Assembly (NCBI GenBank): GCA_030649305.1 | Contig: JAUSFV010000006.1 | Location: 32-64,031 of the forward strand | Length of the DNA: 64,000 nucleotides | From: a bacterium | GTDB lineage: Bacteria > Patescibacteriota > Minisyncoccia > Sungbacterales > GWA2-42-14 | Direction of reading: 5' to 3' | In this document: positions 1-64,000 of the stretch, piece by piece | Numbering within the stretch: position 1 is the first letter of the stretch | How the letters are laid out: each line of letters begins with the position of its first letter | The notes under the pieces: generated by a model | What the model was told of the DNA's origin: nothing | Seen by the model: the letters and a program-made list of their open reading frames with translations, nothing else | Databases searched by the model: none | Translations under genes and position numbers: made by a program

Positions 1-1975
1 CAAGCCCCCGCTCATCCATTTTTTCAATCTTACCGCGCTTTGAATTCAAATCCCCCGTCACCTCCCCAAAAAATTGTTCCGGAGTTACTACCTCAACCTG
101 CATAATCGGCTCAAGCAAAACAATGCCGCCGCGACGTGCGGCCTCTTGAAACGCCATGGAACCGGCAATTTTGAACGCGGCTTCTGACGAATCAACATCA
201 TGATACGACCCGTCATACATCGTCACCTGCATATCAACCACGGGGTACCCCGCAAGAACACCCCTATCCATGGCCTCTTTCACCCCTTTCTCAACCGCGG
301 GAATATACTCTTGGGGCACAACACCCCCCTTGATTTCATTCAAAAATTCAAACCCCTTGCCGCGCTCCAAGGGCTCAACGCGTAACCAGACATGGCCATA
401 TTGCCCGCGGCCTCCTGATTGCCGAATATATTTGCCTTCTGCCTCTGCCAATTTTTTAATCGTTTCTTTGTATGCGACCCGCGGCCTCCCCACATTTGCC
501 TCAACCGAAAATTCGCGCTTCATTCTATCCACAATAATTTCCAGATGCAATTCGCCCATACCCGAAATAATGGTCTCTCCGGTCTCTATATCCCCCCTAA
601 TGTGAAATGTCGGGTCCTCGTCCCCGAGACGTCGAAGTGCAATACCCATTTTTTCCTGGTCGGCTTTTGTTTTCGGTTCAATGCGAAGGGATACCACGGG
701 TTCGGGAAATACTATTTTTTCAAGAATGATTGGGTGCTCGGGGTCAGAGAGCGTATCTCCAGTTTTTGTTGATTTCAATGCTACCAAAGCACCGATGTTT
801 CCCGCTTGAATTTCTTTTAATTCTTCGCGGTGATTTGCGTGCATCCGCAAAATGCGCCCGATCCGCTCCTGCTCACCGCGCGTTACGTTCTGAACATAGC
901 TTCCCGCGGTAAGCGTTCCCGAATATACCCGAAAATAGGTGAGCTGACCCACATATGGGTCGGTTTGTAGTTTAAATGCAAGGGCTGAGAAGGGCGCGGT
1001 ATCATCCGCCGCCCGTTCTTCTTCAGCACCCGTTTTCGGATTCGTGCCTTTGACCGGCGGCAAATCCAAAGGAGAGGGTAGAAAATCAACCACCGCGTCC
1101 AGCATCAACTGCACGCCTTTATTTTTCAGAGCGGAGCCGCAAAGCACCGGAACGATTTTTGCCGAAAGTGTCGCGCGGCGAAGTGCTGATTTTAATTCTT
1201 CATTCGTAATTTCTTTTCCTTCTAAATATTTTTCAGTGAGCGCTTCATCCGATTCCGCGATTCTTTCAACCATAGTGCGACGCCATTCCTCCGCGGTTTT
1301 TTTCAAATTTTCGGGAATATCTTCATACGATATGTTCTCCCCGTGCTCTCCGGAAAAGCGCACTGCTTTCATGCGGAACAAATCAATCACCCCGGCAAAA
1401 TCCTGCTCAAGACCGATATTTAAATGAATAGCAACAGCATTCGGAGTTAAACGCTCAAGAATTGAACGAAATGAACGGTCAAACGAAGCGCCCGTGCGGT
1501 CTAACTTATTAATAAAGCATACCCGCGGTACATGGTATTTATCCGCCTGGCGCCACACGGTCTCAGATTGCGGTTCAACTCCCGCAACCCCGTCGAACAC
1601 CACCACACCGCCGTCCAAAACACGAAGCGAACGTTCAACCTCTACGGTAAAATCAACGTGTCCGGGCGTATCAATAATGTTAATACGATATTCGTGTTCT
1701 TTTCTGCGTTTTTCTGCGTTGCCTTCTGCGTCGTTCTGCGTGCCGACATAGGTCGGCAACCAAAACGCGTTCGTTGCGGCAGAGGTAATCGTAATCCCGC
1801 GCTCGCGCTCCTGCTCCATCCAATCCATCACCGTATCCCCCTCATGCACCTCGCCGATTTTATGCGATACGCCCGTGTAAAACAAAACACGCTCGGTGAC
1901 CGTGGTCTTGCCGGCGTCTATATGCGCGATGATTCCAATATTCCTCGTTCTTTCGAGAGGATACTCACGAGCCAT
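1..1975 (-). CDS. fusA: Elongation factor G, N-terminal ~658 aa; the C-terminus runs off the window start
   Basis: Reverse translation from ATG (rc of cat 1973-1975) gives [25 protein letters not shown]..., DTPGHVDFT, ...FINKLDR: classic translational GTPase G1-G4 motifs and EF-G domain order. Confidence 0.9.
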
Positions 1976-1989
1976 ACAGTATCTATGGA

Positions 1990-2592
1990 TTATGTTATAT
2001 ACTGACCGCCGCCACCCATCCTAGGGGGAGGTTTTGATTGCGACCATTTTTGAAATGCCTCTTTCGTCAAAAGATCATCTCTAATGCCATTTTGACGCAA
2101 GATTTTTTTCATATGCCGAATCAAAAAGACTTTCATAGCGAGGATGTCTTTTTTGTTCAAAGATTCCGTATGCTCCGCATTTTGAATAGTACGAGACGTA
2201 TCCGTGATTTTTATAAGATCCGGGTCATCTGGCGAAAATCTTTTTGGATCAAACGTGTGTAATATGCCATAAAGCCACTGAAGATAGCGAAAAAATTTCT
2301 CGGGCGACTTTTGTAATTCGTACGCAAGTTCTGCCGCCTCCGACTGCAAAGGTGTTACGGTCATCTCTGTGGGAAGCGACTCAAATGCCGCACGAAGACT
2401 GGGGTCCTCATCAACCATTTTTTCAAATTCCTTTTTAACGATTTCGCCAATCGTTTTTTCCAACAACTGCTTCTCCCGCGGGGTTGCCGCGGGATCTTTA
2501 TACCACTCAAGAAAGCCGAGAAGATCTTCCGGAGAAGTTTCTTTCTCTTCCGGCTTCTTAGGCGCGTCTTGATTTTCTTCTGGTCGTTCCAT
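1990..2592 (-). CDS. Hypothetical acidic protein, 200 aa; paralog of the downstream ORF, inserted in the str operon
   Basis: Track ORF. The C-terminal segment ...[16 protein letters not shown] resembles ...SESAYEQWKQPRVPR of ORF 2623..3099. Same strand, tightly packed between rpsG and fusA. Confidence 0.5.
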
Positions 2593-2622
2593 GATTACCG
2601 CGTTTTCATTTTTAAAAATTTT

Positions 2623-3099
2623 TTACTTTTCGAAGCGAGGCACACGCGGCTGTTTCCATTGCTCGTATGCTGATTCGGAAAATAATTCGGGATTCGTATC
2701 CTCCTCCAAAAGATCTTTCCATAATGTCCTTACGGCAAAAGCCCTAAGTCGCGACAACTCCTCCGGATCCTTGCCCTGTATCCACGAATTACGAGCATCT
2801 TCGAGATCTGTTAAAAACGTTGCTTCGCGTTTTTTGATTGAGCTTGAGCCGACACCCGCGCGTATCATTTCATGAATAGAAGAAAGCCAATCTAAGACAT
2901 TGTTATACTCATTTTCATCGCGACCAAATCGAGCCGCCAGTTGTTCCTTGCTCCAAAATCCCTCCACCGCTTCTTCGCCAAGCTCCTCCGCTTTTTTTAT
3001 CAAATCGGGATTTGTACGCTCAAGCGACTGCAAATATTCCTGCGCCTTTGGGTCGCGCAGGGTCGGATCGTCTGATTCTAAACGCTCTGGTTTCTCCAT
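2623..3099 (-). CDS. Hypothetical acidic protein, 158 aa; paralog of ORF 1990..2592
   Basis: Track ORF with a shared C-terminal motif with the neighbour and an acidic N-terminus. Confidence 0.5.
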   Translation of the reverse strand: MEKPERLESDDPTLRDPKAQEYLQSLERTNPDLIKKAEELGEEAVEGFWSKEQLAARFGRDENEYNNVLDWLSSIHEMIRAGVGSSSIKKREATFLTDLEDARNSWIQGKDPEELSRLRAFAVRTLWKDLLEEDTNPELFSESAYEQWKQPRVPRFEK

Positions 3100-3249
3100 A
3101 TTATTAAAAACAAAAGCGAAGATGGTTTTTTAAAAACGCTCACCCGACGAAGTTTGCATGGTTCGCCCCATGGGGCGAAAACGAGGAGGGTGGCGAGTTT
3201 GAAATCCACGCTGGGGATTTCAAACAATTTTTAAAAAATCATCAAGCGC

Positions 3250-3717
3250 CTACCACGCAAAATGCGCGAACGCCTTATTTGCCTCCGCCATCCTATGCGT
3301 ATCCATTTTTTTCTTCACGGCATTCCCCTCGTTTTTGGATGCTGCCAAAAGTTCTTCAGCCAAGCGATGATGCATAGCTTTTCCTTTTTTCGCGCGGGCC
3401 GCTAACAAAATCCAGCGAAACGCAAGCGACATTTTCCGGGGTCCCCGCACTTCACGCGGCACCTGATAGTTAGCGCCACCCACGCGGCGCGCCTTGATTT
3501 CTAACAACGGCGAGGCATTGCGAATCGCCAAATCAAACACCGCAAGCGGGTCCTGCTTGTATTCTTTTTCAATCACGTCAAAGGTTTTATACACCACCCT
3601 CTGCGCAACGCTTTTTTTGCCGTCCTTCATGACGTAATTGATAAATTTCCCAACGGTTTCGTTAGAATACTTTACATCCGGAATTATGGGTCGTGTGATG
3701 TTTCGTTTTCTTCTCAT
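3250..3717 (-). CDS. rpsG: 30S ribosomal protein S7
   Basis: 155 aa with typical S7 sequence (…KFINYVMKDGKKSVAQ…, …VPREVRGPRK…), in the str operon position. Confidence 0.9.
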   Translation of the reverse strand: MRRKRNITRPIIPDVKYSNETVGKFINYVMKDGKKSVAQRVVYKTFDVIEKEYKQDPLAVFDLAIRNASPLLEIKARRVGGANYQVPREVRGPRKMSLAFRWILLAARAKKGKAMHHRLAEELLAASKNEGNAVKKKMDTHRMAEANKAFAHFAW

Positions 3718-3734
3718 AAATATACCCTAATAAC

Positions 3735-3800
3735 TATGCGAATGTATGCTAATGATATGCCAATATTCGCATACTATTTGCATATATTAGCATAAAAATT
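3735..3800. promoter_or_regulatory. Cluster of ATGC(G/T)AAT / ATT(C/A/T)GCAT octamers in the rpsL-rpsG intergenic region
   Basis: ATGCGAATG, ATGCTAATG, ATATTCGCATACTATTTGCAT and ATTAGCAT within 65 bp; the same motif family recurs at 52535-52640. Confidence 0.5.
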
Positions 3801-3808
3801 AGCGTGTT

Positions 3809-4219
3809 TTATTTCGGACGCTTTGCCCCGTATTTAGACCGCTGCTGTTTTCTTCCCTCAACTCCCGTCGTATCCAAAATCCCGCGCACAATGTGATAGC
3901 GCACTCCCGGCAAATCTTTTACCCTGCCCCCGCGAATAATAACCACCGAATGTTCTTGCAGTTTGTGCCCCTCGCCCGGAATATAGGCCGTTACTTCCAT
4001 GCCATTGGTCAGACGAACGCGCGCAACTTTACGAAGTGCTGAGTTTGGTTTCTTCGGCGTCATGGTTTTTACCAAAATACACACTCCCCGCTTGAATGAA
4101 GAGGGATACAATTTCGGGCGGTTTTTGAGTACGTTAAATCCGCGCGCGAGTGCGGGCGCTTTTGTCTTTTTTCGCTTTAATTTTCTGTTTCGCTTCAGAA
4201 GCTGATGAATGGTTGGCAT
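3809..4219 (-). CDS. rpsL: 30S ribosomal protein S12
   Basis: [12 protein letters not shown]… …[19 protein letters not shown]…: canonical S12. Start taken at MPTIHQ rather than the longer track ORF. Confidence 0.9.
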
Positions 4220-4420
4220 AAAATCAATGATAAATGAACAAAACGATAATAGCAAGAATATAAAAATGAGTCAAACCCCGTTACCTCAACGTGGCATGAC
4301 GCCATGCGTTTCTTTGTGAGGTGTAAATTTCCCCAGGTAATCATTTCTCGGGGTATATCTAAAATTCAATTGGGCGTAAAACGCTATGCCGTGTTGTGGT
4401 GCGGGGTCAAATGCACGAAG

Positions 4421-4442
4421 AAAAAAAGCGGGGATTCCCGCT
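4421..4442 (-). terminator. Rho-independent terminator downstream of ORF 4445..4657 (minus strand)
   Basis: AGCGGG-GATT-CCCGCT hairpin preceded on the plus strand by A7, giving a U-tract on the minus transcript. Confidence 0.5.
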
Positions 4443-4444
4443 CT

Positions 4445-4657
4445 TTAATTGTCTGTAAGAGTATATTTCTCCTCAAACGCAAGTATACAAAGCTCTGCGA
4501 GCGTCTTTATTAACCCGTCAATTGCCTCCTGCTCATCGGGAGTAGGAAAGCTTGAAATCGGATTGAAAAGCTCGGGGAGTCTCTTTTTGGCAAATTCTCT
4601 TGCCGCCTTCTCCGCTTCCGAACGCTTCATCGTCGGCTTCTGACCGCAACACGCCAT
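4445..4657 (-). CDS. Hypothetical small protein, 70 aa
   Basis: Track ORF followed by an intrinsic terminator. Confidence 0.35.
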   Translation of the reverse strand: MACCGQKPTMKRSEAEKAAREFAKKRLPELFNPISSFPTPDEQEAIDGLIKTLAELCILAFEEKYTLTDN

Positions 4658-4753
4658 TTCTGCATCCTCCTTATCACAAATATCACCAAAGAACTGCTTC
4701 CCTAAGTTATGCCAAGTAATCTGCTATGTCAAACAAAAAAGACCGACGTGGCC

Positions 4754-4996
4754 TTATTGATGCGTGAGAACGTGTGATGCGCGATAACATACGAAATAAT
4801 ATACGATTGCGCCTATGAAAGGGAGGGCGCACATAAGAAGAATCATCAAAATGTTTACGACATTTTCTGCCGGCCACATCTTGATGGTCCGGATAACCGC
4901 GTGGATAAACATCCAAAGACCGAAAAAACCCAGCACGAAAACCAGAAGAAACGCAAAAAGCCCGAATCCCGCTATAAACCACCCAATAAAGTCCAT
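4754..4996 (-). CDS. Small 2-TM membrane protein, PLDc_N-like (…LLMCALPFIGAIVYYFVCYR…)
   Basis: Hydrophobic 80-aa ORF whose C-terminal helix matches the PLD-nuclease N-terminal domain pattern (LP.iG..Yl..Gr). Confidence 0.45.
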   Translation of the reverse strand: MDFIGWFIAGFGLFAFLLVFVLGFFGLWMFIHAVIRTIKMWPAENVVNILMILLMCALPFIGAIVYYFVCYRASHVLTHQ

Positions 4997-5181
4997 GCCG
5001 AATCTCCCTCTATATATAGTATCAAAGGAACAAGCGTATTCAGAATAGCAAACCGAATATTTTTGTCAACAAAAAAGGCGCGAAAAGTCCCACAACAACA
5101 TTCCAACATTCTGCCTAAAGCCCGTTGGCTCGGCCAAGTAGGGCAGAATGTTGGAATGTTTAAAAAATGAAAAAAGGCGCA

Positions 5182-5505
5182 CTAGGTACGCCCCTTACCA
5201 AAAAAGAGATCACGATCATACACAAGGAGATCGGCCATAAGCTTGCGCAACCTTCTTGCGGCAACCTCTTTCTTGCTTCCCGTCGTAGAAATAGAAACTC
5301 CCCGCTTTTTATCATTCATACCCGTAACACAAACCACATCCGCCACATATCCCTTGTCTTCCGCGCTATAAAAGACCTGATAACTAAAAGCTTTGCATCT
5401 CCGTACGCGAACGCCACGACGCAACTCGCGAAGCAATTTTACCATGCGTTTTTTCTCCTTTTCAACGATTGTGCGAAACAGCAAGTTGCTGGCCGCAGTT
5501 TCCAC
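5182..5505 (-). CDS. Double-stranded-RNA-binding-domain-like protein
   Basis: …YVADVVCVTG…GSKKEVAARRLRKLMADLL fits the dsRBD C-terminal consensus G.G.SKKEAK.AA..AL. Confidence 0.4.
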   Translation of the reverse strand: METAASNLLFRTIVEKEKKRMVKLLRELRRGVRVRRCKAFSYQVFYSAEDKGYVADVVCVTGMNDKKRGVSISTTGSKKEVAARRLRKLMADLLVYDRDLFFGKGRT

Positions 5506-5656
5506 AGAATTTATTTTCTCGCCAATTTTCTTTCTGACAAGAAACGCACACGATGAATCTGTTGGTTGAGTGAATCCATTTTTCTATCCGCGGCAAAAGA
5601 AGCCACAGAACATACATAGCGATTGCTATAAGAACGCACGCGAGAAGAATATCCAT
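5462..5656 (-). CDS. Small membrane-anchored zinc-ribbon protein, 64 aa
   Basis: N-terminal TM helix followed by CVSC…CGNC; overlaps the upstream ORF by 44 nt. Confidence 0.3.
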   Translation of the reverse strand: MDILLACVLIAIAMYVLWLLLPRIEKWIHSTNRFIVCVSCQKENWRENKFCGNCGQQLAVSHNR

Positions 5657-5767
5657 TTTTCCTCCTTTTTCAACGATCTTATACTCTAACAGTTAAAGAA
5701 ATCCGAAAATTTGAACTGCCGTAAGTATAACAAGATTTCTGAAAGATGTCAAATAAAAAACCGCTCG

Positions 5768-5803
5768 CCTTATCGGCTAATTCGTGCGAATTAGCCGATA
5801 AGG
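5768..5803. repeat. 36-bp perfect palindrome CCTTATCGGCTAATTCG-TG-CGAATTAGCCGATAAGG (copy 1 of 3)
   Basis: Arms are exact reverse complements; lies 4 nt downstream of the M50 protease stop. Identical copies sit near 13564 and 23688. Confidence 0.8.
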
Positions 5804-5807
5804 AAAA

Positions 5808-6470
5808 TTAGAAAAAAGAAACGCCGGAAAAAATTCTGAACAACAACGATACAACCGGAAACAGCCATTGCGAGAAAAAGAAAATAAAAATCAAAAGGAG
5901 GAAAAAACCGTATTGCTGAAGAAATGTTTCAATGTTGCGCCACTGATACGGAAGCAGGGCGAATAACACTTTTGACCCGTCCAGCGGAGGAATCGGAACA
6001 AAATTAAACACCGCAAGCACGAGATTCACCAGAACAATCAAACCGAAAATTTCCGCGAGATTTTGTGTCACAAGCGAGCCGCCACCGAACACCAGCAATA
6101 CGCGAATGCCGATACCAAACACCAATGCAATGAGGATGTTGGACAACGGCCCCGCCATACCCACGAGCGCCGGCCCCCAATCATTTCGCGAACCAAACCG
6201 CGAAAAGGGATTCTTCAAATTATACGGATTATACGGCACGGGCTTTGCCCATCCGATTAAAAAGGGAGAATGCGCCAAAACGAGCAAAAGCGGCAAAATA
6301 ACCGACCCGAACGGGTCCAAATGTTTCAGAGGGTTCAGCGTCAGGCGCCCCAAATGCTTTGCCGTAGGGTCGCCAAGAAGAAGGGCAACAAACCCATGCG
6401 AAACCTCATGAATCACAACAGAAAAAATAAGAATGGCGATTTGAAAAATAGTAGGGATTGCAGAATCCAT
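5808..6470 (-). CDS. Site-2 protease-family zinc metalloprotease (peptidase M50)
   Basis: HEVSHGFVALLLGD (HExxH in a TM helix) plus LNPLKHLDPFGS; polytopic membrane protein. Confidence 0.75.
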   Translation of the reverse strand: MDSAIPTIFQIAILIFSVVIHEVSHGFVALLLGDPTAKHLGRLTLNPLKHLDPFGSVILPLLLVLAHSPFLIGWAKPVPYNPYNLKNPFSRFGSRNDWGPALVGMAGPLSNILIALVFGIGIRVLLVFGGGSLVTQNLAEIFGLIVLVNLVLAVFNFVPIPPLDGSKVLFALLPYQWRNIETFLQQYGFFLLLIFIFFFSQWLFPVVSLLFRIFSGVSFF

Positions 6471-6513
6471 AGAAAAATGATACCCTTAACGAAGTTACAA
6501 ATTACCTTACCTT

Positions 6514-6738
6514 ATGAGAATCTGTCCTATCTGCGACAAACAATCAGCAATGGCGGGAACGCGAAAACTCCTTCGCGGTCATTATAACCTGACCAAGCGC
6601 TCGCGCAAATACCCGAACCTCCAATGGGTGGTTTTATCGCCCGCGGTCTTGAAAAAACTCGGAGCAACAAAAGTCCCCCCGGGAAAACGTGTTTTAGTAT
6701 GCACCAAATGCATCAAGGCCCTCGGCAAAAAGAAATAA
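6514..6738 (+). CDS. rpmB: 50S ribosomal protein L28
   Basis: MRICPICDK…RKYPNLQW: L28 Cys pair and PNLQ motif. Confidence 0.8.
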   Translation: MRICPICDKQSAMAGTRKLLRGHYNLTKRSRKYPNLQWVVLSPAVLKKLGATKVPPGKRVLVCTKCIKALGKKK

Positions 6739-6801
6739 GCATCGCGAAGATGCTTATCTATAAAACTGTGAAGATACAATGCGGGCACAACAACAACGCC
6801 G

Positions 6802-7307
6802 CTAACATCTGCATATTAAAAGTTGTTCTCTGTGGCGCGCTATCTGATATGCCCCCGATAGGATATCCCCGCGATCACGAAGAATAACAAAGATGTCATC
6901 TGGATTGCGCCGAACCAGATACAAATAACCAAACGCCAAACCAACCGGATATAAGGGGTCATCAACCGCATAACGCGAATTTGAGTGCTGAAAAAAATAA
7001 TCTTGTAGAATCGCGTTGTGCGAATTTGGCCTTGCGTCACGCATGATTTCTCTGATGGTGATTGAGCCGGTTATTGCCGCTGATTGAAATAATTCAAGAG
7101 CCTGCGTTTCTGCTTCAAGGCCTTTTCCCAAACGAGCATATGTATCGGGCGACATCTTGCATACCAGCTTTTCGTTCTTATTCAACAATATTTCAAAATA
7201 AACAAGCTTTTTATCGGGATAATTTTTCACAACAAATTCCTGAGCCGTATCGGTGACGCGAGCCATGAATTCTTTCGGTGAAAGAACTGCAATACCTTTT
7301 CGTTCCA
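6802..7307 (-). CDS. Hypothetical protein, ~168 aa
   Basis: Track ORF; start placed at MERKGIAV… preceded by a GAGAGGG RBS. Confidence 0.4.
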
Positions 7308-7385
7308 TGGATACCCTCTCTTTTTTTACCATAGAAAGACCCAAAAAAATCGTATCATAACCGCGCGGGAAGAACAACATACAAC

Positions 7386-8888
7386 ATGAAAATTCTTGCC
7401 AAACAATTCGGGGCCGCTCCGAAAGCCGAAGCGATTGCTTTGGCGCTTTTTGAAAAAGAGGATATCGCAAAAAATCCTCTTTTCCGTCTGCTCCCAAACA
7501 ACGTGCAGGCGCTCGTAAAAAAGTTTATTTCAGGCGGAGGATTTTCGGGAAAAGAAAGCGAAACAAAAGTTCTACCAATTTTTGAAACCTCCCTCAAAAA
7601 AATAATTCTGCTTGGACGTGGAGATAAGCAAAAATGGCATCGGAGAAAAGCGCTCCTTATTCCCCGCCGCGTAATACAAACAGCAAAACAAGAGCGCGTC
7701 AAAACAATTGCAACGCACTTGGATATGCTGGGCGATAATTCAGAAGCGCACTCGTCCGCGCGCGACATCACGACAAATATGCTCATGGCGTATTTTGAAT
7801 ATCGCCGAAAAGTAATGCCGAAAGACGGGTGGCCAGAAGTTAAGGAGGTAACCCTGCTTTGCGAAAAAAAAGATGCAAAGGCCGCAACCGAAGGCATTCG
7901 CGAGGGCAACATCATTGGTGAGGAAACAAACGAAACGCGGATACTTTCAAATACCCCCGGAGGCGAGATGACGCCCGCAACCCTTGCAGATGCCGCACGG
8001 AGAGCAGGAAAAAAACACGGGGTTCGTGTTACCATTTTTGACGAGAAAAAAATGAAAGCACTCGGGTTTGGCGGAGTACTTGGCGTTGGAAAGGGTTCAG
8101 ACATTCCTCCATGCTTTATCGTTATGGAGTACCGGCACGGTGGAAAACAAAAACCGCTGGTGCTCGTCGGCAAAGGCGTTACGTTTGATACCGGAGGATT
8201 AAACCTCAAACCAAGCGAGGGAATTTATGAAATGCATCTTGATATGTCGGGGGGTGCGGCGGTAATTCATGCCGTTTCCGCAATCGCGCGCCTGAAACTC
8301 CCGTTGAATGTCGTGGGGCTCGTGCCCGCGGTTGAAAATATGCCGTCGGGTTCAAGTTATCATCCGGGTGATTTACTCAAAACGTATTCGGGTAAAACGA
8401 TTGAAGTGCTGAATACAGATGCCGAGGGCCGGGTTATTTTGGCGGATGCTTTAGCGTATGCCAAAAAATTCAATCCCTTGCTCGTTGTAGATATTGCGAC
8501 ACTCACGGGTGCCGCCATGGGCGCACTTGGCCAGCGCGTATCGGCGCTCTTTACACAAAATCAGAAATTGGAAAAAATATTTCGCGAACTTGGAACACAG
8601 AGCGGAGACGAAATGTGGCCGCTTCCCTTGTGGGACGAATACGACGCTGATATTCAGGCGACATTTGGCGATATCGCGAATATCGCGAAAACAAAATATG
8701 GCGGGGCAATTACGGCCGCATCATTCTTAAAACAATTCGTGGACGGGTACCCGTGGGTGCATTTGGATATCGCGCCGACCATGACCACGATTGAAAGCCA
8801 GCACTTGGCAAAGGGGGCATCAGGTGTTGGTGTGCGATTTTTCGTAGAGCTTGCGAAGCATATCGTGAAAAATGGGATCTCTGTATAA
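7386..8888 (+). CDS. pepA: Leucyl/cytosol aminopeptidase (peptidase M17)
   Basis: NTDAEGRVILADALAYA M17 signature; 500 aa. Confidence 0.85.
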   Translation: MKILAKQFGAAPKAEAIALALFEKEDIAKNPLFRLLPNNVQALVKKFISGGGFSGKESETKVLPIFETSLKKIILLGRGDKQKWHRRKALLIPRRVIQTAKQERVKTIATHLDMLGDNSEAHSSARDITTNMLMAYFEYRRKVMPKDGWPEVKEVTLLCEKKDAKAATEGIREGNIIGEETNETRILSNTPGGEMTPATLADAARRAGKKHGVRVTIFDEKKMKALGFGGVLGVGKGSDIPPCFIVMEYRHGGKQKPLVLVGKGVTFDTGGLNLKPSEGIYEMHLDMSGGAAVIHAVSAIARLKLPLNVVGLVPAVENMPSGSSYHPGDLLKTYSGKTIEVLNTDAEGRVILADALAYAKKFNPLLVVDIATLTGAAMGALGQRVSALFTQNQKLEKIFRELGTQSGDEMWPLPLWDEYDADIQATFGDIANIAKTKYGGAITAASFLKQFVDGYPWVHLDIAPTMTTIESQHLAKGASGVGVRFFVELAKHIVKNGISV

Positions 8889-8923
8889 TTATAATAATGA
8901 ATGAGAAGGTTCTATATTTTGGT

Positions 8924-8960
8924 CGGGGTGTAGTATATCGGCAGTACGCATGCATGGGGG
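8924..8960 (+). pseudogene. Orphan 5' half of a tRNA-Pro-like gene (acceptor CGGGGTG, D-arm, anticodon stem 5' strand, loop AUGGGGG)
   Basis: Identical to the 5' half of tRNA-Pro at 9049, including ~12 nt of 5' flank, except acceptor position 5 (G vs C). It is followed by a 12-bp hairpin instead of the 3' anticodon stem. Confidence 0.55.
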
Positions 8961-9048
8961 TGAAGCGTGAATGTCTTCACGCTTCACGGGATTACTTCCC
9001 CCTATGTTTTATTATCAAAGTAATCCCCGGCTCTTTCTGTATTTTGGT

Positions 9049-9122
9049 CGGGCTGTAGTATATCGGCAGTACACATGCATGGGGTGCATGTAGGTCGGGT
9101 TCGATTCCCGACAGCCCGACCA
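9049..9122 (+). tRNA. tRNA-Pro (anticodon GGG), CCA encoded
   Basis: Hand-folded cloverleaf: acceptor CGGGCUG/CAGCCCG, D-stem GUAU/GUAC, anticodon stem CAUGC/GCAUG with loop AUGGGGU, T-arm UCGGG-UUCGAUU-CCCGA, discriminator A. Confidence 0.8.
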
Positions 9123-9138
9123 AAATACAGAACAAAGA

Positions 9139-9174
9139 GATGTAGGCCGGGTTCGATTCCCGGCACCCCGACCA
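9139..9174 (+). pseudogene. Orphan 3' fragment of a tRNA-Pro paralog (variable loop, T-arm CCGGG/CCCGG, acceptor 3' strand CACCCCG, A, CCA)
   Basis: Its acceptor 3' strand complements the orphan 5' half at 8924, not the intact tRNA at 9049; compensatory differences appear in both the acceptor and T stems. Confidence 0.5.
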
Positions 9175-9342
9175 AAAAATTGAAGAAAAAGATGCGGGCC
9201 GGGCCTGCCCCATTAGATGCGAAGCTATCTAATGGGGTGAAATTCCCGGCAACCCCAAAATCAAACCGGACAAAAACGAACTCAAAATACGAAGAAAATC
9301 GATTTAACAAAAAACCGGTAACTAACAAAGTTTTAAATAATT

Positions 9343-10296
9343 ATGGAAGACATAATTTTTCAAATATACGGAACTTTTGTTCTGACTCTAGCAAGTTTTG
9401 TTTTACCAATTATTGCTATCGCTTTATCGGCCTTCCCCGATGGAGTTAAAACGTTAAAGCAAACCTACGCGAATGAACAAAAACAAGCAGAAAAAAATCT
9501 TAGTGATGAATTAGAAAAAAAAGAAAAATCCGAAAAAAATCTTGATTATGACCTCTTGGAAAAAAATATCCGGACTTTAAAATTAACCAAAAAGAAGACC
9601 GAGAAACGCTTATCATATTTAAATCCCAATTATATTTTATCAAAAAGCGTAATAGCGATTGGAATTTCTATTATATCTTTTTTACTTGGACTACTATTTT
9701 ATAACCTGTCTTCTTATATCATCCCGTCGTTTCTTTTTTTGCTCAGTATTGGAACTATGGTCTGGATGATTATAATTTTTTCTAACTCAATTAAAATCGT
9801 TATTGAAGCCTCGTCCGCAGTTCAAGAAATACGCAAAACCACGGAAGAAACAATAATAGAGCTCCTCGCCACCCTTGTTGATAATAGCAAAAGCAAAGAT
9901 CGGTCACTCTTTATAGAACACAAACATATTTCAACATCTTTCAACAATGAAGAGGTTAAGGAAGGAAAAGAGTATTCGTTCTCAATAAATAAAAAATATA
10001 AAATAAAAATTTCTTTGACGAATTCTAGCGAATATATGCTAAAAACGGCTGAACTCGGTTTTACTTTTCCAGCAGAATTTTTAGTTGAAGGAACAACAAT
10101 ATCTAGAACCTATACTGGCGATAAAGAAAAAATAATCAGATTTGAACACGACCACCTTCAATCTAAAGAAAGGATGCAAGAAGGTGCAATAGATATGACC
10201 TTTCTAAAAATGGGGGTATTCGATATAGAGACATTTGTTAAAGGAGAAAATCTAAAAAGAAAAACTATTAAATTTAAAATTAAAGTTATCGAATAG
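9343..10296 (+). CDS. AT-rich Lys/Glu-rich membrane protein of unknown function (probable horizontally acquired gene)
   Basis: 317-aa ORF with 3-4 TM helices and visibly lower GC than its surroundings, directly adjacent to the tRNA-Pro locus. Confidence 0.55.
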   Translation: MEDIIFQIYGTFVLTLASFVLPIIAIALSAFPDGVKTLKQTYANEQKQAEKNLSDELEKKEKSEKNLDYDLLEKNIRTLKLTKKKTEKRLSYLNPNYILSKSVIAIGISIISFLLGLLFYNLSSYIIPSFLFLLSIGTMVWMIIIFSNSIKIVIEASSAVQEIRKTTEETIIELLATLVDNSKSKDRSLFIEHKHISTSFNNEEVKEGKEYSFSINKKYKIKISLTNSSEYMLKTAELGFTFPAEFLVEGTTISRTYTGDKEKIIRFEHDHLQSKERMQEGAIDMTFLKMGVFDIETFVKGENLKRKTIKFKIKVIE

Positions 10297-10339
10297 ATTT
10301 GCATTCAAAGAACGCCAAAGCGCTAAGATTGCAAAAACC

Positions 10340-10537
10340 ATGACAATAAAACGGCTCCATCGGAGCAAAGACAATAAAATATTTGCCGGAATCATCGGGG
10401 GCCTGGGTGAATATTTTGACGTTGACCCCGTGCTATTACGCCTCATCTGGATTTTGATTGTCCTCTCCACCGCAATCGCACCGGGGGTTTTTACCTATAT
10501 TATCGCCTATTTCATCGTCCCCGAATCAAGGGGTTAA
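10340..10537 (+). CDS. PspC-domain protein
   Basis: …RSKDNKIFAGIIGGLGEYFDVDPVLLRLIWIL… matches the PspC domain consensus. Confidence 0.6.
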   Translation: MTIKRLHRSKDNKIFAGIIGGLGEYFDVDPVLLRLIWILIVLSTAIAPGVFTYIIAYFIVPESRG

Positions 10538-10544
10538 ACCGAAA

Positions 10545-10576
10545 AACAAATACCCCGAAACATCGGGGTAATATTT
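10545..10576. terminator. Bidirectional intrinsic terminator between the PspC gene (+) and the phosphatase gene (-)
   Basis: ACCCCGA-AACA-UCGGGGU hairpin flanked by an A-run and a U-run. Confidence 0.5.
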
Positions 10577-10584
10577 TAAACTTC

Positions 10585-11394
10585 TTACTCAATCATATTC
10601 GGTATCCGCGAAACAACGTTAAGCAAATCCTGATTTGAATAGCGCGGCCGCTTGATAGCGCGCCACTCGGTAATCCATACCGGATTTTCCGTCGGGCGAA
10701 TCATCCGAACCCATCCGGCATACGGGGCGAGCTTCCCGTTTTCAGGATTTCTTCGCGTATAATGCACAATCTGGCAATTCCAGATGCGGTCCTCGGGCTG
10801 TTGAGAAAAAATCAATTCTTTGAATCGCACCTGCGACATGTGCTCAATTTTGACCTGAAACGCCCGGATAACTTCTCCATGGCAAACAATAATCATCCGT
10901 TTATCACTGCATTCGCGATGCAACGTATCCAAAACCCGGTCAGCAAAAAGACAGGACTGCTTAAACGACTCGCCGTTTGAGGGCCGCCAGAAAAACGGTT
11001 CAATCTTTCGCCGGCGTATCGCATCGCCAAATTTTTCCTCACGTTCTTTCTCGGAACAAATATCCATCTCACCCCAATCGCGCTCCGTCAGATAAAAATC
11101 GCAAAGCCATTCGGCGTTCGGCAAATTAAGAAGAGCTGCCGTTTCCATGGCTCGTGTATATTCGGAAGTAACGTAGCGGTCAAACCCGGGGCCCGGCCAA
11201 AATTCTTTCCGGAGCCACGCCCCAGCTTGCTCCGCCTGCATGCGGCCAAGCTCTGTTAGGCGAAAACTAGCACTATGCCGGTCGCGAAACGCATCCGTAA
11301 AAGCGCTGTGGTCCCCCGCTTCCGAACGGCGCCGCGCAACATTTCCCTCGGATTGTCCGTGGCGGACAAGCAATAAATCTATGGGTAACGCCAT
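10585..11394 (-). CDS. Histidine phosphatase superfamily protein (phosphoglycerate-mutase-like)
   Basis: LLLVRHGQSEGN = the RHG catalytic motif. Confidence 0.65.
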   Translation of the reverse strand: MALPIDLLLVRHGQSEGNVARRRSEAGDHSAFTDAFRDRHSASFRLTELGRMQAEQAGAWLRKEFWPGPGFDRYVTSEYTRAMETAALLNLPNAEWLCDFYLTERDWGEMDICSEKEREEKFGDAIRRRKIEPFFWRPSNGESFKQSCLFADRVLDTLHRECSDKRMIIVCHGEVIRAFQVKIEHMSQVRFKELIFSQQPEDRIWNCQIVHYTRRNPENGKLAPYAGWVRMIRPTENPVWITEWRAIKRPRYSNQDLLNVVSRIPNMIE

Positions 11395-11541
11395 GATTCA
11401 AAACTCCTTTTTTGTTTATGTGCTACTTCCGCTATATCAAAAAAATAACCGCGGGTCAAATCGCGTCATATCCCACAACTTCATTCTAAAAAACTACACG
11501 CCCGTCACTGCTGACGGGCGTTTAAAACGAATGCGAGGCCT

Positions 11542-12087
11542 TCACCGCAAAACGATGAGGGCCATGGCGCCATTATAGACAAGCCCGCCCCACGCGAGAA
11601 ACGAATTACCGATTGTCCACGGCCGCGTACCCAGAAGGGTAAGACCGCAAGCAATGGCGGTATTCGCAAAAAGCCAGAAGGTCTGCGGCGCGGGGGACGC
11701 CCACATCATAACCGTCAACGGAATACCCGCGATGGTCATGGCACTGACACAGGCAATGATACCCCAATCACCCGAAAGCTTTTGCCACAAGGCGACGGAG
11801 ACCACGACACCGATGGCCGAAAATATTTCGACAGACGTCCATGCCCACGTCCCCAGAAAAAGATGCACAAGGAGAATGGACAGAGCGCCGATGGCGTACG
11901 ACAGGGCAAGCGCATAGGGCTTCCTCTCGGCAATCGCTATTGCCAGGGCGGTGATATCCAAGAGAAACCACATGAGCCAGCTTGCCGTATTCGTAGGAGC
12001 AACCGCTCCGCTCCCAACCCTCCACGCGAAATATAGCATGTTCAGGAGGGAGACAATGCCGCCGCTGTAAATCAGGAATCCATTCAT
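11542..12087 (-). CDS. Hypothetical polytopic membrane protein
   Basis: 181 aa with 5-6 hydrophobic helices. Confidence 0.45.
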   Translation of the reverse strand: MNGFLIYSGGIVSLLNMLYFAWRVGSGAVAPTNTASWLMWFLLDITALAIAIAERKPYALALSYAIGALSILLVHLFLGTWAWTSVEIFSAIGVVVSVALWQKLSGDWGIIACVSAMTIAGIPLTVMMWASPAPQTFWLFANTAIACGLTLLGTRPWTIGNSFLAWGGLVYNGAMALIVLR

Positions 12088-12319
12088 GGACCCCCTCCTT
12101 TTTTAGCCCTTTTTGGGGGCACAAAATTGTTTGGGTGCTAACTATGTATCAGCAAATATTGCTTATTATAATTATATCACAAATATTTTAAAAAGTCAAA
12201 TTTAAAAATGCCAACGGCAAAATTAAAGATGCCACAGGCAAACTCCGACCCAAAAGAAACAAACCCACCACCACGAGGGTCTTTTGTTACGTGATGACAC
12301 CAAAAAAGGAGGTGAACAT

Positions 12320-13492
12320 ATGAACGCACTCGTGTTCGGCGCAGGCAATATCGGTCGCGGATTTCTTGGTTCGCTTTTAGCGAAAGCGGGGTTTTCCGTG
12401 ACGTTCGTTGACATTGATGAAGCAAAGGTTTCCCACATCAATCATATTCAAGAATACCCGGTTTACATTGTCTCTGACACTGGCATACAGGAAGAAATCG
12501 TACGAGGAATTCGCGCAATTTCCTACTCCGATACGAGCACACTCACAAACGCGGTGGTGGAAGCCGACATCATCATGACGGCAGTCGGCAAAGAGCCTCT
12601 GGCCCGCGTTGCCGCAGGCCTTATGCACGGGCTTGTGCAAAGAATTGAGCAACGCCCCCACGCAGAAATACATATCGTAGTTATCGCCTGCGAAAATATC
12701 CAAGACAACACTGCGTATCTCCAAGCGCTTCTCTCTGCGCAAACCCCGAAACGATACCGCGAACGCATCAAAGATCTCATCAGTTTCCCGAACTGTGTGG
12801 TGGACAGAATCGTCCCGAATACGCTTCCGAAACACGCGCGAGCGCATCCGCTTGCGGTTTCGGTTGAAGAATATTTCCAGCTGGCGATTGACGGGACCGC
12901 GCTGAAAGCCCCTATTCCGAAAATACCGGGGATGGAAATTTCGTCTAACCTGAACGCAACGCTTGAACAAAAACTTTTTACTCTCAACATGGCGCACGCC
13001 ATCGTCGGCTACTACGGATACTTCAAGGGCTATCACTATATCCACGAAGCGATACATGATAAAGAAATCCACGAACTTCTCTGCGGCGCCCTTCAAGAAG
13101 TTGCCGCAATCATCACCGCACGACACCGCCATATTTCTTCCGCTGCCCAACAGCAATACGAAGAAAAGATCATGCAACGCTTCAAAAATCCCCACCTACA
13201 AGACGAAATTATTCGCGTGGCACGACAGCCAAAACGAAAACTCGGTCCGCATGACCGCTTGATACGCCCGGCGCTCCTCACCTGGGAACAAGGACGAATA
13301 CCTGCGTTTCTCGCAAGCGGCATTACCGCAGCATTGCGCTACGACTACGCGAACGATCATCAAGCGCAAGAGCTCGTATCAGAAATCAGAGAACAGGGCA
13401 TTGAACGGGTTCTCGAAACAGTTTCCGGCTTAGCACCGGACAATGAACTTGCGCGGCTCATCAAGGCAGACTTTCTCTTCCAATCTCTTTAA
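12320..13492 (+). CDS. mtlD: Mannitol-1-phosphate 5-dehydrogenase
   Basis: MNALVFGAGNIGRGF N-terminus of the MtlD family; AGGAGG RBS 9 nt upstream of ATG 12320. Confidence 0.8.
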   Translation: MNALVFGAGNIGRGFLGSLLAKAGFSVTFVDIDEAKVSHINHIQEYPVYIVSDTGIQEEIVRGIRAISYSDTSTLTNAVVEADIIMTAVGKEPLARVAAGLMHGLVQRIEQRPHAEIHIVVIACENIQDNTAYLQALLSAQTPKRYRERIKDLISFPNCVVDRIVPNTLPKHARAHPLAVSVEEYFQLAIDGTALKAPIPKIPGMEISSNLNATLEQKLFTLNMAHAIVGYYGYFKGYHYIHEAIHDKEIHELLCGALQEVAAIITARHRHISSAAQQQYEEKIMQRFKNPHLQDEIIRVARQPKRKLGPHDRLIRPALLTWEQGRIPAFLASGITAALRYDYANDHQAQELVSEIREQGIERVLETVSGLAPDNELARLIKADFLFQSL

Positions 13493-13498
13493 AAAATA

Positions 13499-13527
13499 CG
13501 GCACTCGTAACGAGTGCTGTTTTTTTA
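13499..13527 (+). terminator. Rho-independent terminator of mtlD
   Basis: GCACTCG-TAA-CGAGTGC followed by T7. Confidence 0.7.
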
Positions 13528-13563
13528 TGACCCGCCGCGTTGCTATTCTGTATCGCCGCGCTT

Positions 13564-13597
13564 CTTATCGGCTAATTCGTGCGAATTAGCCGATAAG
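13564..13597. repeat. 34-bp perfect palindrome CTTATCGGCTAATTCGTGCGAATTAGCCGATAAG (copy 2)
   Basis: Identical to the copy at 5768; located just after the mtlD terminator. Confidence 0.8.
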
Positions 13598-13651
13598 GAA
13601 AAAATAAAAATGGAACTGGTTTAAAAAAATTTTCTATGGTATCCCCAAACC

Positions 13652-13954
13652 ATGGCATGGGAAATACGTGATAAAAAACTGGGCATCTGGTTAAAACCGG
13701 AAGAAGCAATTGAGGCCCTCGAGAAACGACGAGCCGAAGGCGGTCTTACCTTTGACGAAGAAGGCCAGCTCAAAAGCCTTAAAAAGACGCTGGAAGAACG
13801 GGCAAAACAAGATATAAAAATCGCGGAACAACGAAAACGAAATGAACAAAGAATACGAATAGCCGAATCCCCCGAAGCAGTGGCCTGGAAGAAAAAGGCT
13901 GATGCGCTTCGGGAAGACGAAAAAAGAAAACACCCAGGAGGACACTATCTTTAG
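13652..13954 (+). CDS. Hypothetical charged or coiled-coil protein, 100 aa
   Basis: Track ORF followed by a hairpin and T-run terminator (13955-13995). Confidence 0.4.
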   Translation: MAWEIRDKKLGIWLKPEEAIEALEKRRAEGGLTFDEEGQLKSLKKTLEERAKQDIKIAEQRKRNEQRIRIAESPEAVAWKKKADALREDEKRKHPGGHYL

Positions 13955-14042
13955 AAAACTTCGATCTCAATCGGAGTTTTCTTTTTTTCTTATGTGTGCT
14001 ACGAATACAGCACGAACCTTAAAAAAATAAGGAGGGAAAACA

Positions 14043-14807
14043 ATGCATCCCTACATCGGTGTTACTGGATTCACCAAACTGGAAGAAGTTGCAGCGGCAC
14101 TTGAAGTATTCCCCCACAATCATTCCCGAAAACTTATGATCGGCGGGCTTGCGTCATGGAAGTCGCTCCGCGGCATTCCCCTGAAGCCAATCCGGCAAAA
14201 ACGATTCCCCGCTCCGGAACTTTTTAACAGCATATTCCCCAACGATACGCGGGCGGTCAATCTTATTCATTACAGCATGGGAGAGCGAAAAAACGACGAC
14301 GGAGCTCTTCTCGCTGATATGCTAAAAATTCACGAACTTGCCGGACCGAATTTTCAAGGATTCCAACTTAACATCGCATGGCCGGAAATTGATCAGATAG
14401 CCGAATATCGAATGGTAATGGGCTTTGACTACCGCATCGTCCTCCAAATTTCGCACGAGGCGATTGAAGCGGCGGGTGGAACGCCAAAAGGTGTCACCGA
14501 TATGCTCTCTTACTACCCGGGGTTCATTGATGACATCCTCATTGACGCAAGCGGGGGTCTTGGCAAGGAGCTGGATACGGAACGCGCACGAGAATTTCTT
14601 TCCAAAATAAACATGCGACTTGATATCGGCCTAGGTACAGCGGGCGGACTTGGCCCCGACTCATTACATCTCATAGAACCGCTTCTGGAAGAATTTCCCG
14701 ATTTGAACATTGATGCGGAGGGAAAACTTCGCACCGCCGAAAACGAACTTGCTATCGGCGCGATGAAAACATATCTTTCCAAATCCACTCAATTATTTTC
14801 CTCCTAA
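14043..14807 (+). CDS. TIM-barrel protein, possibly of the phosphoribosylanthranilate-isomerase (TrpF) family
   Basis: …ILIDASGGLG…D… and …IGLGTAGGLGPDS… resemble PRAI C-terminal motifs; AAGGAGG RBS. No other trp genes are nearby. Confidence 0.35.
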   Translation: MHPYIGVTGFTKLEEVAAALEVFPHNHSRKLMIGGLASWKSLRGIPLKPIRQKRFPAPELFNSIFPNDTRAVNLIHYSMGERKNDDGALLADMLKIHELAGPNFQGFQLNIAWPEIDQIAEYRMVMGFDYRIVLQISHEAIEAAGGTPKGVTDMLSYYPGFIDDILIDASGGLGKELDTERAREFLSKINMRLDIGLGTAGGLGPDSLHLIEPLLEEFPDLNIDAEGKLRTAENELAIGAMKTYLSKSTQLFSS

Positions 14808-14835
14808 ACGCTTCGTAAGCGAAGTGAAATCAACG

Positions 14836-14862
14836 AACTCCCGCGCATCGGGAGTTTTTTAT
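14836..14862 (+). terminator. Intrinsic terminator after ORF 14043..14807
   Basis: AACUCCCG-CGCAU-CGGGAGUU followed by U6. Confidence 0.6.
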
Positions 14863-15028
14863 ATTTTCAGCTTATATTACGACCCACACATGTGCTCATT
14901 TCCGCCAAAGGCGGACAGGCGCGCACAAATGAGCACATGTGGAAATTGCGGACAAAACCAGTTTTCTTTTTTTCTCCGATGTGCTACGAATATGGAGGAT
15001 GCTTTGAAAAAATAATAAGGAGAAAACC

Positions 15029-16021
15029 ATGCGGGAACTGCGCGTTTTTTCCGGACGAAGCAACGAACCGTTAGCACACGCAATCGCGCGCTACATTGAT
15101 TCTAAAATGAATGAGAAGCGATCAGTTTTGGGAGCCCTTGACCCGAACAGGGATTTCGCGGACGGCGAAATTTATACCCGGTACGGCGAAAATATCCGAG
15201 AAGCGGATGTCTTTATTATCCAATCCACAAACCAGCCGAATACCCACGAAGTTGAATTGAACCTCATGATCAATACCGCCGTTCTTGCATCCGCGCAACG
15301 AGTAACCGCAGTCATTCCCTACTTCGGCTACGCGCGGCAAGACCGCAAAGATAAATCCCGCGCTCCCGTTACGATCGCAAATATGGCCAGGAAAATTTGG
15401 ATAAGCGGAGCCCATCGCGTCGTATTGTTGGACGTCCACAGCAACAGTACGCCGGTCGCTTTCGCAGCGCTCAATGTCCCCGCAGACCACTTGTGGGTAC
15501 GCCCGATTTTTCTGCACCACCTCACCAAACAAGAACATATATGGAATGACATACATGATTTCGTTGTGGTAGCGCCGGATGTCGGAGCAAGCGAGCGAGC
15601 GCGCGCGTACGGAGATGCCCTTGGCGGCATCCCGCTGGTGGTCATTGAGAAGCGGCGCGTACCCGGCCATTCAAAAGTTCTGAATGTCGTAGGAGAAGTT
15701 GCGGGCAAAGATGTTTTCATGATTGACGACATGATTGATACCGGTGAGACGCTCTGCAATGCCGCGGCAAAGCTTCGCGAGCGGGGTGCGAAACGGATAT
15801 TTGTCCTCGCGACCCACGGCGTATTCTCAAAAGATGCCCTGAAGTGGTTAGAAGAATCAGAAATAGAGCGGATATTCATCACCGATTCAATTCTGCAAAC
15901 ACGTCCCCTTCCCAAAAAAATCACGGTAGTAAGCGTGGCAGAACTTTTAGGGGAGGCAATCATGCGGATTCATAGCGGTGAATCCGTAAGCTCGCTTTTT
16001 GAACACGAGTGGCTTAAATAA
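15029..16021 (+). CDS. prs: Ribose-phosphate pyrophosphokinase (PRPP synthetase)
   Basis: …VFMIDDMIDTGETLCNAA… PRPP-binding motif with Prs N-terminal architecture. Confidence 0.9.
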   Translation: MRELRVFSGRSNEPLAHAIARYIDSKMNEKRSVLGALDPNRDFADGEIYTRYGENIREADVFIIQSTNQPNTHEVELNLMINTAVLASAQRVTAVIPYFGYARQDRKDKSRAPVTIANMARKIWISGAHRVVLLDVHSNSTPVAFAALNVPADHLWVRPIFLHHLTKQEHIWNDIHDFVVVAPDVGASERARAYGDALGGIPLVVIEKRRVPGHSKVLNVVGEVAGKDVFMIDDMIDTGETLCNAAAKLRERGAKRIFVLATHGVFSKDALKWLEESEIERIFITDSILQTRPLPKKITVVSVAELLGEAIMRIHSGESVSSLFEHEWLK

Positions 16022-16029
16022 TAGTAACA

Positions 16030-16065
16030 ACGCTCCGGCTTTAGTCGGAGCGATTTTTATTTTTA
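16030..16065 (+). terminator. Intrinsic terminator of prs
   Basis: CGCUCCG…CGGAGCG hairpin followed by AUUUUUAUUUUU. Confidence 0.6.
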
Positions 16066-16080
16066 TATACCCTACATACA

Positions 16081-16122
16081 AAAATCTATTCCTAAATTCT
16101 TAAGAATTTAGGAATAGATTTT
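16081..16122. promoter_or_regulatory. 42-bp perfect palindrome AAAATCTATTCCTAAATTC-TTAAG-AATTTAGGAATAGATTTT upstream of the pilin-like gene
   Basis: Exact inverted repeat centred on CTTAAG, ~115 nt upstream of ATG 16239. Confidence 0.6.
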
Positions 16123-16238
16123 AAATAATTGCCGTCTATAAAAAATAAGTAGCTATCCACACCCGTGCATATAACCCGTACATATACGCCTCCCCCGCGT
16201 GCTATACTGAAAAAGTATTAATAATCCATCAAAATACT

Positions 16239-18974
16239 ATGAAATACATACAGAGGGGCTTTACCCTCATTGAACTCTTGGTCGTTGTCGGAATCATTTC
16301 ACTCATCGCATCCGTCGGCCTTATCTCCATGAACGAAGCGCGCGAGAAAGCGCGCGATGCCAAGCGTCTTGCCGACCTCAACGAAATTCAAAAGCTCGTT
16401 GAGTTGTATAAATCCGATAACAATGGCAACCCGCCCGGCCAGGAAGGAACCGAATACATCAATGGCGTACCGAACTGGATTCCGGGACTCTCCCCCCGCT
16501 ATATTAAAGAACTCCCATCCGACCCGCTTGATGCAGACCCCTATCAATACCACTACCAACGGGAAGGGAATGATTATGAAACCGCGGGCATTCTTGAAAA
16601 ATCGTCAAACGAAGCCTCATGTAACGATGGCGGATCGGGCGGATGCCGCTTCTTTGAAGTCGGTACAAAATTGACAATCTTTAACCCCAGTGAAGGCGCG
16701 TGGCACGCCGCGTCATCTTCGGTGCTGACCCCGGGAGACGGAGAAACCGGAACAACCACACCGCCCGACAATGGAGGCGGCGGAACCGGAACCACCACCA
16801 CAGCAACACCCGTGAGTGCCCCGACCGAAACCATTCTCGGATGGTTCAAGGGTATTACGGGTTCGGGCCCGAGTTTGAGCGGCACGTACACCCACGCATT
16901 TTATTTCAAATACAGCACCACCGTGAATCCGAATCAATCGTTCCGGGTGTATCTGAAGCGCCCGGGAGAGAGCGCCTATACCGCAGTCGCTACCTTCACG
17001 ATTCCTGTTTCCATTCCCACGGGCGGCTGCAACCCCGCGAAAGAATTCTCTGCGAACGGTTGGAAGATTGAATGCTCTACGTATCCGTATTGGCGCGTGT
17101 TCGGCCCCGCAGGAACAGCCGCAAATTACTCCACGGGAGTGTATTATGCGTATGTCGCTGCGGTGGATGAAGCCGGCACCGAAGGAACTCTGTCCCCGGT
17201 CACCCAAAATCATCTCCTAAATCAATCACTCATCACAAGCCCCGTCGGAGCCCAATCAACCACAACCCCGACCATCACATGGACGATTCCTACATGGAGC
17301 GGCATCAATATGGTCTATTGGATATCGGTCTACACGGCAGATGAAACTTCCATCTGGACGGAATCAAAAAGCGTTCTTTCGGGGACGACCACGGCGAACG
17401 CATCACTTCAATATGCCGGACCCGCCTTGAGCCCTGGCGTTACCTATTACACGAACCTCTGGGGCGAGACGCGCGAAAACCCCAACAGCACCTATGCCTT
17501 CACTATGACAAACAATATGATGCCCGCGTTTACCGTAGCAGAACCCGCGGCGCAAGGATGTCCGGTTTCCATCACATCCCTCACGCCCTCATCCGGCCCT
17601 GTCGGCACCGCAGTATATATCCGCGGAAATTGCTTCACGCCAAACGGCCAATGGACCGGCACGAACAATATCACGTTTTACACGGGCTCCGGCACCACAA
17701 GCTACGCGCATATGCAGGTATTCAATTCGCCCATTCTTGCGGACGGCAGTTTGTATTTCGGCATTCCCTATAATCTCTATAAGCCATCCGATGGCTCAAG
17801 GCCAAATGTCATTGCGGGAACCTATTACTTCATCGTCAACAACACAAATGGCACCAGCACCCCCGCGGCGTTTACGGTACCTGCCGCCCCATCTAATTGG
17901 AACAGTAGCTCATTAAATATTGACGGAGAATATCAATCTGTCGCTTGGAATGGCAATGGATATGGGGTTGTATATGGCAAAAACGGAAAAATTTACTTTG
18001 CAAAACTTGATTCAAATGGCAATAAATTAAATGAAGTAGTTCTCGCAAATGCGCCAAACTATGTTTTTTGGACCAATATCGTCTGGGATGGATCAAAATA
18101 CGGCGTTGTGTGGCCCGAAGCAAATCCGCATAATTTGCGCTTTGCTACCATGAATATTGACGGCAATGTACTTTCTAATATTCCCCTGACAGCGGGAACC
18201 GATAATGCCGACACAGAACGGCCTGCCCTCCTTTGGACCGGCAGCGAATATGTTGTTGCCTGGTCTGGCGGATGGCCGGATAATTTCAACAATCCATATC
18301 TGCCTGCACACATAATTTACTTTACAAAAATTGCTTCTAACGGACAGACAATCGTTGTAAATAAGAAAAAGTCAATAACAAGCGGAGACACACGAGCCGC
18401 AAACGGCCCCATCATTTCTTTGGCTTGGAACGGAACAAATTTCGGTGTCACATGGCAGGATATCAGAAATAGCAATGACAGCAATAACCCTGCACTGTAT
18501 TTCGCTACTTTGGACTCCGCGGGAAATAAACTAGGCAATGATATAAAAATTTCCGGAAACGGACGGGTTGGAAGCCCTAAAATTTTCGCCGACGGATCAA
18601 ATTATGCTGTTTTCTGGAGAGAAAGCAGTATTGATAATGTTAATGCAAATAGCATATACGCGACCAAGCTGGATTCGGCGGGCAATAAAATTATTCCCAA
18701 TCAAAACTTAAATACAAAAGGAGATAATGAAATGCGCCCATCAATTGCCAAAGCTGGCAGCGATTACGGTATTGTGTGGACTTCGTATCCGGAACAAAAA
18801 CTATATTTTAAATCTATAAATTCTGGTTTTGCTATGGTCCTGGATAACGAACTTGTATCGGCGACGGCTGGTGATAATGATAATGCTTATGCGGTGTGGG
18901 GTAATAACAAATATGGAATTATCTGGACGAATATCCAAAATAATCAACTGCAATTATATTTTGGAATCAAATAA
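16239..18974 (+). CDS. Large type IV pilin-like (pseudopilin) surface protein with a C-terminal 7-repeat beta-propeller-like domain
   Basis: Prepilin class III signal MKYIQRG|FTLIELLVVVGIISLIA; a Gly/Thr-rich linker; seven ~45-aa repeats of the form (N/D)G(S/T)xYG(V/I)VW…YFA(T/K)LDSxGNKL. Confidence 0.75.
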   Translation: MKYIQRGFTLIELLVVVGIISLIASVGLISMNEAREKARDAKRLADLNEIQKLVELYKSDNNGNPPGQEGTEYINGVPNWIPGLSPRYIKELPSDPLDADPYQYHYQREGNDYETAGILEKSSNEASCNDGGSGGCRFFEVGTKLTIFNPSEGAWHAASSSVLTPGDGETGTTTPPDNGGGGTGTTTTATPVSAPTETILGWFKGITGSGPSLSGTYTHAFYFKYSTTVNPNQSFRVYLKRPGESAYTAVATFTIPVSIPTGGCNPAKEFSANGWKIECSTYPYWRVFGPAGTAANYSTGVYYAYVAAVDEAGTEGTLSPVTQNHLLNQSLITSPVGAQSTTTPTITWTIPTWSGINMVYWISVYTADETSIWTESKSVLSGTTTANASLQYAGPALSPGVTYYTNLWGETRENPNSTYAFTMTNNMMPAFTVAEPAAQGCPVSITSLTPSSGPVGTAVYIRGNCFTPNGQWTGTNNITFYTGSGTTSYAHMQVFNSPILADGSLYFGIPYNLYKPSDGSRPNVIAGTYYFIVNNTNGTSTPAAFTVPAAPSNWNSSSLNIDGEYQSVAWNGNGYGVVYGKNGKIYFAKLDSNGNKLNEVVLANAPNYVFWTNIVWDGSKYGVVWPEANPHNLRFATMNIDGNVLSNIPLTAGTDNADTERPALLWTGSEYVVAWSGGWPDNFNNPYLPAHIIYFTKIASNGQTIVVNKKKSITSGDTRAANGPIISLAWNGTNFGVTWQDIRNSNDSNNPALYFATLDSAGNKLGNDIKISGNGRVGSPKIFADGSNYAVFWRESSIDNVNANSIYATKLDSAGNKIIPNQNLNTKGDNEMRPSIAKAGSDYGIVWTSYPEQKLYFKSINSGFAMVLDNELVSATAGDNDNAYAVWGNNKYGIIWTNIQNNQLQLYFGIK

Positions 18975-18990
18975 GTAAAAACGGATAATA

Positions 18991-19025
18991 AAAAAAACCG
19001 CTCCGGAAAACCGGGGCGGTTTTTG
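18991..19025. terminator. Bidirectional intrinsic terminator
   Basis: A7-CCGCUCCGG-AAAA-CCGGGGCGG-U5. Confidence 0.6.
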
Positions 19026-19030
19026 TATGC

Positions 19031-19522
19031 TCAATCAAAATCAAACGGTTCGCGGATTTTGTTCGCGATAATGCATCGCCGCAACGCTTTTTCATTCTGC
19101 AAAAATTTAAGTTCTTCGGAGGTAAAGACACTCATGGCTTCACGGAGTATATCCCATGGCGCGATTGGCACGAGTACTTTCCCGTTTTCTTCAATAAAGA
19201 ATGAATATCCTTCGCGCTCAAGACGCACCAGTAATTCGGGGTATTCTTTCACGACAGGTTCGCGATACACCAAAAAACTTTTGTTGTTTCCCTTCTTCCG
19301 CGCTTTCAAAAGCACCGCGTCTCCAGCGCCCGTTTCAAGCGGCCGAATGTATACCCAAATTTCCATGGTCTCTTCTTCCCGCGGGTCATCGGGGTCCTCA
19401 TTCATAGGACAAAACGCGTGCGCTTCTTCCGTATAGCGCGATACATCAAGTAATTGCTGGCGATACCCCGCACACCCCGCAAGCAAAACGGCGCATACCG
19501 TACTCACAATCAATCGGCGCAT
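19031..19522 (-). CDS. Putative lipoprotein, ~163 aa
   Basis: MRRLIVSTVCAVLLAGCAG: signal peptide plus lipobox LAGC. Confidence 0.5.
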   Translation of the reverse strand: MRRLIVSTVCAVLLAGCAGYRQQLLDVSRYTEEAHAFCPMNEDPDDPREEETMEIWVYIRPLETGAGDAVLLKARKKGNNKSFLVYREPVVKEYPELLVRLEREGYSFFIEENGKVLVPIAPWDILREAMSVFTSEELKFLQNEKALRRCIIANKIREPFDFD

Positions 19523-19758
19523 AATGGTATCTCCGTCTATAAAAAACTCTTTTGAGTATAACAAAATTTTCTTATTCTGTAAACCCCATTAGAACAGTAA
19601 AAAAACAAATAAACCGCGCGCTATCTATACCAATAGGCCGTCCTATTGTAATACTTATAATAGGTACAAAAAAAATTTACATTCTCGCGTACATTTCCAA
19701 TAAGCAATTTTCTAACGGGGTAAATCAAAAAAGGCGGGCAAGCCGCCTTTCAAAAAAA

Positions 19759-20439
19759 TTATGTTTTCAGAAGATCCGTCCATGGCTTTGCAATATCTCC
19801 CGCTTTGCATTTCGGACATTCTTCTTTTGTATAGACCGGAATGTCAACCTGAACGGCTGCGTAGAAATAGGGGGCATATCTGGTCTCAACCTCTTTCACG
19901 AACGAAGTAGTGCCTTTCGCGAATACCGCCCGAGCCACAACCGTGCCGCCCAGCCCCTCCACAAATGACGGAAGACGTTGACCAACGCATCGCCCCTGCG
20001 AGGATACGGTATTAAAAACAAATACCTTATCACCCGACTTGATTTCACCCTCAACCAACACATCTCCGAAACGACCAGTATCCTTATAATCCCACAGGGC
20101 ATACCGAATCCGTTTACCCAGAGGAGATTTTCCGTAGTCCGCGAACTCTTTGATGATGGTATTGGTGCCAGGTTCATTCGGCCCGAACACCACATCATAC
20201 CCGATCCGACGCGGAATAGCCCAACGAAACCAATCGGTCACAATCCACCGAACAAACCGCTCATGTTCTGCAATCGGTCGTGGGGTGAAAAAATGCGTAA
20301 GGTGCGCACCATCGGGGTCTGCGGGATATTGCACATGCGCATCAAAAAAAAAGGTATACGGCATGCCGAGCATCTGCTTTATTTGCGATAACGGAAACGA
20401 ATCGGAAACAATGGCGATATGTTCGTTATATTTTCTCAT
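19759..20439 (-). CDS. Hypothetical protein translationally coupled to the FAH gene (4-nt ATGA overlap)
   Basis: Track ORF of 226 aa with no confident family assignment. Confidence 0.45.
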   Translation of the reverse strand: MRKYNEHIAIVSDSFPLSQIKQMLGMPYTFFFDAHVQYPADPDGAHLTHFFTPRPIAEHERFVRWIVTDWFRWAIPRRIGYDVVFGPNEPGTNTIIKEFADYGKSPLGKRIRYALWDYKDTGRFGDVLVEGEIKSGDKVFVFNTVSSQGRCVGQRLPSFVEGLGGTVVARAVFAKGTTSFVKEVETRYAPYFYAAVQVDIPVYTKEECPKCKAGDIAKPWTDLLKT

Positions 20440-21326
20440 GGGTTAAGTCTTCGCGGATCGGGCATCGTAACAAAAGCAACCTCGTTTTCCAAAACTCCAA
20501 GCGCTCCCGCATCCATACGAATACTATCGCCTTCCTGCAACCACGGATATTTTGCAGGCTCAATCTCTTGACCAGTTACCGAGTCAATACGCGCGGCAAA
20601 CTCGGCAATACACCCATTCCCGATGGTACCGGATGCGAGCAGATCTCCCTTCTCAAATCCCTGATTCATCCTGCCATACCACGCAATAACTTGCGCGAAA
20701 CTCCAACACTTCTTCGCGCCGGTTTTCGGGTCATCAAAATAAATGGAACGAAAATTATCCTCACAGCGAAGATCCCATGACACATCTCTCCAATGCTTCA
20801 CGAAAAGCCGCATGTGAATATAGGGAACGCCGTTTTCATCAAAATCAAAGTTGGATGCCGGAACCATCCATGGTCCAAAACTTTTTTCAGCAATACCCTT
20901 GGATGGCGCTACGGAAAGGCGCATCGCCATATCTGACGGCTGAAAGTCGCGCGCGCTCGTATCGTTAAATATGGTGAAAAATGCGTCTCTGGTTACAAAT
21001 TCAATCGCCTCACGCTCGTCCTTGGTTTCAAACGGGTACGGAAAATAAAGACAAATTTCGAATTCATAATCGGCCTTCGTGACAAACGAAGGAAAAATAA
21101 TTGCATCGCCGTTGCCTTTTATTTTGCGCTTTTGTAAATGCGCATCATAGCCATAGGGGCGTTCATACCATTCATCCGGAAAACGCTCGCCGCGCCTCCC
21201 GCGAATTTGTTCCACATGCTTCCGAAAACCAATCATATCGCGAAGCCGCAACGACGATTCTTCGCGCACAACTTCCGCCGCATCATGATACTTTCTACAG
21301 GAATGTCTCACGCTTATCCTCCACAC
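20436..21326 (-). CDS. Fumarylacetoacetate hydrolase (FAH) family protein
   Basis: …DYEFEICLYF… and …GDLLASGTIGNG… resemble FAH-fold motifs; 296 aa. Confidence 0.65.
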   Translation of the reverse strand: MWRISVRHSCRKYHDAAEVVREESSLRLRDMIGFRKHVEQIRGRRGERFPDEWYERPYGYDAHLQKRKIKGNGDAIIFPSFVTKADYEFEICLYFPYPFETKDEREAIEFVTRDAFFTIFNDTSARDFQPSDMAMRLSVAPSKGIAEKSFGPWMVPASNFDFDENGVPYIHMRLFVKHWRDVSWDLRCEDNFRSIYFDDPKTGAKKCWSFAQVIAWYGRMNQGFEKGDLLASGTIGNGCIAEFAARIDSVTGQEIEPAKYPWLQEGDSIRMDAGALGVLENEVAFVTMPDPRRLNP

Positions 21327-21418
21327 AAGATGTCAAACAACTTACGAAATTTATACCATACTCAAATAAAAAACGCAAGAAAAAACCGCCCCGACCGTAG
21401 TCGGAGCGATTCATTGAT

Positions 21419-22633
21419 TTACTTTTTTTCTTTTTGAATCTCCCGCCACTGCCTATACCATGAAATTTCGTAATCCTTGATTTCGCATCCCTCTGCGGCG
21501 GGAAGAACCACGAGAGACGATTTCGTCTCAAGCATAATCGCAACCTGGTCAAGCCACGGGAGATTCTCCGGCTTCGGCGGATCTTCCGTACGCTGTTTAT
21601 CAAGCGCGCGGATATCCGGACCATGATAGGTTCCCGGCGGATGCAAGGTGATACACCCGTCCTGAATCTCGGGACGCACGTTGTAACCACGATGATTAAA
21701 GAGAAGCTCAGTCACATAATTCTGATGAGGATACGGAAGAGAATGCCCCCACCGAGGCAAAAACGCCTGAACGGACGCGCCCTCGTCTTCTGTCACGAAA
21801 ATCGTGAGTGCTTTCGGATCAAGATGAAAATCGGCCGAGGAAAGCGCGCGCAAATCTTTCAGATGCAAAACAAACGGATACAAATCCCCTTCCCATGCGA
21901 CTGCCGTAAACGGAGAAAATGGATACCAAAGACACGCCTCACGACCCACATGCTTCTTTACCCGAACAAAATGGTAGGGGCCGCGAAAGATATCTGCGAG
22001 AGGCACCGGTTCGGCAATCTCAAAAGCGGCGGGCGAAAAAGGATATCCGTCAACCCAATAATGCGAGGGGCGCATGATGCGGCTTGAACATTCATACAGT
22101 AAAATAAATGCGTCCCGCTCTTCAAGAAACGCGTACGTAACGCCACGCGGAATGAAAAAGAAATCCCCCTTTTCATAAGAAAGCAAACCAAAATCAGTAA
22201 AAATCTTCCCGTGTCCCCTATGCACAAAACCAAGCGTGTATGCGCCCTCATGCCGATAGATGTTATGCGCGTCATGGCGCCCGTTGAAAAGAGAGACGGC
22301 AATATCGTCCCCCACATATAACCCCCGGGGGAATTCGAGCGAATGAAGATCGTGAGATATTTTTTCGAGATCAAACGCGCGTCGTTCTAGTTTCATATTC
22401 TCCTGTTGCACAAGCAAGGAAGCCCGTGATAGAGAATCGGACTTTCGAGAATATTCGGATTGATAAACCACGCTTGGAGAATTCTCGCAAATTATCTCTG
22501 CCCCAAACTCGAGTTTATAGTTATACAAACCCTTCGGCGCGCGGCCGTTGAGCGGAAACGTAATTTTATCTTCGTATCCCTTGCGCACGCGCTTCTGATA
22601 AGGAAAGCCCGCCATAACCGGCGCGTTTTTCAT
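21419..22633 (-). CDS. hmgA: Homogentisate 1,2-dioxygenase
   Basis: ~405 aa with the HGD-type cupin core (…YRHEGAYTLGFVHRGHGKIFTDFG…GDFFFIPRGVTYAF…); AGGAGGAGG RBS before ATG 22633. Confidence 0.75.
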   Translation of the reverse strand: MKNAPVMAGFPYQKRVRKGYEDKITFPLNGRAPKGLYNYKLEFGAEIICENSPSVVYQSEYSRKSDSLSRASLLVQQENMKLERRAFDLEKISHDLHSLEFPRGLYVGDDIAVSLFNGRHDAHNIYRHEGAYTLGFVHRGHGKIFTDFGLLSYEKGDFFFIPRGVTYAFLEERDAFILLYECSSRIMRPSHYWVDGYPFSPAAFEIAEPVPLADIFRGPYHFVRVKKHVGREACLWYPFSPFTAVAWEGDLYPFVLHLKDLRALSSADFHLDPKALTIFVTEDEGASVQAFLPRWGHSLPYPHQNYVTELLFNHRGYNVRPEIQDGCITLHPPGTYHGPDIRALDKQRTEDPPKPENLPWLDQVAIMLETKSSLVVLPAAEGCEIKDYEISWYRQWREIQKEKK

Positions 22634-22774
22634 TCGCCTCCTCCTTCCAAAATTGTCAGTGAGCCACAAACTTTATTTAACAAAAATTTTAAATTTTGTC
22701 AATATAGACAAAAAACATCCCGCGGGGCACAAATATGATAATGAGAACCTTGCCAATCAAAAAAGGAGGCGTAC

Positions 22775-23614
22775 GTGAAAATCAAAAAACAGAATCTGAC
22801 ATTTGATCATATCGCTACGGTCAACGGCGCGAACGACGGATCGCTTGAGAGAACGGTGAGCCTTTTTAAGCTCCTCGGCTTTACCTCAAATATGTATGAT
22901 CGCGCAAAGGGTGTCGGAGAAGACCGTCCCGACGGAACTAAGATGCGTACCATCGTAGTCGCGCGGGACCATGTAAAAATTGCGCTCATGGAAGGGATGG
23001 ACGGGCGGAGTACGGACGGCAAACCCATTGCCTCGCAAATCACCGAATACTTTAGGCGGTTTGGTGTATGCGTCCAGCATATCGCCATTCGCTGTAATGA
23101 CCTTCAGGCGCTCGTGCAAGAATTACATAAGCGCGGCATTCGCTTCATCACGCAATACGAAAACGGAAAGCCGCAAATTCTCGTAAGCGAAGACGAGGAA
23201 GAAGGAACAGTTCTGCAATGTTTCACGTTTCCGGTTGAAGGAACATTCTTTTTTGAACTCAAACAGGTTATCAAAAAAAGAGGCGCAAAAAATATCCAAG
23301 AATTCAGGGATGCGAACGTGAAAGGACTCTGGTCAAGCATCAAGGAAGCCATTGACCAGGGCTGGCTTTTCAACGTCAATATCCGCGGTGAAAAAATAAA
23401 ATCAACCCGCGCCTACTCTCATCCCGAACTTGCGGCGTATATCAAAAAATTAGTTGCGGGAAATCCTTTGTGGGAGAGCGAGGTTGAATATATAACGCGC
23501 GTGGCTGTAGAGAAAACGAAACATGAGATGCTTAATGCGGGAACACTTATCAAGAAAGAAAATCGTCTTGAACTTCCCCTGCCACCCGTGAAAAACAAAA
23601 TCAAAGGCGGGTAA
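22775..23614 (+). CDS. Vicinal-oxygen-chelate dioxygenase resembling 4-hydroxyphenylpyruvate dioxygenase
   Basis: Two VOC-like halves (…FDHIATV…; …VQHIAIRCNDL…), divergent from hmgA. AGGAGG RBS. Confidence 0.5.
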   Translation: MKIKKQNLTFDHIATVNGANDGSLERTVSLFKLLGFTSNMYDRAKGVGEDRPDGTKMRTIVVARDHVKIALMEGMDGRSTDGKPIASQITEYFRRFGVCVQHIAIRCNDLQALVQELHKRGIRFITQYENGKPQILVSEDEEEGTVLQCFTFPVEGTFFFELKQVIKKRGAKNIQEFRDANVKGLWSSIKEAIDQGWLFNVNIRGEKIKSTRAYSHPELAAYIKKLVAGNPLWESEVEYITRVAVEKTKHEMLNAGTLIKKENRLELPLPPVKNKIKGG

Positions 23615-23654
23615 AATCCATAATCATTCGCGGAGGTGCTCCGCGAAAAACAAA

Positions 23655-23680
23655 AGGTCGCAGACATGCGACTTTTTTTC
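23655..23680 (+). terminator. Intrinsic terminator after ORF 22775..23614
   Basis: GUCGCA-GACA-UGCGAC followed by U7. Confidence 0.7.
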
Positions 23681-23687
23681 TTTTTCC

Positions 23688-23722
23688 CCTTATCGGCTAA
23701 TTCGTGCGAATTAGCCGATAAG
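23688..23722. repeat. Perfect palindrome CCTTATCGGCTAATTCGTGCGAATTAGCCGATAAG (copy 3)
   Basis: Identical to the copies at 5768 and 13564; again just 3' of a terminator. Confidence 0.8.
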
Positions 23723-24067
23723 AAAATATGCCCACACTAATTTAATTTTATATAAAACCCCCAGCGAGACAAAATAAAAACGCTGCGGGATTCCGCGGCA
23801 TTTTTATCCGCCCCGCGATTGGACAGGTTCAAAAGTTTTAGCATGAAATCACGTGGGTTGCCGCAATTTCAGCCCAAGGGCCGAAACAATGTAGGCATCC
23901 CGAAAAAGTGAGATTGTCCTAAAACCTTGACCCGCAATCAACGGAGCTTATCTTCATTATACACGAAACACAAACCATAAAACAAGACCGCTTCTGAAAA
24001 TGTTGATTATATTTTACAAATATGGTATTCTAAAATCAGAGCACTTTGTCAAAAAATGAGCAAAAAT

Positions 24068-25471
24068 ATGTGCGGATTTCTCGGCATCGCATCGCAAGAA
24101 ACCGATGTTGCGGAAGACCTCTACCTGAGCCTTTGGTCACTCCTGCATCGCGGCAAAGAAAGTTCGGGTATCGTCACCTATGACGGCGCATCCTACCATC
24201 CCGAAAAAGGCATGGGTACGGTTGAGGTAGTATTCGGAGGCGATACGCTCTCGCGTCTCAAAGGACGAATCGGCATAGGACATGTCCGCTACTCCACGAC
24301 CGGAGAAAGCTCTCTCAAAAACGCCCAGCCCATTGAGGGGTCATTCAAAAGCACGCCGTTCTGGATTGCCCATAACGGCAATCTGACAAACACGGAAACA
24401 CTCCGAAAAGAATGCGAAGAACGCGGATACTTTTTTAAAACATCAACCGACACGGAGGTTATCGCGGCTCTCATATATTTCTCCGGCGCGCCAAATTTTG
24501 AAGACGCCCTGAAACGCGCCCTGCGAAAAATTGAAGGCACCTATGCGCTGACCATTCTCTCCAAAGACACGCTGTACGCTGTTCAGGACGAAACGGGCAA
24601 TCGGCCTTTGAGTATGGGGCAAGGAAGGGGTCTTACGGTGTTTGCGTCGGAGAGTGCGGCCTTCGATGTGCTTGGCATCAAATACGTACGAGATATTAAA
24701 GTGGGCGAGATAATCGCGGTATCGCTCGAAAGTCCCCTCCTCCCCTCGGAAATTCCGTTCCGCAATCGTAAAGACGCCCCCGAACGCCCGTGTATTTTTG
24801 AATACGTATATTTTCTGCGCCCGGACAGCAAGTGGTACGAACGACGCGCCCAAGTTGTCCGAGAACATATGGGACGAATTCTATGGAAAGAATGTCCGAT
24901 TGAAGCCGATGTGATAGTGCCGGTTCCTGACTCCAGCAACTTCATGGGCGCGGGACTTTCAAAAGAATCAGGTATCCCGCTTGAGATGGCTTTATTTCGT
25001 TCGCACTATGTGGGACGAACATTCATTGAGCCCGTGCAAGCGCGGCGAACCAAAGAAATGAGAATCAAGCTGAATATAATACCCGAACTTGTTCAAGGGA
25101 AAAAAGTTGTCGTAGGAGATGATTCAATTGTGCGTGGCACCTCAATTAAACGAGCCATTTCGCTTGTTCGGGAGGGGGGTGCCAAAGAAGTCCACGTGCG
25201 CATAAGCTCTCCTCAATATATCTCACCATGCTACTACGGCATTGATACCTATCGCGTCAAAAACGAACTTATCGCGAAAAACCACGCGGGCAACATTGAA
25301 GAAATTCGAAAAGAAATCGGCGCGGATTCGCTCTATTATCTAAGCTTAGAGGGGATGAAGCGCGCCGTGACTGACGCGCGCGATGACGAACACCGCGCCC
25401 TTCAATTCTGCGACGCCTGTTTTACCGGAAATTACCACATCCCCATTCCACAAGAAATCATCACATCATAG
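24068..25471 (+). CDS. purF: Amidophosphoribosyltransferase
   Basis: MCGFLGI N-terminal nucleophile Cys, a class-II GATase domain, and a C-terminal PRTase domain (…VVVGDDSIVRGTS…). Confidence 0.9.
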   Translation: MCGFLGIASQETDVAEDLYLSLWSLLHRGKESSGIVTYDGASYHPEKGMGTVEVVFGGDTLSRLKGRIGIGHVRYSTTGESSLKNAQPIEGSFKSTPFWIAHNGNLTNTETLRKECEERGYFFKTSTDTEVIAALIYFSGAPNFEDALKRALRKIEGTYALTILSKDTLYAVQDETGNRPLSMGQGRGLTVFASESAAFDVLGIKYVRDIKVGEIIAVSLESPLLPSEIPFRNRKDAPERPCIFEYVYFLRPDSKWYERRAQVVREHMGRILWKECPIEADVIVPVPDSSNFMGAGLSKESGIPLEMALFRSHYVGRTFIEPVQARRTKEMRIKLNIIPELVQGKKVVVGDDSIVRGTSIKRAISLVREGGAKEVHVRISSPQYISPCYYGIDTYRVKNELIAKNHAGNIEEIRKEIGADSLYYLSLEGMKRAVTDARDDEHRALQFCDACFTGNYHIPIPQEIITS

Positions 25472-25561
25472 CAAACCAAAAACGGCTCCTCGCGAGCCGT
25501 TTTTTATTTTTCTATTTTTGCTATTCCCCTCCCATCTTCACCTTTAAACTTCTTCCAAGTA

Positions 25562-25593
25562 CTATTTTCTTATTCGCGCGAATTAGAAATAAG
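25562..25593. promoter_or_regulatory. Near-palindromic site CTATTTTCTTATTCGCGCGAATTAGAAATAAG overlapping the 3' end of the arsR-like gene
   Basis: Core ATTCGCGCGAAT; direct and inverted repeat of the site at 25900-25931. Confidence 0.6.
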
Positions 25594-25848
25594 AAAAATT
25601 AAGACACGAACCGCCGCAGGGAGTGAATCCGCGAGGCGATAAAAAACAGTAAGGCTGACTTGATTTCGCTCAACGATATCTAACTGCCGAAGCAAATTAA
25701 GATGTTTTGAGGTGGCAGTAAAAGATAAACGAATTGCGTCAGCAATTTCCCCGACGCTCAAAGGCCGTTTTTTCTGCAAAAGAAGTTTAATAATCGCGAG
25801 CCGGCGCTTATTCGCAAGCCCTTTTAATATTTTTTCAAGATTTTTCAT
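25570..25848 (-). CDS. ArsR/SmtB-family winged-helix transcriptional regulator
   Basis: …RLAIIKLLLQKKRPLSVGEIADAIRLSFTATSKHLNLLRQLDIVE… HTH typical of ArsR. Confidence 0.65.
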   Translation of the reverse strand: MKNLEKILKGLANKRRLAIIKLLLQKKRPLSVGEIADAIRLSFTATSKHLNLLRQLDIVERNQVSLTVFYRLADSLPAAVRVLIFLISNSRE

Positions 25849-25899
25849 ATTTTCTTTTCCATCTCTCTTCCTATCTTCTCATCTATCCCCTCTTCTCAC

Positions 25900-25931
25900 C
25901 TATTTTCTAATTCGCGCGAATAAGAAAATAG
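25900..25931. promoter_or_regulatory. 32-bp near-perfect palindrome CTATTTTCTAATTCGCGCGAATAAGAAAATAG upstream of the arsR-like gene
   Basis: Arms are reverse complements with one mismatch. Preceded by a CT-rich tract; putative operator. Confidence 0.6.
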
Positions 25932-25972
25932 GTGAACCCACGATAAGAAAAATAGAAAAAAATATTCAGGTG

Positions 25973-26578
25973 TTATTCTAGCAAACCATCCAAATTCACA
26001 TCATATAAAATATGGTCCTGCACGAGGTGATAATTGACGAGCTCGCCCTTCTTGAACCAATGCTCGATTTCTTTTTCCGCCTCCCCCACCGAACCTGATG
26101 CGTGAATCAAGTTTCTGATACTTCGCGTATCCCCGTCAGACACCTCATACGAATCTAAAACAAAATCGCCGCGAATGGTGCCGACGTCCGACGTCAACGG
26201 CTCGGTTCCTCCCACAAGCTTTCGCACGATTTTCACCGCGTGCGCCCCCTGCCACACCATCACAATCACGGGGCTTGCAGTCATATATTTTTTCAGGCGT
26301 TCCAAAATTGACGCTGTAATTTCAAGCGGGTCTTCGGACGGCGGGGTTTTCCCTTTTTCTTTGTAACTTCGAATGGTTTTCTCGCCCGTCACCCTCCGCC
26401 ACTCGGAGTCAAGAGTGTAATGTGCCTCAACAAATGCCTCATCCGGCAAAACCATTTTCATCGCGACCAATTTCAAACCGATGCGCTCAAAACGCCCGAT
26501 AATTTCGCCGACCAAAGAGCGCTGAAGCGCGTCCGGCTTAATAATAACAAGCGTTTGTTCTTTTTTGGGATGTTGCAT
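25973..26578 (-). CDS. ndk: Nucleoside diphosphate kinase (with an insertion)
   Basis: LVIIKPDALQRSLVGEIIGRFE… …GTIRGDF… …NLIHASGS…: NDK motifs. Confidence 0.8.
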   Translation of the reverse strand: MQHPKKEQTLVIIKPDALQRSLVGEIIGRFERIGLKLVAMKMVLPDEAFVEAHYTLDSEWRRVTGEKTIRSYKEKGKTPPSEDPLEITASILERLKKYMTASPVIVMVWQGAHAVKIVRKLVGGTEPLTSDVGTIRGDFVLDSYEVSDGDTRSIRNLIHASGSVGEAEKEIEHWFKKGELVNYHLVQDHILYDVNLDGLLE

Positions 26579-26589
26579 ACTATAAAAAA

Positions 26590-27474
26590 TTATTTATTCA
26601 CTACGTTATTATTCACTATAAACGATACTCCGTCGCTTTGCAACAAAATATCCCCGTCCAAATCGTTTCGGAAGATGCGCACGCCAAACGCCGCGAGCCG
26701 ATCCAATACTCCTTGATACGGGTGGCCGTAACGATTTTTGCGGCCCACTTGAATAACCGCAATCTCGGGCGAGACAGCGCGCAAAAATTCTTCAGAAGTT
26801 GAAGTTTTTGAGCCGTGGTGACCAACTTTCAAAACATCGGAATCAATAAAGACGCCCGAATATAAAAGTCGATACTCCAATTTTTCTTCGGCATCCCCCA
26901 TCAACAATACGGACGTACTCGCATACATAAGACGGCCTACAACATTCGCATCATGAATATTTTTTGGCGAGACGCCCTCAAAATTTTCAAGGGGTGAAAG
27001 CACATCAAGCGCTACTCCCCCGCCCGCATCAATACGCTCACCCACTTTTGGAATAACAACCGGAATGTTTTTCTCCCGAAGCAATGCGTGCCATTCGGCA
27101 TATTCGGGAATCGTATGATTCGCCCCCGATTCAATCACCACGCCGACATCATACCGCTTCACAACCTCAACCAACCCGTCCAAATGGTCCGCATGCGGAT
27201 GCGAGAGTACTAACACATCAATAGAGCGATCCCAAAAAGGCATTGTTTCCCCGAGTTTCGCAAGCACGGTATTATCCGGCCCGCCGTCAACAAGAATCTG
27301 ATTTCCATTTGGCGCTTCCACGAAAATCGCGTCTCCCTGCCCGATATCAAAAAAATGAACCGACAAAAGCCTGCGATGCGCTTCAGCATAAAAAACCGCA
27401 TACCAAATAAAGACACTCACAAATGCCAACACCCCAAGAAAATACCACCTTAAATTGTTCCTAGAACGTTGCAT
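26590..27474 (-). CDS. Metallo-beta-lactamase-fold protein of the ComEC C-terminal type, with an N-terminal TM anchor
   Basis: …DIGQGDAIFVE… …VLSHPHADHLDG… …VGHHGSKTS…: ComEC-type MBL motifs. Confidence 0.7.
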   Translation of the reverse strand: MQRSRNNLRWYFLGVLAFVSVFIWYAVFYAEAHRRLLSVHFFDIGQGDAIFVEAPNGNQILVDGGPDNTVLAKLGETMPFWDRSIDVLVLSHPHADHLDGLVEVVKRYDVGVVIESGANHTIPEYAEWHALLREKNIPVVIPKVGERIDAGGGVALDVLSPLENFEGVSPKNIHDANVVGRLMYASTSVLLMGDAEEKLEYRLLYSGVFIDSDVLKVGHHGSKTSTSEEFLRAVSPEIAVIQVGRKNRYGHPYQGVLDRLAAFGVRIFRNDLDGDILLQSDGVSFIVNNNVVNK

Positions 27475-27498
27475 ATTTTTTCGTCTATAAACAAGCTA

Positions 27499-27527
27499 TT
27501 GACTTTATTATAAATTACAGTTATACT
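27499..27527 (+). promoter_or_regulatory. Sigma70-like promoter TTGACT-N17-TATACT for the M50 gene at 27557
   Basis: Consensus-like hexamers with 17-nt spacing, ~30 nt upstream of ATG. Confidence 0.5.
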
Positions 27528-27556
27528 ATATATAATATAACACTGCACGAAGAATA

Positions 27557-28696
27557 ATGGAGGCGCGCATGTCTTCTTTGACAACACCAAATTCCCAAAA
27601 ACAAAGCTTTGGCTTATGGATTCTGTTGTTAAAAGTAGGAACGAAACTCATCCCGATTCTCACAAAACTTATGAAAGTGCTCCCCAAAATTATCAAGGGG
27701 GCGCTTGGCCTGAAAACCGCCGGAGCAGTCGCGAGCCTTGGATTTTATTCGCTCATATTCTCCTGGCAAATGGGAATTTCACTGGTGGCATTTATTCTCA
27801 TTCATGAATTCGGCCATCTCCTGGCAATGAAGGGATGCGGCATCAAAACAAAGGGGATTTATCTTATCCCCGGCTTCGGGGGTGCCGCGATGGCTGCGGA
27901 AAGCTTCAAGAGCGCCCGAAATGAAATGTATATCGCCATCATGGGACCGCTCTACGGGCTATTGTTCATTATTCCGGCAATTCTCCTCTATTTTTTAACC
28001 CAAAATCCAATATTTGCGGCAATAGCGAGCATTATGTCACTTATCAATCTCTTTAACTTGTTTCCGATTAATCCGCTCGATGGCGGCAGAATAATGAAGT
28101 CACTCCTGTATTCTTTGCGAGAGTCCTTAGGATTCTTCTTTATGCTGTTTTCGCTCATAGTTGCCGCATTCGCAGGATGGTATCTCGGGATGGGTCTCCT
28201 CATCCTCATATCAATCATCGGCTTTTTTGAATTAATGAATGACTATGGTCTCGAAGAGGTACTACCAAAATTTAAAGCAACTTTCTTAAGGGCTATGGGG
28301 ATATTCATTATATTCATTATGGCGTCCCCAATCAAACGAAACGCAATAAATCATTCGTGGATATCTTTTACAATTGGACTGCTCTGCGTGGGAGGAATTA
28401 CCGCGGCCTTTATCTACGATATGTGGCAAAGGGCAAAGATAGATCGTGTTCCTTTTTACTTCTATCTTTACGTCTATCCATTCCGAGTATGTATTGACGC
28501 GTTCGCGGGCATAGCAGAACTTTTCCGGATAAAACCCTGTCATCTGAAAAGGATAGATCAGTTTGCGCCAATGGCGAAAAAAGAAGTAGCATTCTACACT
28601 TTCGCGTATATCGTTACCATCATAATAATGATCGCGCTGATTCTTTACACCGACAACATCCCGGGAGCGCATCTCGCCAAAGAACTCCTGACATAA
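27557..28696 (+). CDS. Peptidase M50-family membrane metalloprotease (second copy)
   Basis: ILIHEFGHLLAM (HExxH) plus LFPINPLDGGR in a polytopic membrane protein. Confidence 0.65.
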   Translation: MEARMSSLTTPNSQKQSFGLWILLLKVGTKLIPILTKLMKVLPKIIKGALGLKTAGAVASLGFYSLIFSWQMGISLVAFILIHEFGHLLAMKGCGIKTKGIYLIPGFGGAAMAAESFKSARNEMYIAIMGPLYGLLFIIPAILLYFLTQNPIFAAIASIMSLINLFNLFPINPLDGGRIMKSLLYSLRESLGFFFMLFSLIVAAFAGWYLGMGLLILISIIGFFELMNDYGLEEVLPKFKATFLRAMGIFIIFIMASPIKRNAINHSWISFTIGLLCVGGITAAFIYDMWQRAKIDRVPFYFYLYVYPFRVCIDAFAGIAELFRIKPCHLKRIDQFAPMAKKEVAFYTFAYIVTIIIMIALILYTDNIPGAHLAKELLT

Positions 28697-28733
28697 ATAC
28701 TTCTCTACGGGCGGTTTAATGCAAACCGCCTTT

Positions 28734-30317
28734 TTAATTTTTCTGAATTATTCTGTATTTTTTAAAAACCCAATACCCTATTATGCCATACAACGGCAGA
28801 AGCAAAATGCCGTAGGAAAGCGAAAACGAAACGGACGCAAGCGGGATATTCGCGAAAAATTTTATAGCCGAGAGTTCGTACTGAAGCAATGCCCAGCTAA
28901 CCCACGAAAAAACAAATGCGAGGGGTGAGAAAATAAAACCCGAAACGGCGGTTAAAAATCCGAACAACATAGTTGCGGGAATCATAATCAATACAGCAAG
29001 GTTGCTCAAGGGGCTTATGATAGAAATGCGCCCGAAATTATAGACCAACAAAGGTAAAACCAAAACTTGTGCTGAAATCGTTGCGGTAAAAATTTCGCGT
29101 ACAAACGATTTTTTCTGCTTTCGCAAAAATCCCCGCTCATCGCGCGGCACGCGAAAAAAATCATACGCACGATACTTCATCCGCTCCATATACCCGTCAA
29201 TAATCGGGGAAACATAAATCAAGCCGAGAGTCGCCAAAAACGACAACTGAAATGCGACATCAAAGCGCAAAATCTTCGGATTTTGAAAAATCATAACGGC
29301 TCCGGCAAACACCAGCGCGTTTCGCACATGATACAGCCGCCCTTCTTTTCGCGCAACGAGCACCAAAATACCCATAATTGCCGCCCGCACGATTGATGCC
29401 GACGCCCCCGTCAAAATGGTAAACGCAACAATCCCGAAGGTTGCGAGCACAAACGACCATGAAAATGGGAGTGAGAACCACGCGAGGAATTTCAAAAACG
29501 AATCCGCGACAATGGAAATGTTGTAACCCGAAAGTGCAATGATATGGGTTGTTCCCGTTTCCGCAAACTGGTCTAATAATTCCTGCGGCATGCTTTTTCG
29601 CTCGCCCAAAATTAAGCCCGCCATGAATGACGCGTGGGGTTCGGGTAAAAATCTGCCGAGATTTTCGGAAAATTTTGATTTAAGCAGAAATAATTTCTGA
29701 TATATTGGGTTCGCCCCGCCCTCGCCGACTTTTTCAACTTCGGGAAAACGCACGAGATAAAAAATATCGTCTTTTGCCAAATACGCGCGATAATCAAATT
29801 CGTCCGTAAAATTTTCCGGCTCTTCAATCGTTCCCGAAATTTTTAAAATATCGCCGTACTGAAATTCAGGGTACGGACGCATGATAAGAAGAATTTTTGC
29901 ATCATTATCCGACGCAACCACGACCTGCTGGCTTTTTGGTTTTCGTATTGGTTCATCAATAATCGACGCTTCAAACGAGATAGATTTACTAACAATATCG
30001 GGGGGCAAAATATGGGACACCGATGAAACCTGCGCGAAACGAAACATGCCCGCGACAAATACAAGCACCATCAACGAATAACAAATAGGTTTCAAAAAAA
30101 TAAATTCGCTTATTCGCACTGATTCGTTTTTCGCTGATGTAACGCCATATATGACCCCAACGCACCCCAATACAAAAAAAGCCCATATAACGATGGGGGC
30201 AAAAGTAACAAAGGAGGCAAACACAACGCCCACGACAAACGCGACGCATAACCAGAAAAAAATTTTTGATTTAGACGGCATGCGCTTATTTGTAACGGAA
30301 AAATTCTCATGAGTCAA
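28734..30317 (-). CDS. comEC: Competence protein ComEC/Rec2 (membrane channel domains; lacks the MBL domain)
   Basis: DUF4131-like N-terminus plus a Competence domain (…THIIALSGYNISIV…) and many TM helices. Confidence 0.75.
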   Translation of the reverse strand: MTHENFSVTNKRMPSKSKIFFWLCVAFVVGVVFASFVTFAPIVIWAFFVLGCVGVIYGVTSAKNESVRISEFIFLKPICYSLMVLVFVAGMFRFAQVSSVSHILPPDIVSKSISFEASIIDEPIRKPKSQQVVVASDNDAKILLIMRPYPEFQYGDILKISGTIEEPENFTDEFDYRAYLAKDDIFYLVRFPEVEKVGEGGANPIYQKLFLLKSKFSENLGRFLPEPHASFMAGLILGERKSMPQELLDQFAETGTTHIIALSGYNISIVADSFLKFLAWFSLPFSWSFVLATFGIVAFTILTGASASIVRAAIMGILVLVARKEGRLYHVRNALVFAGAVMIFQNPKILRFDVAFQLSFLATLGLIYVSPIIDGYMERMKYRAYDFFRVPRDERGFLRKQKKSFVREIFTATISAQVLVLPLLVYNFGRISIISPLSNLAVLIMIPATMLFGFLTAVSGFIFSPLAFVFSWVSWALLQYELSAIKFFANIPLASVSFSLSYGILLLPLYGIIGYWVFKKYRIIQKN

Positions 30318-30415
30318 ATTTGCCCTCCGTCATTCCTTATTCCAATATACCAGTATACTGGTATATTGGAATGTAACCCAAAAAGAAAAAACGGCCGAAG
30401 CCGTTCATGGATAAA

Positions 30416-30778
30416 TTATTTTTTCTTTCTGGTGGGGTAAACCAACATCGCATCTTCCCCGCACTCAAGATATAAGCACTCTTCACCGATATCTTCGCAG
30501 ATCAACGCGAGAAACTTTTGAAGTTTAGGAACTTTTGTCTTCCGTTCGTTTTCCTTAAACGCAACCCTGAATTCCCGCAACTCATCATATTCTGTCTGCT
30601 CTGAAGTAAAATAGCCATAAATATTTCCCGATGCGCACGTATAACCGTTAAAATTATCCAGCAAGAAATTATGAATCGTACGCGCGATATTCTGCCGTGT
30701 TTTTGAATACTTGCGGTTGTAAACTTTAATAGAGGGGAGGAGAAAAGTCGCTCTTTTCCCGAGGTCCTCAATTTTCAT
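30416..30778 (-). CDS. Hypothetical protein, 120 aa
   Basis: Start MKIEDLGKR with AAGGAG RBS. Confidence 0.4.
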   Translation of the reverse strand: MKIEDLGKRATFLLPSIKVYNRKYSKTRQNIARTIHNFLLDNFNGYTCASGNIYGYFTSEQTEYDELREFRVAFKENERKTKVPKLQKFLALICEDIGEECLYLECGEDAMLVYPTRKKK

Positions 30779-30937
30779 TATCAACTCCTTGTTATAAAAA
30801 ACTATATAATTCGTATCAAAAGTTTTACAAATTGTCAACCCCATTAGAAAATTTGCAAAAGGCTTTCCCACACGATAATGAATCTGTAAAACGCTATCTG
30901 AATACTATGGCGAATCACTGAAAATTTTCTAACGGGG

Positions 30938-31459
30938 CTAGTACTCCAATCCCCGCTTGCCCTTGATGCCTTTTTCGTACGGATGCTTTATGTCGCGCAT
31001 CTCGGTAACCAAATCCGCAATATCAATGAAATCTTGGGGGGCGTTGCGGCCGGTGAGAATAATAGTTGGTAGTTTGTAGTGAGTAGCTTGTAGCAACGCT
31101 AAAACTTTTTCTTTTAAGATTAAACCCAAATCAACGGCGTTATTGATTTCGTCTAAAATAACAATATCCCACGCGCCCGATTCAATTTCTTTTTTTGCAA
31201 GCGCCAACCCTTCTTCCGCGGCTTTTACATGTTCCTCGCGTGGAAGCGTATCGCCCATAATTCCTACAAATCCTTTTCCCGTTTTCAGCAACTTAAAATT
31301 CGGCGCAAGTAATTTTGCGGACTCGTCTTCGCCGGATTTCCATGGACCCTTGATGAATTGTATCATCAAAACGCGCTTGCCCTCGCCAACGGCGCGTATT
31401 GCTTGACCGAGTGCCGCAGTGGTTTTTCCTTTTCCGTTGCCCGTGAAAACGTAAATCAT
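30938..31459 (-). CDS. cobO: Cob(I)alamin/cob(I)yrinic acid a,c-diamide adenosyltransferase (CobA/CobO/BtuR family)
   Basis: MIYVFTGNGKGKTTAALG…IQFIKG…ILDEINNA…LTGRNAP…: family signature. Confidence 0.8.
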   Translation of the reverse strand: MIYVFTGNGKGKTTAALGQAIRAVGEGKRVLMIQFIKGPWKSGEDESAKLLAPNFKLLKTGKGFVGIMGDTLPREEHVKAAEEGLALAKKEIESGAWDIVILDEINNAVDLGLILKEKVLALLQATHYKLPTIILTGRNAPQDFIDIADLVTEMRDIKHPYEKGIKGKRGLEY

Positions 31460-31487
31460 TGACTTTTATCTAGATTTAAAGTATAAT
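31459..31487 (+). promoter_or_regulatory. Strong sigma70-like promoter TTGACT-N17-TATAAT driving ORFs 31525..32606
   Basis: Perfect -10 hexamer and a near-perfect -35 with 17-nt spacing; overlaps the divergent cobO start. Confidence 0.6.
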
Positions 31488-31524
31488 AAAAATAAGCGAA
31501 ATTGCCCTTTGAAAGGAAAATTAA

Positions 31525-31875
31525 ATGTCCATAATGATCTTCGATCCGAATACATTTGAAAAACTCATAGAGGTAGAAGGAGAACACTATAGGCGTTTTA
31601 GGAGTAAAAGATTGTTCGGCGATAATTCTTTTGACGCGCTCCTTGAGGAGTGGGGCAAACATGATTTGGATGACCCGAAATTTAAAAACGGCCCGACATT
31701 CAGCATGGGCACTATTTATGGCGATGGCGGCTGGCACAGATATATTGTGCGCAATAGCGGAGAAATACTGTTTCTTCGGTCAGCCGCAAGGGGCTGGCCC
31801 ACCTCGGAACACGAACTATGGATTAAGAAAGCGCGAATGGTTGGTTTTCGAATTTTTCCGGAAGATCTTCCGTAG
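31525..31875 (+). CDS. Hypothetical protein X1, 116 aa
   Basis: First gene of the promoter-to-terminator cassette; no recognisable family. Confidence 0.45.
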   Translation: MSIMIFDPNTFEKLIEVEGEHYRRFRSKRLFGDNSFDALLEEWGKHDLDDPKFKNGPTFSMGTIYGDGGWHRYIVRNSGEILFLRSAARGWPTSEHELWIKKARMVGFRIFPEDLP

Positions 31876-31893
31876 CCCAGAAGGAGGCATCAA

Positions 31894-32244
31894 ATGGAAA
31901 ACCCGTGCTGTATCGCGTTGTTTACTTTCGAACCGAAAAAGATCACGGACTTTCTTGATCTTTCAAAAAATCGGCTGCCGCTTTTCAAAACCACCGTTGT
32001 CAAAACCAGAAAAGATAGGGAGTTCGGACAGGGATATCACGTGACTATCTACACTACCGAACAAATGCTCCGTTTTCTTGCAGCTAGCGGAGCAGAGATG
32101 ACCCCATATTACAAAAGTGTCTGCCCCCGAGGGCACATACTTTATTCCAACGCGCAGATGAATGCATGCGAGTGCCCCAATGGCGTATACAGAGAAAAAA
32201 TCGCGGAGGAATACTTCTACAACTCCCGCACCGACACCGCGTGA
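31894..32244 (+). CDS. Hypothetical protein X2, 116 aa (C-terminal Cys/His cluster CPRGH…CEC)
   Basis: AGGAGG RBS; possible zinc-binding C-terminus. Confidence 0.5.
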   Translation: MENPCCIALFTFEPKKITDFLDLSKNRLPLFKTTVVKTRKDREFGQGYHVTIYTTEQMLRFLAASGAEMTPYYKSVCPRGHILYSNAQMNACECPNGVYREKIAEEYFYNSRTDTA

Positions 32245-32285
32245 CCCGCGCCCCCCATCGCATAATCTAAAAAAGGAGAAACACC

Positions 32286-32606
32286 GTGAAAGTATGGCTG
32301 GACGACAACCATACGGGACAGAGACCCACTCCGCCCGGATGGATGCATGCGCATAATTTTTCAGAGCTTGTAAAACTGCTGGACGAAAATCCGGAGCCGA
32401 TTGAGGTCATGAGCTTTGACAATGACCTTGGTGATTTTGATGAACACGGAAGGGAGCGAACCGGATACTGGATCATACAATGGCTCGCCGAGAACCGACT
32501 TGATCGGTACCCGAAAAAAGTCCTTGTTCACTCCAAGAATTGCGTGGACAAGCCGAATATCCTCGGCTTTGATCAAAACGTACGAAAGCATCTGCTTTCG
32601 GAATAA
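32286..32606 (+). CDS. Hypothetical protein X3, 106 aa
   Basis: GTG start with AGGAGA RBS; followed by two tandem intrinsic terminators. Confidence 0.45.
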   Translation: MKVWLDDNHTGQRPTPPGWMHAHNFSELVKLLDENPEPIEVMSFDNDLGDFDEHGRERTGYWIIQWLAENRLDRYPKKVLVHSKNCVDKPNILGFDQNVRKHLLSE

Positions 32607-32608
32607 AC

Positions 32609-32640
32609 ACTCCCCAGCCATCACGGCGGGGAGTTTTTTT
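32609..32640 (+). terminator. Intrinsic terminator 1 of the X1-X3 cassette
   Basis: CUCCCC(A)GCC-AUCAC-GGCGGGGAG followed by U7. Confidence 0.7.
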
Positions 32641-32656
32641 ATAACTCGCCGATAAA

Positions 32657-32690
32657 ATCGCTCCGACGTATACGCCGGAGCGATTTTTTT
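32657..32690 (+). terminator. Intrinsic terminator 2 (tandem)
   Basis: AUCGCUCCG…CGGAGCGAU followed by U7. Confidence 0.65.
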
Positions 32691-32751
32691 ACCTTAAGAA
32701 AACCTTTTTTATTCTCAAGATGCGACAGCTGCATTCCTCTGGCAAAGCGAT

Positions 32752-32872
32752 GTTCTCTTGCAGACCATCTTGAGGCCGAGCGGGCATGGTCTCCGACCGA
32801 AGTCGGAGGAGCGAGGCCGAAAGCTGAGTGAGTGCGCTTCGCTGGAACGCACGAGTGTGTCTGCGAGAGGAT
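32752..32872. ncRNA. Candidate structured RNA/REP-like element, copy A (~120 nt), immediately 3' of nrdJ
   Basis: Closing helix GUUCUCUUGCAGAC/GUCUGCGAGAGGAU; inner helices AGACCAU/AUGGUCU and CUCCGACC(G)AAGUCGGAG. Copy B at ~36119 has the same architecture with compensatory substitutions. Confidence 0.35.
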
Positions 32873-32891
32873 ATTGCCGAGCCATCACACA

Positions 32892-35321
32892 TTACGCTTC
32901 AACGGGCATCTTCTGTTCTGCCTCCTTTGGCGCCCCCTTCTCCACCTCGCCCCCCAAATCAATTTCGCACACCCCCGATACGCACGCCAATTCATGCGAC
33001 CCCGATGTTTCATCATCCTCCTCGTAGGTCACAATATTTGCAAAATCAATTTCAGGAAGTTTCCCGACAAGTTCCTCATACTGCTTCTCAGTAATTTCCT
33101 CATAGGGCGAAAGTTTATAGACATGGTCTGACCGCGGCAAAAACGATAATCCTCCCAGCATCTCCCAATTTTTATAGAGCCAGTTTGCCGTATCAATCCA
33201 TTCATCCTCCCCCACCGAAATCGTGACGGAGGGATTATGCTCCGTGAAATTTTCTTTCACCATCTTCCAATATTCCAGCTGCTCGCGAGATGACAAGTCA
33301 TTCCGAAACACCGCCCCACCCGGCGCTTTCACCGGAAATTCAAGAACGTAGGTCGTTGCGGAATTCTCAAGCTGCCCCACTTCCGCGTGATACGGAAACT
33401 TCTGGTCCTTCAACATATGAAACAGGGGGTCGGATGCCGAGATGCGGATACGGCGGATATAGTAGCGCGCATGGCGCGGATGCATGCCGGATGCCGCATC
33501 CACCAACTGCGACACCGTGCCCGACGGCTTCACGCACGTTACACAGGTTGACGCGTTAATTTCAAATCGTTTCGCGTATTCACGATTCACCTCAAGGGCG
33601 CGTGAGCGCATTTTTTGCAAAACCCCCGCGTTACGTACAACCGGAGCATCCCATTGCCCCGTGATAGAAACACCCAACAACCGTTCCTCTTCGCAATTTT
33701 GTTTCCATTCTTTTGAAATATATTTAAAATTCGTGAGGGTTGACTGATAGGTACCGAGGATTGTCGCAAGACGCACTTTTTTAAGAAGCGTTTCCTCCGT
33801 ATCATCCGCACGCGCAACCACCTCGGTCAGATTGCAAAATTGCTTTGATTTCAGGACGATTTCACCGCAGGGATTCGTGCCGGCACTCCCCGAGTCCTCC
33901 GCAAACACCTTCCAGCGCCTGTTTGGAAGCTGAGCCTTGAGTCCCCCGCGATTAAAAATCCCACGCTCGCCCGTACCGCTTTTGGCAAGCGCCAACCATT
34001 CAACAAGAAAGGTCTTCGCATCGGGCTTTTCATTATACACTGCAGAATTATTTGCCATAGCGCGCTGGGGGTCCGAAAGATAAAATTGTCCTGTTTTGGC
34101 GCGCCGCATTTCCTCATCATCCAAATCAGAAAGAGAAATTAAGGCACTCCTCCGCACACCCCCCATTACGACCACTTCGCCGATTTTGCAGATAATGTCA
34201 TGCACATCAATATTCGTCAAACGCTTGCCTTGTCGCGCCAAAATTTTCGCGCGTGAAAAATCAAGAAGCGCCCGTAGGGGGTCAGGCCCAGAACTCCGTC
34301 CACCCATCGTATGAAGCCGCGCGCCCGCGAGACGCAGAAGCGAATAATCAAACGCAATATCTTTTCCCGAATACCACGCATTCAAACCAAGGGTCAGCGC
34401 ATTCCCCCATCCTTCTTTGCTATCCTCAATCACGTGTACCGGAATTTTTTTCTTTCCCTTGGCCGAGCCATCAGGATTTAGGCCGTGTCCGTTTCCGTTT
34501 TGCCGCTTGATAATCGGAAGCTTCTGAACATTTTGCGACTCCACGGAAAAACCGACGCCCGTACCGCACATCAACAAATACATAATCTCGGCAAAGTCCT
34601 TTACCTTTGATGGCGCAATAAAAGAACAATTGTACGCGCACACGTTTGTTTTTCGCGCAGCAGACCCCGCACTCCACATAAGGCGCATGGAAGGCATCAC
34701 TTCCTGACGCAACACGGCTTGCCGCAATTCCTCATATTCTTCTTCTTTCAGCTTGTCCCCGAGATTCTCGCGCATAAAATCAAAATAGCGCCCGACGGTC
34801 TCAACCCAGGTCTCACGCCTTCCCTCTCCATCCATCCAGCGCGAATACGTACGATAATAAATAAATTCGCCAAGCGGATTTTTAAAATATTGTTTGCTTT
34901 CCCGCACAAACTCATTTACTTTTTCGGGAACAAGTTTTTGGCGTTCCCGGATTTCCCCGCGCTTGCTCCGATACAAAATATAGGCCTTCGCGGTTTTTGG
35001 GAAATCCATAAGGATAAGCGCCTCCTCCACCGCGTCCTGAATTTCTTCAATGGTCGGCGTATGCGTCGGAGGATAGGTTTTCACCAATTCCTGCACCACC
35101 TTCTCCGAAATGCGCGCGGGGTCCTGCGACAAATCGCCCTCGCCAACAGCATGCATGGCTCGATACGCCGCGTTCATGATACGGCCTTGGTCAAATGGCA
35201 CAATACGGCCGTCGCGTTTCTGCACGGATATAAACGGAACCACAACTTTTCCTGATTTTCCGACGACGTTTTTGTGTGCCATACGACTTTTACTTAAAAA
35301 CTCATCTGCTTCCGGTCCCAA
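32892..35321 (-). CDS. nrdJ: Ribonucleotide reductase, class II (adenosylcobalamin-dependent, NrdJ-like)
   Basis: Active-site NPCGEI motif, C-terminal Cys pair (…ACVSGVCEID…), ~800 aa single chain. The true start is probably at the internal Met (MAHKNVV, 35282). Confidence 0.7.
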   Translation of the reverse strand: MGPEADEFLSKSRMAHKNVVGKSGKVVVPFISVQKRDGRIVPFDQGRIMNAAYRAMHAVGEGDLSQDPARISEKVVQELVKTYPPTHTPTIEEIQDAVEEALILMDFPKTAKAYILYRSKRGEIRERQKLVPEKVNEFVRESKQYFKNPLGEFIYYRTYSRWMDGEGRRETWVETVGRYFDFMRENLGDKLKEEEYEELRQAVLRQEVMPSMRLMWSAGSAARKTNVCAYNCSFIAPSKVKDFAEIMYLLMCGTGVGFSVESQNVQKLPIIKRQNGNGHGLNPDGSAKGKKKIPVHVIEDSKEGWGNALTLGLNAWYSGKDIAFDYSLLRLAGARLHTMGGRSSGPDPLRALLDFSRAKILARQGKRLTNIDVHDIICKIGEVVVMGGVRRSALISLSDLDDEEMRRAKTGQFYLSDPQRAMANNSAVYNEKPDAKTFLVEWLALAKSGTGERGIFNRGGLKAQLPNRRWKVFAEDSGSAGTNPCGEIVLKSKQFCNLTEVVARADDTEETLLKKVRLATILGTYQSTLTNFKYISKEWKQNCEEERLLGVSITGQWDAPVVRNAGVLQKMRSRALEVNREYAKRFEINASTCVTCVKPSGTVSQLVDAASGMHPRHARYYIRRIRISASDPLFHMLKDQKFPYHAEVGQLENSATTYVLEFPVKAPGGAVFRNDLSSREQLEYWKMVKENFTEHNPSVTISVGEDEWIDTANWLYKNWEMLGGLSFLPRSDHVYKLSPYEEITEKQYEELVGKLPEIDFANIVTYEEDDETSGSHELACVSGVCEIDLGGEVEKGAPKEAEQKMPVEA

Positions 35322-35330
35322 AAGTACAAA

Positions 35331-35378
35331 ATTGCCACTTTGTGAAGATGACGGTTACCCGCCTCACAAAGTGGCAAT
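35331..35378 (-). promoter_or_regulatory. Leader hairpin plus U-tract (attenuator-like) in the nrdJ 5' region
   Basis: 15-bp perfect stem AUUGCCACUUUGUGA…UCACAAAGUGGCAAU with an 18-nt loop, followed on the minus strand by UUUUGUACUUUU. Confidence 0.45.
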
Positions 35379-35497
35379 ATATAGATTTGTGATCATGAAA
35401 GTGATCGCGTTTTTAAGTTGTTTAAGAGATTATATTTTTATCATACGCCTTCCGAAAAAGGATATCAAAATTTTTCTGTGGATAACTCCGAAAATTG

Positions 35498-35526
35498 TTG
35501 ACAAAAATTAACAAAAATGCTATATT
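35498..35526 (+). promoter_or_regulatory. Sigma70-like promoter TTGACA-N17-TATATT for the small secreted-protein gene
   Basis: Consensus -35 with 17-nt spacer; a 12-bp GC hairpin (35575-35603) sits between the promoter and the RBS. Confidence 0.5.
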
Positions 35527-35612
35527 AAAATCCATCAAAGTTCGTTGAGAGGGCTAAACGCCTATTGGCGTCGCCCGAACACGCCCGAGGGCGTGTTCGG
35601 GGGAGAATAAAA

Positions 35613-35840
35613 ATGAAAAAAATAGCATGCGTAACGCTCGCACTCGGAATCATGTTTGTTTCACGGGGTGTTTTCGCCGAAGAAAGGCCACCGATTCTTC
35701 AAAATCCAGAAAAAGACACCCCCACAATTGAAAGAACAGAACAAAAACCCGAGCAAACTATCATCAAAAGAGTGGCAATCAACGAAGACGGCACAATCAC
35801 AATCTATTACGAGGGCAGCGACAACGCTCCCTCACAATAA
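35613..35840 (+). CDS. Small secreted protein, 75 aa (signal peptide MKKIACVTLALGIMFVSRGVFA)
   Basis: GGGGGAG RBS and an N-terminal signal peptide. Confidence 0.45.
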   Translation: MKKIACVTLALGIMFVSRGVFAEERPPILQNPEKDTPTIERTEQKPEQTIIKRVAINEDGTITIYYEGSDNAPSQ

Positions 35841-35975
35841 CCAAAAACCCCGACGGACAACCGACGGGGGTTTTTATTTTTCTATTTCTATTGAAGTCGG
35901 ACTTCAATAGAAACTCCAACAAATCTCCCTCCTCCCCACAAAAATCGTTTTACGATACGCCCCTAGCATTTGGTA

Positions 35976-36006
35976 TATTCTTTTTGAGACCATGAGGCGG
36001 CAATGC
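35976..36006. repeat. Partial copy (5' ~30 nt) of the A/B element
   Basis: UUCUUUUUGAGACCAUGAGGCGGCAAUGC matches the copy-B 5' end; followed by a 44-bp perfect hairpin. Confidence 0.4.
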
Positions 36007-36022
36007 AACACGATGCTCTAAT

Positions 36023-36066
36023 AAAAATGTAGCTATATTTGCGATAGCAAATATAGCTACATTTTT
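36023..36066. terminator. 44-bp perfect hairpin (20-bp stem AAAAAUGUAGCUAUAUUUGC, loop GAUA) with A/U runs built in; bidirectional terminator-like
   Basis: Exact inverted repeat seen in the sequence. Confidence 0.55.
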
Positions 36067-36118
36067 CTAAAACAACCAAACAAAAAAGGCGTTTCTCTGA
36101 CGCCCTTCCAAATTCCGA

Positions 36119-36239
36119 TATGTTCTTTCGAGACCATGAGGAGGCAATCCAGCCCGGTCTCCGACCGCAGTCGGAGTGGATTACCGACGACTGAACGAAG
36201 TAGGGCGCCCGGCCGAGCGAGCGTGTCGAGAAAGAACAT
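36119..36239. ncRNA. Candidate structured RNA/REP-like element, copy B (~120 nt), immediately 3' of ftsZ
   Basis: Closing helix AUGUUCUUUC/GAAAGAACAU; inner GAGACC/GGUCUC and CUCCGACCGCAGUCGGAG. Homologous to copy A with compensatory changes. Confidence 0.35.
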
Positions 36240-36252
36240 GGCGAAATCTACA

Positions 36253-37359
36253 CTATTTCTTCCGACGGAGAAACGCCGGCACCGAATCCCACTCTGACTC
36301 TTCCTCCTGTGCGGGTTTCACCGCTCCATTCATGGGCTTCACCGGAGACGCTATGCCGTTCGTCGCGGGCTTGCGCAATTCGGGTGCCACCGCGCGCGCG
36401 CCATTCCCGTTAAATCCTGTTGCAATAACCGTAATTTTAATTTCGCCTTTTTTCAGGCGCTCATCATGCACCGCGCCGAAAATCAACTTCGCGTTCGTAT
36501 CAACAGATTCAGTAATAATTTTCGCGGCTTCATTAATCTCCCACATGGTCAAATCCGGACCGCCTGATACGTTAAAAAGCACTCCGCGGGCGCCGTTGAT
36601 GGAAATATCAAGCAGGGGCGAGCTGATTGCAGCCTGTGCCGCCTGCATATGCCGGTTCTCGCCCGACGCAATGCCAACCCCCATCAAAGCGCTTCCCGTA
36701 TCCTCCATCACCGCGCGCACATCCGCAAAATCAACATTCACCAACCCCGGCATCGTAATCAAATCTGAAATTCCGCGAACGGCATGTTGTAACACCTCAT
36801 CGCAAATTCTGAACGCAGCAAGAAGCGGCGTATTCCGCTCAATCATATTTAAAATCCGATCATTCGGAATCGTAATTAAAGCGTCCACCTTGTCTTTTAA
36901 TCTCGCCCAACCCTCCTCGGCAATTTTTCCTCTTTGATTTCCTTCAAAGGCAAAGGGCTTTGTCACAACCGCAACCGTTAAAGCACCCGATTCTTTCGCG
37001 GCCTCCGCGACAATGGGTGCCGCACCCGACCCTGTTCCTCCTCCAAGTCCGCATGTAATAAAAACCATGTCAGAGCCCTTCAGCGCCTCGTGAATTTCGT
37101 CGCGGTTTTCTTCCGCCGCCTGCCGCCCGATTTCGGCATTCATCCCCGCCCCCAACCCTTTCGTCAGATTTTTTCCAATGTGGATTTTGCTGGTCGCTTT
37201 ATTGTGATGCAATGCCTGCGCATCCGTATTAATCGCAATAAAATTCACGCCGTGAATTTTGGCGTCCATCATACGGGTGATGGCAGACCCACCGGATCCG
37301 CCCACGCCCACAACTTTTATTTTCGCGTAGGTTTCTATGTCGGGTTTTACTTGTGGCAT
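36253..37359 (-). CDS. ftsZ: Cell division GTPase FtsZ
   Basis: GGGTGSGAAPIVAEAA tubulin signature; NTDAQAL; start taken at MPQVKPD…. Confidence 0.9.
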   Translation of the reverse strand: MPQVKPDIETYAKIKVVGVGGSGGSAITRMMDAKIHGVNFIAINTDAQALHHNKATSKIHIGKNLTKGLGAGMNAEIGRQAAEENRDEIHEALKGSDMVFITCGLGGGTGSGAAPIVAEAAKESGALTVAVVTKPFAFEGNQRGKIAEEGWARLKDKVDALITIPNDRILNMIERNTPLLAAFRICDEVLQHAVRGISDLITMPGLVNVDFADVRAVMEDTGSALMGVGIASGENRHMQAAQAAISSPLLDISINGARGVLFNVSGGPDLTMWEINEAAKIITESVDTNAKLIFGAVHDERLKKGEIKITVIATGFNGNGARAVAPELRKPATNGIASPVKPMNGAVKPAQEEESEWDSVPAFLRRKK

Positions 37360-37373
37360 TTCCTTAAGCTCAT

Positions 37374-37404
37374 TAAGTAAATTAAGCACGTTAAGTAAAT
37401 TAAG
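37374..37404. repeat. Tandem direct repeats TTAAGTAAATTAAG (x2) with flanking inverted TTAAGCA/TGCTTAA motifs upstream of ftsZ
   Basis: Two 14-mers 17 nt apart, then GCTTAACTTGCTTAA…CTAACTTGCTTAACTCGCTTA. Confidence 0.5.
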
Positions 37405-37488
37405 TCCCGCATGCTTAACTTGCTTAATACGCCTAACTTGCTTAACTCGCTTATTTTAATGTATTCTTTCCCGAAATCCGAGGCAATA

Positions 37489-37517
37489 TTGACAAAAAAA
37501 ACGCCATATGCTACACT
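37489..37517 (+). promoter_or_regulatory. Sigma70-like promoter TTGACA-N17-TACACT upstream of prcB
   Basis: AATATTGACAAAAAAA… with 17-nt spacing, ~60 nt before ATG 37575. Confidence 0.45.
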
Positions 37518-37574
37518 ACCCGTAACATACGGCTCTTCGAAAACCGAATAAAAACCCAACACCAGGAGGCAAAA

Positions 37575-38432
37575 ATGAATATTCCAGCAGAGTTTAGAAA
37601 CTTCTCACCATCTTCACTACTTGAAACACCCGAACTCCAAAACTTTATCAAAAATCGTCAAGCCGGACTGAATGAGATGCCTCGTGACATTCTTGAGAAA
37701 ATGGCGGGAATCATCCGCAGTTCCACCGTGCTCACGGGCATCACGTTTGATGGCGGGGTTATCGCGGGCGCCGATGGGCAGTCAACCGATACACGGGGAC
37801 TTGAAATCGCTGATGACCAAGCCCCGAAATTGCACCAGGTGGCGCCACATACCGTTATCGGCATGACGGGCTCGTCCGCCCAATGCGATGAACTAGCGCG
37901 AATCATTGAAGAGGTGCTACGCGTTGATGAAGCAATCAATCAATTCGCAGACACCCCCCTTACCACAGAAGGCACCGTAGGAAGAGTGTCTATGGTAGTC
38001 AGACAAAATCTTCCTCTCGTCGCCTACTATGGCCTTATCGCCATCCCCCTCCTTACCACCATCAACAAGGAAACCGGGGAAGGAAAGGTGTATCATTACG
38101 ATGCCGTGGGAGGATATTCTGACGCCACCGAAGGATTTTGGGCTGATGGTTGCGGGGGCCCGAATGCGAAAGGAATATTCCGAGGAAACACAAAAGATAT
38201 TGCGAAGGGACTTTCAAAAGACGCCGCCATCATGCTTACCGTACACGCGCTCGCAAAGACATGCCATGTCAATGCCGGATGCGGAGGTAAGCTCCTCGTA
38301 AAAGTCATCACCAAGCAAGACGGCATCGTTGATGTATCTCAGGACCGAATCGCGGAAATCTGCAAAGAACTCGGTCCGCGGGTGATCGGAACATATGGCC
38401 TTGGATACCCCTACGCAACCCCCAGGGAATAG
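37575..38432 (+). CDS. prcB: 20S proteasome beta subunit (PrcB-like, with ~49-aa propeptide)
   Basis: Mature N-terminus TVLTGITFDGGVIAGADGQ (Thr1 Ntn-hydrolase). C-terminal …DGIVDVSQDRIAEICKEL resembles actinobacterial PrcB …DGAVDVPESRIAEL. Confidence 0.75.
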   Translation: MNIPAEFRNFSPSSLLETPELQNFIKNRQAGLNEMPRDILEKMAGIIRSSTVLTGITFDGGVIAGADGQSTDTRGLEIADDQAPKLHQVAPHTVIGMTGSSAQCDELARIIEEVLRVDEAINQFADTPLTTEGTVGRVSMVVRQNLPLVAYYGLIAIPLLTTINKETGEGKVYHYDAVGGYSDATEGFWADGCGGPNAKGIFRGNTKDIAKGLSKDAAIMLTVHALAKTCHVNAGCGGKLLVKVITKQDGIVDVSQDRIAEICKELGPRVIGTYGLGYPYATPRE

Positions 38433-38444
38433 GAGGAAAAAATC

Positions 38445-39236
38445 ATGAGACTGTTCCCGGAAAGCGACTATCAATCAAAATCGAACCGAGACAGGTTCGA
38501 ATCGCTCAGAGGCATAATCGAAAATCAACCGCCCCTTGTAGCACTTGCGTATAAAGAAGGACTTTTATTCATGAATTTCGGCACACGACATGATTTCCGC
38601 CGAATTGCTCCGCTCAACGAAGGGAATACCTTAGTATTCGGAGGCGTTGGCAACCGAGGCGATATAAAGGATCTCCACACGAATGGATGGGTAAACCCGG
38701 CAATGCGCCGCCTCTATGCGTGCCTCCCCAGCAATTCAAAAGAGATATCGGGGCGCGTCATTAGCGACGGAATCGCGGATCTTATGCGTTCACGATTTAG
38801 CTTTGTATTCTCGGGACCTTTCATCGCCGAAATTTTCATTGCAGAAGTCGGAGAATCAAATAACGTTATCTACCATATCCAGACCGACGGAAACACATGT
38901 ACCCACGATGATTTCCTCGCGTTGGGAGCCAGAAACTACTGCGCCAATAATCCCCTCCGTTTAAGAGTCGTGAGAAGCGCTGTGGACTCAAGTGTGGGGA
39001 CACAAATCCAAGAAGCAAAGGAAAAAATTGAACTGTGCGCGATTGAACAATACCTTGAAGAGAATCCGCCAAACCCCTCTCAGAGCCTTGAAGAGGCGCT
39101 GAAACTCGGTGATGTTTTGAAAGAATTCTATGTCCGAGAAATCAGCGGAGAGGAAGATCCGGAAAAGACAAAGATGCCTGTTAGCTACAACATTCTCGAA
39201 AGAGGAAAGGGGCTCTTTGTCCATTCAGACAAATAA
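38445..39236 (+). CDS. prcA: 20S proteasome alpha subunit (PrcA-like)
   Basis: …RDRFESLRGIIENQPPLVALAYKEGLLFMNFG… aligns with mycobacterial PrcA …[32 protein letters not shown]…. Confidence 0.75.
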   Translation: MRLFPESDYQSKSNRDRFESLRGIIENQPPLVALAYKEGLLFMNFGTRHDFRRIAPLNEGNTLVFGGVGNRGDIKDLHTNGWVNPAMRRLYACLPSNSKEISGRVISDGIADLMRSRFSFVFSGPFIAEIFIAEVGESNNVIYHIQTDGNTCTHDDFLALGARNYCANNPLRLRVVRSAVDSSVGTQIQEAKEKIELCAIEQYLEENPPNPSQSLEEALKLGDVLKEFYVREISGEEDPEKTKMPVSYNILERGKGLFVHSDK

Positions 39237-39322
39237 TTTAAATGAAAAAGCCCATCCCATATGCGATGCATAGGGATGGGCTATTTATTTTGAGAATTTT
39301 ATCTTTATCACCTTATCTTTAT

Positions 39323-40063
39323 CTAAAAACGGGATTGCTCTTTGAGACCTTTCTTATCCGATTTCGCGCTCAATTCCGCCTTCGCTTTCTCTAAAAAGAA
39401 GTATGTCGCAAGGAGGTTTTCTTTATATTCCTCGTAGGTCGCGCTGTCGGCAAAACCATACTGCACGATTTCTTCCCCCTTCAGCAGGGTCGGCTTCTCC
39501 CGATTGCTTAAATCGGCGAGGTAGCGCGCCTTGTCAAAAGGCTTATCAGCGCGCGAACAAAAGGATGCAACGCGATCGGCAACATTCTGTATCATTTCCC
39601 GAGCACCCTCATCGTGTTCTTTTTTTGCTTTATCGAGTTCTTCCTGCGACGCATACTGATGTTCCGGAACGAATCTCGGAAACCCGAGCGCAAAAAAGGT
39701 ATCCGGCGTAACATACCGCTTCTCGCCTGCCGCAAACACCAGCTGGCCGAAGAGGGCTTGCGTGCCAATTGCAAACGTGTCAACCGGACGCGGAGAAGTT
39801 TTGATGGCTGATACAATCTGAAACGCGTCAAAAAGCGGCGCGTCCACCTGCTTGATCACAAGCTTTGTCCGAACAAAACCCTTCGGAACCACAATGCTCG
39901 GGGAAGCCAATGGCTCTGTCAGACCAAACCAATTCAGTCGGGTTACCAGAGAATTTGCAGAAGGATTCAAAACTGGCCCCACGGGAAACTGGAGTTCCGA
40001 ACCAAGTTCGGTAATCCAATAACCCTTCAAATCATCGAGCCAACTATCGCCCTGTCGCTCCAT
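39323..40063 (-). CDS. Hypothetical protein in the Pup-proteasome locus, 246 aa
   Basis: GAGGAGG RBS; no recognisable domain. Confidence 0.45.
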   Translation of the reverse strand: MERQGDSWLDDLKGYWITELGSELQFPVGPVLNPSANSLVTRLNWFGLTEPLASPSIVVPKGFVRTKLVIKQVDAPLFDAFQIVSAIKTSPRPVDTFAIGTQALFGQLVFAAGEKRYVTPDTFFALGFPRFVPEHQYASQEELDKAKKEHDEGAREMIQNVADRVASFCSRADKPFDKARYLADLSNREKPTLLKGEEIVQYGFADSATYEEYKENLLATYFFLEKAKAELSAKSDKKGLKEQSRF

Positions 40064-40083
40064 GTTTTCTTCCTCCTCTTTGA

Positions 40084-40803
40084 TTACTGCGACCGCCCCG
40101 GCTTCATATCCTTGATGGCGGGGGCACCCCACGATGTATACAACTTCTCAGCCATTCGAATACCCTCTTGTTCGCCCTTTGTCTCGGCCTGAAACATCGC
40201 TCGCATCAAGGCACCCAAGAAAATAGCCTTTTTCGTTTTCATGTCCGGTGCGCGTTCAATCATGGGCCACAAAATCCCTAACACGCGCGCAATAAGATTT
40301 GGATTATATTGCGTCCAAAATGCCGCCTTAATCTCTTCTTTGTCCCGAGAAGACAAACCGTGTAAAAATATTTCGTTTGCCTCCTCCATGGATACCGCGG
40401 GCCAAGAAAAGTAAGGAACCAAAGCGTCGTTCGTAATAATCTTATGCATTGCATAAAGTTGAGAACCCGCAACATGACTAAATGAATCAATTACGCCGAG
40501 TAATTCGTGTGCCGCATCTGAAACCGATGGCCGCTTCTGGTCAAGCGACACGATAACTGGTCGCAATACCAGATCAACCGCAGAACGATTTGCATCGGTA
40601 AACACATGAGCACTCGCATGATCCATGCGCCGTTCCGCATCAGACATCTCAACATTCGTCCAAAGATTCAAAAGAACGTTCTCAAAAAATGCGGAGCGCT
40701 CTTCCGAAGAAGACAGCTCACCAAGATGCTTGAGAATATCGCGCGAGCGCTCCCCCGCCGTATCATACGTTCCGTGAATAATTTCCTCGGCTCGATTTTT
40801 CAT
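40084..40803 (-). CDS. Hypothetical protein in the Pup-proteasome locus, 239 aa
   Basis: AAGGAGAAAAGGGGGAG RBS; no recognisable domain. Confidence 0.45.
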   Translation of the reverse strand: MKNRAEEIIHGTYDTAGERSRDILKHLGELSSSEERSAFFENVLLNLWTNVEMSDAERRMDHASAHVFTDANRSAVDLVLRPVIVSLDQKRPSVSDAAHELLGVIDSFSHVAGSQLYAMHKIITNDALVPYFSWPAVSMEEANEIFLHGLSSRDKEEIKAAFWTQYNPNLIARVLGILWPMIERAPDMKTKKAIFLGALMRAMFQAETKGEQEGIRMAEKLYTSWGAPAIKDMKPGRSQ

Positions 40804-40830
40804 TGTTCTCCCCCTTTTCTCCTTTGTGAG

Positions 40831-41310
40831 TTATGAATCCGGATTCGTTTCTTGTCTTCGTGTTGCTTCAAACATGCGCGGGTCTTCCTCGCGAAATTTC
40901 TCAAACAACTTCTGATATTGAGGTGTCTCCCGCATACGTTCAACATCGGGATACGCGCACATAACGCCTCGTTGCGGAGCAACATATCCCTCGCCCCCCA
41001 TGAGTCCGAGCACCGGATCTCGATCTTGATCAATGAGTATAATCGTATGCTGGCGTTCTTTGGTTTCTGGATTAAAACGCGTAATTTTTTCAAAATTACC
41101 GGAAGACCACGAATACTTATGAAAGGGGCACCGCTCACATGCCGAAAGGTCAATAATCCACCCAGGCGCTCCGTTGGTAATCTCTTTTGGACAAGGAATG
41201 CCAAGTGATGAGGTCGCATTATCAACCACCGAAATAGAAAGAGGGTCTTCACCATTTCTCGTATTGATGGCGCGCTCAAGCCGCCCGATCGCATCTACCA
41301 CATCAGCCAT
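40831..41310 (-). CDS. Hypothetical Cys-cluster protein in the Pup-proteasome locus, 159 aa
   Basis: AAGGAG RBS; contains CPKE…CERCPFH. Confidence 0.45.
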   Translation of the reverse strand: MADVVDAIGRLERAINTRNGEDPLSISVVDNATSSLGIPCPKEITNGAPGWIIDLSACERCPFHKYSWSSGNFEKITRFNPETKERQHTIILIDQDRDPVLGLMGGEGYVAPQRGVMCAYPDVERMRETPQYQKLFEKFREEDPRMFEATRRQETNPDS

Positions 41311-41534
41311 TTTGTTTTCTCCTTTTCAAAGACCAGCCGGAAATTAAAAAGAGGGTAGTGTTTACGCGCCCAAATCTAATTCCCGCCTACGTGCTAGGAA
41401 TAGACTGGGGGTAACAACTACCCTTGCCCTTTTCTTTCCGCCTTGTAAGTTACCCGCATTGTAGCAAAACCGAAAAAATCTGTCAATAGTTCGCGGACAA
41501 ATAAAAAGGGGCTCAAAGCCCCTTGAAGATATAG

Positions 41535-43151
41535 CTATACTCCATCCGGAAAACGAACGCGTTGAAACGCCCCCGGATTCGGATCAAACGGATCCTCATC
41601 ATATTCGGTAACGACATCGGGCGACCAACCCCTTCCGGACTTAGGATAATATCTGAGATAATTCCAGCCCACTTCCATAAGATCCGCGTTCGTATGCCCC
41701 CGGAGTGCTGCAATCCTCTTATCCCGCGCTTCCGCGCGCGTTCCCGAAGGAGCATGATTTTTCGCGTGCAGAATCTCCGATTCCGAAACAATCAACGCGA
41801 CAAGCCCTTTTTGTACGAGTTTATAATACAGACCCTTATCGCGCCGCACATCATGAAAAAAATTATCAAAAAACTTCATACGGCCCCATGCATCCGTTTT
41901 GCTCGTAGTTCCGCTTTTCGTAATAATTTCAAGCGGGAGTATCGGAGCGCTTTCAAACGAATATCCGTTTCGTTCCATGTCGGGCAGAATCCAGTAATGC
42001 AATTTCGCGGCCCACCCGACGTAGGGCGCTAAAATTTCCGCGCATTCGAGGGGAGAGCGCGCCCGCTCAAACGCTTCAATCAAAAAAATATATTTTTGAA
42101 GGCCGTCCTCTTCCTCGTTGCTCCAGAGAACCGGGGAACCGCTCCGCGCCGCCTCCCGAAACAGCGATGCCTTGTACGCAAGAATCGGCTCAAGATACAG
42201 CTTCCGATGCAAACGTACCGCGTCATACTCCTCATTCTGAAAACGAAATGTTTGATGCTCGCTTCCCCACCACATAGTCCGTGTTTGCATGTATGCCAAT
42301 TCGCGCGAAAAGCGCCCCGAGTCTTTTTTATAATCCTCTTTGCGAAGCACCCGACCCTCAATCATGCGAAGCAGGATCCCGAGAATCACGTTGGGTACAT
42401 ACATCTGCCATTCGCACATTGATGAATCAAGACCGATAATCTGAAGGCGCCAGTACTCGCGGCGGTCCGCAAGCGGCTCATCGCACAAAAGCACCATGGG
42501 GCGCATTGGTGCCGTGGATGATGTTCCCGAAAGCCGGTCCACAAACGGAGCGCGCTGGGAGAGCGAATACAAAAGACGCCCCCCATTGGTAACCCATACC
42601 AGCCCCGACCCCGTCATCCACGAGCTTGAAAAAAGAAACGGACCGAGAATGGGTAATGCCTCATCATAGGACACTTCGCGAATATTCAGGGGAAGATTAT
42701 AGTGATTCCCCCACGAAACATAGTGCGTACGAGAACGATAATCCCGGGTGTCCGGAGACCAGCGTTCGGAATTCATGTTGGTATTATTTTTAAAAAACGT
42801 ACAGCCCCCGAAACGCGCGAATTTGGCACGAATGCGCGATGCGGGCGATCCCTGTATATTCAGCGTTGCGGCAATATCCTCAAGAATACGCTCGCCCGCT
42901 TTTCCCCATGCAACAAGGTCGTAGACACTTCCGCATTCGGGAGTCGAAATTTCAAAATGATTTCCGGTATCCCAATATGCCCGTCCGCCGTTTGCGAGAA
43001 AATCTGATTTTACGGGAAGAATCCGCGCCCCATCCCTCATCTGCGGCCGCAAGGATTCCACGGCGTCATGAAGTTTAGCCCAATTATCCCCAAAAATTTC
43101 CATCGGAAAAAAAGCGGTTTCGTTCTCCATACCCCAGATACGCTTTTGCAT
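41535..43151 (-). CDS. pafA: Pup ligase PafA (Pup_ligase/PafA-Dop family)
   Basis: MQKRIWGMENETAF… and …FLANGGRAYWDTGNHFEISTPEC… correspond to PafA MQRRIMGIETEFG… and …[27 protein letters not shown] RBS. The PafA-versus-Dop assignment is by N-terminal similarity only. Confidence 0.6.
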   Translation of the reverse strand: MQKRIWGMENETAFFPMEIFGDNWAKLHDAVESLRPQMRDGARILPVKSDFLANGGRAYWDTGNHFEISTPECGSVYDLVAWGKAGERILEDIAATLNIQGSPASRIRAKFARFGGCTFFKNNTNMNSERWSPDTRDYRSRTHYVSWGNHYNLPLNIREVSYDEALPILGPFLFSSSWMTGSGLVWVTNGGRLLYSLSQRAPFVDRLSGTSSTAPMRPMVLLCDEPLADRREYWRLQIIGLDSSMCEWQMYVPNVILGILLRMIEGRVLRKEDYKKDSGRFSRELAYMQTRTMWWGSEHQTFRFQNEEYDAVRLHRKLYLEPILAYKASLFREAARSGSPVLWSNEEEDGLQKYIFLIEAFERARSPLECAEILAPYVGWAAKLHYWILPDMERNGYSFESAPILPLEIITKSGTTSKTDAWGRMKFFDNFFHDVRRDKGLYYKLVQKGLVALIVSESEILHAKNHAPSGTRAEARDKRIAALRGHTNADLMEVGWNYLRYYPKSGRGWSPDVVTEYDEDPFDPNPGAFQRVRFPDGV

Positions 43152-43221
43152 GCAATCTCCTCTTTGATAAAGAACCAACCTGCTTTCACAATATCAGAAT
43201 CGGCGCATAAGGGAAATATTG

Positions 43222-43255
43222 ACAAAAAAAATAATGAGGCCTAAGAGGCCTCATT
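43222..43255 (-). terminator. Intrinsic terminator after pup (minus strand)
   Basis: AAUGAGGCCU…AGGCCUCAUU hairpin followed by U8 on the minus strand. Confidence 0.65.
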
Positions 43256-43305
43256 ACTATAGAAAAATCTGTTGCGTATTATTAGTAATTAGTTATCTGT
43301 TCGGG

Positions 43306-43521
43306 TTATTCTCCGCCCCGCTGAACGTAGCTCTTCACAAATTCTTCAGCGTTTTCTTCCAAAACTTCATCAATTTCATCCACTAAATCATCCAAATCCT
43401 TCTTTAATTTTTCGGTCTTTTTCTTTTTCTCTTCCTCTTTCGTATCGTCTTTTTTTGGAGTTTCCTCAACCTCTTTTTTCTCTTCGGGTTTTTCTTGTTT
43501 CTTCTTTTGTTCCTGACTCAT
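43306..43521 (-). CDS. pup: Prokaryotic ubiquitin-like protein Pup (C-terminal GGE)
   Basis: …DLDDLVDEIDEVLEENAEEFVKSYVQRGGE is near-identical in pattern to M. tuberculosis Pup …LLDEIDDVLEENAEDFVRAYVQKGGQ. 71 aa, Lys/Glu-rich disordered N-terminus, strong RBS. Confidence 0.85.
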   Translation of the reverse strand: MSQEQKKKQEKPEEKKEVEETPKKDDTKEEEKKKKTEKLKKDLDDLVDEIDEVLEENAEEFVKSYVQRGGE

Positions 43522-43607
43522 GTTTTTTCCTCCTCCCTAAATCAATTTTGTTATACAAAATTAATCGGGCGACCAATCGGCAAAGCCGATTGGTTTAGCC
43601 TTTCTTG

Positions 43608-45257
43608 CTATTCATCATATTCAGGATACGGAGTACGATGGACAGAATAAATGCTTCCGCATTTTTTCGCAATACCCGCGCCAAGCGCACGCCGCAAAAA
43701 TTCATGCCGATCCGCGCCGAGAAGAAGTGGTGCATACTCCGCTTCGGTCATCAGAGGATTTGAACAATCAATTTCATAATATGCGTTTTCCTCCGGAACC
43801 CACACGTCTATCTCCGCCCAATGCCATCCCTGCACGTGCGGCTCAAACAAACGCTGTACCGCGACCTGAAAGCCGGAGCGCGTCGGCGGGGATTCAGAGA
43901 CCGCGCGCGCGATATCGGCATCGCTAATAATCCGATGCTCCCGATGCTTTTCTTGAACGAATTTTTGAAAAAATATGCTTTTTGCGGGGTCGATATTTCC
44001 ATAGCTCCGGTCAAGGCTGATTGCTTTATGCGAACAGAAAGAATCAATCTTGCCGCGCGCCATCAATTCCTCTATGACACCGCGTTTCGTCACCCAATCC
44101 AACATCCCGATACAATCACCGGAATTTCTCCGAAGTTTTTTAACAACATCAAGCCCGAGCGCCACCGCTTCATCATACTCGGGTTCCCGAATACCATACT
44201 CCGCACAATACCTCCCCATAAGCGTTATATATTCTTCAAGAAGATCAAGGGGTAAACAGGATTCTTTGCGATTTCGCATAGAAATTTTTTCTTGAAACGC
44301 GAGGTCCCGCGAAATCTTCCAAAACGCTCTCACGGGATCCGTCAGTATAAACTGACCGCCGAGAAATTCGTCCTCAAGCATCTTTAAATGAATTTCGGTA
44401 AGGGCAATCGTAAGAAAATAGGCGGTCTCACACATGTTTTGATCTGCTGTAATCACATGCAGACGGCGATACAGCGCTGCATCCGCATACGGCACGTCGC
44501 GCGTATTCATTAGGGGCCGTTTGCTTAGTGTGGGATATGTCTCCCCTAGTCCCATCGTACCGATGCCCGCCAACTCCGAAAAAAAATCCGCGCGCTGAGA
44601 AATCTGGAAGTCGCACCACGGGAGCCCCGTCACAAGCCGATTATGGCTTCCCACCTTTCCTTGGCCGTTAAAAATCTGACGGAGTACGAGCCACGGAATC
44701 GTACGTTCAATCAAGGCGCCCCACGGCACGACACGCCGCATAAGATAATTATCATGATGCGCATAGCTTACCGAAAAATCGGCGAGCAGCTCAGGAGATA
44801 CATCAAGAAACGTTTCCCCGCGGCCCAGCGCAAAACCATAATTATTTTTTGATAACAAAAAACCGGTTCCCGCTTCGCGATGGCGTTCTGTCAAAAACCG
44901 TATGATGCGGTCAGCAGCTTCATAGTGCGCGAGTTTCTCTTTGGGTGTGCGGCAAAGGGCGATTGAGAGTTCCGGATGCGCCCCGTCCACATACAATCGC
45001 GCGCCATTCGCAAGAAGAATATTTGTTTCGCGCCACGAGCGTTCCGTAAAATAGGTATGGCTATGATCTTCCCCGTCCGCAAGGCGCGGCCGCGAATCCC
45101 ACAAAGAAAAACTTCCGCCCGAAAGCCACTCGGGCCTGATACGCGACACAAACTGCCACGCGAGATCAGCGGGACTCTGTGAAGAATCCGGCGAACTGAT
45201 CCCATATTCTATTTCGCTTCCCCCATATTTTGGTATCGAGCGCGATTCACGGGGCAT
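43608..45257 (-). CDS. dop: Dop (depupylase/deamidase of Pup) of the PafA/Dop family
   Basis: …[14 protein letters not shown]… and …[19 protein letters not shown]… …[31 protein letters not shown]… parallel Dop RIMGTEVEYGISSP…, [47 protein letters not shown]. Confidence 0.65.
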   Translation of the reverse strand: [549 protein letters not shown]

Positions 45258-45371
45258 ATTTCCTCCCCTTTCTTTATATGTATATATGTAAAGCAACTTA
45301 TTTCATGCTATCACGGCCACTCCAATGAAAAAAGCCCACGACCTCGGTCGGGGGCTTTTGGATGTAATGAG

Positions 45372-47351
45372 TTATAGGTAATGTCCGACCGAAACTGTCT
45401 CAACTTTCTTATCCTCCCCTTCTCGGGGAAGAATACGAACATTCACGATTCGGCCCTTCTGCTTGCCGATAACACTGGCCCACTCTTGGGGGTTCGTAGT
45501 GTTAGGCAAGTCTTCGTTCTCTTGGTATTCTTTAATCGTCGCGTCACGAAAATCAGAGAATGTCAGCCCCTTCTTGCCTCCCGCAATCAATCGTTTGACC
45601 GCGCTTTTCTTTGCGCGAGTCATAATGGACTCAATGATAGCGCCGGACATAAAATGCCGGAAGTGCATGGTTTCCTGTTTCCCATCCGCATAGGTAAGTT
45701 CGACAAATCTGCTCCATTTTTTAGAATCAGGGGTAAGCCCCCAAATTTCAATCGCGGTCCGCTGAATAAAATATTTTGCCATATCCTCCAAAAGAGGGGT
45801 GCCGTTTGTATCACGACGAATAGGAAACTTCATGATTTTGAGGTCAACATCATTTCGCGCATCATTCGTGGGGTCGCAATCGTAAAACTTACGCGGATGT
45901 CCGTTACGGTCTGCCGGAATATAGTTTCCCTCTGTATCATAGAATTTCGGATTCACATAATCAGAACCAACAAGACAAAATGGAAGTTCCGGCACGCAAT
46001 AAATCTTGAGAATTTCCTGAATGCCGCGAAAATCAGGACGGTCAATTTTAATTTTTACGTCAAATCGTCCGGGCCGCAGAACCGCAGGGTCAATCAAATC
46101 CTGCCGGTTGGATGCACCAATCACGATGACGTTTTTCAAACCCTCAACACCATCAATCTCCGCCAAAAACTGCGGTACGATGGTTGACTCAACGTCCGAA
46201 GAAATTCCCGAACCGCGCGTCCGAAACAAACTGTCCATTTCGTCAAAGAAAATAACGACGGGAGAGCCGTCTCCTGCCTTCTCACGCGCCCGCGTAAAAA
46301 TATCACGAATTTTACGCTCGGTTTCACCAACCCACTTCGTAAGAAGTTCCGGACCTTTGATATTAATAAAGTAACCCCGAACGGATTGTCCCGTTTTTGC
46401 GGCAATCTGTTCGGCCAGAGAATTCGCAACCGCCTTTGCGATAAGTGTTTTACCGCATCCCGGAGGACCATACAACAGTACGCCCTTGGGCGGTGCCAGT
46501 TTGTGTTCCTTGAAATGTTCCGCGTAGAGATAGGGAAGTTCAAGCGCGTCGCGAATTTCTTCAATCTGTGCCCCAAGTCCGCCGATGTGCGCGTAGGTAA
46601 TATCCGGCACCTCCTCCAGGAGGAGGTCTTCGGTATCACTCTTTGGAAGCTTCTCAAGTACGAGACCTGAGCGCGCGTCAAATAACAGATGGTCGCCCTC
46701 TTTCAGAACGACGTCTTTCAAAGAATCCGCAATCTCAACAACCCGCTCCTCATCCTGACGCACTTCAATCTGCACACGCCCATCATTCAGGCGGCTTTTC
46801 ATCGTGACTACTTCGCCCTGCCCGTCAAAGCCAAGCGCCTCAACCACATTGAAGGCCTCATTCAAAATAAGTTCCTGGCCCCTCCGAAGAGACCTGCCGT
46901 CAAGAGAAGGATGCAGATTAACTTTCAACTTTCTACCCGCCGCATAAATAACGGCTGTGCCGTCTTCATTCAACAAAGAAAAAATACCGTAAGAATTAGG
47001 AGGCGCTGAAAGCTTTTCCACTATCTCGCGGAGTTCCACGATCTCTTTTTTCACTTCCTGCAAGATCTCGGTGAGTTTCTGGTTTTGAGCAAAAGCCGTT
47101 ATATTTTGTTCAAGCAACGGCTTTTCCAATCTTGCTAATTCTTGCTCCTGCGCCACAATCTGTTCGCGAATCCGCTCGGCCTTTTCCAAAGTATCGCCCC
47201 GGGCATCCGCGCGTTTATGCAGTCTTCTTAATTCCGCGTGAAGTTCTTGAAGTCGTATATGAATCGCGTGGAGCTTCGCGCCAAACGCGTCAAGCGATTG
47301 ATTGCGCGGATCTTCATTCGGCATACGCCACCTCATTTCGTCTGTCAACAA
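45372..47351 (-). CDS. arc: Proteasome-associated AAA ATPase ARC/Mpa
   Basis: N-terminal coiled coil, OB domains, Walker A GVLLYGPPGCGKTLIAKAVANSLA identical to Mpa; ends …VGHYL, cf. the Mpa C-terminal GQYL docking tail. Probable start at Met 47324 (AGGTGG RBS). Confidence 0.8.
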   Translation of the reverse strand: MLTDEMRWRMPNEDPRNQSLDAFGAKLHAIHIRLQELHAELRRLHKRADARGDTLEKAERIREQIVAQEQELARLEKPLLEQNITAFAQNQKLTEILQEVKKEIVELREIVEKLSAPPNSYGIFSLLNEDGTAVIYAAGRKLKVNLHPSLDGRSLRRGQELILNEAFNVVEALGFDGQGEVVTMKSRLNDGRVQIEVRQDEERVVEIADSLKDVVLKEGDHLLFDARSGLVLEKLPKSDTEDLLLEEVPDITYAHIGGLGAQIEEIRDALELPYLYAEHFKEHKLAPPKGVLLYGPPGCGKTLIAKAVANSLAEQIAAKTGQSVRGYFINIKGPELLTKWVGETERKIRDIFTRAREKAGDGSPVVIFFDEMDSLFRTRGSGISSDVESTIVPQFLAEIDGVEGLKNVIVIGASNRQDLIDPAVLRPGRFDVKIKIDRPDFRGIQEILKIYCVPELPFCLVGSDYVNPKFYDTEGNYIPADRNGHPRKFYDCDPTNDARNDVDLKIMKFPIRRDTNGTPLLEDMAKYFIQRTAIEIWGLTPDSKKWSRFVELTYADGKQETMHFRHFMSGAIIESIMTRAKKSAVKRLIAGGKKGLTFSDFRDATIKEYQENEDLPNTTNPQEWASVIGKQKGRIVNVRILPREGEDKKVETVSVGHYL

Positions 47352-47430
47352 GCTTTTTTTAATGTATCACAGCAAATTCATACGCGCAACTAATTGAAAA
47401 AACGGCTTATTTGTGATATCTTTGGGCAAG

Positions 47431-47502
47431 GCCCCCGTAGCTCAACGGATAGAGCAATCCCGTCCTAAGGGAGAGATGGGAGTTCAATTCTTCCCGGGGG
47501 CA
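47431..47502 (+). tRNA. tRNA-Arg (anticodon CCT)
   Basis: Hand-folded: acceptor GCCCCCG/CGGGGGC, D-arm GCUC-AACGGAU-GAGC, anticodon loop GUCCUAA, T-arm GGGAG-UUCAAUU-CUUCC, discriminator A; CCA not encoded. Confidence 0.7.
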
Positions 47503-47532
47503 TTGATATGCTATAATACTTGTATTCACATC

Positions 47533-48606
47533 ATGGCTACATCTTACGAACAACAAATTATAGATGCCATAAAAAAAGCCCTCCCCGCGGTGGTCAGTAT
47601 TGTGGTAAGTAAAGACCTTGAAGATATTAAGAAGAGTAACCCCTTCGGATATTTTCAGCTTGGCCAGGAAGCTCCCGCAGGAGAAGAAATTCCGGAATCG
47701 GCACTTGATGAGCTCCCGCGCACGAAAGAAGGAAAAATCAAAGTCGGCGGCGGCTCCGGCTTTATTGTTTCACACGACGGACTCATTTTGACAAATAAAC
47801 ACGTCGTAATGGACCCAAGCGCTGAATACAGCATTATTACCGCAACTGATGACCTCTATCCCGCGCGCGTACTCGCGCGCGACCCGATTAATGATGTCGC
47901 AATTCTCAAAATTGAAGCGGAAAAAGAAACCTTGCCCGTCATTCCCATCGGCGACTCAAATACGGTAGAACTTGGACAAAGCGTCATTACCATCGGAACG
48001 GCTCTCGGCGAATTCCAGAATACCGTCTCCACCGGCATTGTATCAGGCCTCTCGCGATTTATCACCGCCGTCACGGATTTGATGGGCCATCAGGAACGCC
48101 TGCGCGGCCTTATTCAAACGGATGCCGCGATTAACCCGGGAAACTCTGGGGGGCCCTTAGTGAATTTAAAGGGTGAGGCCATTGGCATTAATTCGGCTGT
48201 GGTATTTGGCGCGCAAAACATCGGCTTTGCCATTCCCATCAATAAAGTAAAAGAAGACCTTGATGCCTTTCGTAAATTCGGAAAAATCTCAAAACCCTTT
48301 CTTGGCATCCGCTATCTTTTGATCAACAAGGCCATCCAGAAAAAATTCAACCTGCCCGTTGATGCAGGCGCCATGATCCTGCGCGAGCACGGACCGGATT
48401 CGCACGGCATCGTTCCGGGAAGCCCCGCCGAAAAAGCTGGCCTCAAGGACTACGATATTATCCTCGCGTGCAACGGCAAGCTCCTCTCAGAAAAAACGAC
48501 CCTGGAAGATATCCTGGATTCGGTTGCCATCGGCGACACGGCTTCGCTCACCATCCTCCGAAACGGAAAGGAGGCTGAATTAAAAATGATGGTAGGAGAG
48601 CGGTAA
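47533..48606 (+). CDS. HtrA/DegP-family serine protease with a PDZ domain
   Basis: …GSGFIVSHDGLILTNKHVV… …GNSGGPLVNLKGEAIGINS… catalytic triad context plus a C-terminal PDZ. Confidence 0.8.
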   Translation: MATSYEQQIIDAIKKALPAVVSIVVSKDLEDIKKSNPFGYFQLGQEAPAGEEIPESALDELPRTKEGKIKVGGGSGFIVSHDGLILTNKHVVMDPSAEYSIITATDDLYPARVLARDPINDVAILKIEAEKETLPVIPIGDSNTVELGQSVITIGTALGEFQNTVSTGIVSGLSRFITAVTDLMGHQERLRGLIQTDAAINPGNSGGPLVNLKGEAIGINSAVVFGAQNIGFAIPINKVKEDLDAFRKFGKISKPFLGIRYLLINKAIQKKFNLPVDAGAMILREHGPDSHGIVPGSPAEKAGLKDYDIILACNGKLLSEKTTLEDILDSVAIGDTASLTILRNGKEAELKMMVGER

Positions 48607-48647
48607 TACCACGCAAGGCGCAAAGCGCTTATCGCAAAGCGCCGACG

Positions 48648-49058
48648 ATGCGCGCTTCGCGATTTGCAATTTGCTACATTATGTTTTTTTTATTATATCT
48701 CCGCTGGCACTACACGGCGGGCCTCCGCACTGCCGCTTTCAACGCCCTCGCCTATCCGATGGCGTTTTTAGAATATTTTTCAGTACCGCATCTTTCACGA
48801 ACCCTCTTTTCCACGTGGCACCACGACCTCATGAGCTATGGCCGAGGGTTTGACCCGGCGGATTTTTTGTGGGTGCTTGCCGGAAACATTCTCTCGCGCA
48901 TTATTGGTTCAATCGTTCGCGTCATTACCATCGCCATCGGAATTTTCGTAAGCGCCGCCGCGTTTTTCGCGCGGGCGCTTTTTCTTTTTCTTTGGATTTT
49001 CCTTCCCGTGCTTATCCCCTTCTTTTTTCTGCGAGGCCTCTTACTTCTATTCTTTTAG
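48648..49058 (+). CDS. Hypothetical membrane protein
   Basis: 136 aa with hydrophobic C-terminal helices. Confidence 0.35.
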   Translation: MRASRFAICYIMFFLLYLRWHYTAGLRTAAFNALAYPMAFLEYFSVPHLSRTLFSTWHHDLMSYGRGFDPADFLWVLAGNILSRIIGSIVRVITIAIGIFVSAAAFFARALFLFLWIFLPVLIPFFFLRGLLLLFF

Positions 49059-49064
49059 ATCACC

Positions 49065-51479
49065 ATGCGCTTTTCTTCCTCACAATTTTCCGCAGCGGTC
49101 CTGCTTGATCGCGCCCTCCCCGAATCCCTCCTCCGCACCCTCAAAATCTTTTCGGGGATTTTTGCGCTAGGAGCGCTTGCCGTGGATATCCAAATGGGCG
49201 CGCAAAATGTCGCGCTCGGCATTTTCCTTGTTAGCGCAAGCTTCTTTTTTACCTTTTCCCTTCTTTCCCAATTCGTCCAAAGCCAAAAATCAAATCTCCC
49301 CCGCATTCTTCCGCTGTCCCTCGGAAGTGCGGAGGAAGAAACAAAACGAATCACGCTCTGGCGCAACTATTGTGATTTTGAAAGTACAGCCATCGTCTCT
49401 CGCGCGTCCGCGCTTTCAGTTTCATCACTCGGGCTTCAGCTTCTGAAAAGCCATTTTGGCCGCTTTTTTCTTGAACGAACCGGCATACAAAAAGAGGCAT
49501 TTCTTACCGCACTTTCGGATACTTCTTCACTTGATGAAAGCCGGTTTGCCGAAGCCCTGCTTCGCGAAGCCATTCACGCGGGGCATCCAGCGATACGCCC
49601 CTCCGACATCCTTACGGTTCTCACCCGCGCGTCGGATCCGTTGAAAAAGCTTATGTCCGGCGCAAACCTTCAGGAAAAAGATTATCCGGCGCTTGCGCAA
49701 TGGTATGAAATCGGAAAAGAACATACTCGCCGCCGCTCGTTTCTCGAAACGCTTATTGCCGCACCGGGCATCGGAAAGACATGGGCATTCTCCTATACCC
49801 CGCTTCTTGACCAATTTTCCAAAGAACTAAACGTAGCGGCGGGGAAAGAATACCTCCATATTGCCGCGCATAAAAAAGAAATAACATTTCTTGAAGAAGC
49901 GCTCTCAAAATCGGAGAACGCGAATGCCATTCTCGTGGGAGAACCGGGTGTCGGGAAAACAACCATCATCAAAGGACTTGGAAAGCGAATTCGAGAAGGA
50001 CGAAGTGCCGCGGCACTCAACTATAAACGCTTGGTACTCATTGACATGAATGCGGTGATTTCGGAAAAAAATTTCGGCGACCTTGCGGGGATTCTCACGG
50101 CAATCCTACGGCAGGCCGAAAGTGCAGGAAACGTCATTCTCGCGATAGACAACATAGAACAATATCTTATTCCGGGGTCCCCCGTAAATGTGTCCGAAAT
50201 TCTCTTGCCATTCTTAAAATCATCCCGCATCAACATCATCGGAACGGCAACGCGGGGGGGCTATGAAAAATCAATAGCGCAAAATTCCCTCATGCGCTCT
50301 CTTTTTGAAGTCGTTTCCGTTGAAGAACCCGGCAAAGAAATGATGATTACGATTCTCGGGGACATTTCTCTCCATCACGAAAAACAATACGGAGTGCGCG
50401 TGCGATATCAAGCGCTCAAAAAAATCTATGAATACGCCGCGTCCTTCTCCTCAGATATTCCCTTTCCCGAAGCCGGACTTGAGGCGCTTGAAGAAATATT
50501 TGTTGCATCCGCAAAAAGGGGGGGCTCTATCGGAGAAGAAGAAGTATCCTCGATCTTTAGTGAAAAAAGAAAAGCCCCGATTGGGGTACCCGAAGAAAAA
50601 GAAAAGGTGATGCTACTTTCTTTAGAAACGGAGCTTGGAAAACACATTGTTGACCAGCGCGGAGCGCTTCTGGCTCTTGCGAACGCCTTACGCCGCGCGC
50701 GGGCCGGAGTCGTATCGCGCAACAAACCCCTTGGCACGTTTCTTTTTCTCGGCCCCACGGGAGTCGGAAAAACCGAGACCGCAAAAGCGCTTGCTCGACA
50801 TTACTTCGGAGGGGAGAACGCCATGGTACGCTTTGATATGTCCGAATATCAAAATCCGGAAGATACGGCGCGCCTCATTGGGTCGGAACAGGGGGGTATT
50901 GCGGGCGCCCTTTCCTCCGCAGCGCACGAACATCCGTTTTCTTTGATGCTCTTTGATGAAATTGAAAAAGCACATCCGAATATCCTGAATCTCTTTTTGC
51001 AAATTCTTGATGAGGGGCGCCTCACGGATGCGTTTGGAAAAACCGCGTCTTTCAAAAACGCAATTCTCATCGCGACCTCAAACGCGGGTGCCGAATTTAT
51101 CCGGCAGGAACTTTCGCATGGAAGAAATAACTATGAATCACTCCAAAAAGACCTTGTTGATTTCGTGCTCCGCGAAGGCATATTCAAACCGGAATTCCTG
51201 AACCGCTTTGACGGCGTTATTGTATTCAAGCCACTCTCGCCGGAAGAGGTCAAAGAAGTCGCGCGCCTCATGCTTGGAGCCCTTGGAGAGCGCCTGAACG
51301 AACAGGGATACGAACATGAAATAACCGAGGAAACGCTTAGAACTGTTGCCGCAAAAGGATATAACGAAACGTTTGGTGCCCGCGAATTGCGGCGCGTCAT
51401 CCAGGACGATGTGGAATCACGCATCGCGCGGGAAATTCTGGAGGAAAAATATCAGAAAGGAGACACGATACAAATATAA
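49065..51479 (+). CDS. Clp/Hsp100-family AAA+ ATPase (two nucleotide-binding domains) with an N-terminal hydrophobic segment
   Basis: ILVGEPGVGKTTIIKGL (D1 Walker A) and FLFLGPTGVGKTETAKALA (D2 Walker A) plus a ClpB_D2-small-like C-terminus. Confidence 0.75.
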   Translation: MRFSSSQFSAAVLLDRALPESLLRTLKIFSGIFALGALAVDIQMGAQNVALGIFLVSASFFFTFSLLSQFVQSQKSNLPRILPLSLGSAEEETKRITLWRNYCDFESTAIVSRASALSVSSLGLQLLKSHFGRFFLERTGIQKEAFLTALSDTSSLDESRFAEALLREAIHAGHPAIRPSDILTVLTRASDPLKKLMSGANLQEKDYPALAQWYEIGKEHTRRRSFLETLIAAPGIGKTWAFSYTPLLDQFSKELNVAAGKEYLHIAAHKKEITFLEEALSKSENANAILVGEPGVGKTTIIKGLGKRIREGRSAAALNYKRLVLIDMNAVISEKNFGDLAGILTAILRQAESAGNVILAIDNIEQYLIPGSPVNVSEILLPFLKSSRINIIGTATRGGYEKSIAQNSLMRSLFEVVSVEEPGKEMMITILGDISLHHEKQYGVRVRYQALKKIYEYAASFSSDIPFPEAGLEALEEIFVASAKRGGSIGEEEVSSIFSEKRKAPIGVPEEKEKVMLLSLETELGKHIVDQRGALLALANALRRARAGVVSRNKPLGTFLFLGPTGVGKTETAKALARHYFGGENAMVRFDMSEYQNPEDTARLIGSEQGGIAGALSSAAHEHPFSLMLFDEIEKAHPNILNLFLQILDEGRLTDAFGKTASFKNAILIATSNAGAEFIRQELSHGRNNYESLQKDLVDFVLREGIFKPEFLNRFDGVIVFKPLSPEEVKEVARLMLGALGERLNEQGYEHEITEETLRTVAAKGYNETFGARELRRVIQDDVESRIAREILEEKYQKGDTIQI

Positions 51480-51491
51480 TTTAAAATTTCT

Positions 51492-51528
51492 AAAAAGCTG
51501 CTCCGACTTAAATCGGAGCAGTTTTTTA
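51492..51528 (+). terminator. Intrinsic terminator after the clp-like gene
   Basis: CUGCUCCGA-CUUAAA-UCGGAGCAG followed by U6. Confidence 0.7.
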
Positions 51529-51542
51529 TCTACAGTTTATAT

Positions 51543-51571
51543 TTGACATCAAGTTGTCCTATTGCTATATT
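51543..51571 (+). promoter_or_regulatory. Sigma70-like promoter TTGACA-N17-TATATT
   Basis: Consensus -35 with 17-nt spacer, upstream of the gene at 51608. Confidence 0.5.
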
Positions 51572-51607
51572 AAAATGAGTTCTTCAAACTCTTCGGAGGA
51601 GAAAAAG

Positions 51608-51988
51608 ATGGTCGAAATGAAACGACTGATTTTTGGAGAAGGGCTTATGTCTCCTTCTCTCGACGGAAGTAAACGGTTTACGATTCGAAAATACCGCGAA
51701 GGTTCGCATGATTTCACGAAAGGAGAAATTATCAAAGGCGAATTCAAAGACGGATTAACCATTCTTCTCCAAATTACTGAGGACACCAAAAAAGGCACAT
51801 TCAATGATTTAAAGAAACAAAAACGAGATCTGAATAAGAACGGCTATTATTTTGACAAGCAGTACTTTGATGATTTAGCCGCATGGTACCCGGACCTCAC
51901 CTGGGATGATGTAGGCGCGATCGTTTTCTTTGAAATCTTAAAAGTGAACGGCGTTTCTGTCGTAAGCATCAATGAACACACAAAGTAG
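51608..51988 (+). CDS. Hypothetical protein, possibly ASCH/PUA-like
   Basis: GGAGGAG RBS before ATG 51608; …GSKRFTIRKYREG… motif. Confidence 0.35.
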   Translation: MVEMKRLIFGEGLMSPSLDGSKRFTIRKYREGSHDFTKGEIIKGEFKDGLTILLQITEDTKKGTFNDLKKQKRDLNKNGYYFDKQYFDDLAAWYPDLTWDDVGAIVFFEILKVNGVSVVSINEHTK

Positions 51989-52086
51989 AACCCGACAATG
52001 TCGGGCTTTTTTTATAAAACAAAAAAACTCCCATACGGGAAGCTTTGCATCTTACAAATAGAAATGGATAGCTAACCTCCAGTTTA

Positions 52087-52476
52087 TTAGGATATACCAA
52101 GCAATTTTTTTATCTCTGTCACAATCTCGCCCGGCAACGTATTTGCCTTGATGAAATACCGCGCGACTTTAAGGCGCTCGGCATCCTCGGTGTGGTGGGG
52201 ATCGGAAAGATTGGAAAGAATAATTACAATGGTATCCTTTCCCTCGGGAAGCGCCCGGACATCCCCGACGAACTCAATCCCGTTTTTCACAGGCATCAAA
52301 ATATCCACGAGAAGCAGGGCGGGGTGTTCTTTCTTGAATACCGCAAGCGCCTCCTCTCCGTTTTTTGCAACAAAAAGTTCCGCAAATCCCTCTTTTATGA
52401 TTGCGTCAGACAGGAGCTGAATCATAAAATCATCATCTTCGGCAAGGAGTATTTTGTATTTTGTTGATTCTGCCAT
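52087..52476 (-). CDS. Single-domain response regulator (CheY-like receiver)
   Basis: KILLAEDDDFMIQLL…LLLVDILMP…: receiver-domain Asp pocket. Confidence 0.75.
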   Translation of the reverse strand: MAESTKYKILLAEDDDFMIQLLSDAIIKEGFAELFVAKNGEEALAVFKKEHPALLLVDILMPVKNGIEFVGDVRALPEGKDTIVIILSNLSDPHHTEDAERLKVARYFIKANTLPGEIVTEIKKLLGIS

Positions 52477-52534
52477 GGTTGTAGTATATCACATAGTATT
52501 ATTTAAAAAAGCAGGGTGTGTATAAAACAGATGA

Positions 52535-52640
52535 TGCCAATTTACAAATCTCATGCCAATAATGCGAATTGCAAATCGTAACCGGTATTCGCAATTTGTA
52601 GATTTGCATACTATTCGCATCACATTGGCATCATACTTGG
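52535..52640. promoter_or_regulatory. Cluster of ATGC(C/G/A)AAT / ATT(G/C/T)GCAT octamer motifs between ftsA and the response-regulator gene
   Basis: ATGCCAAT x2, ATGCGAAT, TTGCAAAT, ATTCGCAAT, ATTTGCAT, ATTCGCAT, ATTGGCAT and TTGGCGAAT within ~100 bp. Confidence 0.5.
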
Positions 52641-52652
52641 CGAATTACTTTC

Positions 52653-53888
52653 TCACGGCAAAAAATACGACAACCAATTCTTCACCCCTGATACCACCCT
52701 CCCGAGCGATGTCGTATAAAAATACGGGTCTTTGCCGGAGGAACGATTCAGGTGCCATGCAACAAGACCAAGTGCCACCGGAATCTCCGACAAAAAATCA
52801 TGCGCCTCACCCGCTCCCTCAAGAAAATCGGATTGCGAACCAATTTCAACCGGAAGCCGGAGTTCGCGCTTTGCCAACTCCACAATCCCCGGAATCCGTG
52901 ATGCCCCGCCGATCAGCACCACCCCCGCGGGAAGCAACCCCATACGATCCACGCGCTTCAGCTCCTTCATGCCGAGTTCAAAAATATCCCGAAAGCGCGC
53001 TTCAATAATTTCAGCCAAATTCCGCTGGGGGAAAAGTGCCGGGTCATCAGGAATAAATTCGGCAAGTTTGATAACTTCGCGCTTGGAAAATACCTCGGGC
53101 AGAGAGTGGCCGAAACGAAGCTTAATGGCTTCTGCCGTGCTCACAGCCGTTTTTAAACCAATCGCGATATCGTTCGTAATGTGATTTCCCCCGACAGGAA
53201 ATACTCCGGCACTCAAAAGGCGCCCCTCTTCATACACGGCAAAATCCGACGTACCCGCGCCGATATCAAGCAACATCACCCCGAGTTCTTTCTGCCGTTT
53301 TGAAAGCGCTGCCTCTGATGCGGCAAGCGGAGAAAATACCACGTCCTCAACGGTAACACCTGAGGACTCAATACATTTAAGCAAACTTGCAACGGCAGAA
53401 CGCAGGCCGTCAATAATGAGCGCGTCCGCCTCAAGACGAATACCCACCATCCCGACGGGATCCTTAATGCCGCCCTCGTTATCAATCCGAAATTCTTTCG
53501 GAATAATGTGAACGATGTCGCGATTCGGATTTTTCGGAGCCAAATTTTCTGCGGCAGTAAGAACGCGCTTCACGTCATCGTCAGAAATTTCGCCGTCAGC
53601 CCTTCCCACCGCGACAACTCCGCGCGACGTAAAAGAACCCATATGCGTCCCGCCGATACTCGCGATACACGAACGAATCTTCACGTTTGAGGAGCGCTCC
53701 GCCTCTTTCAAGGATTTTTTTACAGCGGAGGAAACCTCGTCAATGTCAGCCACCGCACCCCTTCGCATGCCAAAAGCAGGTACACGGCCGAGCCCGAGTA
53801 CCCTGATTTTTTCTTTCCCCGTCCGCTCGCATACCAACGTCGTGACACTATTCGTTCCGATATCAATTGCGGTTATTATGCTTCGCAT
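52653..53888 (-). CDS. ftsA: Cell division protein FtsA
   Basis: ITAIDIGTNSVTTLV… actin-fold N-terminus with FtsA architecture; start at ATG 53888. Confidence 0.8.
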   Translation of the reverse strand: MRSIITAIDIGTNSVTTLVCERTGKEKIRVLGLGRVPAFGMRRGAVADIDEVSSAVKKSLKEAERSSNVKIRSCIASIGGTHMGSFTSRGVVAVGRADGEISDDDVKRVLTAAENLAPKNPNRDIVHIIPKEFRIDNEGGIKDPVGMVGIRLEADALIIDGLRSAVASLLKCIESSGVTVEDVVFSPLAASEAALSKRQKELGVMLLDIGAGTSDFAVYEEGRLLSAGVFPVGGNHITNDIAIGLKTAVSTAEAIKLRFGHSLPEVFSKREVIKLAEFIPDDPALFPQRNLAEIIEARFRDIFELGMKELKRVDRMGLLPAGVVLIGGASRIPGIVELAKRELRLPVEIGSQSDFLEGAGEAHDFLSEIPVALGLVAWHLNRSSGKDPYFYTTSLGRVVSGVKNWLSYFLP

Positions 53889-53982
53889 AATACTCGACAC
53901 CAATACACAAATCGCTCACGAATGTCACGAATACGATTTTTCATTAGTGTCATTCGTGCCCATTCGTGTGTTTGTGTCGGGC
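53886..53982. repeat. ~95-bp element R1 (CAUACUCGACACCAAUACACAAA…CACGAAUGUCACGAAUA…GUCAUUCGUGCCCAUUCGUG…), between ybeY and ftsA
   Basis: ~90% identical to R2 at 55332-55425; begins at the ftsA start codon and contains a bipartite hairpin of CACGAAU/AUUCGUG repeats. Confidence 0.7.
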
Positions 53983-54360
53983 TTACCAAAATATTTTTGC
54001 AAGAATTCGCCCTTCCAGCTTCTCAAACTTCTTCGCTGCCGCACCCCCCCCTTCATGATGTATCCCACCTAAGTGCATCATACCATGCACCGCCATCCAT
54101 GTCATCTGATATTTGTACGTATTTCCTTGCGCTTTTGCCTCTTTTTTTATAACGTCCGGACACACCAAAATCTCGCCGTATTCGGAGCCGTAACGGAATG
54201 ATAATACATTCGTTGGTTTGTTTTTTTTGCGGTAACGGCGATTTAATTCCTGCGATGTTTTCTTGCTAATTTCAATAAAAGCTACCTTTCGTGGTAGCTT
54301 TTTTTTAAGGTATTTCGGAAACAGCTTGACAAGTTTTTTTACAACAGATAAGCTATCCAT
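53983..54360 (-). CDS. ybeY: Endoribonuclease YbeY
   Basis: …MTWMAVHGMMHLGGIHHE… HxxxHxxGxxH zinc motif. Start at internal Met 54360; the longer track ORF is unlikely. Confidence 0.75.
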   Translation of the reverse strand: MDSLSVVKKLVKLFPKYLKKKLPRKVAFIEISKKTSQELNRRYRKKNKPTNVLSFRYGSEYGEILVCPDVIKKEAKAQGNTYKYQMTWMAVHGMMHLGGIHHEGGGAAAKKFEKLEGRILAKIFW

Positions 54361-54389
54361 AGCACACTCAAAATAAAATAGGAGAAGTA

Positions 54390-54590
54390 ATGAAAAGTGC
54401 GCGACACACCTTGCTCGAAATGCTAGATGAGAACGGCGGGAAAATGAACTTAAAGGAAATTGAAAAAAGGATGCGAGCTGCAAAATGTGTAGGAAATGGC
54501 GTAGAACCAATAGACGTCGTTCACGCTGCCGGCAGAGACGGTCAGTTAATTTATGACCCAAAAACACAAACCGCCACTCTTATTTATTGA
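54390..54590 (+). CDS. Hypothetical small protein, 66 aa
   Basis: AGGAGAAG RBS, followed by an intrinsic terminator (CCGCAUUUUU…AAAAAUGCGG plus U6). Confidence 0.4.
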   Translation: MKSARHTLLEMLDENGGKMNLKEIEKRMRAAKCVGNGVEPIDVVHAAGRDGQLIYDPKTQTATLIY

Positions 54591-54845
54591 AAACTAATGT
54601 TTTTATCCACCGCATTTTTAACAAAAAAAATGCGGCTTTTTTATTTCCCCAAAACTTTTTTCACCATACTCCCCCCCCAAAAAAAACGGGGGGAAGAAAA
54701 GAAATCCTTTTGGCGGAGCTCTCGCAGGCAGAAAAAGCTTGGTTTTTTGTGAAACAAAAATTTTTCTGCCGAGAGGCAGTGGTGCTCGCCCGCAGGAGGC
54801 GGGCAACCACGATCCGACAAAAAGATTTCTTTTCTATACCAAACT

Positions 54846-55334
54846 CTATCCTAGCACTTTCTTCACTACTCTACTCACCCGATCCCCCGACGCCTGCCCC
54901 TTCGCGCGTTTCATAATTTCTCCCATAACACGGCCAAAATCTTTTTGCGTGACCTCACCAAGCCCGCCCACAACCTCGCCAACAATTTTTTCAAGCTCCT
55001 CGTCCGACATCTCCTCGGGCAAGTACGATTGTAGCATTACAAGTTCGCGTTTTTCACGCTCCGCCGCCTCCTGCCTTCCGCCTTTTTCATACCCCTCAAT
55101 CGCATCTTTTCGTTTTTTTGCCTCCGTGCGAATTGTCTCAACCATTTCCTCATCCGTCAATTGCGATTCTTTTTCCAGATTCTCCGTACCCCCCCTTTTG
55201 CTTAATTTGGTTCGTTTCTCAATCTCCCGGTTCCGAACCGCGGCAAGCAACATCCGAAGCGTTGAAAGCAAATCGCCCTCGTGTTCCCTAAGGGCTTTTT
55301 TCGCATCATCTTCTATTTTTTGTTTTAGCGTCAT
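54846..55334 (-). CDS. yqeY: GatB/YqeY-domain protein
   Basis: …DLLSTLRMLLAAVRNREIEK… YqeY pattern; sits in the conserved rpsU-yqeY neighbourhood. Confidence 0.65.
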   Translation of the reverse strand: MTLKQKIEDDAKKALREHEGDLLSTLRMLLAAVRNREIEKRTKLSKRGGTENLEKESQLTDEEMVETIRTEAKKRKDAIEGYEKGGRQEAAEREKRELVMLQSYLPEEMSDEELEKIVGEVVGGLGEVTQKDFGRVMGEIMKRAKGQASGDRVSRVVKKVLG

Positions 55335-55425
55335 ACTCGACACCAATACACAAAATTTTCACGAATGTCACGAATAACGATTTCCCGTTAGTGTCATTCG
55401 TGCCCATTCGTGTATTTGTGGCGGG
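55332..55425. repeat. ~95-bp element R2 (paralog of R1) between rpsU and yqeY
   Basis: Begins at the yqeY start codon; same CACGAAUGUCACGAAUA…GUCAUUCGUGCCCAUUCGUG core. Confidence 0.7.
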
Positions 55426-55426
55426 T

Positions 55427-55657
55427 CTATCCGCGGATTTCCTCATCCAATTTGCCAAGCTTAATCAGCCTTCTTTTCTCTTTAATCACCCCCATTCGCC
55501 GAAGCGCGCGGTCTTTTGTGGCGCGTTTACTTGGCGGCGGTTGATAAAAGCGCCCCCGGCGCGCCCGAATCAAAATACCCGACTGCTGGACTCTGCGGGT
55601 GAACCGACGGAGCATTGCCCCGATAGTCTCATGATTTTTTCGTTTGACGTACACCAT
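55427..55657 (-). CDS. rpsU: 30S ribosomal protein S21
   Basis: MVYVKRKNHETIGAMLRRFTRRVQQSGIL…RRGRFYQPPSKR…: S21 pattern. Confidence 0.75.
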   Translation of the reverse strand: MVYVKRKNHETIGAMLRRFTRRVQQSGILIRARRGRFYQPPPSKRATKDRALRRMGVIKEKRRLIKLGKLDEEIRG

Positions 55658-55667
55658 AACAATAAAA

Positions 55668-55773
55668 TTTCTAATTATTAATTTCTAATTAACCTAATCA
55701 AATCCCAACAAAATTAGACATTCAGGGGTTAGGCATTTATTAGAAATTAGGTCAATTAGGAATTAGACATTTG
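55668..55773. repeat. ~106-bp element RA with ~30-bp terminal inverted repeats (TTTCTAATTATTAATTTCTAATTAACCTAAT … ATTAGAAATTAGGTCAATTAGGAATTAGA)
   Basis: ~85% identical to RB at 56171-56277; MITE/REP-like. Confidence 0.65.
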
Positions 55774-55816
55774 AAGACATGCGATAATTCTCCAAACTCC
55801 AAATCCTTCAAGCGAT

Positions 55817-56170
55817 TCATACGCGATACTCGTCTGGATTATCCTCCCTCCCCCATCCTCCGAGCAAATGCAGATGCAAATGATCAATCACCTGCCCCCC
55901 CTCTCTGCCTACATTAAATACTAATTTATATCCTTTCAAGCCCTTCTCTGCGGCAATCTGTTTTGCGCGATAGATTAATTTTGCAATCATGTCGCTATGA
56001 TTTTCCTGCAAATACGCGATGGACTCAACATGTTCTTTTGGAATCACAAGAATATGTACGGGGGCAGATGGCCGAATGTCTTTGAAGGCCTTAATTTCGC
56101 CGTCCTCATACTCAATCTCGGACGAAACCTCGCCCTGCGCAATTTTACAAAAAATACAATCTGAATACAA
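55817..56170 (-). CDS. HIT-family (histidine triad, Hint-like) protein
   Basis: …CIFCKIAQGE… and …IDHLHLHLLGG… histidine triad; apparent TTG start. Confidence 0.75.
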   Translation of the reverse strand: MYSDCIFCKIAQGEVSSEIEYEDGEIKAFKDIRPSAPVHILVIPKEHVESIAYLQENHSDMIAKLIYRAKQIAAEKGLKGYKLVFNVGREGGQVIDHLHLHLLGGWGREDNPDEYRV

Positions 56171-56277
56171 TTTCTAATTACTAATTTCTAATTGACCTAA
56201 ACAAATCACAAACCCCAATTCACAAAATTAGTCATCGGGCATTGATTAGAAATTAGATCAATTAGGAATTAGACATT
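56171..56277. repeat. ~107-bp element RB (paralog of RA) between hisS and the HIT gene
   Basis: The same TIR-bearing element; the two copies flank the HIT gene as direct repeats. Confidence 0.65.
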
Positions 56278-56326
56278 TGCAAACACCGATAAACGAATAT
56301 GCCTCTCTGCAAACATCCTACACCCC

Positions 56327-57745
56327 CTATCGCTTCAGCTTCTTTTTGAGTGTTTCTACCATTTTCTCCCGCAAAATCGTCTCCTGAATTCCCGACGACA
56401 TCTCGCGGATGATAATCGTACCGTCAATCGCCTCTTTTTGACCCAAAATCAGCGAATACTGGGCCTCATTCTTATCTGCAAGCTTTAATTGCGACTTAAC
56501 ACTCGCCTTTCCGATTGATTCCCCGACCGGAATATTGGCATTTCGCAACTCCTCCATAATACGGAAACTTTTCTTTTTTGCAAGGTCTCCCAACTGAACA
56601 AAAAACACTTTCTGCCGAGAACTTCCCGTGCGTATTCCCCGCTGTTTCAAAACCGCGACAAGGCGCTCAATCCCGAGAGCCCCCCCCACCGCGGGCGTGG
56701 GACGCCCGCCGATCATCTCAACAAGCCCGTCGTAGCGCCCGCCCGATCCCAAAGCAAGCAATCTTTTTTCGGGGATACCCTCGGAGACCTTCTCCGGTTC
56801 TTTCTCTTTCTCTACCACGACTCCCTCATCATGAATATTGATTTCCGGACTAACTATTTCTGCCGCTATTTCCGTAGGTTTAGGAGGAGCACTATGCGAA
56901 ACATTCTCATCAAGAAATATTTCAAAAACGGTTCGCGTATAATAATCAAGCCCGCGCACCAGATGCGGATTTAAGTGATACGGAAGGCCATCTTCATCGA
57001 GAAATTCGAGGAGCAATTTGAAATGATCCTTGCACGCCTCACACAGGTGCTCAATCATCTGCGGCGCTCCTTTTTTCGCGATCTCGCATTTTTCTTCCTT
57101 GCAATCAAGCAAACGCAGAGGGTTTGTTTTATACCGCTCCTTACAATCCTTACACAAACCCTTGATGCGCGCGCGATAATATTGCACCAAGAGCGAACGA
57201 TATCCGGGGCGGCATGCACTACAACCAATGCTATTTACATGAAACACAAAATCCTTAATACCAAGCTCCTGAAGCGCTACAGAGAAGACGTGCATAACTT
57301 CCACGTCAGCGATAACGGATTCATCACCAATATTCTCAAGCCCCCACTGATTAAATTCCCGAAACCTCCCTTTTTGCGGTGACTCATGCCGGAAAAACGC
57401 ACCAAAATACCAAAATTTCACGGGATGCGGTTCGCTAACCAAGCCGTTTTCAATATAGGCGCGGGCAACGGACGCCGTACCCTCGGGACGCAAAGTCAAC
57501 GAATCACCCCCGCGCGTACGAAATGAATACATCTGTTTCTCAACGATATCGGACGTTTCCCCAACCGCGCTCAAAAAAAGTTCCGTATCTTCAAAATGCG
57601 GCGTTGCAATCCTCCCGTAGCCGTAATACGAAGAGAGTTCATGCGAAACTTTCCGGAGCTTATCCCAATAGGGCTGCAGGGGAGGCAAAATATCATGCGT
57701 CCCGCGCGGCGCCTGAAAGGGTTTTTGTTTTGGTTTTTTGGTCAT
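56327..57745 (-). CDS. hisS: Histidyl-tRNA synthetase (with a Cys-rich zinc-ribbon-like insertion)
   Basis: …APRGTHDILPP… …LRPEGTASVARAY… class II HisRS motifs; insertion CSACRPGY…CKDCKERY…CKEEKCEIA…CEAC. Confidence 0.8.
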   Translation of the reverse strand: MTKKPKQKPFQAPRGTHDILPPLQPYWDKLRKVSHELSSYYGYGRIATPHFEDTELFLSAVGETSDIVEKQMYSFRTRGGDSLTLRPEGTASVARAYIENGLVSEPHPVKFWYFGAFFRHESPQKGRFREFNQWGLENIGDESVIADVEVMHVFSVALQELGIKDFVFHVNSIGCSACRPGYRSLLVQYYRARIKGLCKDCKERYKTNPLRLLDCKEEKCEIAKKGAPQMIEHLCEACKDHFKLLLEFLDEDGLPYHLNPHLVRGLDYYTRTVFEIFLDENVSHSAPPKPTEIAAEIVSPEINIHDEGVVVEKEKEPEKVSEGIPEKRLLALGSGGRYDGLVEMIGGRPTPAVGGALGIERLVAVLKQRGIRTGSSRQKVFFVQLGDLAKKKSFRIMEELRNANIPVGESIGKASVKSQLKLADKNEAQYSLILGQKEAIDGTIIIREMSSGIQETILREKMVETLKKKLKR

Positions 57746-57794
57746 AATAATACGAATATACAAATATACACTAATTCACGAATCTGCTTAAAAA

Positions 57795-58391
57795 TTAATC
57801 GGAAACAACACCAATCTTTGAAAGAGGCCAGGCCCGAATAAGCGCCCTTCCCGTAATAAACCGCCTGTCCAACGTCCCCCATCTCCGCGAATCCGAACTG
57901 AATTCCCGGTTATCTCCCATAACAAAATATTCTTTATCGGAAAGTTTTACCTCCGTATCACCGTTCGTGCGAAGCCCTTCGGGCAAATAGGGCTCCGGCA
58001 AAACAAAACCATTCGGCTGTTCATCATTTTTAATCCAAACCTCCCCATTGCGGATCTCAACGCGCTCATTCGGAAGCCCGATAACGCGCTTAATAAAAAA
58101 TTGCTTCGGCTGGAGAGGGTAGCGAAATACCACGACTTCGCCCCGTTCCGGCGCGCGGAAAAAATAATATGACGCCTCATCAATAATCAAATACTGCCCG
58201 TCTTCAAACGTAGGGTCCATGGATGCGCCATTCACAATAAAGGGCTGCGCAATAAAATAGCGGATGGGCAAAGCTACTGCCACCGCCACAATCAATACCT
58301 TAAAAAATTCAAATGCTTCGGCGCCCCACCCCCCTCCTTCCTCCTGCGGAGCCTGCTCCGTGGGGTTTTGTCCTATTGTTTTTTCTTCCAT
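57795..58391 (-). CDS. lepB: Signal peptidase I
   Basis: …IVNGASMDPTFEDGQ… (SMxPT) and …GDNREFSSDSRRWG… S26 signature. Confidence 0.8.
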   Translation of the reverse strand: MEEKTIGQNPTEQAPQEEGGGWGAEAFEFFKVLIVAVAVALPIRYFIAQPFIVNGASMDPTFEDGQYLIIDEASYYFFRAPERGEVVVFRYPLQPKQFFIKRVIGLPNERVEIRNGEVWIKNDEQPNGFVLPEPYLPEGLRTNGDTEVKLSDKEYFVMGDNREFSSDSRRWGTLDRRFITGRALIRAWPLSKIGVVSD

Positions 58392-58463
58392 TCTTCAGAT
58401 TATACGAGAAAATTTCATTCTGTGCAATACCACCGAGACAAAAAACGTGTTATACTATGGCTT

Positions 58464-59021
58464 ATGACATATCTTCTCGTCGGCCTCGGGAATTCGGGGA
58501 AAGAATATGAAAACACGCGGCATAATGTGGGCCGAGAAATATTGAAAGGATGGCAGAAAAAAAACGGCCTGCCCGATTTTGAATTTAATAAAAAGTTGAA
58601 TGCGCTCGTGACAAAGAGCAAAAAATGCGTCATCGTGCTTCCCGAAACATTTATGAATAGATCGGGGGCTGCAACGGGGGCGGCCGCGCGATTTTTCAAA
58701 ATAAAACCAAGGGGTATTGTTATCCTGCATGATGATGCCGACATGGAACTTGGCCGCACCAAACTCTCCTTCAACCGCCACTCGGCAGGACACAAGGGCG
58801 TTGAATCAACAAAACGCGCCCTCGGCACGTGGGAATTCTGGCGCCTCCGCATCGGCATCCAAAAAAAGAAACGCGTGGATGCCATGAAACTTGTGTTGCA
58901 AAAATTTTCTCCCGCGGAAGAAATACAACTTAAAAAAACAAGAAAAAAAATATTCGCCGGGCTTGATATGATCCTCTCCGACGGCCCCAGCCACGCGATG
59001 AACTCCATGAATCAAAATTAG
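58464..59021 (+). CDS. pth: Peptidyl-tRNA hydrolase
   Basis: MTYLLVGLGNSGKEYENTRHNVG… Pth N-terminal signature. Confidence 0.85.
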   Translation: MTYLLVGLGNSGKEYENTRHNVGREILKGWQKKNGLPDFEFNKKLNALVTKSKKCVIVLPETFMNRSGAATGAAARFFKIKPRGIVILHDDADMELGRTKLSFNRHSAGHKGVESTKRALGTWEFWRLRIGIQKKKRVDAMKLVLQKFSPAEEIQLKKTRKKIFAGLDMILSDGPSHAMNSMNQN

Positions 59022-59051
59022 AAAAACCGATCGCGCGTGATCGGTTTTCGT

Positions 59052-59303
59052 TTAATAACTTGCTTCTCTGCGCTTCCGAAGCCATACACCGAAAATGCAT
59101 CCTACGGGAATGCCCGCCATAAACCATACGGCTGAAATCATAAAACTTGCTTTTGTGTCGAATCCGGCAAAATGAAACAGGACCGCGAAAACGACAACGG
59201 CAAAACAGATTGCGGTAAAAAGAGAAAAAAGAAACATCAGACGCCCCCGTTCCGCAATCCTTATTATTCCCCTTGTTCTGCTTTCTCGGAAACCAGCCGC
59301 CAC
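59052..59303 (-). CDS. Hypothetical small membrane protein
   Basis: Track ORF, hydrophobic. Overlaps another hydrophobic ORF (59264..59467) in a different frame, so a frameshift or a single gene is possible. Confidence 0.3.
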   Translation of the reverse strand: MAAGFRESRTRGIIRIAERGRLMFLFSLFTAICFAVVVFAVLFHFAGFDTKASFMISAVWFMAGIPVGCIFGVWLRKRREASY

Positions 59304-59536
59304 AACCTATATGACGCATCAGTCGCGGAGAACAAAACACAAATAAAGAGCAAAATGTACAATGGACTAAAATTATGCCTTAGGGCGCTCTCAAGGCCGG
59401 AGATGCCAACAATAAGAGCAGAAACAATAATCCATCCCCGCAGAAACCATACATCCCCGAACCTCATAGTATTTATCTCCTTTCTTAAAGAACCTTGCTT
59501 TTTTGCTAAATCTAAAATATCATAAACGAATAAGAA

Positions 59537-61513
59537 ATGTCAAACGCGCCGCCGAATACAAAAAAGACAGAGGCGGCACAAGAAATATCAGAAGTCATGA
59601 TTGCCGCCATCACCCCCCAATTTTTGGAACGGGGTGTTTTGTGGTTCCAAGAAAATGAAAAACAAATCAAAGAAGCGCTCAAAACAAAGGCATTCTGGAA
59701 GGACAACATCGCAATTCTTGAAAAAGACCTTGTTATAAAACCATCGGAACTTCTGCGCCGCCTTACTGATTTCGGGTATGAGCGGACGAATATAATATTC
59801 GGCAAGGGCGAATTTGCAAACCGCGGAAATATCATTGAGGTATGGCCGATTAATACCGACCAGCCATTCGCGGTTGAATTTTTCGGAAACCGAACTGAAC
59901 GCATCATGCCCGCGCTCAAAAAAGAAACGCCGGCAATCAGGACGAAAGCGCTCAAAACCGAAAGCGGGCTCAAGCGGCTAAAGGCGGGCGATTATCTTGT
60001 CCATCTTGACCACGGCATCGGCATTTTTCGTGGGATAGAACATAACTATTTTTTGATTGAATACGCTCCCCCGCGCCTAGGGGCCAACCCCGACATGCTA
60101 CGCGTACCGCTCGCACAGGAAAAAAAACTCAATCTCTATATCGGATTTGAAACGCCAACCGTGCATCGTCTTGGCGGAAGTACGTGGGCGACGACCAAAC
60201 GAAAAATAAAAGAAGGAGCGGAAAAATTAGCAAAAGAACTTCTTGCCCTTTATGCCACGCGCGAAACAGCCTCGCGCCAACCGTATTACGCCGACCATAT
60301 GGAGCGGACATTTGCGGATGCGTTTCCCTATACAGAGACGCCCGACCAAAAACGCGCGATTGAAGAAATTTACGGAGATTTAGAAAAAGAAAAACCCATG
60401 GACAGGATTCTATGCGGAGATGTCGGATTCGGGAAAACCGAAGTTGCCATGCGCGCCGCCTTCCGCGCGATTCTCAACGGCAGGCAAGTCGCGATAATAG
60501 CGCCCACCACGATTCTTGCCTCCGAACACGAACGCACATTTTTGGAACGCTTTAAAAATGTTCCTGTCCGCATTGCCTCACTTTCACGCCTCACCCCGTC
60601 CAAAGACATAAAACGCATTCTCCGCGAGTGCGATAATGGCGGTATTGATATCCTCATCGGAACGCACCGCCTGCTTTCCCGCGATGTTTCATTTAAAAAC
60701 CTCGGCCTCGTAATCGTTGACGAAGAACAGCGATTCGGCGTCAAACAAAAAGAGCGCTTTAAGCATCTGCGAAGCAATGTTGATATTCTGAATCTCTCGG
60801 CAACCCCGATTCCGCGCACACTCCATTTAGCGCTTACGCATCTCCGCGATATCTCGCGGATTGATACGCCGCCCGAAGGGCGTATGCCCATAAAAAATTT
60901 CATACTTCCCCGCTCCATAAAAACCATACGGCGCGCCATTGAAAATGAACTCTCAAGAGGCGGGCAAATTTATTTTCTCCATAATCGGGTAGAAACCATT
61001 GAGATAATGCGAGAAAAACTTCTTCGGGCACTTCGCGCGATTCCCCACGCGAAAATTGAAATCATCCACGGCAAAATGAATGAGCGCGCCATGCTCCGGG
61101 CGCTTGAGCGCTTCCGAAACAAAGAATGCAATATTCTCCTTGCGACAACCATCATTGAAAACGGCCTTGATTTTTCAAACGCAAATACGCTGATTGTGGA
61201 TAACGCGGTGCGCCTCGGCCTTTCACAGGCGTATCAAATCCGCGGCAGAATCGGACGGGGTGACAGGCAGGCATACGCATATTTTTTCTACAAATCACAC
61301 CATCTCACCGAAAAAGCCCTGCGGCGGCTTGCGGCATTACAAGAATTTGAAGAACTCGGCTCGGGCTACGACATTGCCCTACGCGACTTGGAAATCCGCG
61401 GAGCCGGCAATATTCTCGGCCGGGAGCAATCGGGAGCAATTAACCGAGTCGGGCTCAATCTCTACTGCCAGATTCTTGCCGATGCGGTTGAACAATTAAA
61501 AATAAGAAAATAA
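59537..61513 (+). CDS. mfd: Transcription-repair coupling factor (Mfd), short form lacking the N-terminal UvrB-homology domains
   Basis: …GDVGFGKTEVAMRAAF… …VIVDEEQRFGV… …LEIRGAGNILGREQSG… (TRG motif) in a 658-aa protein. Confidence 0.8.
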   Translation: MSNAPPNTKKTEAAQEISEVMIAAITPQFLERGVLWFQENEKQIKEALKTKAFWKDNIAILEKDLVIKPSELLRRLTDFGYERTNIIFGKGEFANRGNIIEVWPINTDQPFAVEFFGNRTERIMPALKKETPAIRTKALKTESGLKRLKAGDYLVHLDHGIGIFRGIEHNYFLIEYAPPRLGANPDMLRVPLAQEKKLNLYIGFETPTVHRLGGSTWATTKRKIKEGAEKLAKELLALYATRETASRQPYYADHMERTFADAFPYTETPDQKRAIEEIYGDLEKEKPMDRILCGDVGFGKTEVAMRAAFRAILNGRQVAIIAPTTILASEHERTFLERFKNVPVRIASLSRLTPSKDIKRILRECDNGGIDILIGTHRLLSRDVSFKNLGLVIVDEEQRFGVKQKERFKHLRSNVDILNLSATPIPRTLHLALTHLRDISRIDTPPEGRMPIKNFILPRSIKTIRRAIENELSRGGQIYFLHNRVETIEIMREKLLRALRAIPHAKIEIIHGKMNERAMLRALERFRNKECNILLATTIIENGLDFSNANTLIVDNAVRLGLSQAYQIRGRIGRGDRQAYAYFFYKSHHLTEKALRRLAALQEFEELGSGYDIALRDLEIRGAGNILGREQSGAINRVGLNLYCQILADAVEQLKIRK

Positions 61514-61533
61514 ATAAGAGCGGATAACCGCTC

Positions 61534-62460
61534 TTATTTTTTCTTCAACTCGGATGGAAGTGGCGCGTTCGGCACCACACCGATCCCATGAATTTTTGTT
61601 TGCATATTGCCGACAAAATACTCAAACGCGGTAATTTTCAAAAAAGAACCGTCCGGAAGGGGAAATACGATTTGTCCGATCCCCTTGCCGAATGACGTGC
61701 CGCCGGCAACACAATATCCCCAATCTTTCATGGTTCCGGCAACAATCTCGGAAGCAGATGCCGAGTGCATATCAATGACTACACATACTGGAATATCGCG
61801 GAAGATGCCGGGGGGATTTTCTAGGTCATATTCTTTCCGCACGGCTTCCACGTCGTACACCATATCACCTCTCGTTCGAAAACGAAGCGTAAGAAAACGA
61901 TCACCCTCGCGCGCAAAACGATACAATACCTTTAGCGCCCCCTCCACCGAACCTCCGCCATTCATACGAAGATCTATATACAGTCGGGTAGCGCCACGCG
62001 AGAGAAGTTCAAACGCACGCGCCTCAAATTCTTTATCAGTATCATCATGAAACGCAGGGATATACAGTATCCCTGTTTTGTTTTTTATTGTCACGACAAT
62101 AGGCAGACGGTGATCTTCACCATAGTACTCCCACTCATCAGAAGAGTAGGTCCTTGCGTATTCATCGCCGCAATATTCTTCCGCATCGCGATCCTTCTCC
62201 CGTTCCTCATACAATTCGCGCACGCACGCATCAATATTAGATGGAAGGCGCAACATGTCTTTTTCCACATGCGCGCGTATTTCTTGCAACACATCGGATA
62301 CATCCGCGTTCTTCGTACTGTTAACCCCGCAAACACCGCCAGATACAGCACAAGCAGAATTTTCATTCCATTTCAATTCCGCCCCATCCGCTCCGAATGC
62401 AGCCGGTAAAAATGATATCCCCACAATCAATGCCGCGCGGAATAAAAAAGTCCATCGCAT
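61534..62460 (-). CDS. S41-family C-terminal processing peptidase (secreted)
   Basis: Signal peptide MRWTFLFRAALIVGISFLPAAFG; …RLYIDLRMNGGGS… S41 motif. Confidence 0.7.
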   Translation of the reverse strand: MRWTFLFRAALIVGISFLPAAFGADGAELKWNENSACAVSGGVCGVNSTKNADVSDVLQEIRAHVEKDMLRLPSNIDACVRELYEEREKDRDAEEYCGDEYARTYSSDEWEYYGEDHRLPIVVTIKNKTGILYIPAFHDDTDKEFEARAFELLSRGATRLYIDLRMNGGGSVEGALKVLYRFAREGDRFLTLRFRTRGDMVYDVEAVRKEYDLENPPGIFRDIPVCVVIDMHSASASEIVAGTMKDWGYCVAGGTSFGKGIGQIVFPLPDGSFLKITAFEYFVGNMQTKIHGIGVVPNAPLPSELKKK

Positions 62461-62557
62461 GGAAAACCTCCTCCAGCATATCAAAGAACAAAACTGTTTT
62501 TACCATACAACAAAAGAAAAAAATAAAAAAGCCTCAACGAGGCTTCTCCTATACGCA

Positions 62558-63316
62558 TTATCCGGAAAACTCAAAAAGGACTAGTATCTCCTTCCCCGGC
62601 TCAACAATAACCTGTAGTTTTTTCTCACCAAGTGTCTCATGCCACACCCTGAGAGTGCGCTTTCCGGCGGGAACACCCCGCAGAATAAAGGTACCCCCCG
62701 CATCGCTCAGCGCATACAAAGAATGCTCCGAAACAACCACCCATCCCAACATCCACGGATGGACATCGCACGCCATCTTGAAAATACCCGCGGCATCAAA
62801 TTTTACCTGCATCGTTTTCTTAAATTTTGGCTGAGCGGCATTGTGCGAACCCGCATGAAAATTATGGAGAATACCGTCCGGGTTTTTCACCTCAACAATT
62901 CCCCCAACGGGCACCAATACCACATGCGGGTCAAACCAACATCCTTTCTGGTCAAGCACGACCGGTTTTCCCGGAGGAGGAAGCACTTGTATATGAGCGA
63001 GATCTGTCACCGATGCAACAACAAAACGAACGCCGCCATCCTTCCCGACTACAAGTGACTCGCTCGTCTTTGCCTTACCGCAAATATCCGTGTCTTTGGT
63101 CACGCTGATTACTGCGGACTGTGGCGGCATTCCTTTATACCGCACCTCTCCGATAATGGTACCAAAGCCGCTTTCCTGCTCCGGCGGTTTAGGACCGCTC
63201 GGCGCAATCGTGGAAGGTGGCGTGTCAGGCGGCTGTGGAGGTAGAGCATCCGGCCCGCTACCGCAAGAAATTACCGAAAAACACAATACCGTAAGAAGCA
63301 CTCGTACCAATCGCAT
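62558..63316 (-). CDS. Lipoprotein with a cupredoxin (type-1 copper, amicyanin-like) domain and a C-terminal beta-sandwich
   Basis: Lipobox VISCG; ligand pattern …HNFH… and …CDVHPWM… (Cys-x2-His-x2-Met spacing as in amicyanin CTPHPFM). Confidence 0.5.
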   Translation of the reverse strand: MRLVRVLLTVLCFSVISCGSGPDALPPQPPDTPPSTIAPSGPKPPEQESGFGTIIGEVRYKGMPPQSAVISVTKDTDICGKAKTSESLVVGKDGGVRFVVASVTDLAHIQVLPPPGKPVVLDQKGCWFDPHVVLVPVGGIVEVKNPDGILHNFHAGSHNAAQPKFKKTMQVKFDAAGIFKMACDVHPWMLGWVVVSEHSLYALSDAGGTFILRGVPAGKRTLRVWHETLGEKKLQVIVEPGKEILVLFEFSG

Positions 63317-63434
63317 GGCTTCCTCCTGAGCAGTGCAAAACAAAAAAGAGCCGTTTCTATGGTATCGCGCCATGTTAAAAAGTCAAGAAAAAAGCCGTCT
63401 TGGAAAACGGCTCATAATGCTTTATTGTCTTATT

Positions 63435-64000
63435 TCATTTTTTTCTTTCTGGCAATGTAACGAACCAGATCAAAGGAACTGCGAGGAGCGTGAAGAAGGC
63501 ACTGATATAGACAAACAACCGCAGAATTAAGACGCGCGTTGGATCTGCCAAAAAACTCCCGTCACCGCCCCACCACGTCAAGAAATGCCACGACGCGAGA
63601 TCAATTTTATAATCATAGACTGACTTATAGAACCACCCGCCAAGCCAATCGGACATCGTGATCCTCGAAAAATTGATCACCGACATAAACCACGCATAGG
63701 TAATCGCTTCTCTGCCCTGCTTCGAGATATCTGCCGCAACTGCAAGCGGTATCTGAACACTCGGCGCACCGAAAAGATTGAAAAAGATGCCCGAGAGAAT
63801 CGCCACCACCGCGAAATTGATTGGAATAAACGAAAAAAGCTTATACCCGGGCGGAAGGTAATACAAGTAACTGACGAAGAGCCCGCATGCGCCAAGCGCA
63901 ATAGAAAAATAGAGGAGCGGCTTTCTGGAAACCCCGGGATACCGACGAAGAAAATAGAAATAACACACAATACCGATCGCGCCGAACAGATCACCGATCC
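63435..64000 (-). CDS. Hypothetical membrane protein (may continue beyond the window end)
   Basis: Track ORF with several TM helices; no in-frame stop before the window edge. Confidence 0.3.
   Translation of the reverse strand, partial: IGDLFGAIGIVCYFYFLRRYPGVSRKPLLYFSIALGACGLFVSYLYYLPPGYKLFSFIPINFAVVAILSGIFFNLFGAPSVQIPLAVAADISKQGREAITYAWFMSVINFSRITMSDWLGGWFYKSVYDYKIDLASWHFLTWWGGDGSFLADPTRVLILRLFVYISAFFTLLAVPLIWFVTLPERKK

Follow-up and report, generated by a model that had tools for sequence, protein, structure and literature searches.

Two clusters of inverted octamers in a 64-kb sequence belong to a dispersed family of intergenic elements of Patescibacteria

Introduction

Short repeated sequences in the spacers of bacterial genomes have been described in several forms. 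The REP sequences and BIMEs of enterobacteria and pseudomonads, which go with the RAYT transposase, are short imperfect extragenic palindromes dispersed in many copies per genome; they often lie within operons just after stop codons, are patchy among related species and carry a GTAG/CTAC tetranucleotide. Each REP is a single stem–loop of 20–40 nt with a covarying stem, and its sequence varies between genera. Correia elements (CREE/NEMIS) and MITEs, of about 100–150 bp, have terminal inverted repeats and promoter-like hexamers at their ends, are intergenic and co-transcribed as hairpins, and show presence/absence polymorphism. A different arrangement is found in the operator arrays of ribbon–helix–helix proteins, such as the omega heptads of pSM19035 and the MetJ metboxes, in which units of 7–8 bp are contiguous, direct as well as inverted, and one small protein polymerises along the DNA; unit number varies and only the unit positions are conserved. 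DNA uptake sequences (the DUS of Neisseria and the USS of Pasteurellaceae) are short over-used words that often form inverted pairs in the spacers of uptake-dependent organisms. In the str operon of Escherichia coli, the rpsL–rpsG intercistronic RNA contains a translational operator for S7, in a spacer similar in length to the one described below.

The Patescibacteria (CPR) account for a large part of bacterial diversity and have genomes of about 1 Mb; to our knowledge they contain very few recognisable transcription factors, and almost none of their gene regulation has been characterized. Here we describe two clusters of the octamer ATGCNAAT in a 64-kb stretch of DNA (the window, by which we mean the whole stretch analysed), both of which belong to a family of dispersed elements found between genes in Patescibacteria. 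The element shares with REPs and BIMEs the features listed above for those repeats as a class, but its arms consist of tandem 8-bp words whose non-word positions do not covary, its unit is kept across Patescibacteria classes, and no RAYT-type gene was seen among the genes flanking its copies. It resembles Correia elements and MITEs in its size, its ends, its intergenic location and its presence in some relatives but not others, and differs in having many units inside, in the lack of a TA or other target-site duplication (as judged by eye), in the identity of only 64–82 % among the copies of one genome and in its spread across phyla rather than within one genus. Like the omega and MetJ arrays, our elements have direct and inverted units whose number varies between sites and whose positions alone are conserved; those arrays serve a handful of promoters of one regulon, whereas our elements occupy about one in eight spacers of loci that were selected for containing an array, in any gene orientation. 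The likeness to the E. coli S7 operator is limited to the gene junction and spacer length of cluster 1; the element is not specific to that junction, is absent from it in some relatives and has no structural covariation. Uptake sequences, finally, are spread singly over the genome, coding sequence included, whereas outside its arrays ATGCNAAT occurs only eight times in 63.7 kb, compared with about 17 expected for the whole window.

Results

Octamer clusters in the window

The window contains 20 copies of ATGCNAAT, an ordinary number when compared with the 17.3 ± 4.1 found in shuffled sequences. Twelve of the 20 sit in two spacers, each with three forward copies followed by three inverted ones, and the remaining eight are spread over the rest of the window. 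A density of six copies per 100 bp is reached at these two places, whereas the maximum in 300 dinucleotide shuffles was three, which rules out chance or low complexity as the origin of the clusters. The first-pass annotation had described both spacers as packed with one octamer family in both orientations, and the exact matches agree with this; it had also proposed a comparison of motif frequency in spacers with base composition, for which the window total shows no enrichment but the clustering in the two spacers lies far above the shuffles. The clusters and their neighbours are as follows.

3250-3717, - strand: rpsG, ribosomal protein S7 (Pfam Ribosomal_S7, E 2.5e-58)
3733..3796, no strand assigned: cluster 1, a short family member (family profile match, E 1.4e-6)
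3736, 3746 and 3757, + strand: exact forward ATGCNAAT units of cluster 1
3765, 3776 and 3786: exact inverted ATTNGCAT units of cluster 1, directly after the forward trio
3809-4219, - strand: rpsL, ribosomal protein S12 (Pfam Ribosom_S12_S23, E 1.4e-37; start codon read from the sequence)
52087-52476, - strand: single-domain (receiver-only) response-regulator gene (Pfam Response_reg, E 1e-15)
52483..52491, - strand: TGaTATACT, extended -10-like, read from the sequence, 6 nt before the receiver gene ATG and without a Shine–Dalgarno sequence
52529..52636, no strand assigned: cluster 2, a canonical family member (family profile match, E 3.6e-22, to a profile built from 48 copies of which cluster 2 is one)
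52534, 52553 and 52562: exact forward ATGCNAAT units of cluster 2
52542, 52570, 52587 and 52593: degenerate units of cluster 2 (TTACAAAT, TGCAAAT, ATTCGCAA and ATTTGTAG, respectively)
52602, 52613 and 52624: exact inverted units of cluster 2
52653-53888, - strand: ftsA (Pfam FtsA and SHS2_FTSA; homologues 88–93 % identical in close relatives)

Cluster 1 has its six exact copies within 58 bp, with start-to-start spacings of 10, 11, 8, 11 and 10, and fills the 91 bp spacer (3718-3808) between rpsL and rpsG, beginning 15 nt after the rpsL stop codon and ending 18 nt before the rpsG start codon downstream. The nearest named homologue of the S7 protein is 78 % identical. Cluster 2 lies in a 176 bp spacer (52477-52652) between ftsA and the gene for the CheY-type receiver, 21 nt after the ftsA stop codon and 57 nt before the receiver gene start; the TGaTATACT sequence, outside the element, is probably the receiver gene's own leaderless promoter. 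On the + strand the first arm of cluster 2 reads U1 ATGCCAAT, U2 TTACAAAT, 3 nt, U3 ATGCCAAT, U4 ATGCGAAT and U5 TGCAAAT, and a 10-nt loop is followed by mirror units up to ATTGGCAT-CAT; its degenerate units have one and two mismatches, and the whole aligns unit for unit with copies from other phyla. The fragment CATACTATT(T/C)GCAT, which the first-pass annotation had reported as shared, is indeed present in both clusters, at 3770-3783 and 52607-52620.

Searching the window with the family profile recovered four members, about one per 16 kb: clusters 2 and 1 and two more diverged sequences, R1 and R2, for which a common CGAAT half-site had been suspected from the outset. R1 belongs to repeat family D2/D14 and ends 7 nt upstream of the ftsA start codon, and R2 is upstream of a - strand gene starting near 55334.

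53896..53974 (profile match 53896-53967), no strand assigned: R1, a diverged member with CACGAAT / ATTCGTG units (E 1.6e-3)
55339..55418, no strand assigned: R2, a paralogous copy of R1, 87–90 % identical (E 1.4e-3)

We note that arrays with quite different units occur in the same genomes, namely TTAAG and TCTAATT arrays in this window and a CGAAAT array in L190. Those of the window are the following.

37355-37460: TTAAG array
55661-55779 and 56164-56285: TCTAATT arrays

The family across Patescibacteria

When one genome per species was searched with a pattern of three direct ATGCNAAT units, more than 118 loci matched. The matches outside the CPR are mostly trivial microsatellites, such as (ATGCCA)n, and about one-fifth of all matches come from CPR genomes, with carriers among the Saccharibacteria, Paceibacterota, Liptonbacteria, Giovannonibacteria, Sungiibacteriota, Moraniibacteriota, Doudnabacteria and Roizmanbacteria; the Roizmanbacteria arrays have forward or inverted units only. 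The CPR matches follow cluster 2 almost unit by unit, down to degenerate units that lay outside the search pattern (CTACAAAT, TGCGAAT and the end ATTGGCAT-CAT), and 22 of the 24 arrays with both orientations have forward units followed by inverted ones, never the reverse, although the scan made no demand on arrangement. A further 120 loci came from a scan of metagenomes, the majority of them of groundwater and sediment origin. Together there are more than 130 alignable copies with a common unit order, from Saccharibacteria, Paceibacteria-type groups (Liptonbacteria, Giovannonibacteria and Sungbacteria), Moranbacteria, Doudnabacteria, Uhrbacteria and groundwater and sediment metagenomes. One carrier contig is titled Gammaproteobacteria, and a protein encoded on it is identical to one filed under Candidatus Uhrbacteria. 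The suggestion in the first-pass annotation of a genome-specific repeat seed is refuted by these genome and metagenome scans, which found the unit and its order in many classes of Patescibacteria.

The metagenome scan also brought up a distinct family of Bacteroidota type, located between convergent genes and built from GTGCCAAT/ATGCCAAT units. A phage origin was rejected: the 30 matches on viral contigs are mostly inside ORFs, appear chance-like and are unlike the element. Rfam 15 was searched at gathering and at permissive thresholds, and only tRNAs in the window reach threshold; in the spacers themselves there are only generic hairpin matches of at most 22 bits, compared with cut-offs of 36–120 bits, so a known RNA family is ruled out. 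A full-text literature search returned nothing relevant on the motif or on CPR intergenic repeats, which is not proof that the element is undescribed.

Architecture and conservation

The element is 60–110 bp long and contains 6–10 copies of the 8-bp unit A-T-(G/A)-C-N-A-A-T, all pointing inward. In the canonical form, the first arm consists of U1 ATGCCAAT, U2 ATGCGAAT or CTACRAAT, 3 nt, U3 ATGCCAAT, U4 CTACAAAT and U5 TGCGAAT, and a loop of 0–25 nt then leads into the mirror image, which ends ...ATTGGCAT-CAT. We aligned 88 copies and built the profile from the 48 canonical ones, with the consensus TAAATATGATGCCAATATGCGAATTTTATGCGAATGATGCGAATTGCGAATATTATATTCGCAATTCGTAGATTCGCATAAAATTCGTAGATTTGCATCATATTTT. 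The frequencies within the unit are A.71, T.86 and G/A.72/.26, followed by C, N, A, A and T, and the core-to-core spacing of units has peaks at 8–9 and 11 bp. The columns of the outer units are 98–100 % conserved, although for most copies the search pattern usually did not demand them; because the scans demanded intact units, decayed copies are under-sampled and this conservation is somewhat overstated. At the N columns, in contrast, the top base has a frequency of only 0.33–0.61, and the unit logo and column conservation together show recognition positions that are conserved next to degenerate and intervening positions that are free, the pattern of an operator array. The terminal inverted ends (A)TGATGCCAAT...ATTGGCATCA(T) are conserved, as are the terminal inverted repeats of MITEs, and the flanking columns 7/100 and 8/99 covary. 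GTAG/CTAC tetranucleotides recur in the copies. MITEs come as near-identical copies with a related autonomous element, whereas the copies of our element within one genome are 64–82 % identical, with values of 0.745 within and 0.658 between genomes, and no arms split by cargo were found.

Genomic position and neighbouring genes

The carrier loci contain 135 elements in 731 kb, situated in spacers, which is 1.85 per 10 kb and, together with the four in the window, amounts to the many dispersed extragenic copies that are typical of REPs and BIMEs. Taking the profile as the definition of an element and leaving out loci of the Bacteroidota type, we obtained the following spacer occupancy, in loci that had been chosen for containing an array.

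Co-directional spacers: 67 of 490 occupied (13.7 %)
Divergent spacers: 7 of 71 occupied (9.9 %)
Convergent spacers: 4 of 74 occupied (5.4 %)

The difference between spacer types has a chi-square p of 0.10, and because all types are occupied no single transcriptional role follows from position. The median distances are 8 nt after the upstream stop codon and 10 nt before the downstream start codon, so that short spacers are filled.

The flanking proteins are very diverse (133 proteins in 106 clusters). Recurrent neighbours are S8, S6, SSB, S2, EF-Ts, EF-G, L20, L2, L5, L11/L1, S11/S4, NusG, class I aminoacyl-tRNA synthetases, GAPDH, YidC, FtsA/FtsZ, MreC and pilins. Particular junctions recur, including rpsB|tsf, rpsL|rpsG, rpsG|fusA, rplK|rplA, rpsK|rpsD, ftsA|ftsZ and aaRS|yidC, in lineages whose proteins are only 40–67 % identical; the rpsF|ssb junction is occupied three times with S6 proteins only 40–54 % identical, and in one Moranbacterium rpsL|rpsG and rpsG|fusA are both occupied. 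No transposase, integrase or recurrent DNA-binding protein was found among the 25 Pfam families most matched by the 106 flanking proteins, and no associated gene emerged from these flanking clusters. A search for arms separated by 0.3–5 kb recovered only neighbouring separate elements with no cargo enclosed, and on this ground an autonomous element was rejected. Several copies are located at contig ends, for example where L063 and L181 begin and where L092 ends, and it is likely that the element causes assembly breaks.

Close relatives of the window were reached through their S7 and FtsA homologues. Those with S7 proteins 89–92 % identical have rpsL–rpsG spacers of 89–96 bp in which forward tandem units are followed by inverted tandem units, of variant sequence (ATACGAAT/ATTCGTAT in L003 and ATCCAAAT-type in L001). 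Relatives with S7 proteins 78–79 % identical have rpsL–rpsG spacers of only 11 and 29 bp from which the element is absent; no element is present at this junction in L005, L006/L007 or L169, and the family profile finds no copy in the three 15–20 kb loci of the more distant relatives (L005–L007; S7 78–79 % identical). The ftsA–receiver spacer in four relatives with FtsA 88–93 % identical keeps the ATGCGAAT, TGCAAAT and ATACGAAT units, which differ in number and order. Profile matches in relatives are found in the rpsL–rpsG spacer of L003 and the ftsA–receiver spacers of L011 and L010; L010 has one more canonical copy.

Hairpin or word array

The RNA structure prediction that had been proposed for the rpsL–rpsG spacer gave a strong fold: cluster 1 has a z-score of -5.1 in the sense orientation (-28.3 kcal/mol) and -6.4 in the antisense, and R1 has -5.0, compared with -2.1 for cluster 2. 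The many alternative pairings that had been pointed out in these spacers are real, but they follow from the inversion of the words and do not amount to a conserved RNA structure. Among 48 profile-aligned copies, the opposed variable positions (the N positions and the 3-nt spacers) form 355 Watson–Crick or G–U pairs compared with 366.7 expected when the partner column is shuffled among sequences (z = -1.3), and so lack the compensatory pairing seen in REP stems. The outermost N/N pair has 15 Watson–Crick pairs, 2 G–U pairs and 29 mismatches, the 3-nt spacers are mismatched in 60–77 % of copies, and several positions pair less often than by chance; a smaller count of pairs from minimum-free-energy folds agrees that covariation is absent. 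Because the opposed variable positions do not covary while the word positions are 98–100 % invariant, the symmetry is one of oriented words and not of base pairs. Conservation of the words alone, as read from the alignment, is the signature expected of protein recognition sites and speaks against selection for a stem in RNA or DNA.

A preference for the transcribed strand was seen in the 58 co-directional cases, in which the sense RNA is the more stable 38 times versus 19 (p = 0.019) and the G–U-capable, GTAG-type unit ATTNGTA is on the sense strand 24 times versus 7; a first test with 17 copies had been negative (p = 0.33). The transcribed strand of the window is G+T-rich, with GC skew negative on the + strand throughout, and this composition, if common to other carrier genomes, would by itself favour G–U pairs in the sense strand. 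A strand-specific RNA structure was set aside, since the p value of 0.019 is possibly confounded by strand composition and covariation gives it no support. Neither cluster spacer has a site resembling an intrinsic (Rho-independent) terminator.

Discussion

We favour a reading in which the element is a dyad-symmetric, multi-site docking platform for one putative sequence-specific protein that binds double-stranded DNA, and we put its probability at roughly 0.45. Of the two suggestions made in the first-pass annotation, that of one factor binding DNA or RNA at many sites is favoured by the near-invariant motif positions next to drifting N positions and spacers, and by the lack of compensatory change at opposed variable positions. 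An oligomer of the protein would bind the units, with nucleation at the centre or with the two arms brought together, and would cover almost all of the spacer that separates neighbouring genes in highly expressed operons; the occupied spacer might then modulate transcription across the junction as a roadblock, as an insulator or by altering internal initiation. When transcribed, the imperfect hairpin would bring the stop codon of the upstream gene to within about 20 nt of the start codon of the next, and this would explain why tightly coupled operons, rpsL–rpsG among them, tolerate the element. Against a docking platform, the core-to-core spacing peaks of 8–9 and 11 bp place successive sites on more than one face of the helix, and the patchy distribution among close relatives looks more like that of an accessory or mobile system than that of a core regulator. 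Nor can one protein read all of the arrays, given the quite different units that coexist with this one.

That the element is selfish DNA of the REP/BIME or MITE kind, with units that are sites for a transposase or a RAYT-like enzyme at the ends of a cargo-less element and no host function, has perhaps one chance in a few, and much of the distribution is consistent with it: the copies are extragenic, palindromic and dispersed at the densities given above, the terminal inverted ends are conserved with covarying flanking bases, GTAG/CTAC is found repeatedly, as it is in REPs, the spacer types differ little in occupancy, copies are somewhat more alike within genomes than between them, and the orthologous rpsL–rpsG site is occupied in some relatives and empty in others. 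Several copies also lie at contig ends, as repeats that break assemblies might. There is, however, no target-site duplication at the ends of the copies inspected by eye (cluster 2 is flanked by ...AGTA| and |TCTG...), no transposase among the 25 Pfam families most often matched beside the copies and no pair of split ends with cargo, and an identity of 64–82 % within genomes speaks against a recent burst. Motif columns intact beside randomised positions are not what neutral decay of dead copies would leave, and the same junctions are occupied where ribosomal proteins are 40–60 % identical. A domesticated enzyme together with its sites, arranged as in REPs and RAYTs, is possible and would bring several of these arguments for and against mobility into agreement. 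We consider it unlikely that the element acts in RNA, as an imperfect hairpin of 30–45 bp that would serve as a processing site, for RNase III or otherwise, stabilise the cistron upstream or control translational coupling. The strong folds of cluster 1 and R1, the location inside operons close to stop and start codons, the high expression of the neighbouring genes and the excess of stable sense RNAs and of ATTNGTA on the sense strand would all fit, but no opposed variable position shows compensatory change, the 3-nt spacers are mostly mismatched, cluster 2 folds only marginally better than its shuffles, the G+T-rich transcribed strand of this window could, if general among carrier genomes, account for the sense-strand G–U pairs, copies are found in divergent and convergent spacers too, and Rfam has no match.

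Two further readings rank lower still. Each arm contains a -35-like TTNGCA (U3'), 17 nt and a -10-like CATNAT, and could be an outward-facing promoter cassette giving short-leader or leaderless transcripts of the next gene; a consensus scan found such a putative sigma-70-like geometry in the downstream-facing arm of cluster 2.

52531..52559, - strand: TTGGCA, 17 nt, CATCAT, with TG before the second hexamer (putative)

The geometry follows from the 8+3+8 unit spacing, with TG present when N = G; the modal distance from element end to start codon is 5–10 nt, often T-rich and without a Shine–Dalgarno sequence, and convergent spacers are mildly depleted (5.4 % versus 13.7 % for co-directional ones). 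We nevertheless regard a promoter cassette as improbable, since start-facing arms score 8.06 and stop-facing ones 7.79 (p = 0.27; composition-matched shuffles, 7.26), the NAT extension is equally frequent on stop-facing sides, cluster 1 has no promoter-like match and four occupied spacers are convergent. A sigma-54 promoter was also considered and rejected: TGGCAT-N5-TTGCAT has suitable spacing, yet in most cases the units come in the wrong order, and the -12 element is often TTGT. The position, stable fold and spacer length of cluster 1 might instead point to an S7 translational operator of the str operon, in which the rpsL–rpsG intercistronic RNA would mimic the S7 site on 16S rRNA, as in E. 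coli. This is effectively refuted by the distribution of the element, which is present in at least three other spacers of the window and beside more than 100 unrelated genes elsewhere; relatives with spacers of 11 and 29 bp do without it, close relatives carry different units at the site, and no ribosomal-protein leader in Rfam matches.

Whichever of these readings is correct, the family profile provides a practical marker by which CPR contigs can be recognized, as with the contig titled Gammaproteobacteria that carries an Uhrbacteria protein. If the element is selfish DNA, it is an unusual repeat family whose recognition word has been stable across phyla. If the docking platform is correct, the element is a direct handle for fishing out the binding protein in the Saccharibacteria, which are cultivable and genetically tractable. 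A 100-bp element kept word for word from Saccharibacteria to Parcubacteria would be among the few conserved non-coding features known in the CPR. It is possible, though we hold this only tentatively, that the ATGCNAAT array is a lineage-wide cis-element of Patescibacteria, read by one putative protein and punctuating ribosomal-protein, elongation-factor, cell-division and pilus operons. Such an element would represent a global layer of control, possibly linked to growth or host contact, and unlike any described bacterial regulon.

Genes, promoters and strand composition

In the window, rpsG (3250-3717, minus strand), the gene for S7, is followed by two ORFs (2623-3099 and 1990-2592) in place of fusA, and neither of these has a Pfam match. 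The same position in relatives is occupied by an unknown gene of 207-303 aa, with fusA coming next in two of them (L002 and L006/L007, loci reached through S7 homologues). Most of the long ORFs of the window lie on the minus strand, which is G+T-rich, since the plus strand has a negative GC skew in 30 of the 32 bins of 2 kb across the whole window (cumulative value, -3.4) and its AT skew is mostly positive.

Three clear sigma-70-type promoters of the form TTGACA-N17-TGnTAnAnT are present:

35498-35527, promoter match
37489-37518, promoter match
24003-24032, promoter match

The genome therefore has ordinary promoters alongside its octamer arrays, the intergenic mirror elements of inward-pointing A-T-R-C-N-A-A-T units. 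A gene for a single-domain response regulator (52087-52476, minus strand) has the sequence TGaTATACT (52483-52491) 6 nt upstream of its ATG and lacks a Shine-Dalgarno sequence; its transcript is probably a leaderless mRNA.

Palindromes and partial tRNA duplicates

Other repeated elements of the window are the following:

5769-5802, 13564-13598 and 23688-23722, three copies of the perfect 34-nt palindrome CTTATCGGCTAATTCGTGCGAATTAGCCGATAAG
25562-25589 and 25904-25931, perfect 28-nt inverted pair CTATTTTCTTATTCGCGCGAATTAGAAA
9049-9122, tRNA-Pro gene
8909-8959 and 9140-9191, partial duplicates of tRNA-Pro, one on each side of the gene

The palindrome contains the half-words GCTAAT and CGAAT and is followed by an A-rich tail, while the arms of the inverted pair are separated by 314 nt that include a small ORF region. 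The partial tRNA-Pro duplicates correspond to the 5′ half (94 % identity) and the 3′ half (85 % identity) of the gene, and they may represent the scar of an integration event at the tRNA.

Mirror arrays of other words

Mirror arrays built from words other than the octamer are also found in the window:

37355-37460, TTAAGNA mirror array, directly upstream of ftsZ (36253-37348, minus strand)
55661-55779 and 56164-56285, two modules of TCTAATT and inverted AATTAGA

In the TTAAGNA array, five units repeat every 10 bp and five more then follow in inverted orientation, an architecture like that of the octamer arrays although the word is different; the first of these units overlaps the ribosome-binding region of ftsZ, and folding gave z values of -4.1 and -4.7. 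The two TCTAATT/AATTAGA modules are about 90 % identical to each other and flank a 117-aa ORF on both sides.

A separate family of hairpin arrays, with contiguous octamers GTGCCAAT/ATGCCAAT/GTGCTAAT, lies between convergent genes in Bacteroidota and human-gut contigs (L042, L154, L163, L168, L208, L229 and L232); the word is similar to that of the octamer arrays of Patescibacteriota (CPR), but the phylum and context are different. Among the collected loci, L029 (CAZSQN010000003.1) is titled 'uncultured Gammaproteobacteria bacterium', a label that is probably wrong, judging from its 673-aa DUF2723 protein, which is 100 % identical to one filed by NCBI under Candidatus Uhrbacteria.

Mirror arrays of the words CGAAAT/TCAAAT and CCAAATT occur at L190 2724-2889 (the S12-S7 spacer) and L001 1433-1521, and in each of these genomes such arrays coexist with canonical ATGCNAAT elements in neighbouring spacers. 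Tandem-word palindromes may thus be a general class of element in CPR spacers.

Follow-up and report, generated by a model that had tools for sequence, protein, structure and literature searches.

The window, as we call the whole 64,000-nucleotide stretch of DNA analysed here, contains members of a family of long palindromes which are probably operators of a Patescibacteria-specific clade of minimal ArsR/SmtB regulators of around 86-92 residues. As predicted from the sequences, a dimer of such a regulator, or possibly two dimers, would bind the invariant centre ATTCG-YR-CGAAT through a recognition helix of the form LSF(R/K/T)(S/A)TS(R/K)HL, and the four to eight bases beside the centre (GGCTA, TCTCTW, CCCCTW, GTGCTT and others) would select the paralogue that binds. 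Each regulator gene would be bracketed by two sites. Placed over the -35/spacer part of the promoter, the upstream one implies that the gene is autoregulated, and most likely repressed. Extra sites elsewhere in the genome would bring other genes under the same control.

Three exact copies of a 34-bp palindrome, CTTATCGGCTAATTCG-TG-CGAATTAGCCGATAAG, are present in the window at 5769-5802, 13564-13597 and 23689-23722, where none would be expected. The full 34-mer, CTTATCGGCTAATTCGTGCGAATTAGCCGATAAG, has a 16-2-16 layout and was not matched in 100 dinucleotide-preserving shuffles, even when three mismatches were allowed. An earlier note on this DNA had claimed the complete identity of the three, which is borne out. 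Its boundaries hold for copy 1, a perfect palindrome over 36 bp (5768-5803), but the start it gave for copy 3, at 23688, takes in one unpaired base; copies 2 and 3 are perfect over 34 bp. The centre dinucleotide is TG on the + strand in all three copies, all of which are intergenic and lie upstream of the next gene. Similarity among the three loci is limited to the palindrome and an A-rich right flank. No flanking direct repeats or target-site duplications were found at the three copies; the repeated unit is the 34-bp palindrome only.

Copy 1 begins 5 nt past the stop codon of an M50-peptidase gene (5808-6470, - strand) and is followed, 16 nt further on, by the -35 hexamer of a near-consensus, sigma-70-like promoter on the - strand (5724-5752; TTGACA-17-TATACT, 11 of 12 matches, TG-extended) that serves a 64-residue zinc-ribbon gene (5462-5656, - strand). 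Copy 2 lies 43 nt past a terminator-like hairpin and 54 nt ahead of the ATG of 13652-13954 (+ strand), the first gene of a run that includes a PRPP synthetase (15029-16021). Copy 3 lies 11 nt past another such hairpin and 333 nt ahead of a purF-like gene (24056-25471, + strand). Both hairpins resemble intrinsic terminators on the + strand, with T runs, and are separate from the palindromes: that at 13498-13520 would serve a mannitol-dehydrogenase-like gene (12284-13492) and that at 23652-23677 a VOC-family gene (22775-23614). The earlier note was right about these terminators ahead of two copies. Its placing of the copies just 3' of genes describes their positions accurately but is half the picture, given that each has a next gene downstream too, and the copies are better described as promoter-side intergenic elements than as 3'-end elements. 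The possibility that the palindromes are themselves intrinsic terminators was rejected: a terminator scanner calls none of them, no T run follows them, and distinct terminators are present at the two places just mentioned and at 25478-25504.

The untranslated gap of 333 nt (23723-24055) that separates copy 3 from the purF-like gene includes a second terminator-like hairpin (23782-23799) and a promoter-like site on the - strand (23772 to 23745) that is aimed back through copy 3. Rfam finds nothing within the gap, which could be a small RNA or a leader. Exact look-ups of the M50-peptidase and PurF-like proteins matched no record. The VOC-family protein has its sole 100% match in a 4.3-kb Logan contig that ends 36 nt past the gene, and the contigs of its relatives (43-53% identical), too short or too different, contain no motif.

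The exact 34-mer has no match in 185,579 representative genomes, from which it follows that the source genome and its close relatives lie outside that set. Its 22-nt core, GGCTAATTCGNNCGAATTAGCC, matched at least 120 metagenome contigs, many of them from groundwater and sediment. Among the matches listed, the centre dinucleotide is TG in 54, CA in 44, TA in 32, CG in 8 and AA in 2, and is therefore nearly always pyrimidine-purine. Looser searches show the invariant part to be the centre ATTCG-YR-CGAAT. A search of 1.83 Mb (the loci and the window) for the centre as ATTCGNNCGAAT gave 321 occurrences, where chance predicts about 1.7, and in 311 of the 321 the middle dinucleotide is YR; with one mismatch allowed the search becomes uninformative in the window (eight found, seven expected).

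Outside the centre the arms vary yet tend to remain complementary. Flank position 6, the most variable by entropy, is complementary in 76% of sites compared with 27% expected, and some sites (in L178 and L145, for example) are perfect over 20-24 nt per arm, beyond the reach of a single dimer. The half-sites come in discrete, combinable types, including ..GGCTA, ..TCTCTW, ..CCCCTW, ..GTGCTT and ..CGTTC. Hybrids of two types make up about 35-40% of the sites adjacent to regulator genes, and only 25-33% of these sites are symmetric over all ten flank positions. That the hybrids form poor hairpins and yet keep their place is an argument for sites read as double-stranded DNA.

The GGCTA-type consensus, derived from 153 distinct sites in many organisms, reads CTTAT[A/C]GGCTAATTCG; loci picked by palindrome are biased towards sites of this type. 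Both halves of the window 34-mer agree with the family consensus: of the six variable flank positions, five have the commonest base and the sixth has the second commonest (C against A). Contig L079 contains the same 34-mer, with identity that extends over 38 nt; it has no other similarity to the window, and in it the palindrome again follows a terminator. Selection for an optimal site can thus explain the identity of the three copies, and recent transposition is not needed. Even so, likeness is greater among the copies of one genome than across genomes, and some copying, or co-evolution with a cognate paralogue, is likely.

These results bear on the suggestion, made in the earlier note, of a REP/BIME-type element. 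If a transposase such as RAYT had spread a mobile palindrome of the REP/BIME or MITE kind, this would account for three extragenic copies near gene 3' ends that are identical over 34 bp, for the greater likeness of copies within a genome, for a gene between two copies in the manner of RAYT genes flanked by REPs and for the Logan contig whose end, 36 nt short of copy 3, resembles an assembly break at a repeat. We nevertheless consider it very improbable. The search for a RAYT gene proposed in the note yielded neither a Y1 nor any other transposase when the 52 ORFs of the window, 64 kb of the genome, were compared with Pfam, and the gene that is flanked encodes a winged-helix protein of 86-92 residues with no catalytic domain. 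Copy number appears low: the 64 kb have five sites, and relatives have about one per 30 kb outside the neighbourhood of the regulator gene. Instead of belonging to one species, the centre is conserved in many candidate phyla; sites occupy orthologous positions, and the exact 34-mer is a phylum-wide consensus present in an unrelated organism. The three copies lack target-site duplications, and viral contigs, phage records and plasmids gave no meaningful match to the palindrome family.

The reading of the palindromes as operators derives much of its strength from an association with one protein family that is evident in both directions. When the proteins encoded no more than 150 nt from a palindrome were clustered, in the loci picked by palindrome, the largest cluster was an ArsR-like protein of about 86 residues, homologous to the product of window ORF 25570-25848. 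It accounted for 20 loci among the 120 contigs listed, and the next largest cluster for five. ORFs in the loci were simple longest-ORF calls. In the reverse direction, an alignment of the family picked 80 genome loci by protein alone, the best match being 59% identical. Nearly all are Patescibacteria MAGs, with a few other taxon labels, some MAG labels being unreliable; they include Liptonbacteria, Jorgensenbacteria, Zambryskibacteria, Taylorbacteria, Kaiserbacteria, Nomurabacteria, Giovannonibacteria, Colwellbacteria, Harrisonbacteria, Doudnabacteria, Paceibacterota and others. The centre alone lies within 230 nt upstream of the gene in 53 of the 80 loci and just downstream in 58. With the strict core TAATTCGNNCGAATTA, allowing at most one mismatch, a site is found within 200 nt upstream in 34 loci, at or just after the stop codon in 41 and in both places in 28, and only 12 other sites occur in 1.1 Mb of flanking sequence. 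Loci that lack the strict core have variants with the same centre and different arms. The TAA of the core is itself the stop codon of the regulator gene in 15 of the 80.

Loci L204-L209, a Sungbacteria MAG among them, encode proteins 63-80% identical to that of the window and have both sites at the same places; L204 and L205 also have the MBL-NDK-arsR gene order in common with it. Two paralogues are present in MAGs JACPLI01, MHIY01, LCPL01 and JACPHR01. No other protein family recurs beside the sites in the loci examined.

A separate proposition, that close pairs of palindromes always enclose ArsR paralogues, was rejected by two loci. In L146 (12460-12907) the pair encloses a 107-residue zinc-ribbon protein, copy 1 of the window likewise preceding a zinc-ribbon gene, and in L180 (5959-6287) it lies at the 5' part of an Smr-like ORF. 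L206 has, at 12629-13995 and about 2-4 kb from its ArsR-like gene, an RVT_1 reverse transcriptase beside a bAvd gene, which looks like a diversity-generating retroelement.

The ArsR-like gene of the window (25570-25848, - strand) encodes 92 residues and is named at NCBI as a metalloregulator ArsR/SmtB family transcription factor (MDO8600150.1). Its recognition helix, LSFTATSKHL, places it in a subfamily with the helix LSF-x-ATSKHL. The product matches HTH_5 in Pfam (E=4.9e-10) and NF033788 in NCBIfam (62.8 bits, the cut-off being 55), and it reached no equivalog-level NCBIfam model. The best sequence matches in the PDB are HlyU, NolR and SmtB. An AlphaFold2 model, made with an alignment of database homologues, has a pLDDT of 89 and the predicted order H-H-H-H-E-E-H of a canonical winged helix; Foldseek superimposes the model on NolR, HlyU, SmtB and CzrA with TM scores of 0.79-0.82. 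The predicted winged helix-turn-helix fold (a1-a2-a3-aR-b1-b2-a5) agrees with the family models. The invariant or near-invariant residues of the family are K9, R15, R16, V32, L41, S42, T46, S47, H49, L50 and Y70. They include no conserved Cys or metal-ligand set: neither an a3N Cys motif, nor an a5 His/Asp/Glu metal site, nor a Cys pair is present, and the one His that is invariant belongs to the recognition helix. The lack speaks against a metal-sensing role, not against membership of ArsR/SmtB by fold.

The gene is bracketed by an inverted pair of 28 nt with 100% complementarity (25562-25589 and 25904-25931). The upstream site (25896-25935) is a 40-nt near-perfect palindrome of TTTCTW type, TCACCTATTTTCTAATTCGCGCGAATAAGAAAATAGGTGA, whose dyad lies 69 nt ahead of the ATG. 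The downstream site (25562-25589) encodes the last codons of the gene (S-N-S-R-E) and supplies its stop, the TAA of CGAATAAG lying inside the palindrome; it stands ahead of, and is distinct from, the bidirectional terminator at 25478-25504. The core that the earlier note saw as common to these palindromes and the three 34-mers is real, being present as CTTATTCGCGCGAATTAG at 25569-25586 and as CTAATTCGCGCGAATAAG at 25907-25924. The flanks are of different types: the sites of the gene itself are TTTCTW with a CG centre, and the three 34-mers are GGCTA. The regulator in the window would bind the TTTCTW-type pair around its own gene, and from this difference in type a second, Arg-type paralogue (LSFRSTSRHL), encoded outside the window, is probably the binder of the three copies. 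The earlier note had put forward the ArsR-like protein for a binding test, a suggestion that keeps its force for the family and probably fails for the member encoded here; tblastn detects no second family member within the window.

Flank type is correlated with a residue of the recognition helix. Of the genes in the protein-picked loci, 13 have Arg at helix position 4 (LSxRSTSRHL), and 10 of these have GG at flank positions 4-5; of 50 with Lys at the same place, 6 have GG (Fisher p=1.3e-5, a test that ignores phylogeny). Five or more separate branches of a rough NJ tree carry the combination of Arg and GG. This correlation points to direct read-out of the flank by the ArsR-like protein, and together with the two-way association it lends strong support to the other suggestion of the earlier note, a site for a dedicated DNA-binding protein.

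Association alone does not name the protein that binds, and a different one, such as a global regulator or a nucleoid protein, might do so, with the mini-ArsR gene as its most constant target. The diversity of the targets would suit such a protein, as would the presence of the downstream site in convergent regions too and a symmetry that extends past the reach of one dimer. We think it distinctly unlikely, given that the relation of Arg or Lys to the flank points to the ArsR-like protein itself, that genomes with two paralogues exist and several flank types are found among the sites, and that the regulator is the only family seen repeatedly next to them.

Site geometry is most informative at the regulator gene. 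Upstream of it, an excess of -10-like hexamers is seen 20-39 nt downstream from the dyad, whose own position is thus about -32 to -51, on top of the -35/spacer region. The inverted repeat with its 2-bp centre is accordingly found at or near the regulator's own promoter, in the usual place of an autorepressor, and the geometry of a class-II activator is also compatible. Sites away from the regulator gene have a broader spacing to -10-like hexamers. One peak, at +10 to +14, coincides with a TATA in the outer arm itself, and another is at +35 to +64. A downstream site is present in 49 of 62 cases in which the next gene is co-directional and in 26 of 35 in which it is convergent. It was therefore rejected as no more than an operator of the next gene, being equally frequent ahead of convergent genes, and the site-gene-site module appears to be a property of the regulator gene itself. 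Looping, insulation and a roadblock are possibilities for the role of the downstream site. Under crude ORF calling, no depletion of non-regulator sites in convergent intergenic regions was seen. On the sense strand of the regulator gene, in loci L002-L200, the centre is CA in 80 sites and TG in 34; for downstream sites alone the ratio is 45:15 (p=1e-4), a polarity for which no explanation offered here accounts.

A structure formed in single-stranded nucleic acid must also be weighed, be it an mRNA 3'-end stabiliser, an RNase III site, an attenuator or a DNA cruciform, with the ArsR gene as an incidental neighbour or one client. The 36-mer folds as DNA at -15.8 kcal/mol (z = -8), flank positions stay complementary while their sequence varies, with some arms perfect over 20-24 nt, and the downstream site falls within the 3' end of the regulator's mRNA. 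A hairpin is nonetheless unlikely on balance. The hybrids that make up some 35-40% of the sites at conserved positions pair poorly, and the upstream sites overlap the promoter rather than the transcript. The conserved part is a self-complementary YR centre, typical of a dyad-symmetric protein site and not of a loop. T runs are absent and separate terminators present, and Rfam has no match for the palindrome, reporting only two tRNAs in the window. Finally, a hairpin leaves the correlation between helix residue and flank unexplained.

The operator reading has its own difficulties. The symmetry of the arms exceeds what independent recognition of half-sites predicts, and the predicted Arg-type paralogue is absent from the 64-kb window (tblastn). 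The centre of copy 1 is about 57 nt upstream of the -10 hexamer of the zinc-ribbon promoter, that is, near -68, which is no classical repressor position. The occurrence of downstream sites before convergent genes, the lack of depletion of non-regulator sites between convergent genes, the diversity of targets and the broad spacing to -10-like hexamers likewise speak against it. Arm symmetry beyond the footprint of a dimer and the consistent bracketing of the gene by two sites are left unexplained by operators as such.

If the palindromes are operators, the candidate target genes are functionally diverse. The 34-mers of the window would be GGCTA-type sites of consensus strength, promoter-side and past the terminators of the upstream genes, and the three copies would control the - strand run of the zinc-ribbon gene, the run from 13652 to the PRPP synthetase, and purF. 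Several genes beside sites in the window concern nucleotide supply, namely the PRPP-synthetase run (13652-16021), the PurF-like amidotransferase (24056-25471) and an NDK (25973-26578), which the regulator gene follows. In other organisms, sites precede dinB (three cases), ogt (two cases), dnaE, rnhB, dut and purT; further candidates are a NUDIX gene, a PurN-like formyltransferase (judged by eye from sequence) and aminoacyl-tRNA synthetases. There are hints here of a theme of DNA repair and nucleotide supply, an impression and not a statistical finding.

A broader proposal, which we put forward tentatively and think rather doubtful as a whole, is a phylum-wide 'mini-ArsR code'. Genomes would contain several paralogues of 86-92 residues that share the ATTCG-YR-CGAAT centre and differ in paralogue-specific flanks. 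Mixed pairs of paralogues would read the hybrid sites, and the two operators enclosing each regulator gene would form a loop, an insulator or a roadblock. The regulon would lean to DNA-repair and nucleotide-supply genes (DinB, Ogt, DnaE, RNase HII, dUTPase, PurF/N/T and PRPP synthetase), and the very long perfect arms would stem from a palindrome-perfecting process such as template switching. Were all of this true, the code would be among the first global regulatory circuits to be definable in these reduced, mostly uncultured bacteria.

Some other features of the window were seen in passing. A tRNA gene (9049-9119) lies amid partial duplicates of its own 5' and 3' parts (8909-9191; repeat families D9, D11, I5 and I6; 85-94% identity), which may be integration scars or a decayed tRNA array. 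Two pairs of direct repeats with 87-92% identity, 53882-53981 with 55325-55425 (1.44 kb apart) and 55661-55779 with 56164-56285 (0.5 kb apart), are rich in AATTAG/GAATTAG and flank small ORFs, including a HIT-family gene. Long perfect palindromes at 16081-16122 and 36023-36066 are unrelated to the ATTCG-YR-CGAAT family; in one, just upstream of a pilin-like gene of 911 residues, arms of 21 nt meet without a gap, and in the other, near ftsZ, arms of 20 nt are 4 nt apart. A homogentisate-pathway-like cluster at 20436-23614 (FAA hydrolase, HgmA-like and VOC/glyoxalase-family genes) is unusual for a reduced, CPR-type genome.

The probable regulator-operator pair looks to be undescribed so far. A full-text search of the literature found no description of the mini-ArsR subfamily, its motif or its distribution, and no link between ArsR and Patescibacteria; to our knowledge, almost no transcriptional regulators or operators have been described in Patescibacteria/CPR. 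The pair can be recognised from sequence alone, in Liptonbacteria, Zambryskibacteria, Sungbacteria and Doudnabacteria among others, and so offers a handle on the regulons of uncultured organisms. The mini-ArsR proteins are tiny and easy to express and their sites are oligonucleotides of 34 bp, and the apparent relation of Arg or Lys to the flanking bases would amount to a small natural specificity code for the ArsR fold. For annotation, the palindromes should not be filed as REP elements or terminators.

An ArsR/SmtB autoregulator with a long inverted-repeat operator split by 2 bp is itself well known. ArsR/SmtB operators have a '12-2-12' inverted-repeat layout, which the 2-bp centre between long arms matches here. 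The autorepressors SmtB, CzrA, CadC and NmtR share the fold (TM around 0.8) and are likewise small dimeric winged-helix regulators encoded beside their own operators, which are also long inverted repeats with a 2-bp centre that overlap the promoter. Unlike them, the mini-ArsR family has no conserved metal-binding Cys/His set. The operator word of the SmtB/CzrA type is TGAA-N6-TTCA, whereas the word here is ATTCG-YR-CGAAT and the arms reach 16-24 nt. The mini-ArsR systems also differ in having a second site at the 3' end of the gene, often providing its stop codon, and half-sites of several modular types.

The non-metal ArsR relatives HlyU, NolR, BigR, SdpR and PagR have the same short architecture and supply the best matches in sequence and structure. 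Their sites are palindromes or nearly so, and several of these proteins regulate their own genes. In HlyU and BigR a Cys pair acts as the redox or sulfide switch, whereas the mini-ArsR family has no conserved Cys. Systems of REP elements and RAYT show a likeness in their dispersed extragenic palindromes and in a cognate gene between two copies, but the gene flanked here encodes a DNA-binding protein rather than a Y1 transposase, and the palindromes combine an apparently low copy number with a phylum-wide core. The paired operators of lac (O1/O2), gal (OE/OI) and deo resemble the present sites in the spacing of the two operators (300-450 bp) and in the way these bracket or span the regulated gene or promoter; we know of no looping by ArsR/SmtB proteins, and the second site, unlike in lac, gal and deo, is at the 3' end of the regulator's own gene. 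The architecture seen here is unusual in that two sites bracket the gene, an operator contains its stop codon and the half-sites are modular.

Follow-up and report, generated by a model that had tools for sequence, protein, structure and literature searches.

A complete tRNA-Pro(GGG) gene nested in an interrupted tRNA-Pro copy of a Patescibacteria genome, and comparable nests in other CPR genomes

Fragmented and interrupted tRNA genes

Disrupted tRNA genes, whether intron-containing, split or permuted, are central evidence on the evolution of tRNA and of its introns. Fragments of tRNA genes left behind by integrative elements were reportedly noted by Williams in 2002. Such elements leave the fragments as attL/attR repeats (van der Gulik et al. 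2023, PMC9897764). The loci considered here, termed nests, resemble them in that a partial tRNA gene stands beside a complete one, 3' fragments are displaced downstream and the break often falls in the anticodon loop. However, nests have paired 5' and 3' fragments around the complete gene, with neither island nor integrase, and their spacers are short and structured, form covarying helices and recur in one lineage. In archaea, tRNA genes are disrupted by BHB introns at canonical and non-canonical sites, may contain multiple introns, and may be split or permuted (PMC4033280, PMC4390854). Nests share with these genes the break in the anticodon loop, sometimes with one in the D loop too, and the complementary sequences that unite the halves. 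They differ in their bacterial host, in the lack of a BHB motif and in the whole tRNA of the same kind carried in the insert; moreover, many of the outer copies, called shells below, have no usable anticodon loop. To our knowledge, the organisms that carry nests have no known splicing endonuclease.

Group I introns occur in tRNA genes of Patescibacteria, including at position 35/36 (Nakagawa et al. 2026, PMC13011429). Nests are found in the same phylum and likewise have the anticodon loop as target, several Gly and Ala nests being broken at 35/36; unlike group I introns, however, they have a non-tRNA part of only about 40-105 nt, no group I match in Rfam and a 5' exon that does not end in U, and they involve other tRNA species. 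Two further groups of RNA or DNA structures bear comparison. The first comprises the rRNA leader-trailer helices cut by RNase III and the Y RNA and YrlA-type RNAs, which carry a tRNA-like module at the end of a long helix. Nests likewise place a tRNA-shaped module at the tip of a long helix of flanking sequence, but what serves as the module is a genuine tRNA gene, and a second tRNA-shaped shell encloses the helix itself. The second group consists of hairpin recombination sites defined by structure, such as integron attC sites, REP/RAYT and the ends of IS200/IS605. Like nests, these are small and non-coding, conserve hairpin structure with covariation over sequence and insert without target duplication. 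What sets nests apart from attC, REP and IS200/IS605 is a tRNA as cargo, a target in the anticodon region of the same kind of tRNA, and the fact that no cognate recombinase was found.

Anatomy and neighbourhood of the tRNA-Pro locus

The window, i.e., the whole stretch of 64,000 nucleotides that was analysed, belongs to a Patescibacteria (CPR) contig from a MAG. The parts of the tRNA locus described below lie on its forward strand. At 9049-9122 both ARAGORN and Rfam (52.9 bits) call one intact tRNA-Pro(GGG) with encoded CCA, which is presumed to be the working gene. It is preceded by CGG and a leader, CTCTTTCTGTATTTTGGT (9028-9048), and followed by a trailer, AAATACAGAACAAAGAG (9123-9139), which together with the CCA forms the 3' strand of a leader-trailer helix, detected both as an inverted repeat and by folding (duplex -21.0 kcal/mol, z = -3.9). 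In the inverted-repeat analysis, 9035-9065 pairs with 9102-9132; this mutual pairing of the flanks had no place in a preliminary description of the locus. The RNA fold of 8908-9192 has a z score of -9.98 against 200 shuffles, and its helices are nested. A promoter and terminator scan of 8600-9600 returned nothing relevant.

The inner gene is enclosed by two parts of a second tRNA-Pro copy, which follow each other in normal order on the same strand, 180 nt apart. The 5' part (A, 8924-8959) comprises the acceptor 5' strand, the D arm, the 5' strand of the anticodon stem and the loop up to G37, and is a repeat with 94% identity to the inner gene. The 3' part (C, 9140-9174), a direct repeat, comprises positions 41-43, the variable loop, the T arm, the acceptor 3' strand, A73 and CCA. 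The similarity extends into the flanks. The outer leader, TTCTATATTTTGGT (8910-8923), is identical to the inner leader (9035-9048) at 13 of 14 positions, the common upstream flank having been put at about 12 nt in the preliminary description, and it pairs with the outer trailer (9171-9184); the latter (9175-9191) is a diverged copy of the inner trailer, seen in direct and inverted repeats. The stretch 8910-8959, made up of the 14-nt leader and tRNA positions 1-37, repeats 9035-9084 directly at 94% identity; 9140-9191, trailer included, copies 9088-9139 at 85% identity, the starts of these two lying exactly 52 nt apart. This copy and its exact spacing place the start of the 3' fragment at 9140, where ATG represents positions 41-43, and not at 9139. 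The two halves originally delimited as 8924-8960 and 9139-9174 are both present, with their inner boundaries moved to 8959 and 9140. Repeats of 50 nt at 85-94% identity and the fold z score of -9.98 put the tRNA copies at 8910-9191 beyond chance.

The complementarity of the two outer parts, already recognised in the preliminary description, is complete in the acceptor (CGGGGTG/CACCCCG, 7/7 pairs), the T stem (CCGGG/CCCGG, 5/5) and the D stem (4/4), and the outer leader and acceptor stem together form an inverted repeat of 21 nt that is 90% complementary. The corresponding inner stems read CGGGCTG/CAGCCCG and TCGGG/CCCGA; the two copies thus differ by two compensated pairs in the acceptor and T stems, as the same description had held for the intact gene. 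The outer anticodon stem has 3/5 pairs, positions 38-40 are absent, and identity to the inner gene stops after G37, which agrees with the break previously placed near 37/38 of the anticodon loop. With these nucleotides missing and the anticodon stem reduced to three pairs, the outer copy of the window is unable to yield a decoding tRNA.

Two hairpins separate A from the inner unit, and the non-tRNA insert amounts to about 105 nt. The 12-bp hairpin known to follow the 5' half, here hp1, is an inverted repeat located at 8960-8987; it has a TGTC loop and no U tract. The second, hp2 or stem2 (8988-9027), is an inverted repeat newly recognised here, with strands GGGATTACTT and AAGTAATCCC, 10 bp and a 20-nt loop. 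Downstream of the outer trailer, alignment and repeats reveal a third, decayed 3' unit (9192-9298) that was equally new: ATGCGGG-CCGGG, an insertion with an 11-bp hairpin (9208-9237), ATTCCCGG-CAACCCC and a trailer-like tail. Its alignment score is 46, compared with 22.4 +/- 4.2 (maximum 40.8) in shuffles. The hairpin of this unit is inserted in the T loop; the unit is the outermost one and more decayed, and no 5' partner for it is present.

Several other candidates at the locus were rejected. The motif GGGGTGAA, which the class II 3' junction has in common with two sites at the window locus, is not a dispersed element, its other four matches in the window lying in coding sequence. A weak match to the two-piece (permuted) tmRNA model RF04321 at 9147-9243, with 28.3 bits against a gathering score of 47, takes in no more than the acceptor and T arm of C, along with a chance GGGGU; C1:G72 and G3:C70 stand in this acceptor instead of G3:U70, and ARAGORN finds no tmRNA.

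The preliminary description read the locus as a scar of site-specific integration and excision or as a nested duplication at a tRNA attachment site. Nested duplication is an apt description. That integrase-mediated integration and excision of mobile elements left these scars is, however, very improbable. A displaced 3' tRNA fragment downstream of an intact gene is the usual integration product, many non-CPR matches of our scan resemble integration scars (PMC9897764), and the locus is followed by the AT-rich gene to which attention had been drawn (ORF 9343-10296; GC 0.36 over 9001-10000 vs about 0.47 elsewhere), whose only Pfam match is weak and to a membrane-protein domain. Yet a Pfam search of 17 flanking ORFs, which included all those of at least 170 aa in 1-24 kb, gave no integrase or recombinase domain. 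Moreover, the repeats are contiguous, with the 52-nt period between 3' copies and no island DNA between copies, and attB x attP exchange does not give rise to a 5' half that lies upstream and is complementary to the displaced 3' part. The layout, including its structured linkers, also recurs at the relatives' orthologous locus, as well as in dozens of other, unrelated tRNA genes of the CPR.

The related genomes proved informative, as the preliminary description had anticipated. At the orthologous position after pepA, L002 carries the same nest with all stems changed compensatorily, and the nest of L003 lacks hp1 and has a 3' part in decay. Relatives with PepA at 55-58% identity have no tRNA after pepA, and therefore the orthologous series is not extendable with them. 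An assembly artefact, e.g., strain variants collapsed into a chimeric repeat, can practically be dismissed. The origin of the window from a MAG would allow it, and the short-read contigs of two relatives (L001, L004) stop inside the tRNA; the same architecture with diverged sequence is nevertheless found in independent studies, assemblers and lineages, and misassembly cannot create covariation between loci.

Nested tRNA genes across the CPR

A pattern scan of genomes yielded at least 35 further nested loci, in a sample drawn with a T-arm-pair pattern and a perfect-acceptor filter and biased toward intact shells. They comprise Pro, Gly, Ala, His, Glu, Leu, Cys, Thr, Arg and Asp genes and lie nearly all in CPR genomes; several are labelled Saccharibacteria, one locus labelled "Gammaproteobacteria" is Patescibacteria by protein homology, and the non-CPR matches are simple 3' repeats. 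In every nested locus found, the inner and outer copies have the same amino-acid identity, and two of the loci, L082 and L102, are nested three layers deep. Phage contigs had 112 matches to the T-arm-pair pattern, none of them a nest of the CPR type, the Gly linker pattern had no match on phage contigs, and about 60 CPR loci of 8 kb contained no interrupted tRNA lacking an intact inner copy. A metagenome scan with the class I 3' junction (CCGGAGGNTG plus T arm) returned mostly ordinary tRNA-Arg(CCG), the anticodon arm of which contains that string, and the useful loci were only L139, L148, L173 and L190. No earlier description of the nested layout was found in the open-access literature. The layout is common in Patescibacteria and apparently undescribed before; therefore, the locus in the window is no one-off integration scar.

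Groups of nests are referred to as class I and class II, class I being a grouping set up in the present analysis. Class I is defined by 5' and 3' tRNA parts with complementary acceptors and the identity of the inner gene; by hp1 after (A/C)TGGGGG, followed by stem2 of the form GGGA(A/T)T.../...A(T/A)TCCC; and by an intact inner tRNA flanked by a leader and a trailer that pair in a helix. The window locus, with complementary halves of the same identity, hp1 and stem2, and an inner tRNA with a leader-trailer helix, is a class I nest. In the five class I loci, hp1 is paired at 57/57 positions, with 8 of 11 positions covarying, and in the class I alignment stem2 is paired at 46/46. The junction ATGGGGG or CTGGGGG is retained in four of the five, hp1 of the window following ATGGGG. 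CGGAGG is likewise found in four; in the window, unlike in these, it is interrupted (CGG, inner unit, AG). The inner unit of the window stands beside stem2, whereas in L002, L093, L120 and L190 the inner tRNA sits on top of it and caps it in place of the loop.

The sequences flanking the inner gene form a helix in every nested locus, and this helix covaries. The leader-trailer duplex of inner tRNAs averages -17.8 kcal/mol vs -8.7 for other tRNAs (p = 4.5e-10). In the class II Pro alignment, 97.7% of cells are paired vs 83.3% in shuffles (0/500), 26 pairs are changed on both sides, and 7 of 9 pairs of the linker helix covary; class II shells have lost U33, and their cloverleaf stems are complete. 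In class I shells, the acceptor, D and T stems are paired at 78/80 positions, whereas the anticodon stem is paired at 14/25 (Fisher p = 1e-6). Moreover, genomes with no other alignable DNA have hp1 and stem2, or the nearly identical Gly-family linker arms, in common, and class I and Gly-family linkers are better conserved than the surrounding tRNAs. Judged from the sequences, conservation of hp1, stem2 and the Gly linkers exceeds the need of a passive relic and points to some function.

Shells also decay. Large hairpin insertions are present in the D loop of shells in L093, L190, L334, L061 and L063, and shell parts have been lost in L003, L021 and L105. In the Glu series, L117 is nested, L334 is nested with two extra hairpin insertions in the shell, and in L332 and L333 the 5' half is gone together with its linker; the linkers of the Glu series have diverged, with the shell sequence still identical to that of the inner gene. 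The shell of L120 is well diverged from its inner gene and still perfectly paired, an observation that counts against a relic shell and could mean a functional one.

Another reading is a true intron, i.e., a segment that is removed with ligation of the halves, so that one transcript gives two tRNAs. This reading would need a novel bacterial endonuclease and ligase pathway, and we regard it as quite improbable. Exact excision would restore the anticodon loop of the inner gene in L065 (TTTG/CAT), L097 and L106 (TTCC/CAA), L108 (TTTC/CAA), L031 (TTG/TGGC) and L023 (TTCGCA/T), and in the same six loci the two end nucleotides of the insert pair with each other at the helix base. Several Gly, Ala and His shells would have a perfect 7-nt anticodon loop after exact excision, as splicing predicts, the cloverleaf stems of class II shells are complete, and 35/36 is one of the known intron sites of Patescibacteria tRNAs (PMC13011429). 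In the window, however, A plus C leaves a 3-bp anticodon stem, the best of all joins tried being CATGC vs AGATG; class II Pro shells lack U33, and the break sites are spread from 31/32 to 38/39. Splicing would, moreover, make the intact copy inside each interrupted gene unnecessary. ARAGORN in intron mode never joined A and C of the window, pairing A with the inner 3' half at the cost of a G.G mismatch, and gave only spurious long-intron calls over all loci; tRNA software thus does not fold the region as one gene. At the window junctions there is no BHB, that is, no 4-bp helix flanked by two 3-nt bulges joining 8959/8960 and 9139/9140: the 5' junction enters the self-contained 12-bp hairpin, and the 3' junction abuts the inner leader-trailer helix. 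Intron_gpI was absent from the Rfam matches to 8850-9350 at E values of up to 10, and no group I core reached the gathering score in 16 nested loci. Split genes lie at separate loci and permuted ones have the 3' half upstream, neither of which is seen in the window. A split or intron-containing tRNA, which the preliminary description ranked as less likely, thus likewise finds no support at the window locus.

Origin of the nests and role of the shells

The explanation to which we give about even confidence is that the inner gene is the working tRNA and that the outer halves are a non-decoding shell, produced by the recurrent insertion of a hairpin-flanked tRNA copy. In the window, an older tRNA-Pro(GGG) would have been split in its anticodon region by about 180 nt comprising two hairpins and a complete replacement tRNA-Pro(GGG). 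The inner tRNA may then be released from the long helix by RNase P at its 5' end and by exonucleolytic trimming to the encoded CCA at its 3' end, perhaps once the helix has been cut; a class A RNase P RNA occurs in L050, a nest-carrying genome. The outer halves would pair with each other as a shell, and no decoding tRNA would be made from them. Over time, hairpin-flanked copies of the same tRNA would be inserted repeatedly into the anticodon region of the currently functional copy, and therefore the newest copy would always be the innermost. The shell halves may stay complementary to each other and distinct from the inner acceptor because unpaired halves would invade and misfold the inner tRNA. 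Shells would later decay, gain hairpin insertions or vanish by recombination between direct repeats.

A purely local process is also conceivable, in which slippage or unequal exchange made partial tandem copies that later underwent gene conversion, with no insertion and with functionless fragments. The three 3' units, the exact 52-nt tandem period and the copying of leader and trailer along with the tRNA parts speak for it, and the identity of the Glu shell to its inner gene beside diverging linkers is consistent with gene conversion. We nevertheless consider it improbable, since it leaves unexplained the pairing of A with C and not with the inner 3' half, the conserved hairpins of non-tRNA sequence that separate A from the inner gene, the fact that linkers form helices in every family, the restriction to CPR and the three-layer nests. 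As an observation on the window itself, the inner flanks resemble the outer flanks, and the 3' units form an exact 52-nt tandem; both were counted against insertion, and local duplication fits them equally.

Alternatively, the shell may be part of a functional composite RNA, a conserved tRNA-like, non-decoding molecule that has a larger domain in place of the anticodon arm. Such a molecule would consist of the shell acceptor, D and T arms, hp1, stem2 and a purine-rich junction (ATGGGGG ... CGGAGG), and could serve as a scaffold for processing or stability of the inner tRNA or as a tRNA mimic, e.g., one that is chargeable and non-ribosomal. The unequal pairing of the class I shell stems, the covariation of hp1 and stem2 over five loci, the perfectly paired L120 shell, the two retained junction motifs and the conservation of the Gly-family linker arms above that of the tRNAs all favour such an RNA. 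This reading is unlikely on balance, because large D-loop hairpin insertions are tolerated, shell parts are lost or the shell is deleted in close relatives (L332, L333), break positions and junctions differ among tRNA families, and no Rfam family matches.

Beyond the working-tRNA explanation, we tentatively consider, as a possibility more likely to fail than to hold, that nests belong to a new genetic system of Patescibacteria. In one form, structure-recognising recombination or homing would carry hairpin-flanked tRNA cassettes into the cognate anticodon loop, and the cassette, if this is true, would be a "disrupt-and-replace" selfish element without coding capacity. In the other form, protein-dependent tRNA splicing would excise a helix-plus-tRNA intron, one transcript yielding two tRNAs. 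Either the recombination or the splicing reading, if true, would add nested tRNA genes to the intron-containing, split and permuted kinds.

In genome annotation, ARAGORN, tRNAscan-type tools and Rfam all overlook the shells, and the shells break short-read assemblies; their 3' parts can be mistaken for integration scars or for extra tRNA genes in CPR completeness estimates. The class I and Gly-family linkers, given their conservation above that of the neighbouring tRNAs, are concrete targets for experiments. A whole tRNA nested in another, in up to three layers, is a fourth arrangement outside the current catalogue of disrupted tRNA genes. Within a major radiation of bacteria, whose genomes are minimal and whose tRNAs are single-copy, the arrangement turns up often. 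It suggests either a process that repeatedly strikes the working gene at its anticodon region while supplying its replacement, or a novel RNA processing route.

Anatomy of the tRNA-Pro locus

The locus is built of an intact tRNA-Pro(GGG) gene (B, 9049-9122; called by ARAGORN, Rfam 52.9 bits), which is enclosed by the two parts of an outer tRNA-Pro copy (A on the 5' side and C on the 3' side, together the shell). Repeat comparison revealed that the outer 5' copy (8910-8959), a 94% repeat of 9035-9084, comprises a 14-nt leader and tRNA positions 1-37. The outer 3' copy (9140-9191), an 85% repeat of 9088-9139 at a spacing of exactly 52 nt, comprises positions 41-76 and a 17-nt trailer. A and C are complementary in the acceptor stem (CGGGGTG/CACCCCG) and the T stem (CCGGG/CCCGG), and the two base-pair differences between this shell and B are both fully compensated. 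A is separated from B by a perfect 12-bp hairpin (hp1, 8960-8987), a 10-bp hairpin (hp2, 8988-9027) and the leader of B, which pairs with the B trailer over about 18 bp, encoded CCA included. The fold of the 285-nt stretch, in which the outer helix encloses hp1 and the inner helix, has a z of -9.98 relative to shuffles. The preliminary description of two matching tRNA-Pro halves around an intact gene, with a hairpin after the first half, was confirmed and extended by the repeats, the complementarity and the fold. Directly after the outer 3' copy, the 3' unit occurs a third time in decayed form (9192-9298), with an 11-bp hairpin (9208-9237) inserted in its T loop, the acceptor strand CAACCCC and no 5' partner upstream. 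Given this unit, the window appears to be what is left of a three-layer nest, a nest being a complete tRNA gene inside the split halves of a copy of the same identity. The sole other long hairpin of the hp1 type in the window is a perfect 12-bp GC-rich one at 35574-35601 (CCCGAACACGCC CTCG GGCGTGTTCGGG).

The outer halves are a non-decoding shell, and B is presumed to be the working tRNA-Pro(GGG). When A and C were joined in every way, a normal anticodon arm was never obtained: positions 38-40 are absent, and CATGC against AGATG gives three of five pairs. This speaks against a split or intron-containing tRNA at the locus, which had been offered as the less likely reading; the proposed ARAGORN search with the intron option joined A only to the 3' half of B, with a mismatch, and did not join A with C. 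A real intron is one of the main rival explanations, more for other family members than for the window locus, and group I introns at 35/36 in Patescibacteria tRNAs belong to the nearest published work (PMC13011429). The window locus contains no bulge-helix-bulge arrangement, and Rfam detected no group I intron or other family in 8850-9350 when matches with E-values as high as 10 were admitted. The one additional match, a sub-threshold one to the permuted tmRNA family RF04321 at 9147-9243 (28.3 bits versus a gathering score of 47; beta_tmRNA 19.4 bits), was judged incidental, as it covers just the T arm and acceptor of C, plus GGGGU at 9234.

Nested tRNA genes in related and other genomes

PepA is encoded just upstream of the nest, and the named organisms with a related protein, at 55-58% identity, are Candidatus Sungbacteria (Patescibacteria/CPR). 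A tRNA-Pro follows pepA in all four closer relatives (L001, L002, L003 and L004; PepA 73-82% identical), and no tRNA follows it in the more distant relatives among the PepA homologues compared. The comparison with related genomes, which had been suggested earlier, upheld the nested arrangement in two of them. L002 carries a window-type nest of different sequence, with the shell acceptor CGGGCTA/TAGCCCG, the shell T stem CTGGG/CCCAG, an hp1 of GCGAAACGAGAA/TTCTCGTTTCGC and an inner tRNA-Pro(GGG) placed atop stem2, the equivalent of hp2; L003 carries a nest that lacks hp1 and has a decayed 3' part. The remaining two are Logan short-read contigs ending 30 nt (L001, at 5115) and 61 nt (L004, at 1911) into the tRNA-Pro, where a contig would be expected to break off if those genomes hold further copies of the tRNA sequence; the first copy of L004 seems to run through its anticodon arm without a break. 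Set against the window, the nests of L002 and L003 indicate that the arrangement is inherited within a small clade and is fast-changing. The inner tRNA-Pro of L002 was called by ARAGORN and not reported by Rfam at the gathering score. CPR tRNA T loops of the form TCCGAYT, with C instead of the universal U55, were seen in L002 (5783-5855, 5886-5918), L011, L044, L095 and L108.

The genome scan, applied to one genome per species, used a pattern of two T arms separated by 25-55 nt, a distance that leaves no room for two full genes, and yielded at least 120 loci. Because this pattern needs two intact T arms, and a perfect acceptor match was often required before a shell was accepted, intact shells look more frequent than they are. 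Among the matches listed, about 35 loci are window-type nests, consisting of a 5' part, a linker, a complete tRNA, a linker and a 3' part. Nearly all are labelled Patescibacteria, Saccharibacteria, or Jorgensen-, Kuenen-, Vogel-, Morani-, Gottesman-, Staskawicz-, Woese-, Portnoy-, Curtiss- or Levyibacteria. L117 (CAYVXP010000001.1) is among the few nests titled "Gammaproteobacteria", a misleading title, since its named protein homologues are all Patescibacteria. Its record is a TPA_asm MAG entry; others with a CPR-type nest under the title "uncultured Gammaproteobacteria" or "uncultured Bdellovibrionales" are probably L009, L026, L078, L095, L098 and L109. The nested identities are Pro, Gly, Ala, His, Glu, Leu, Cys, Thr, Arg and Asp; inner and outer copies share their identity in all nests and usually their anticodon, and three layers are present in L082 and L102. 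Only the inner tRNAs of nested loci were recognised by Rfam. One Patescibacteria contig (L015, 6313-7711) holds three tRNA-Pro genes (TGG, CGG and a nested GGG) within 1.4 kb.

The non-CPR matches listed are mostly plain repeats of the tRNA 3' end, the classic integration scar. A scar of integration and excision had been the preferred reading of the window locus, where no integrase was found in 17 flanking ORFs, including every ORF of at least 170 aa within 1-24 kb; these encode PepA, an M50 peptidase, a PspC protein, a histidine phosphatase, a mannitol dehydrogenase, a PRPP synthetase, a pilin-like protein and others. An integrase scar is graded the weakest of the biological explanations. None of 112 phage-contig matches is a window-type nest. 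No description of nested tRNA genes was found in the open-access literature, where the nearest work also covers integration-derived tRNA fragments (PMC9897764) and archaeal disrupted tRNA genes (PMC4033280, PMC4390854). Apart from the nests, three Bacteroidota loci (Agriterribacter, Aquimarina) share a conserved unit that resembles an RNA and measures about 200 nt: L010 (~1246-1440, minus strand), L013 (~514-720) and L091 (~5411-5618). Its large insert is enclosed by an acceptor stem (ACCTCTT/AAGAGGT) and a T arm in the style of a tRNA, and ARAGORN reads the unit as a tRNA whose intron is 110-130 nt long.

Decay and conservation of the shells

Break positions across nests range from 31/32 to 38/39. 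Extra hairpins are often inserted in the D loop of the shell (L015, L061, L063, L093, L102 and L190), and some shells lack a half or contain mismatches (L003, L006, L021 and L105). Turnover was seen directly in an independent, orthologous tRNA-Glu series, in which L117 and L334 are both nested; in L334, two further hairpins are inserted in the 5' half, and the 3' part is truncated. In L332 and L333, the same upstream flank is present and the intact tRNA, 3' linker and 3' part are retained, but the 5' half is gone along with its linker. Recombination between the direct repeats would be expected to leave this arrangement; a locus that consists of B and C alone can therefore have a nest as its ancestor. 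No interrupted tRNA without an intact inner copy was found in about 60 CPR loci of 8 kb. The short palindrome CCTGCC(TGCC)GGCAGG(CAGG) resembles a small dispersed hairpin element; it is found repeatedly between CPR genes and within shell halves (D loop, T arm) in L008, L015, L087, L090 and L334 (for example, L334 reverse complement of 4100-4880, positions ~165-188). The tRNA-Arg(CCT) of L023 (4560-4760) has CCCCGCGCCCT / AGGGCTGCGGGG on its flanks, followed by TGAAATTCCTCT; the locus resembles a nest with a shell broken in the T loop, with the junction type of the window's third 3' unit (GGGGTGAAATTCCCGG).

The flanks of the inner tRNA pair in all nests, with a mean duplex energy of -17.8 kcal/mol (n=37) versus -8.7 for other tRNAs of the same loci (n=224; p = 4.5e-10), and the opening pairs of this helix usually join C-rich sequence in the 5' flank to G-rich sequence in the 3' flank (CCCGCC...GGCGGG). 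In class I, the nests with hp1 and stem2 (five loci: window, L002, L093, L120, L190), all positions are paired in hp1 (57/57, covariation at 8/11) and stem2 (46/46), and the shell has 78/80 paired positions in the acceptor, D and T stems versus 14/25 in the anticodon stem (Fisher p = 1e-6). In the class II tRNA-Pro nests (n=6), 97.7% of cells are paired versus 83.3% in shuffles (0/500), both sides have changed in 26 pairs, and covariation is seen in 7 of the 9 linker-helix pairs. In these class II nests, the stem support is equal for shell and inner tRNA, and the shell acceptor stem always differs from the inner one and is still self-complementary. A functional tRNA-like composite RNA is, beside the intron, a main rival explanation. 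The class II shells do not look like decoders, since their loop positions 32-33 are CC, CC, CA, CG and CC where YU is expected. In the tRNA-Gly nests (n=3), the linker arms are about 95% identical and the tRNAs only about 77%, with unalignable locus flanks. Inserts of Cys, Ala, Thr and Glu nests (L009, L061, L063, L008, L101, L025, L117) begin with TCCCGA or similar, for which two alternative pairings are possible: with a TCGGGA close by, as a local hairpin, or with the TCGGGA that ends the insert on its distant 3' side.

Possible origin and maintenance of the nests

The nests may arise when a hairpin-flanked tRNA copy is placed, repeatedly, into the anticodon region of the then-functional copy; each insertion would disable the old copy and replace it in a single step. 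Such a process fits the layering, in which the most decayed unit is outermost in the window and L102, the constant identity match between layers, the absence of interrupted genes that lack an inner copy, and the tolerance of shells to insertions and deletions. The simplest explanation for shell halves that remain complementary to each other and unlike the inner acceptor stem would be selection on the folding of the essential inner tRNA, which halves paired together cannot invade. Gene conversion and recent origin may also contribute to this complementarity. However, hp1, stem2 and some linker arms are more conserved than such selection needs, which suggests that these hairpins are recognised, either as RNA during processing or as folded single-stranded DNA during recombination.

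Follow-up and report, generated by a model that had tools for sequence, protein, structure and literature searches.

The DNA analyzed here, a 64,000-nucleotide bacterial stretch referred to as the window, contains what looks like a tyrosine breakdown cluster, in which the ORF next to the FAH gene occupies the position where a maleylacetoacetate isomerase would be expected. This raises the question of which enzyme, if any, provides the isomerase step at this locus. The homogentisate pathway is textbook chemistry, and in Pseudomonas hmgABC-type clusters the hmgC gene encodes a GST-zeta maleylacetoacetate isomerase. To our knowledge, only GST-zeta enzymes, which depend on glutathione, are known for the isomerase step of this pathway; the equivalent step of the gentisate branch relies on mycothiol- or cysteine-dependent DinB enzymes. 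It should be noted that many prokaryotes with HPPD-HgmA-FAH clusters have no recognizable isomerase.

All four ORFs of the original prediction were found in place. The VOC gene ("mini-HPPD"; 22775..23614, plus strand) starts with GTG after AAGGAGG and encodes a 279 aa single-domain HPPD homologue. Divergent from it, and on the minus strand, lie the hmgA-like gene (21419..22633; ATG after GGAGG), encoding a 404 aa divergent homogentisate 1,2-dioxygenase-like cupin; the short FAH-family hydrolase gene (20436..21326), encoding a 296 aa protein from a GTG with a PF01557 match; and ORF A (19759..20439), encoding a 226 aa degenerate orotate-PRTase-fold protein that is a conserved neighbor of FAH. 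The FAH start is ambiguous between 21326 (296 aa) and 21311 (291 aa, five codons later, as chosen by other gene callers), and its stop overlaps the ORF A start as ATGA, so predicted and so found. The divergent intergenic region (22634..22774) includes the two Shine-Dalgarno sites as well as AT-rich palindromes that overlap one another and are a candidate operator (22677..22713); it has no Rfam match, and an Rfam search of 18900..24100 gave nothing credible. A consensus scan detected terminator-like hairpins 3' of the VOC gene (23652..23677, plus strand), between the hmgA-like and FAH genes (21383..21412, minus strand; 13 pairs and a T run), and directly 3' of the ORF A stop (19729..19751, minus strand). 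The second of these predicted hairpins is possibly an attenuation point or the boundary of a separate transcription unit, and the third is the predicted end of the FAH-ORF A unit. Since homologues of each of the four genes are present in other organisms (E 1e-42 to 1e-136) and the arrangement is seen again in unrelated lineages, conservation identifies the four ORFs as real genes, not chance ORFs. Pfam scans covered 69 window ORFs, including every non-overlapping ORF of 110 aa or longer, 58 in total (one scan listed 25 of 36 families, and half of that ORF set was scanned again). No GST, DinB/MDMPI, or aminotransferase domain was found among the matches listed, in agreement with the earlier remark that no GST-zeta-like gene is visible.

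The VOC protein matches the HPPD profile TIGR01263 with 60.1 bits (cut-off 277) over model positions 157-345 only, and is predicted to consist of the catalytic C-terminal VOC barrel of HPPD followed by a C-terminal extension of ~85 aa. The two-barrel architecture of HPPD is absent from this 279-aa protein, and there is no space for an N-terminal domain upstream because the spacer to the divergent hmgA-like gene is 141 bp. Compared with HPPD and hydroxymandelate synthase (TIGR01263; PDB 3isq, 2r5v), it keeps the catalytic barrel with the His/His/Glu iron ligands, the three active-site Gln, and the C-terminal gating helix with its Asn, but lacks the N-terminal barrel and an internal insertion of ~25 aa, and carries a lineage-specific C-terminal tail. 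H12, H102, E161, Q88, Q101, Q148, and N181 are invariant; a word-indexed search returned only 5 homologues. The best Foldseek matches of the model, whose pLDDT is only 64.5, are all HPPDs or hydroxymandelate synthases (E 3e-9).

The HgmA-like protein scores 27.1 bits against PF04209 (cut-off 21), 18.8 bits against PF20510 (cut-off 20.2), and 55.3 bits against the TIGR01015 equivalog (cut-off 510.75), and it matches PDB 1ey2 (E 6e-14). In this alignment, H303, E309, and H337 correspond to the iron triad of 1ey2 and H270 to its substrate His; in human HGD we take these residues to be H335/E341/H371 for Fe(II) and H292 for the substrate. All four are invariant in eight family members, and the His-Glu-His iron triad, whose loss would have spoken against the original prediction, is therefore kept. 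An identical protein is named homogentisate 1,2-dioxygenase by NCBI.

The short FAH-type hydrolase has a PF01557 score of 75.2 bits (cut-off 23.9), scores 16 bits against TIGR01266 (cut-off 375), which places it outside the true-FAH equivalog, and gave no match to the N-terminal FAH domain PF09298; by contrast, a Dehalococcoidia locus (L034) encodes a canonical 420-aa FAH with PF09298. Among 10 homologues, D30-x6-H37, E88-x-E90, D122-x3-R126-x2-Q129, K143, T234, and E242 are invariant, so that the metal ligands, catalytic His, and oxyanion residues are kept with the spacing of mouse FAH, where they are presumably D126/H133, E199/E201, D233/R237/Q240, and K253.

As far as sequence can tell, the locus is a real but very divergent cluster for tyrosine breakdown via homogentisate. 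The earlier assignment thus stands on profile and PDB matches and on conserved catalytic residues, but not at equivalog level, where all three enzymes fall below the cut-offs. Very probably it represents a divergent minimal homogentisate route, in which a one-domain HPPD-like Fe(II) dioxygenase would convert 4-hydroxyphenylpyruvate into homogentisate, a short HgmA-type ring-cleaving dioxygenase would convert homogentisate into maleylacetoacetate, and a short FAH-type C-C hydrolase would yield fumarate and acetoacetate. Because all three enzymes score far below the equivalog cut-offs, their substrate specificity is putative. As in known bacterial hppD-hmgA-FAH clusters, a divergent HPPD-type gene lies beside hmgA and FAH genes and the iron/metal catalytic residues are conserved; unlike in those clusters, the enzymes are short and deeply divergent (16-60 bits versus cut-offs of 277-511), the HPPD has one domain, the FAH has no N-terminal domain, and a PRTase-fold gene lies beside FAH, with no GST-zeta gene found.

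These low scores would also fit a cluster acting as a whole on another aromatic substrate (another 2-oxo acid or a hydroquinone), so that the label "tyrosine" would be wrong here, as would the missing N-terminal HPPD domain, the fact that hydroxymandelate synthases fit the VOC model about as well as HPPDs, and the lack of an aminotransferase among the matches listed for the window ORFs scanned. We consider this improbable, given that the short VOC protein retains the Gln, Asn, His, and Glu of the HPPD active site, that the HgmA-like protein keeps the iron triad of HGD and a counterpart of His292, and that sister clusters have a full-length HPPD in the same position. The latter flanks the HgmA-FAH-ORF A block in the Patescibacteria relatives L006, L009, and L012; two of the three were scored and both pass the TIGR01263 cut-off of 277 (L006, 373 bits; L009, 440 bits), while that of L012 is a tblastn match only, 83% identical to the L009 HPPD. 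Related clusters that lack ORF A include phenylalanine hydroxylase and aminotransferase genes, as read from motifs. In L007, L009, L012, and L041, the gene after ORF A is an ACS-type CoA-ligase-like one. Profile scores obtained for the L007 and L009 genes are below all cut-offs, with acetoacetate-CoA ligase NF002937 as the best match of the L009 gene only (397 bits).

The question of the isomerase step then rests on ORF A. Its AF2 model (pLDDT 92.6) has a PRTase fold, the best structural matches being all OPRTases. At the sequence level it gave no match to PF00156 at E 0.1 and only 21.6 bits against TIGR01367 (cut-off 150); one family member (P0015) has a full-length TIGR01367 match of 44 bits, and distant relatives (P0040-P0092) pass PF00156. 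The acidic pair that binds PRPP is replaced by N143-(G/T/S/P) in 48 of 50 family sequences, the residue after N143 being T, G, S, P, or A across the family; this pair aligns with the E-D of the Helicobacter pylori OPRTase, just before the phosphate loop. Every FAH-linked member has C151, which by DSSP is residue two of the helix that follows the loop; R155 is almost invariant, and a CPxC motif lies near the C-terminus. Relative to Thermus-type OPRTases (TIGR01367; PDB 4paw, 5hkl), ORF A is 12-16% identical and below all profile cut-offs, has N-G/T in place of the acidic pair E/D-D, carries the new invariant Cys151 and C-terminal CPxC, and is linked to FAH rather than to pyrimidine genes. Our analysis suggests that ORF A descends from a Thermus-type orotate phosphoribosyltransferase and that PRPP binding has apparently been lost. 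Because it has a PRTase fold and gave no match to a GST or DinB domain, ORF A does not belong to the GST-zeta or DinB isomerase families. Full-text literature searches found no publication on the ORF A family, and one naming the phyla that carry ORF A found nothing on homogentisate genes in them.

A recognizable unrelated enzyme such as a PRTase had been foreseen as the finding that would undo the proposed role of this ORF, and of this the fold is borne out, whereas the acidic pair is lost and the profiles stay below their cut-offs. A genuine OPRTase was rejected on profile scores far under the cut-off, loss of the acidic PRPP pair, and linkage to FAH. In a broader form, ORF A could be a divergent working phosphoribosyltransferase (pyrE-like) that has no part in the aromatic pathway and lies there by coincidence, which we regard as very improbable. 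The OPRTase fold, the P0015 match, the name "orotate phosphoribosyltransferase" given by JGI to two homologues, and the presence in the same window of purF (24056..25471) and a Prs-type gene agree with it; purF, however, is linked in no other locus examined, the profile scores and the replaced ribose-binding pair argue against activity, and adjacency to FAH in two domains of life would be unexpected for a housekeeping pyrE.

This adjacency is seen in 32 of the 34 loci carrying ORF A (duplicate contigs counted), distributed among Patescibacteria, Thermoplasmata, Melainabacteria, and NC10, and thus among bacteria and archaea. Both gene orders occur. The 4-nt overlap that couples ORF A translationally to FAH in the window has counterparts of equal length in L001 and L036. 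One Patescibacteria contig carries ORF A by itself, and no fusion with FAH was found among the homologues. Patescibacteria, Thermoplasmata, and NC10 have the pair inside HgmA/HPPD clusters. In Melainabacteria, HgmA and HPPD were not found within 8 kb of the pair, and the substrate there may therefore differ.

The family is rare. A metagenome scan with an FAH alignment kept 80 loci, and ORF A was present in 3 of them; an HgmA or HPPD-type gene adjoins FAH in 32 of the 80, and 29 of these 32 have no ORF A. The closest relative of the window cluster (L040; HgmA 53%, FAH 59%, and VOC 49% identical) is also without a neighboring ORF A. ORF A is thus dispensable for the cluster, most such clusters being without it. 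Since close FAH homologues and the near-identical L040 cluster lack an adjacent ORF A, we rejected the possibility that FAH enzymes of this subfamily always require it as a subunit. A non-orthologous isomerase in the ORF A slot of the clusters without ORF A was likewise rejected: the commonest extra gene there encodes a Flavin_Reduct protein (9 of 29 loci), Lrp-type regulators are also present, and no GST or DinB gene was found in that slot in the 29 loci.

The combination of a PRTase fold without its key residues and adjacency to FAH makes ORF A a candidate for a glutathione-independent isomerase step. The original suggestion of a non-orthologous isomerase or pathway accessory gains from the coupling to FAH and the conserved Cys, and its isomerase part stays at the level of a candidate. 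We infer the substrate and chemistry of ORF A, and any complex with FAH, along the following lines. An OPRTase-derived protein would have been recruited as a partner of FAH; its former phosphate-binding loop would hold the substrate carboxylate, and Cys151, at the N-terminal end of the next helix, would add to the maleyl double bond. Rotation and elimination would then give fumarylacetoacetate, to be passed from ORF A to FAH, and H35, H46, C208, and C211 may bind a metal or be part of the pocket wall. A minimal homogentisate route in which ORF A was recruited as FAH partner and candidate isomerase is the best overall explanation we can offer, at somewhat under an even chance. That ORF A is a thiol-independent (glutathione-independent), Cys-based maleyl-to-fumaryl isomerase working with FAH is the likeliest mechanism, proposed tentatively from gene context and conservation. 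We know of no isomerase with a PRTase fold, and the fullest form of the proposal, a new class of glutathione-independent maleylacetoacetate/maleyl-beta-diketone isomerase with a PRTase fold and its own Cys, in complex with a minimal FAH and beside a functional one-domain HPPD, seems rather doubtful.

ORF A might instead be a non-catalytic or regulatory partner of FAH, either a ligand-sensing or a stabilizing subunit, which is unlikely in our assessment. Its remnant PRTase pocket would then bind a small anion or nucleotide, by analogy with PRPP-synthetase-associated proteins and the PurR PRTase domain. No DNA- or RNA-binding domain or HTH was found in ORF A, family members range from acidic to neutral (median pI 5.96), FAH fusions are lacking among the homologues, and the former active-site loop contains an invariant Cys and Asn, which points to chemistry more than to binding. 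A nucleic-acid-binding regulator of the PyrR/PurR type is unlikely for want of an HTH and with such a pI.

Quite unlikely, too, is that ORF A catalyzes another step near the hydrolase, such as cis-trans isomerization of free maleate released by direct maleylacetoacetate hydrolysis, keto-enol tautomerization of a beta-diketo acid, or the equivalents for maleylpyruvate and similar substrates. Known maleate isomerases use a Cys nucleophile, the Melainabacteria pair has no HgmA or HPPD nearby, and many HPPD-FAH-HgmA clusters have no clustered isomerase, so that the maleyl form might itself be a substrate of the short FAH; against this, in the three other lineages the pair sits inside HgmA/HPPD clusters.

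The isomerase proposal has a parallel in the mycothiol (MSH)-dependent maleylpyruvate isomerase NCgl2918, a DinB-family, non-orthologous, thiol-specific isomerase of glutathione-free bacteria (PMC5790435). The role proposed for ORF A is the same as that of the GST-zeta and NCgl2918 isomerases, namely to provide the fumaryl substrate for an FAH-family hydrolase in ring cleavage, and these enzymes set a precedent for lineage-specific, non-homologous replacements (PMC5790435). The fold of ORF A is unrelated to theirs, and no external thiol cofactor is implied because its own Cys is proposed to act.

The locus indicates that an oxygen-dependent module for aromatic breakdown persists in some Patescibacteria, a group usually seen as minimal in its metabolism. 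It also suggests that one catalytic domain may suffice for HPPD activity, a point relevant to HPPD enzymology and to research on herbicides and drug targets. Some Patescibacteria, Thermoplasmata, NC10, and Melainabacteria may lack glutathione; if the proposal is true, ORF A would supply the missing isomerase step in such presumed glutathione-free organisms, and would clearly exemplify the reuse of an old fold for new chemistry. Rare, FAH-linked, derived from a nucleotide enzyme, and bearing a new invariant Cys, the ORF A family offers a concrete and cheaply testable isomerase candidate.

All four ORFs of the predicted cluster are present in the window. The VOC gene (22775..23614, + strand; GTG start with AAGGAGG just 5') and the HgmA-like gene (21419..22633, - strand; ATG start with GGAGG just 5') diverge from a 141-bp spacer, and the latter is followed on its own strand by the FAH-like ORF (20436..21326) and by ORF A (19759..20439), the 226-amino acid fourth gene, whose start overlaps the FAH stop in the anticipated ATGA. 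A sequence scan placed terminator-like hairpins 3' of hmgA (21412..21383, -), ORF A (19751..19729, -) and the VOC gene (23652..23677, +). The spacer harbors overlapping AT-rich inverted repeats at 22677..22713 (TTAACAAAAATT/AAATTTTGTCAA and TTTTGTCAAT/ATAGACAAAA), palindromes that, judged by sequence, represent a candidate operator. No regulator gene adjoins the cluster, the nearest HTH protein being encoded by an ArsR-type ORF (25570..25848, -), and an Rfam search of the cluster region returned no credible match.

Beyond the cluster, purF (24056..25471) shows no linkage to it in other loci, and the downstream 177 amino acid ORF (19031..19564) carries a promoter-like site of its own and shows no conservation elsewhere. 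Just downstream of the cluster, on the opposite strand, lies the gene of a 911 amino acid protein (16239..18974) whose N-terminus bears a prepilin motif resembling that of type IV pilins (weak N_methyl match). The window also encodes ComEC, FtsZ/FtsA, Prs, RNR, NDK and a Pup-proteasome set. This set, found in a genome otherwise resembling that of a small-genome Patescibacteria-like organism, spans 37575..47351. It encodes a proteasome subunit (37575..38432, +), two members of the Pup-ligase family (41535..43178 and 43608..45296, both -) and an AAA ATPase of the Mpa/ARC type that bears proteasomal OB domains (45372..47351, -).

The HgmA-like protein clears the PF04209 cut-off of 21 with 27 bits and scores only 55 bits on the TIGR01015 equivalog model (cut-off 511). 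Its alignment with human HGD (1ey2; E 6e-14) matches the His/Glu/His iron ligands and the substrate His, and H270, H303, E309 and H337 are invariant in 8 family members, showing that the iron triad, whose loss would have spoken against the original prediction, is retained. At 75 bits, the FAH-like protein lies above the PF01557 cut-off; profile scans detected no N-terminal FAH domain. Ten FAH homologues keep D30-x6-H37, E88-x-E90, D122-x3-R126-x2-Q129 and K143, the same spacing as the metal ligands, the catalytic His and the oxyanion residues have in mouse FAH.

The 279 amino acid VOC protein is a one-domain HPPD homologue, since it matches TIGR01263 at model positions 157-345 only (60 bits, cut-off 277), retains the His/His/Glu iron ligands together with three Gln residues and the C-terminal-helix Asn, and yields a structure model of moderate quality (pLDDT 64.5) whose best PDB matches are all HPPD or hydroxymandelate synthase. 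This short form also occurs in Thermoplasmata (L001:9713-10438), NC10 (L036:6289-6972) and other Patescibacteria (L007:306-1238, L040 and L041). Members of this family are 227-310 amino acids long and retain all iron ligands and active-site Gln/Asn; a word-indexed search recovered only 5 homologues. In Thermoplasmata, NC10 and some Patescibacteria, this mini-HPPD occupies the slot taken elsewhere by full-length HPPD.

Full-length HPPD flanks the HgmA-FAH-ORF A block in three related loci: L006 and L009 (373 and 440 bits with TIGR01263, curated cut-off 277) and L012 (a tblastn match only, 83% identical to that of L009). A metagenome scan revealed many short-type HPPD-FAH-HgmA clusters, some adjoining phenylalanine hydroxylase and aminotransferase genes, as judged by sequence motifs. 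The cluster probably serves the homogentisate route, 4-hydroxyphenylpyruvate being the putative substrate of the one-domain VOC enzyme; it appears quite improbable that the whole cluster acts on a different aromatic substrate. An ACS-type ligase of ~660 amino acids lies 3' of ORF A in L007, L009, L012 and L041; those of L007 and L009 were scored and fell below all cut-offs, acetoacetate-CoA ligase being the top NCBIfam match for L009 only. A Flavin_Reduct (PF01613) gene product of ~200 amino acids is a recurrent accessory of the short-type cluster, encoded 3' of HgmA in 9 of 29 HPPD-FAH-HgmA clusters lacking ORF A (L053:7708-8340 and 8 more metagenomic loci of the L053-L119 set). In the Dehalococcoidia locus L034, an ABC transporter separates short-type HgmA from a canonical 420 amino acid FAH, and a 322 amino acid protein without Pfam match directly 5' of this FAH (L034:12943-13911) may be another pathway accessory.

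The ORF A family is rare: a word-indexed search found 14 proteins, and when 1.84 billion representatives were searched exhaustively with a profile, 17 clusters matched at E < 1e-30. One species-representative genome scan located it in Patescibacteria, many Melainabacteria/Obscuribacterales, Thermoplasmata archaea and one MAG labelled Proteobacteria; a NC10 Methylomirabilis genome also carries it. Short FAH directly adjoins ORF A in 32 of 34 ORF A-bearing loci (duplicate contigs counted), the exception being one Patescibacteria contig (L005, the same as L010). Gene order is (HPPD or mini-HPPD)-HgmA-FAH-ORF A-(ligase) in Patescibacteria, HgmA-ORF A-FAH-mini-HPPD in Thermoplasmata, ORF A-FAH-mini-HPPD-HgmA in NC10 and FAH-ORF A alone in Melainabacteria. 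The window, L001 and L036 share the 4-nt stop/start overlap of FAH and ORF A, irrespective of which of the two is first. In the two Melainabacteria-type loci checked, a divergent rhodanese (sulfurtransferase) gene lies upstream of the pair (L024:6557-7003; L003:6071-6439, taxon of L003 inferred), and neither HgmA nor HPPD is encoded within 8 kb. ORF A could be a non-catalytic FAH partner or sensor, a role we regard as rather doubtful. An obligate FAH subunit was rejected, because ORF A occurs in only 3 of 80 metagenomic FAH loci (L041, L066 and L107) and does not adjoin the closest relative cluster, L040 (identity to the window: HgmA 53%, FAH 59%, VOC 49%). ORF A is thus an accessory, confined to certain lineages, of a three-gene module that is itself widespread.

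The concern that ORF A might be a recognisable PRTase held for its fold and not for its sequence, which fails that family's sequence criteria. Its PRPP motif has degenerated, with N143 plus G, T, S or P in place of the acidic pair (E-D in the aligned H. pylori OPRTase). Across 50 family sequences, H35, H46, W73, P87, G122, N143, G149 and C208 are nearly invariant; C211 is lost in the NC10 clade only. All FAH-linked members share C151 without exception, and distant relatives that are true PF00156 members lack it. A true PRTase adjacent to FAH by chance is therefore very improbable, even though JGI annotates two homologues as OPRTase (NCBI: hypothetical). DSSP of the ORF A model puts C151 at the second position in the helix after the old phosphate loop, where a helix dipole would activate a thiol.

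The HgmA-to-FAH step needs nucleophile-assisted cis-trans isomerisation, and the host lineages are not known to have glutathione. Across 69 window ORFs scanned with Pfam, no GST, DinB or aminotransferase domain was among the matches listed (25 of 36 families in one of the scans, half of that set being scanned again), in line with the original reading that no GST-zeta-like gene is visible. The mycothiol-dependent DinB-type maleylpyruvate isomerase provides a precedent for a non-homologous thiol-specific isomerase (PMC5790435). ORF A belongs to no known isomerase family, and literature searches found nothing on it. Since ORF A combines a retained anion-binding loop with a newly acquired invariant Cys at a helix N-terminus and with linkage to FAH, we tentatively propose that it could be a self-sufficient Cys-based isomerase supplying FAH. 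ORF A might instead catalyse a nearby step, for example a tautomerisation or the isomerisation of maleate or maleylpyruvate, which seems unlikely. Compared with the known hppD-hmgA-FAH system, the window encodes minimal forms of all three enzymes, and its cluster is a new variation on that system.
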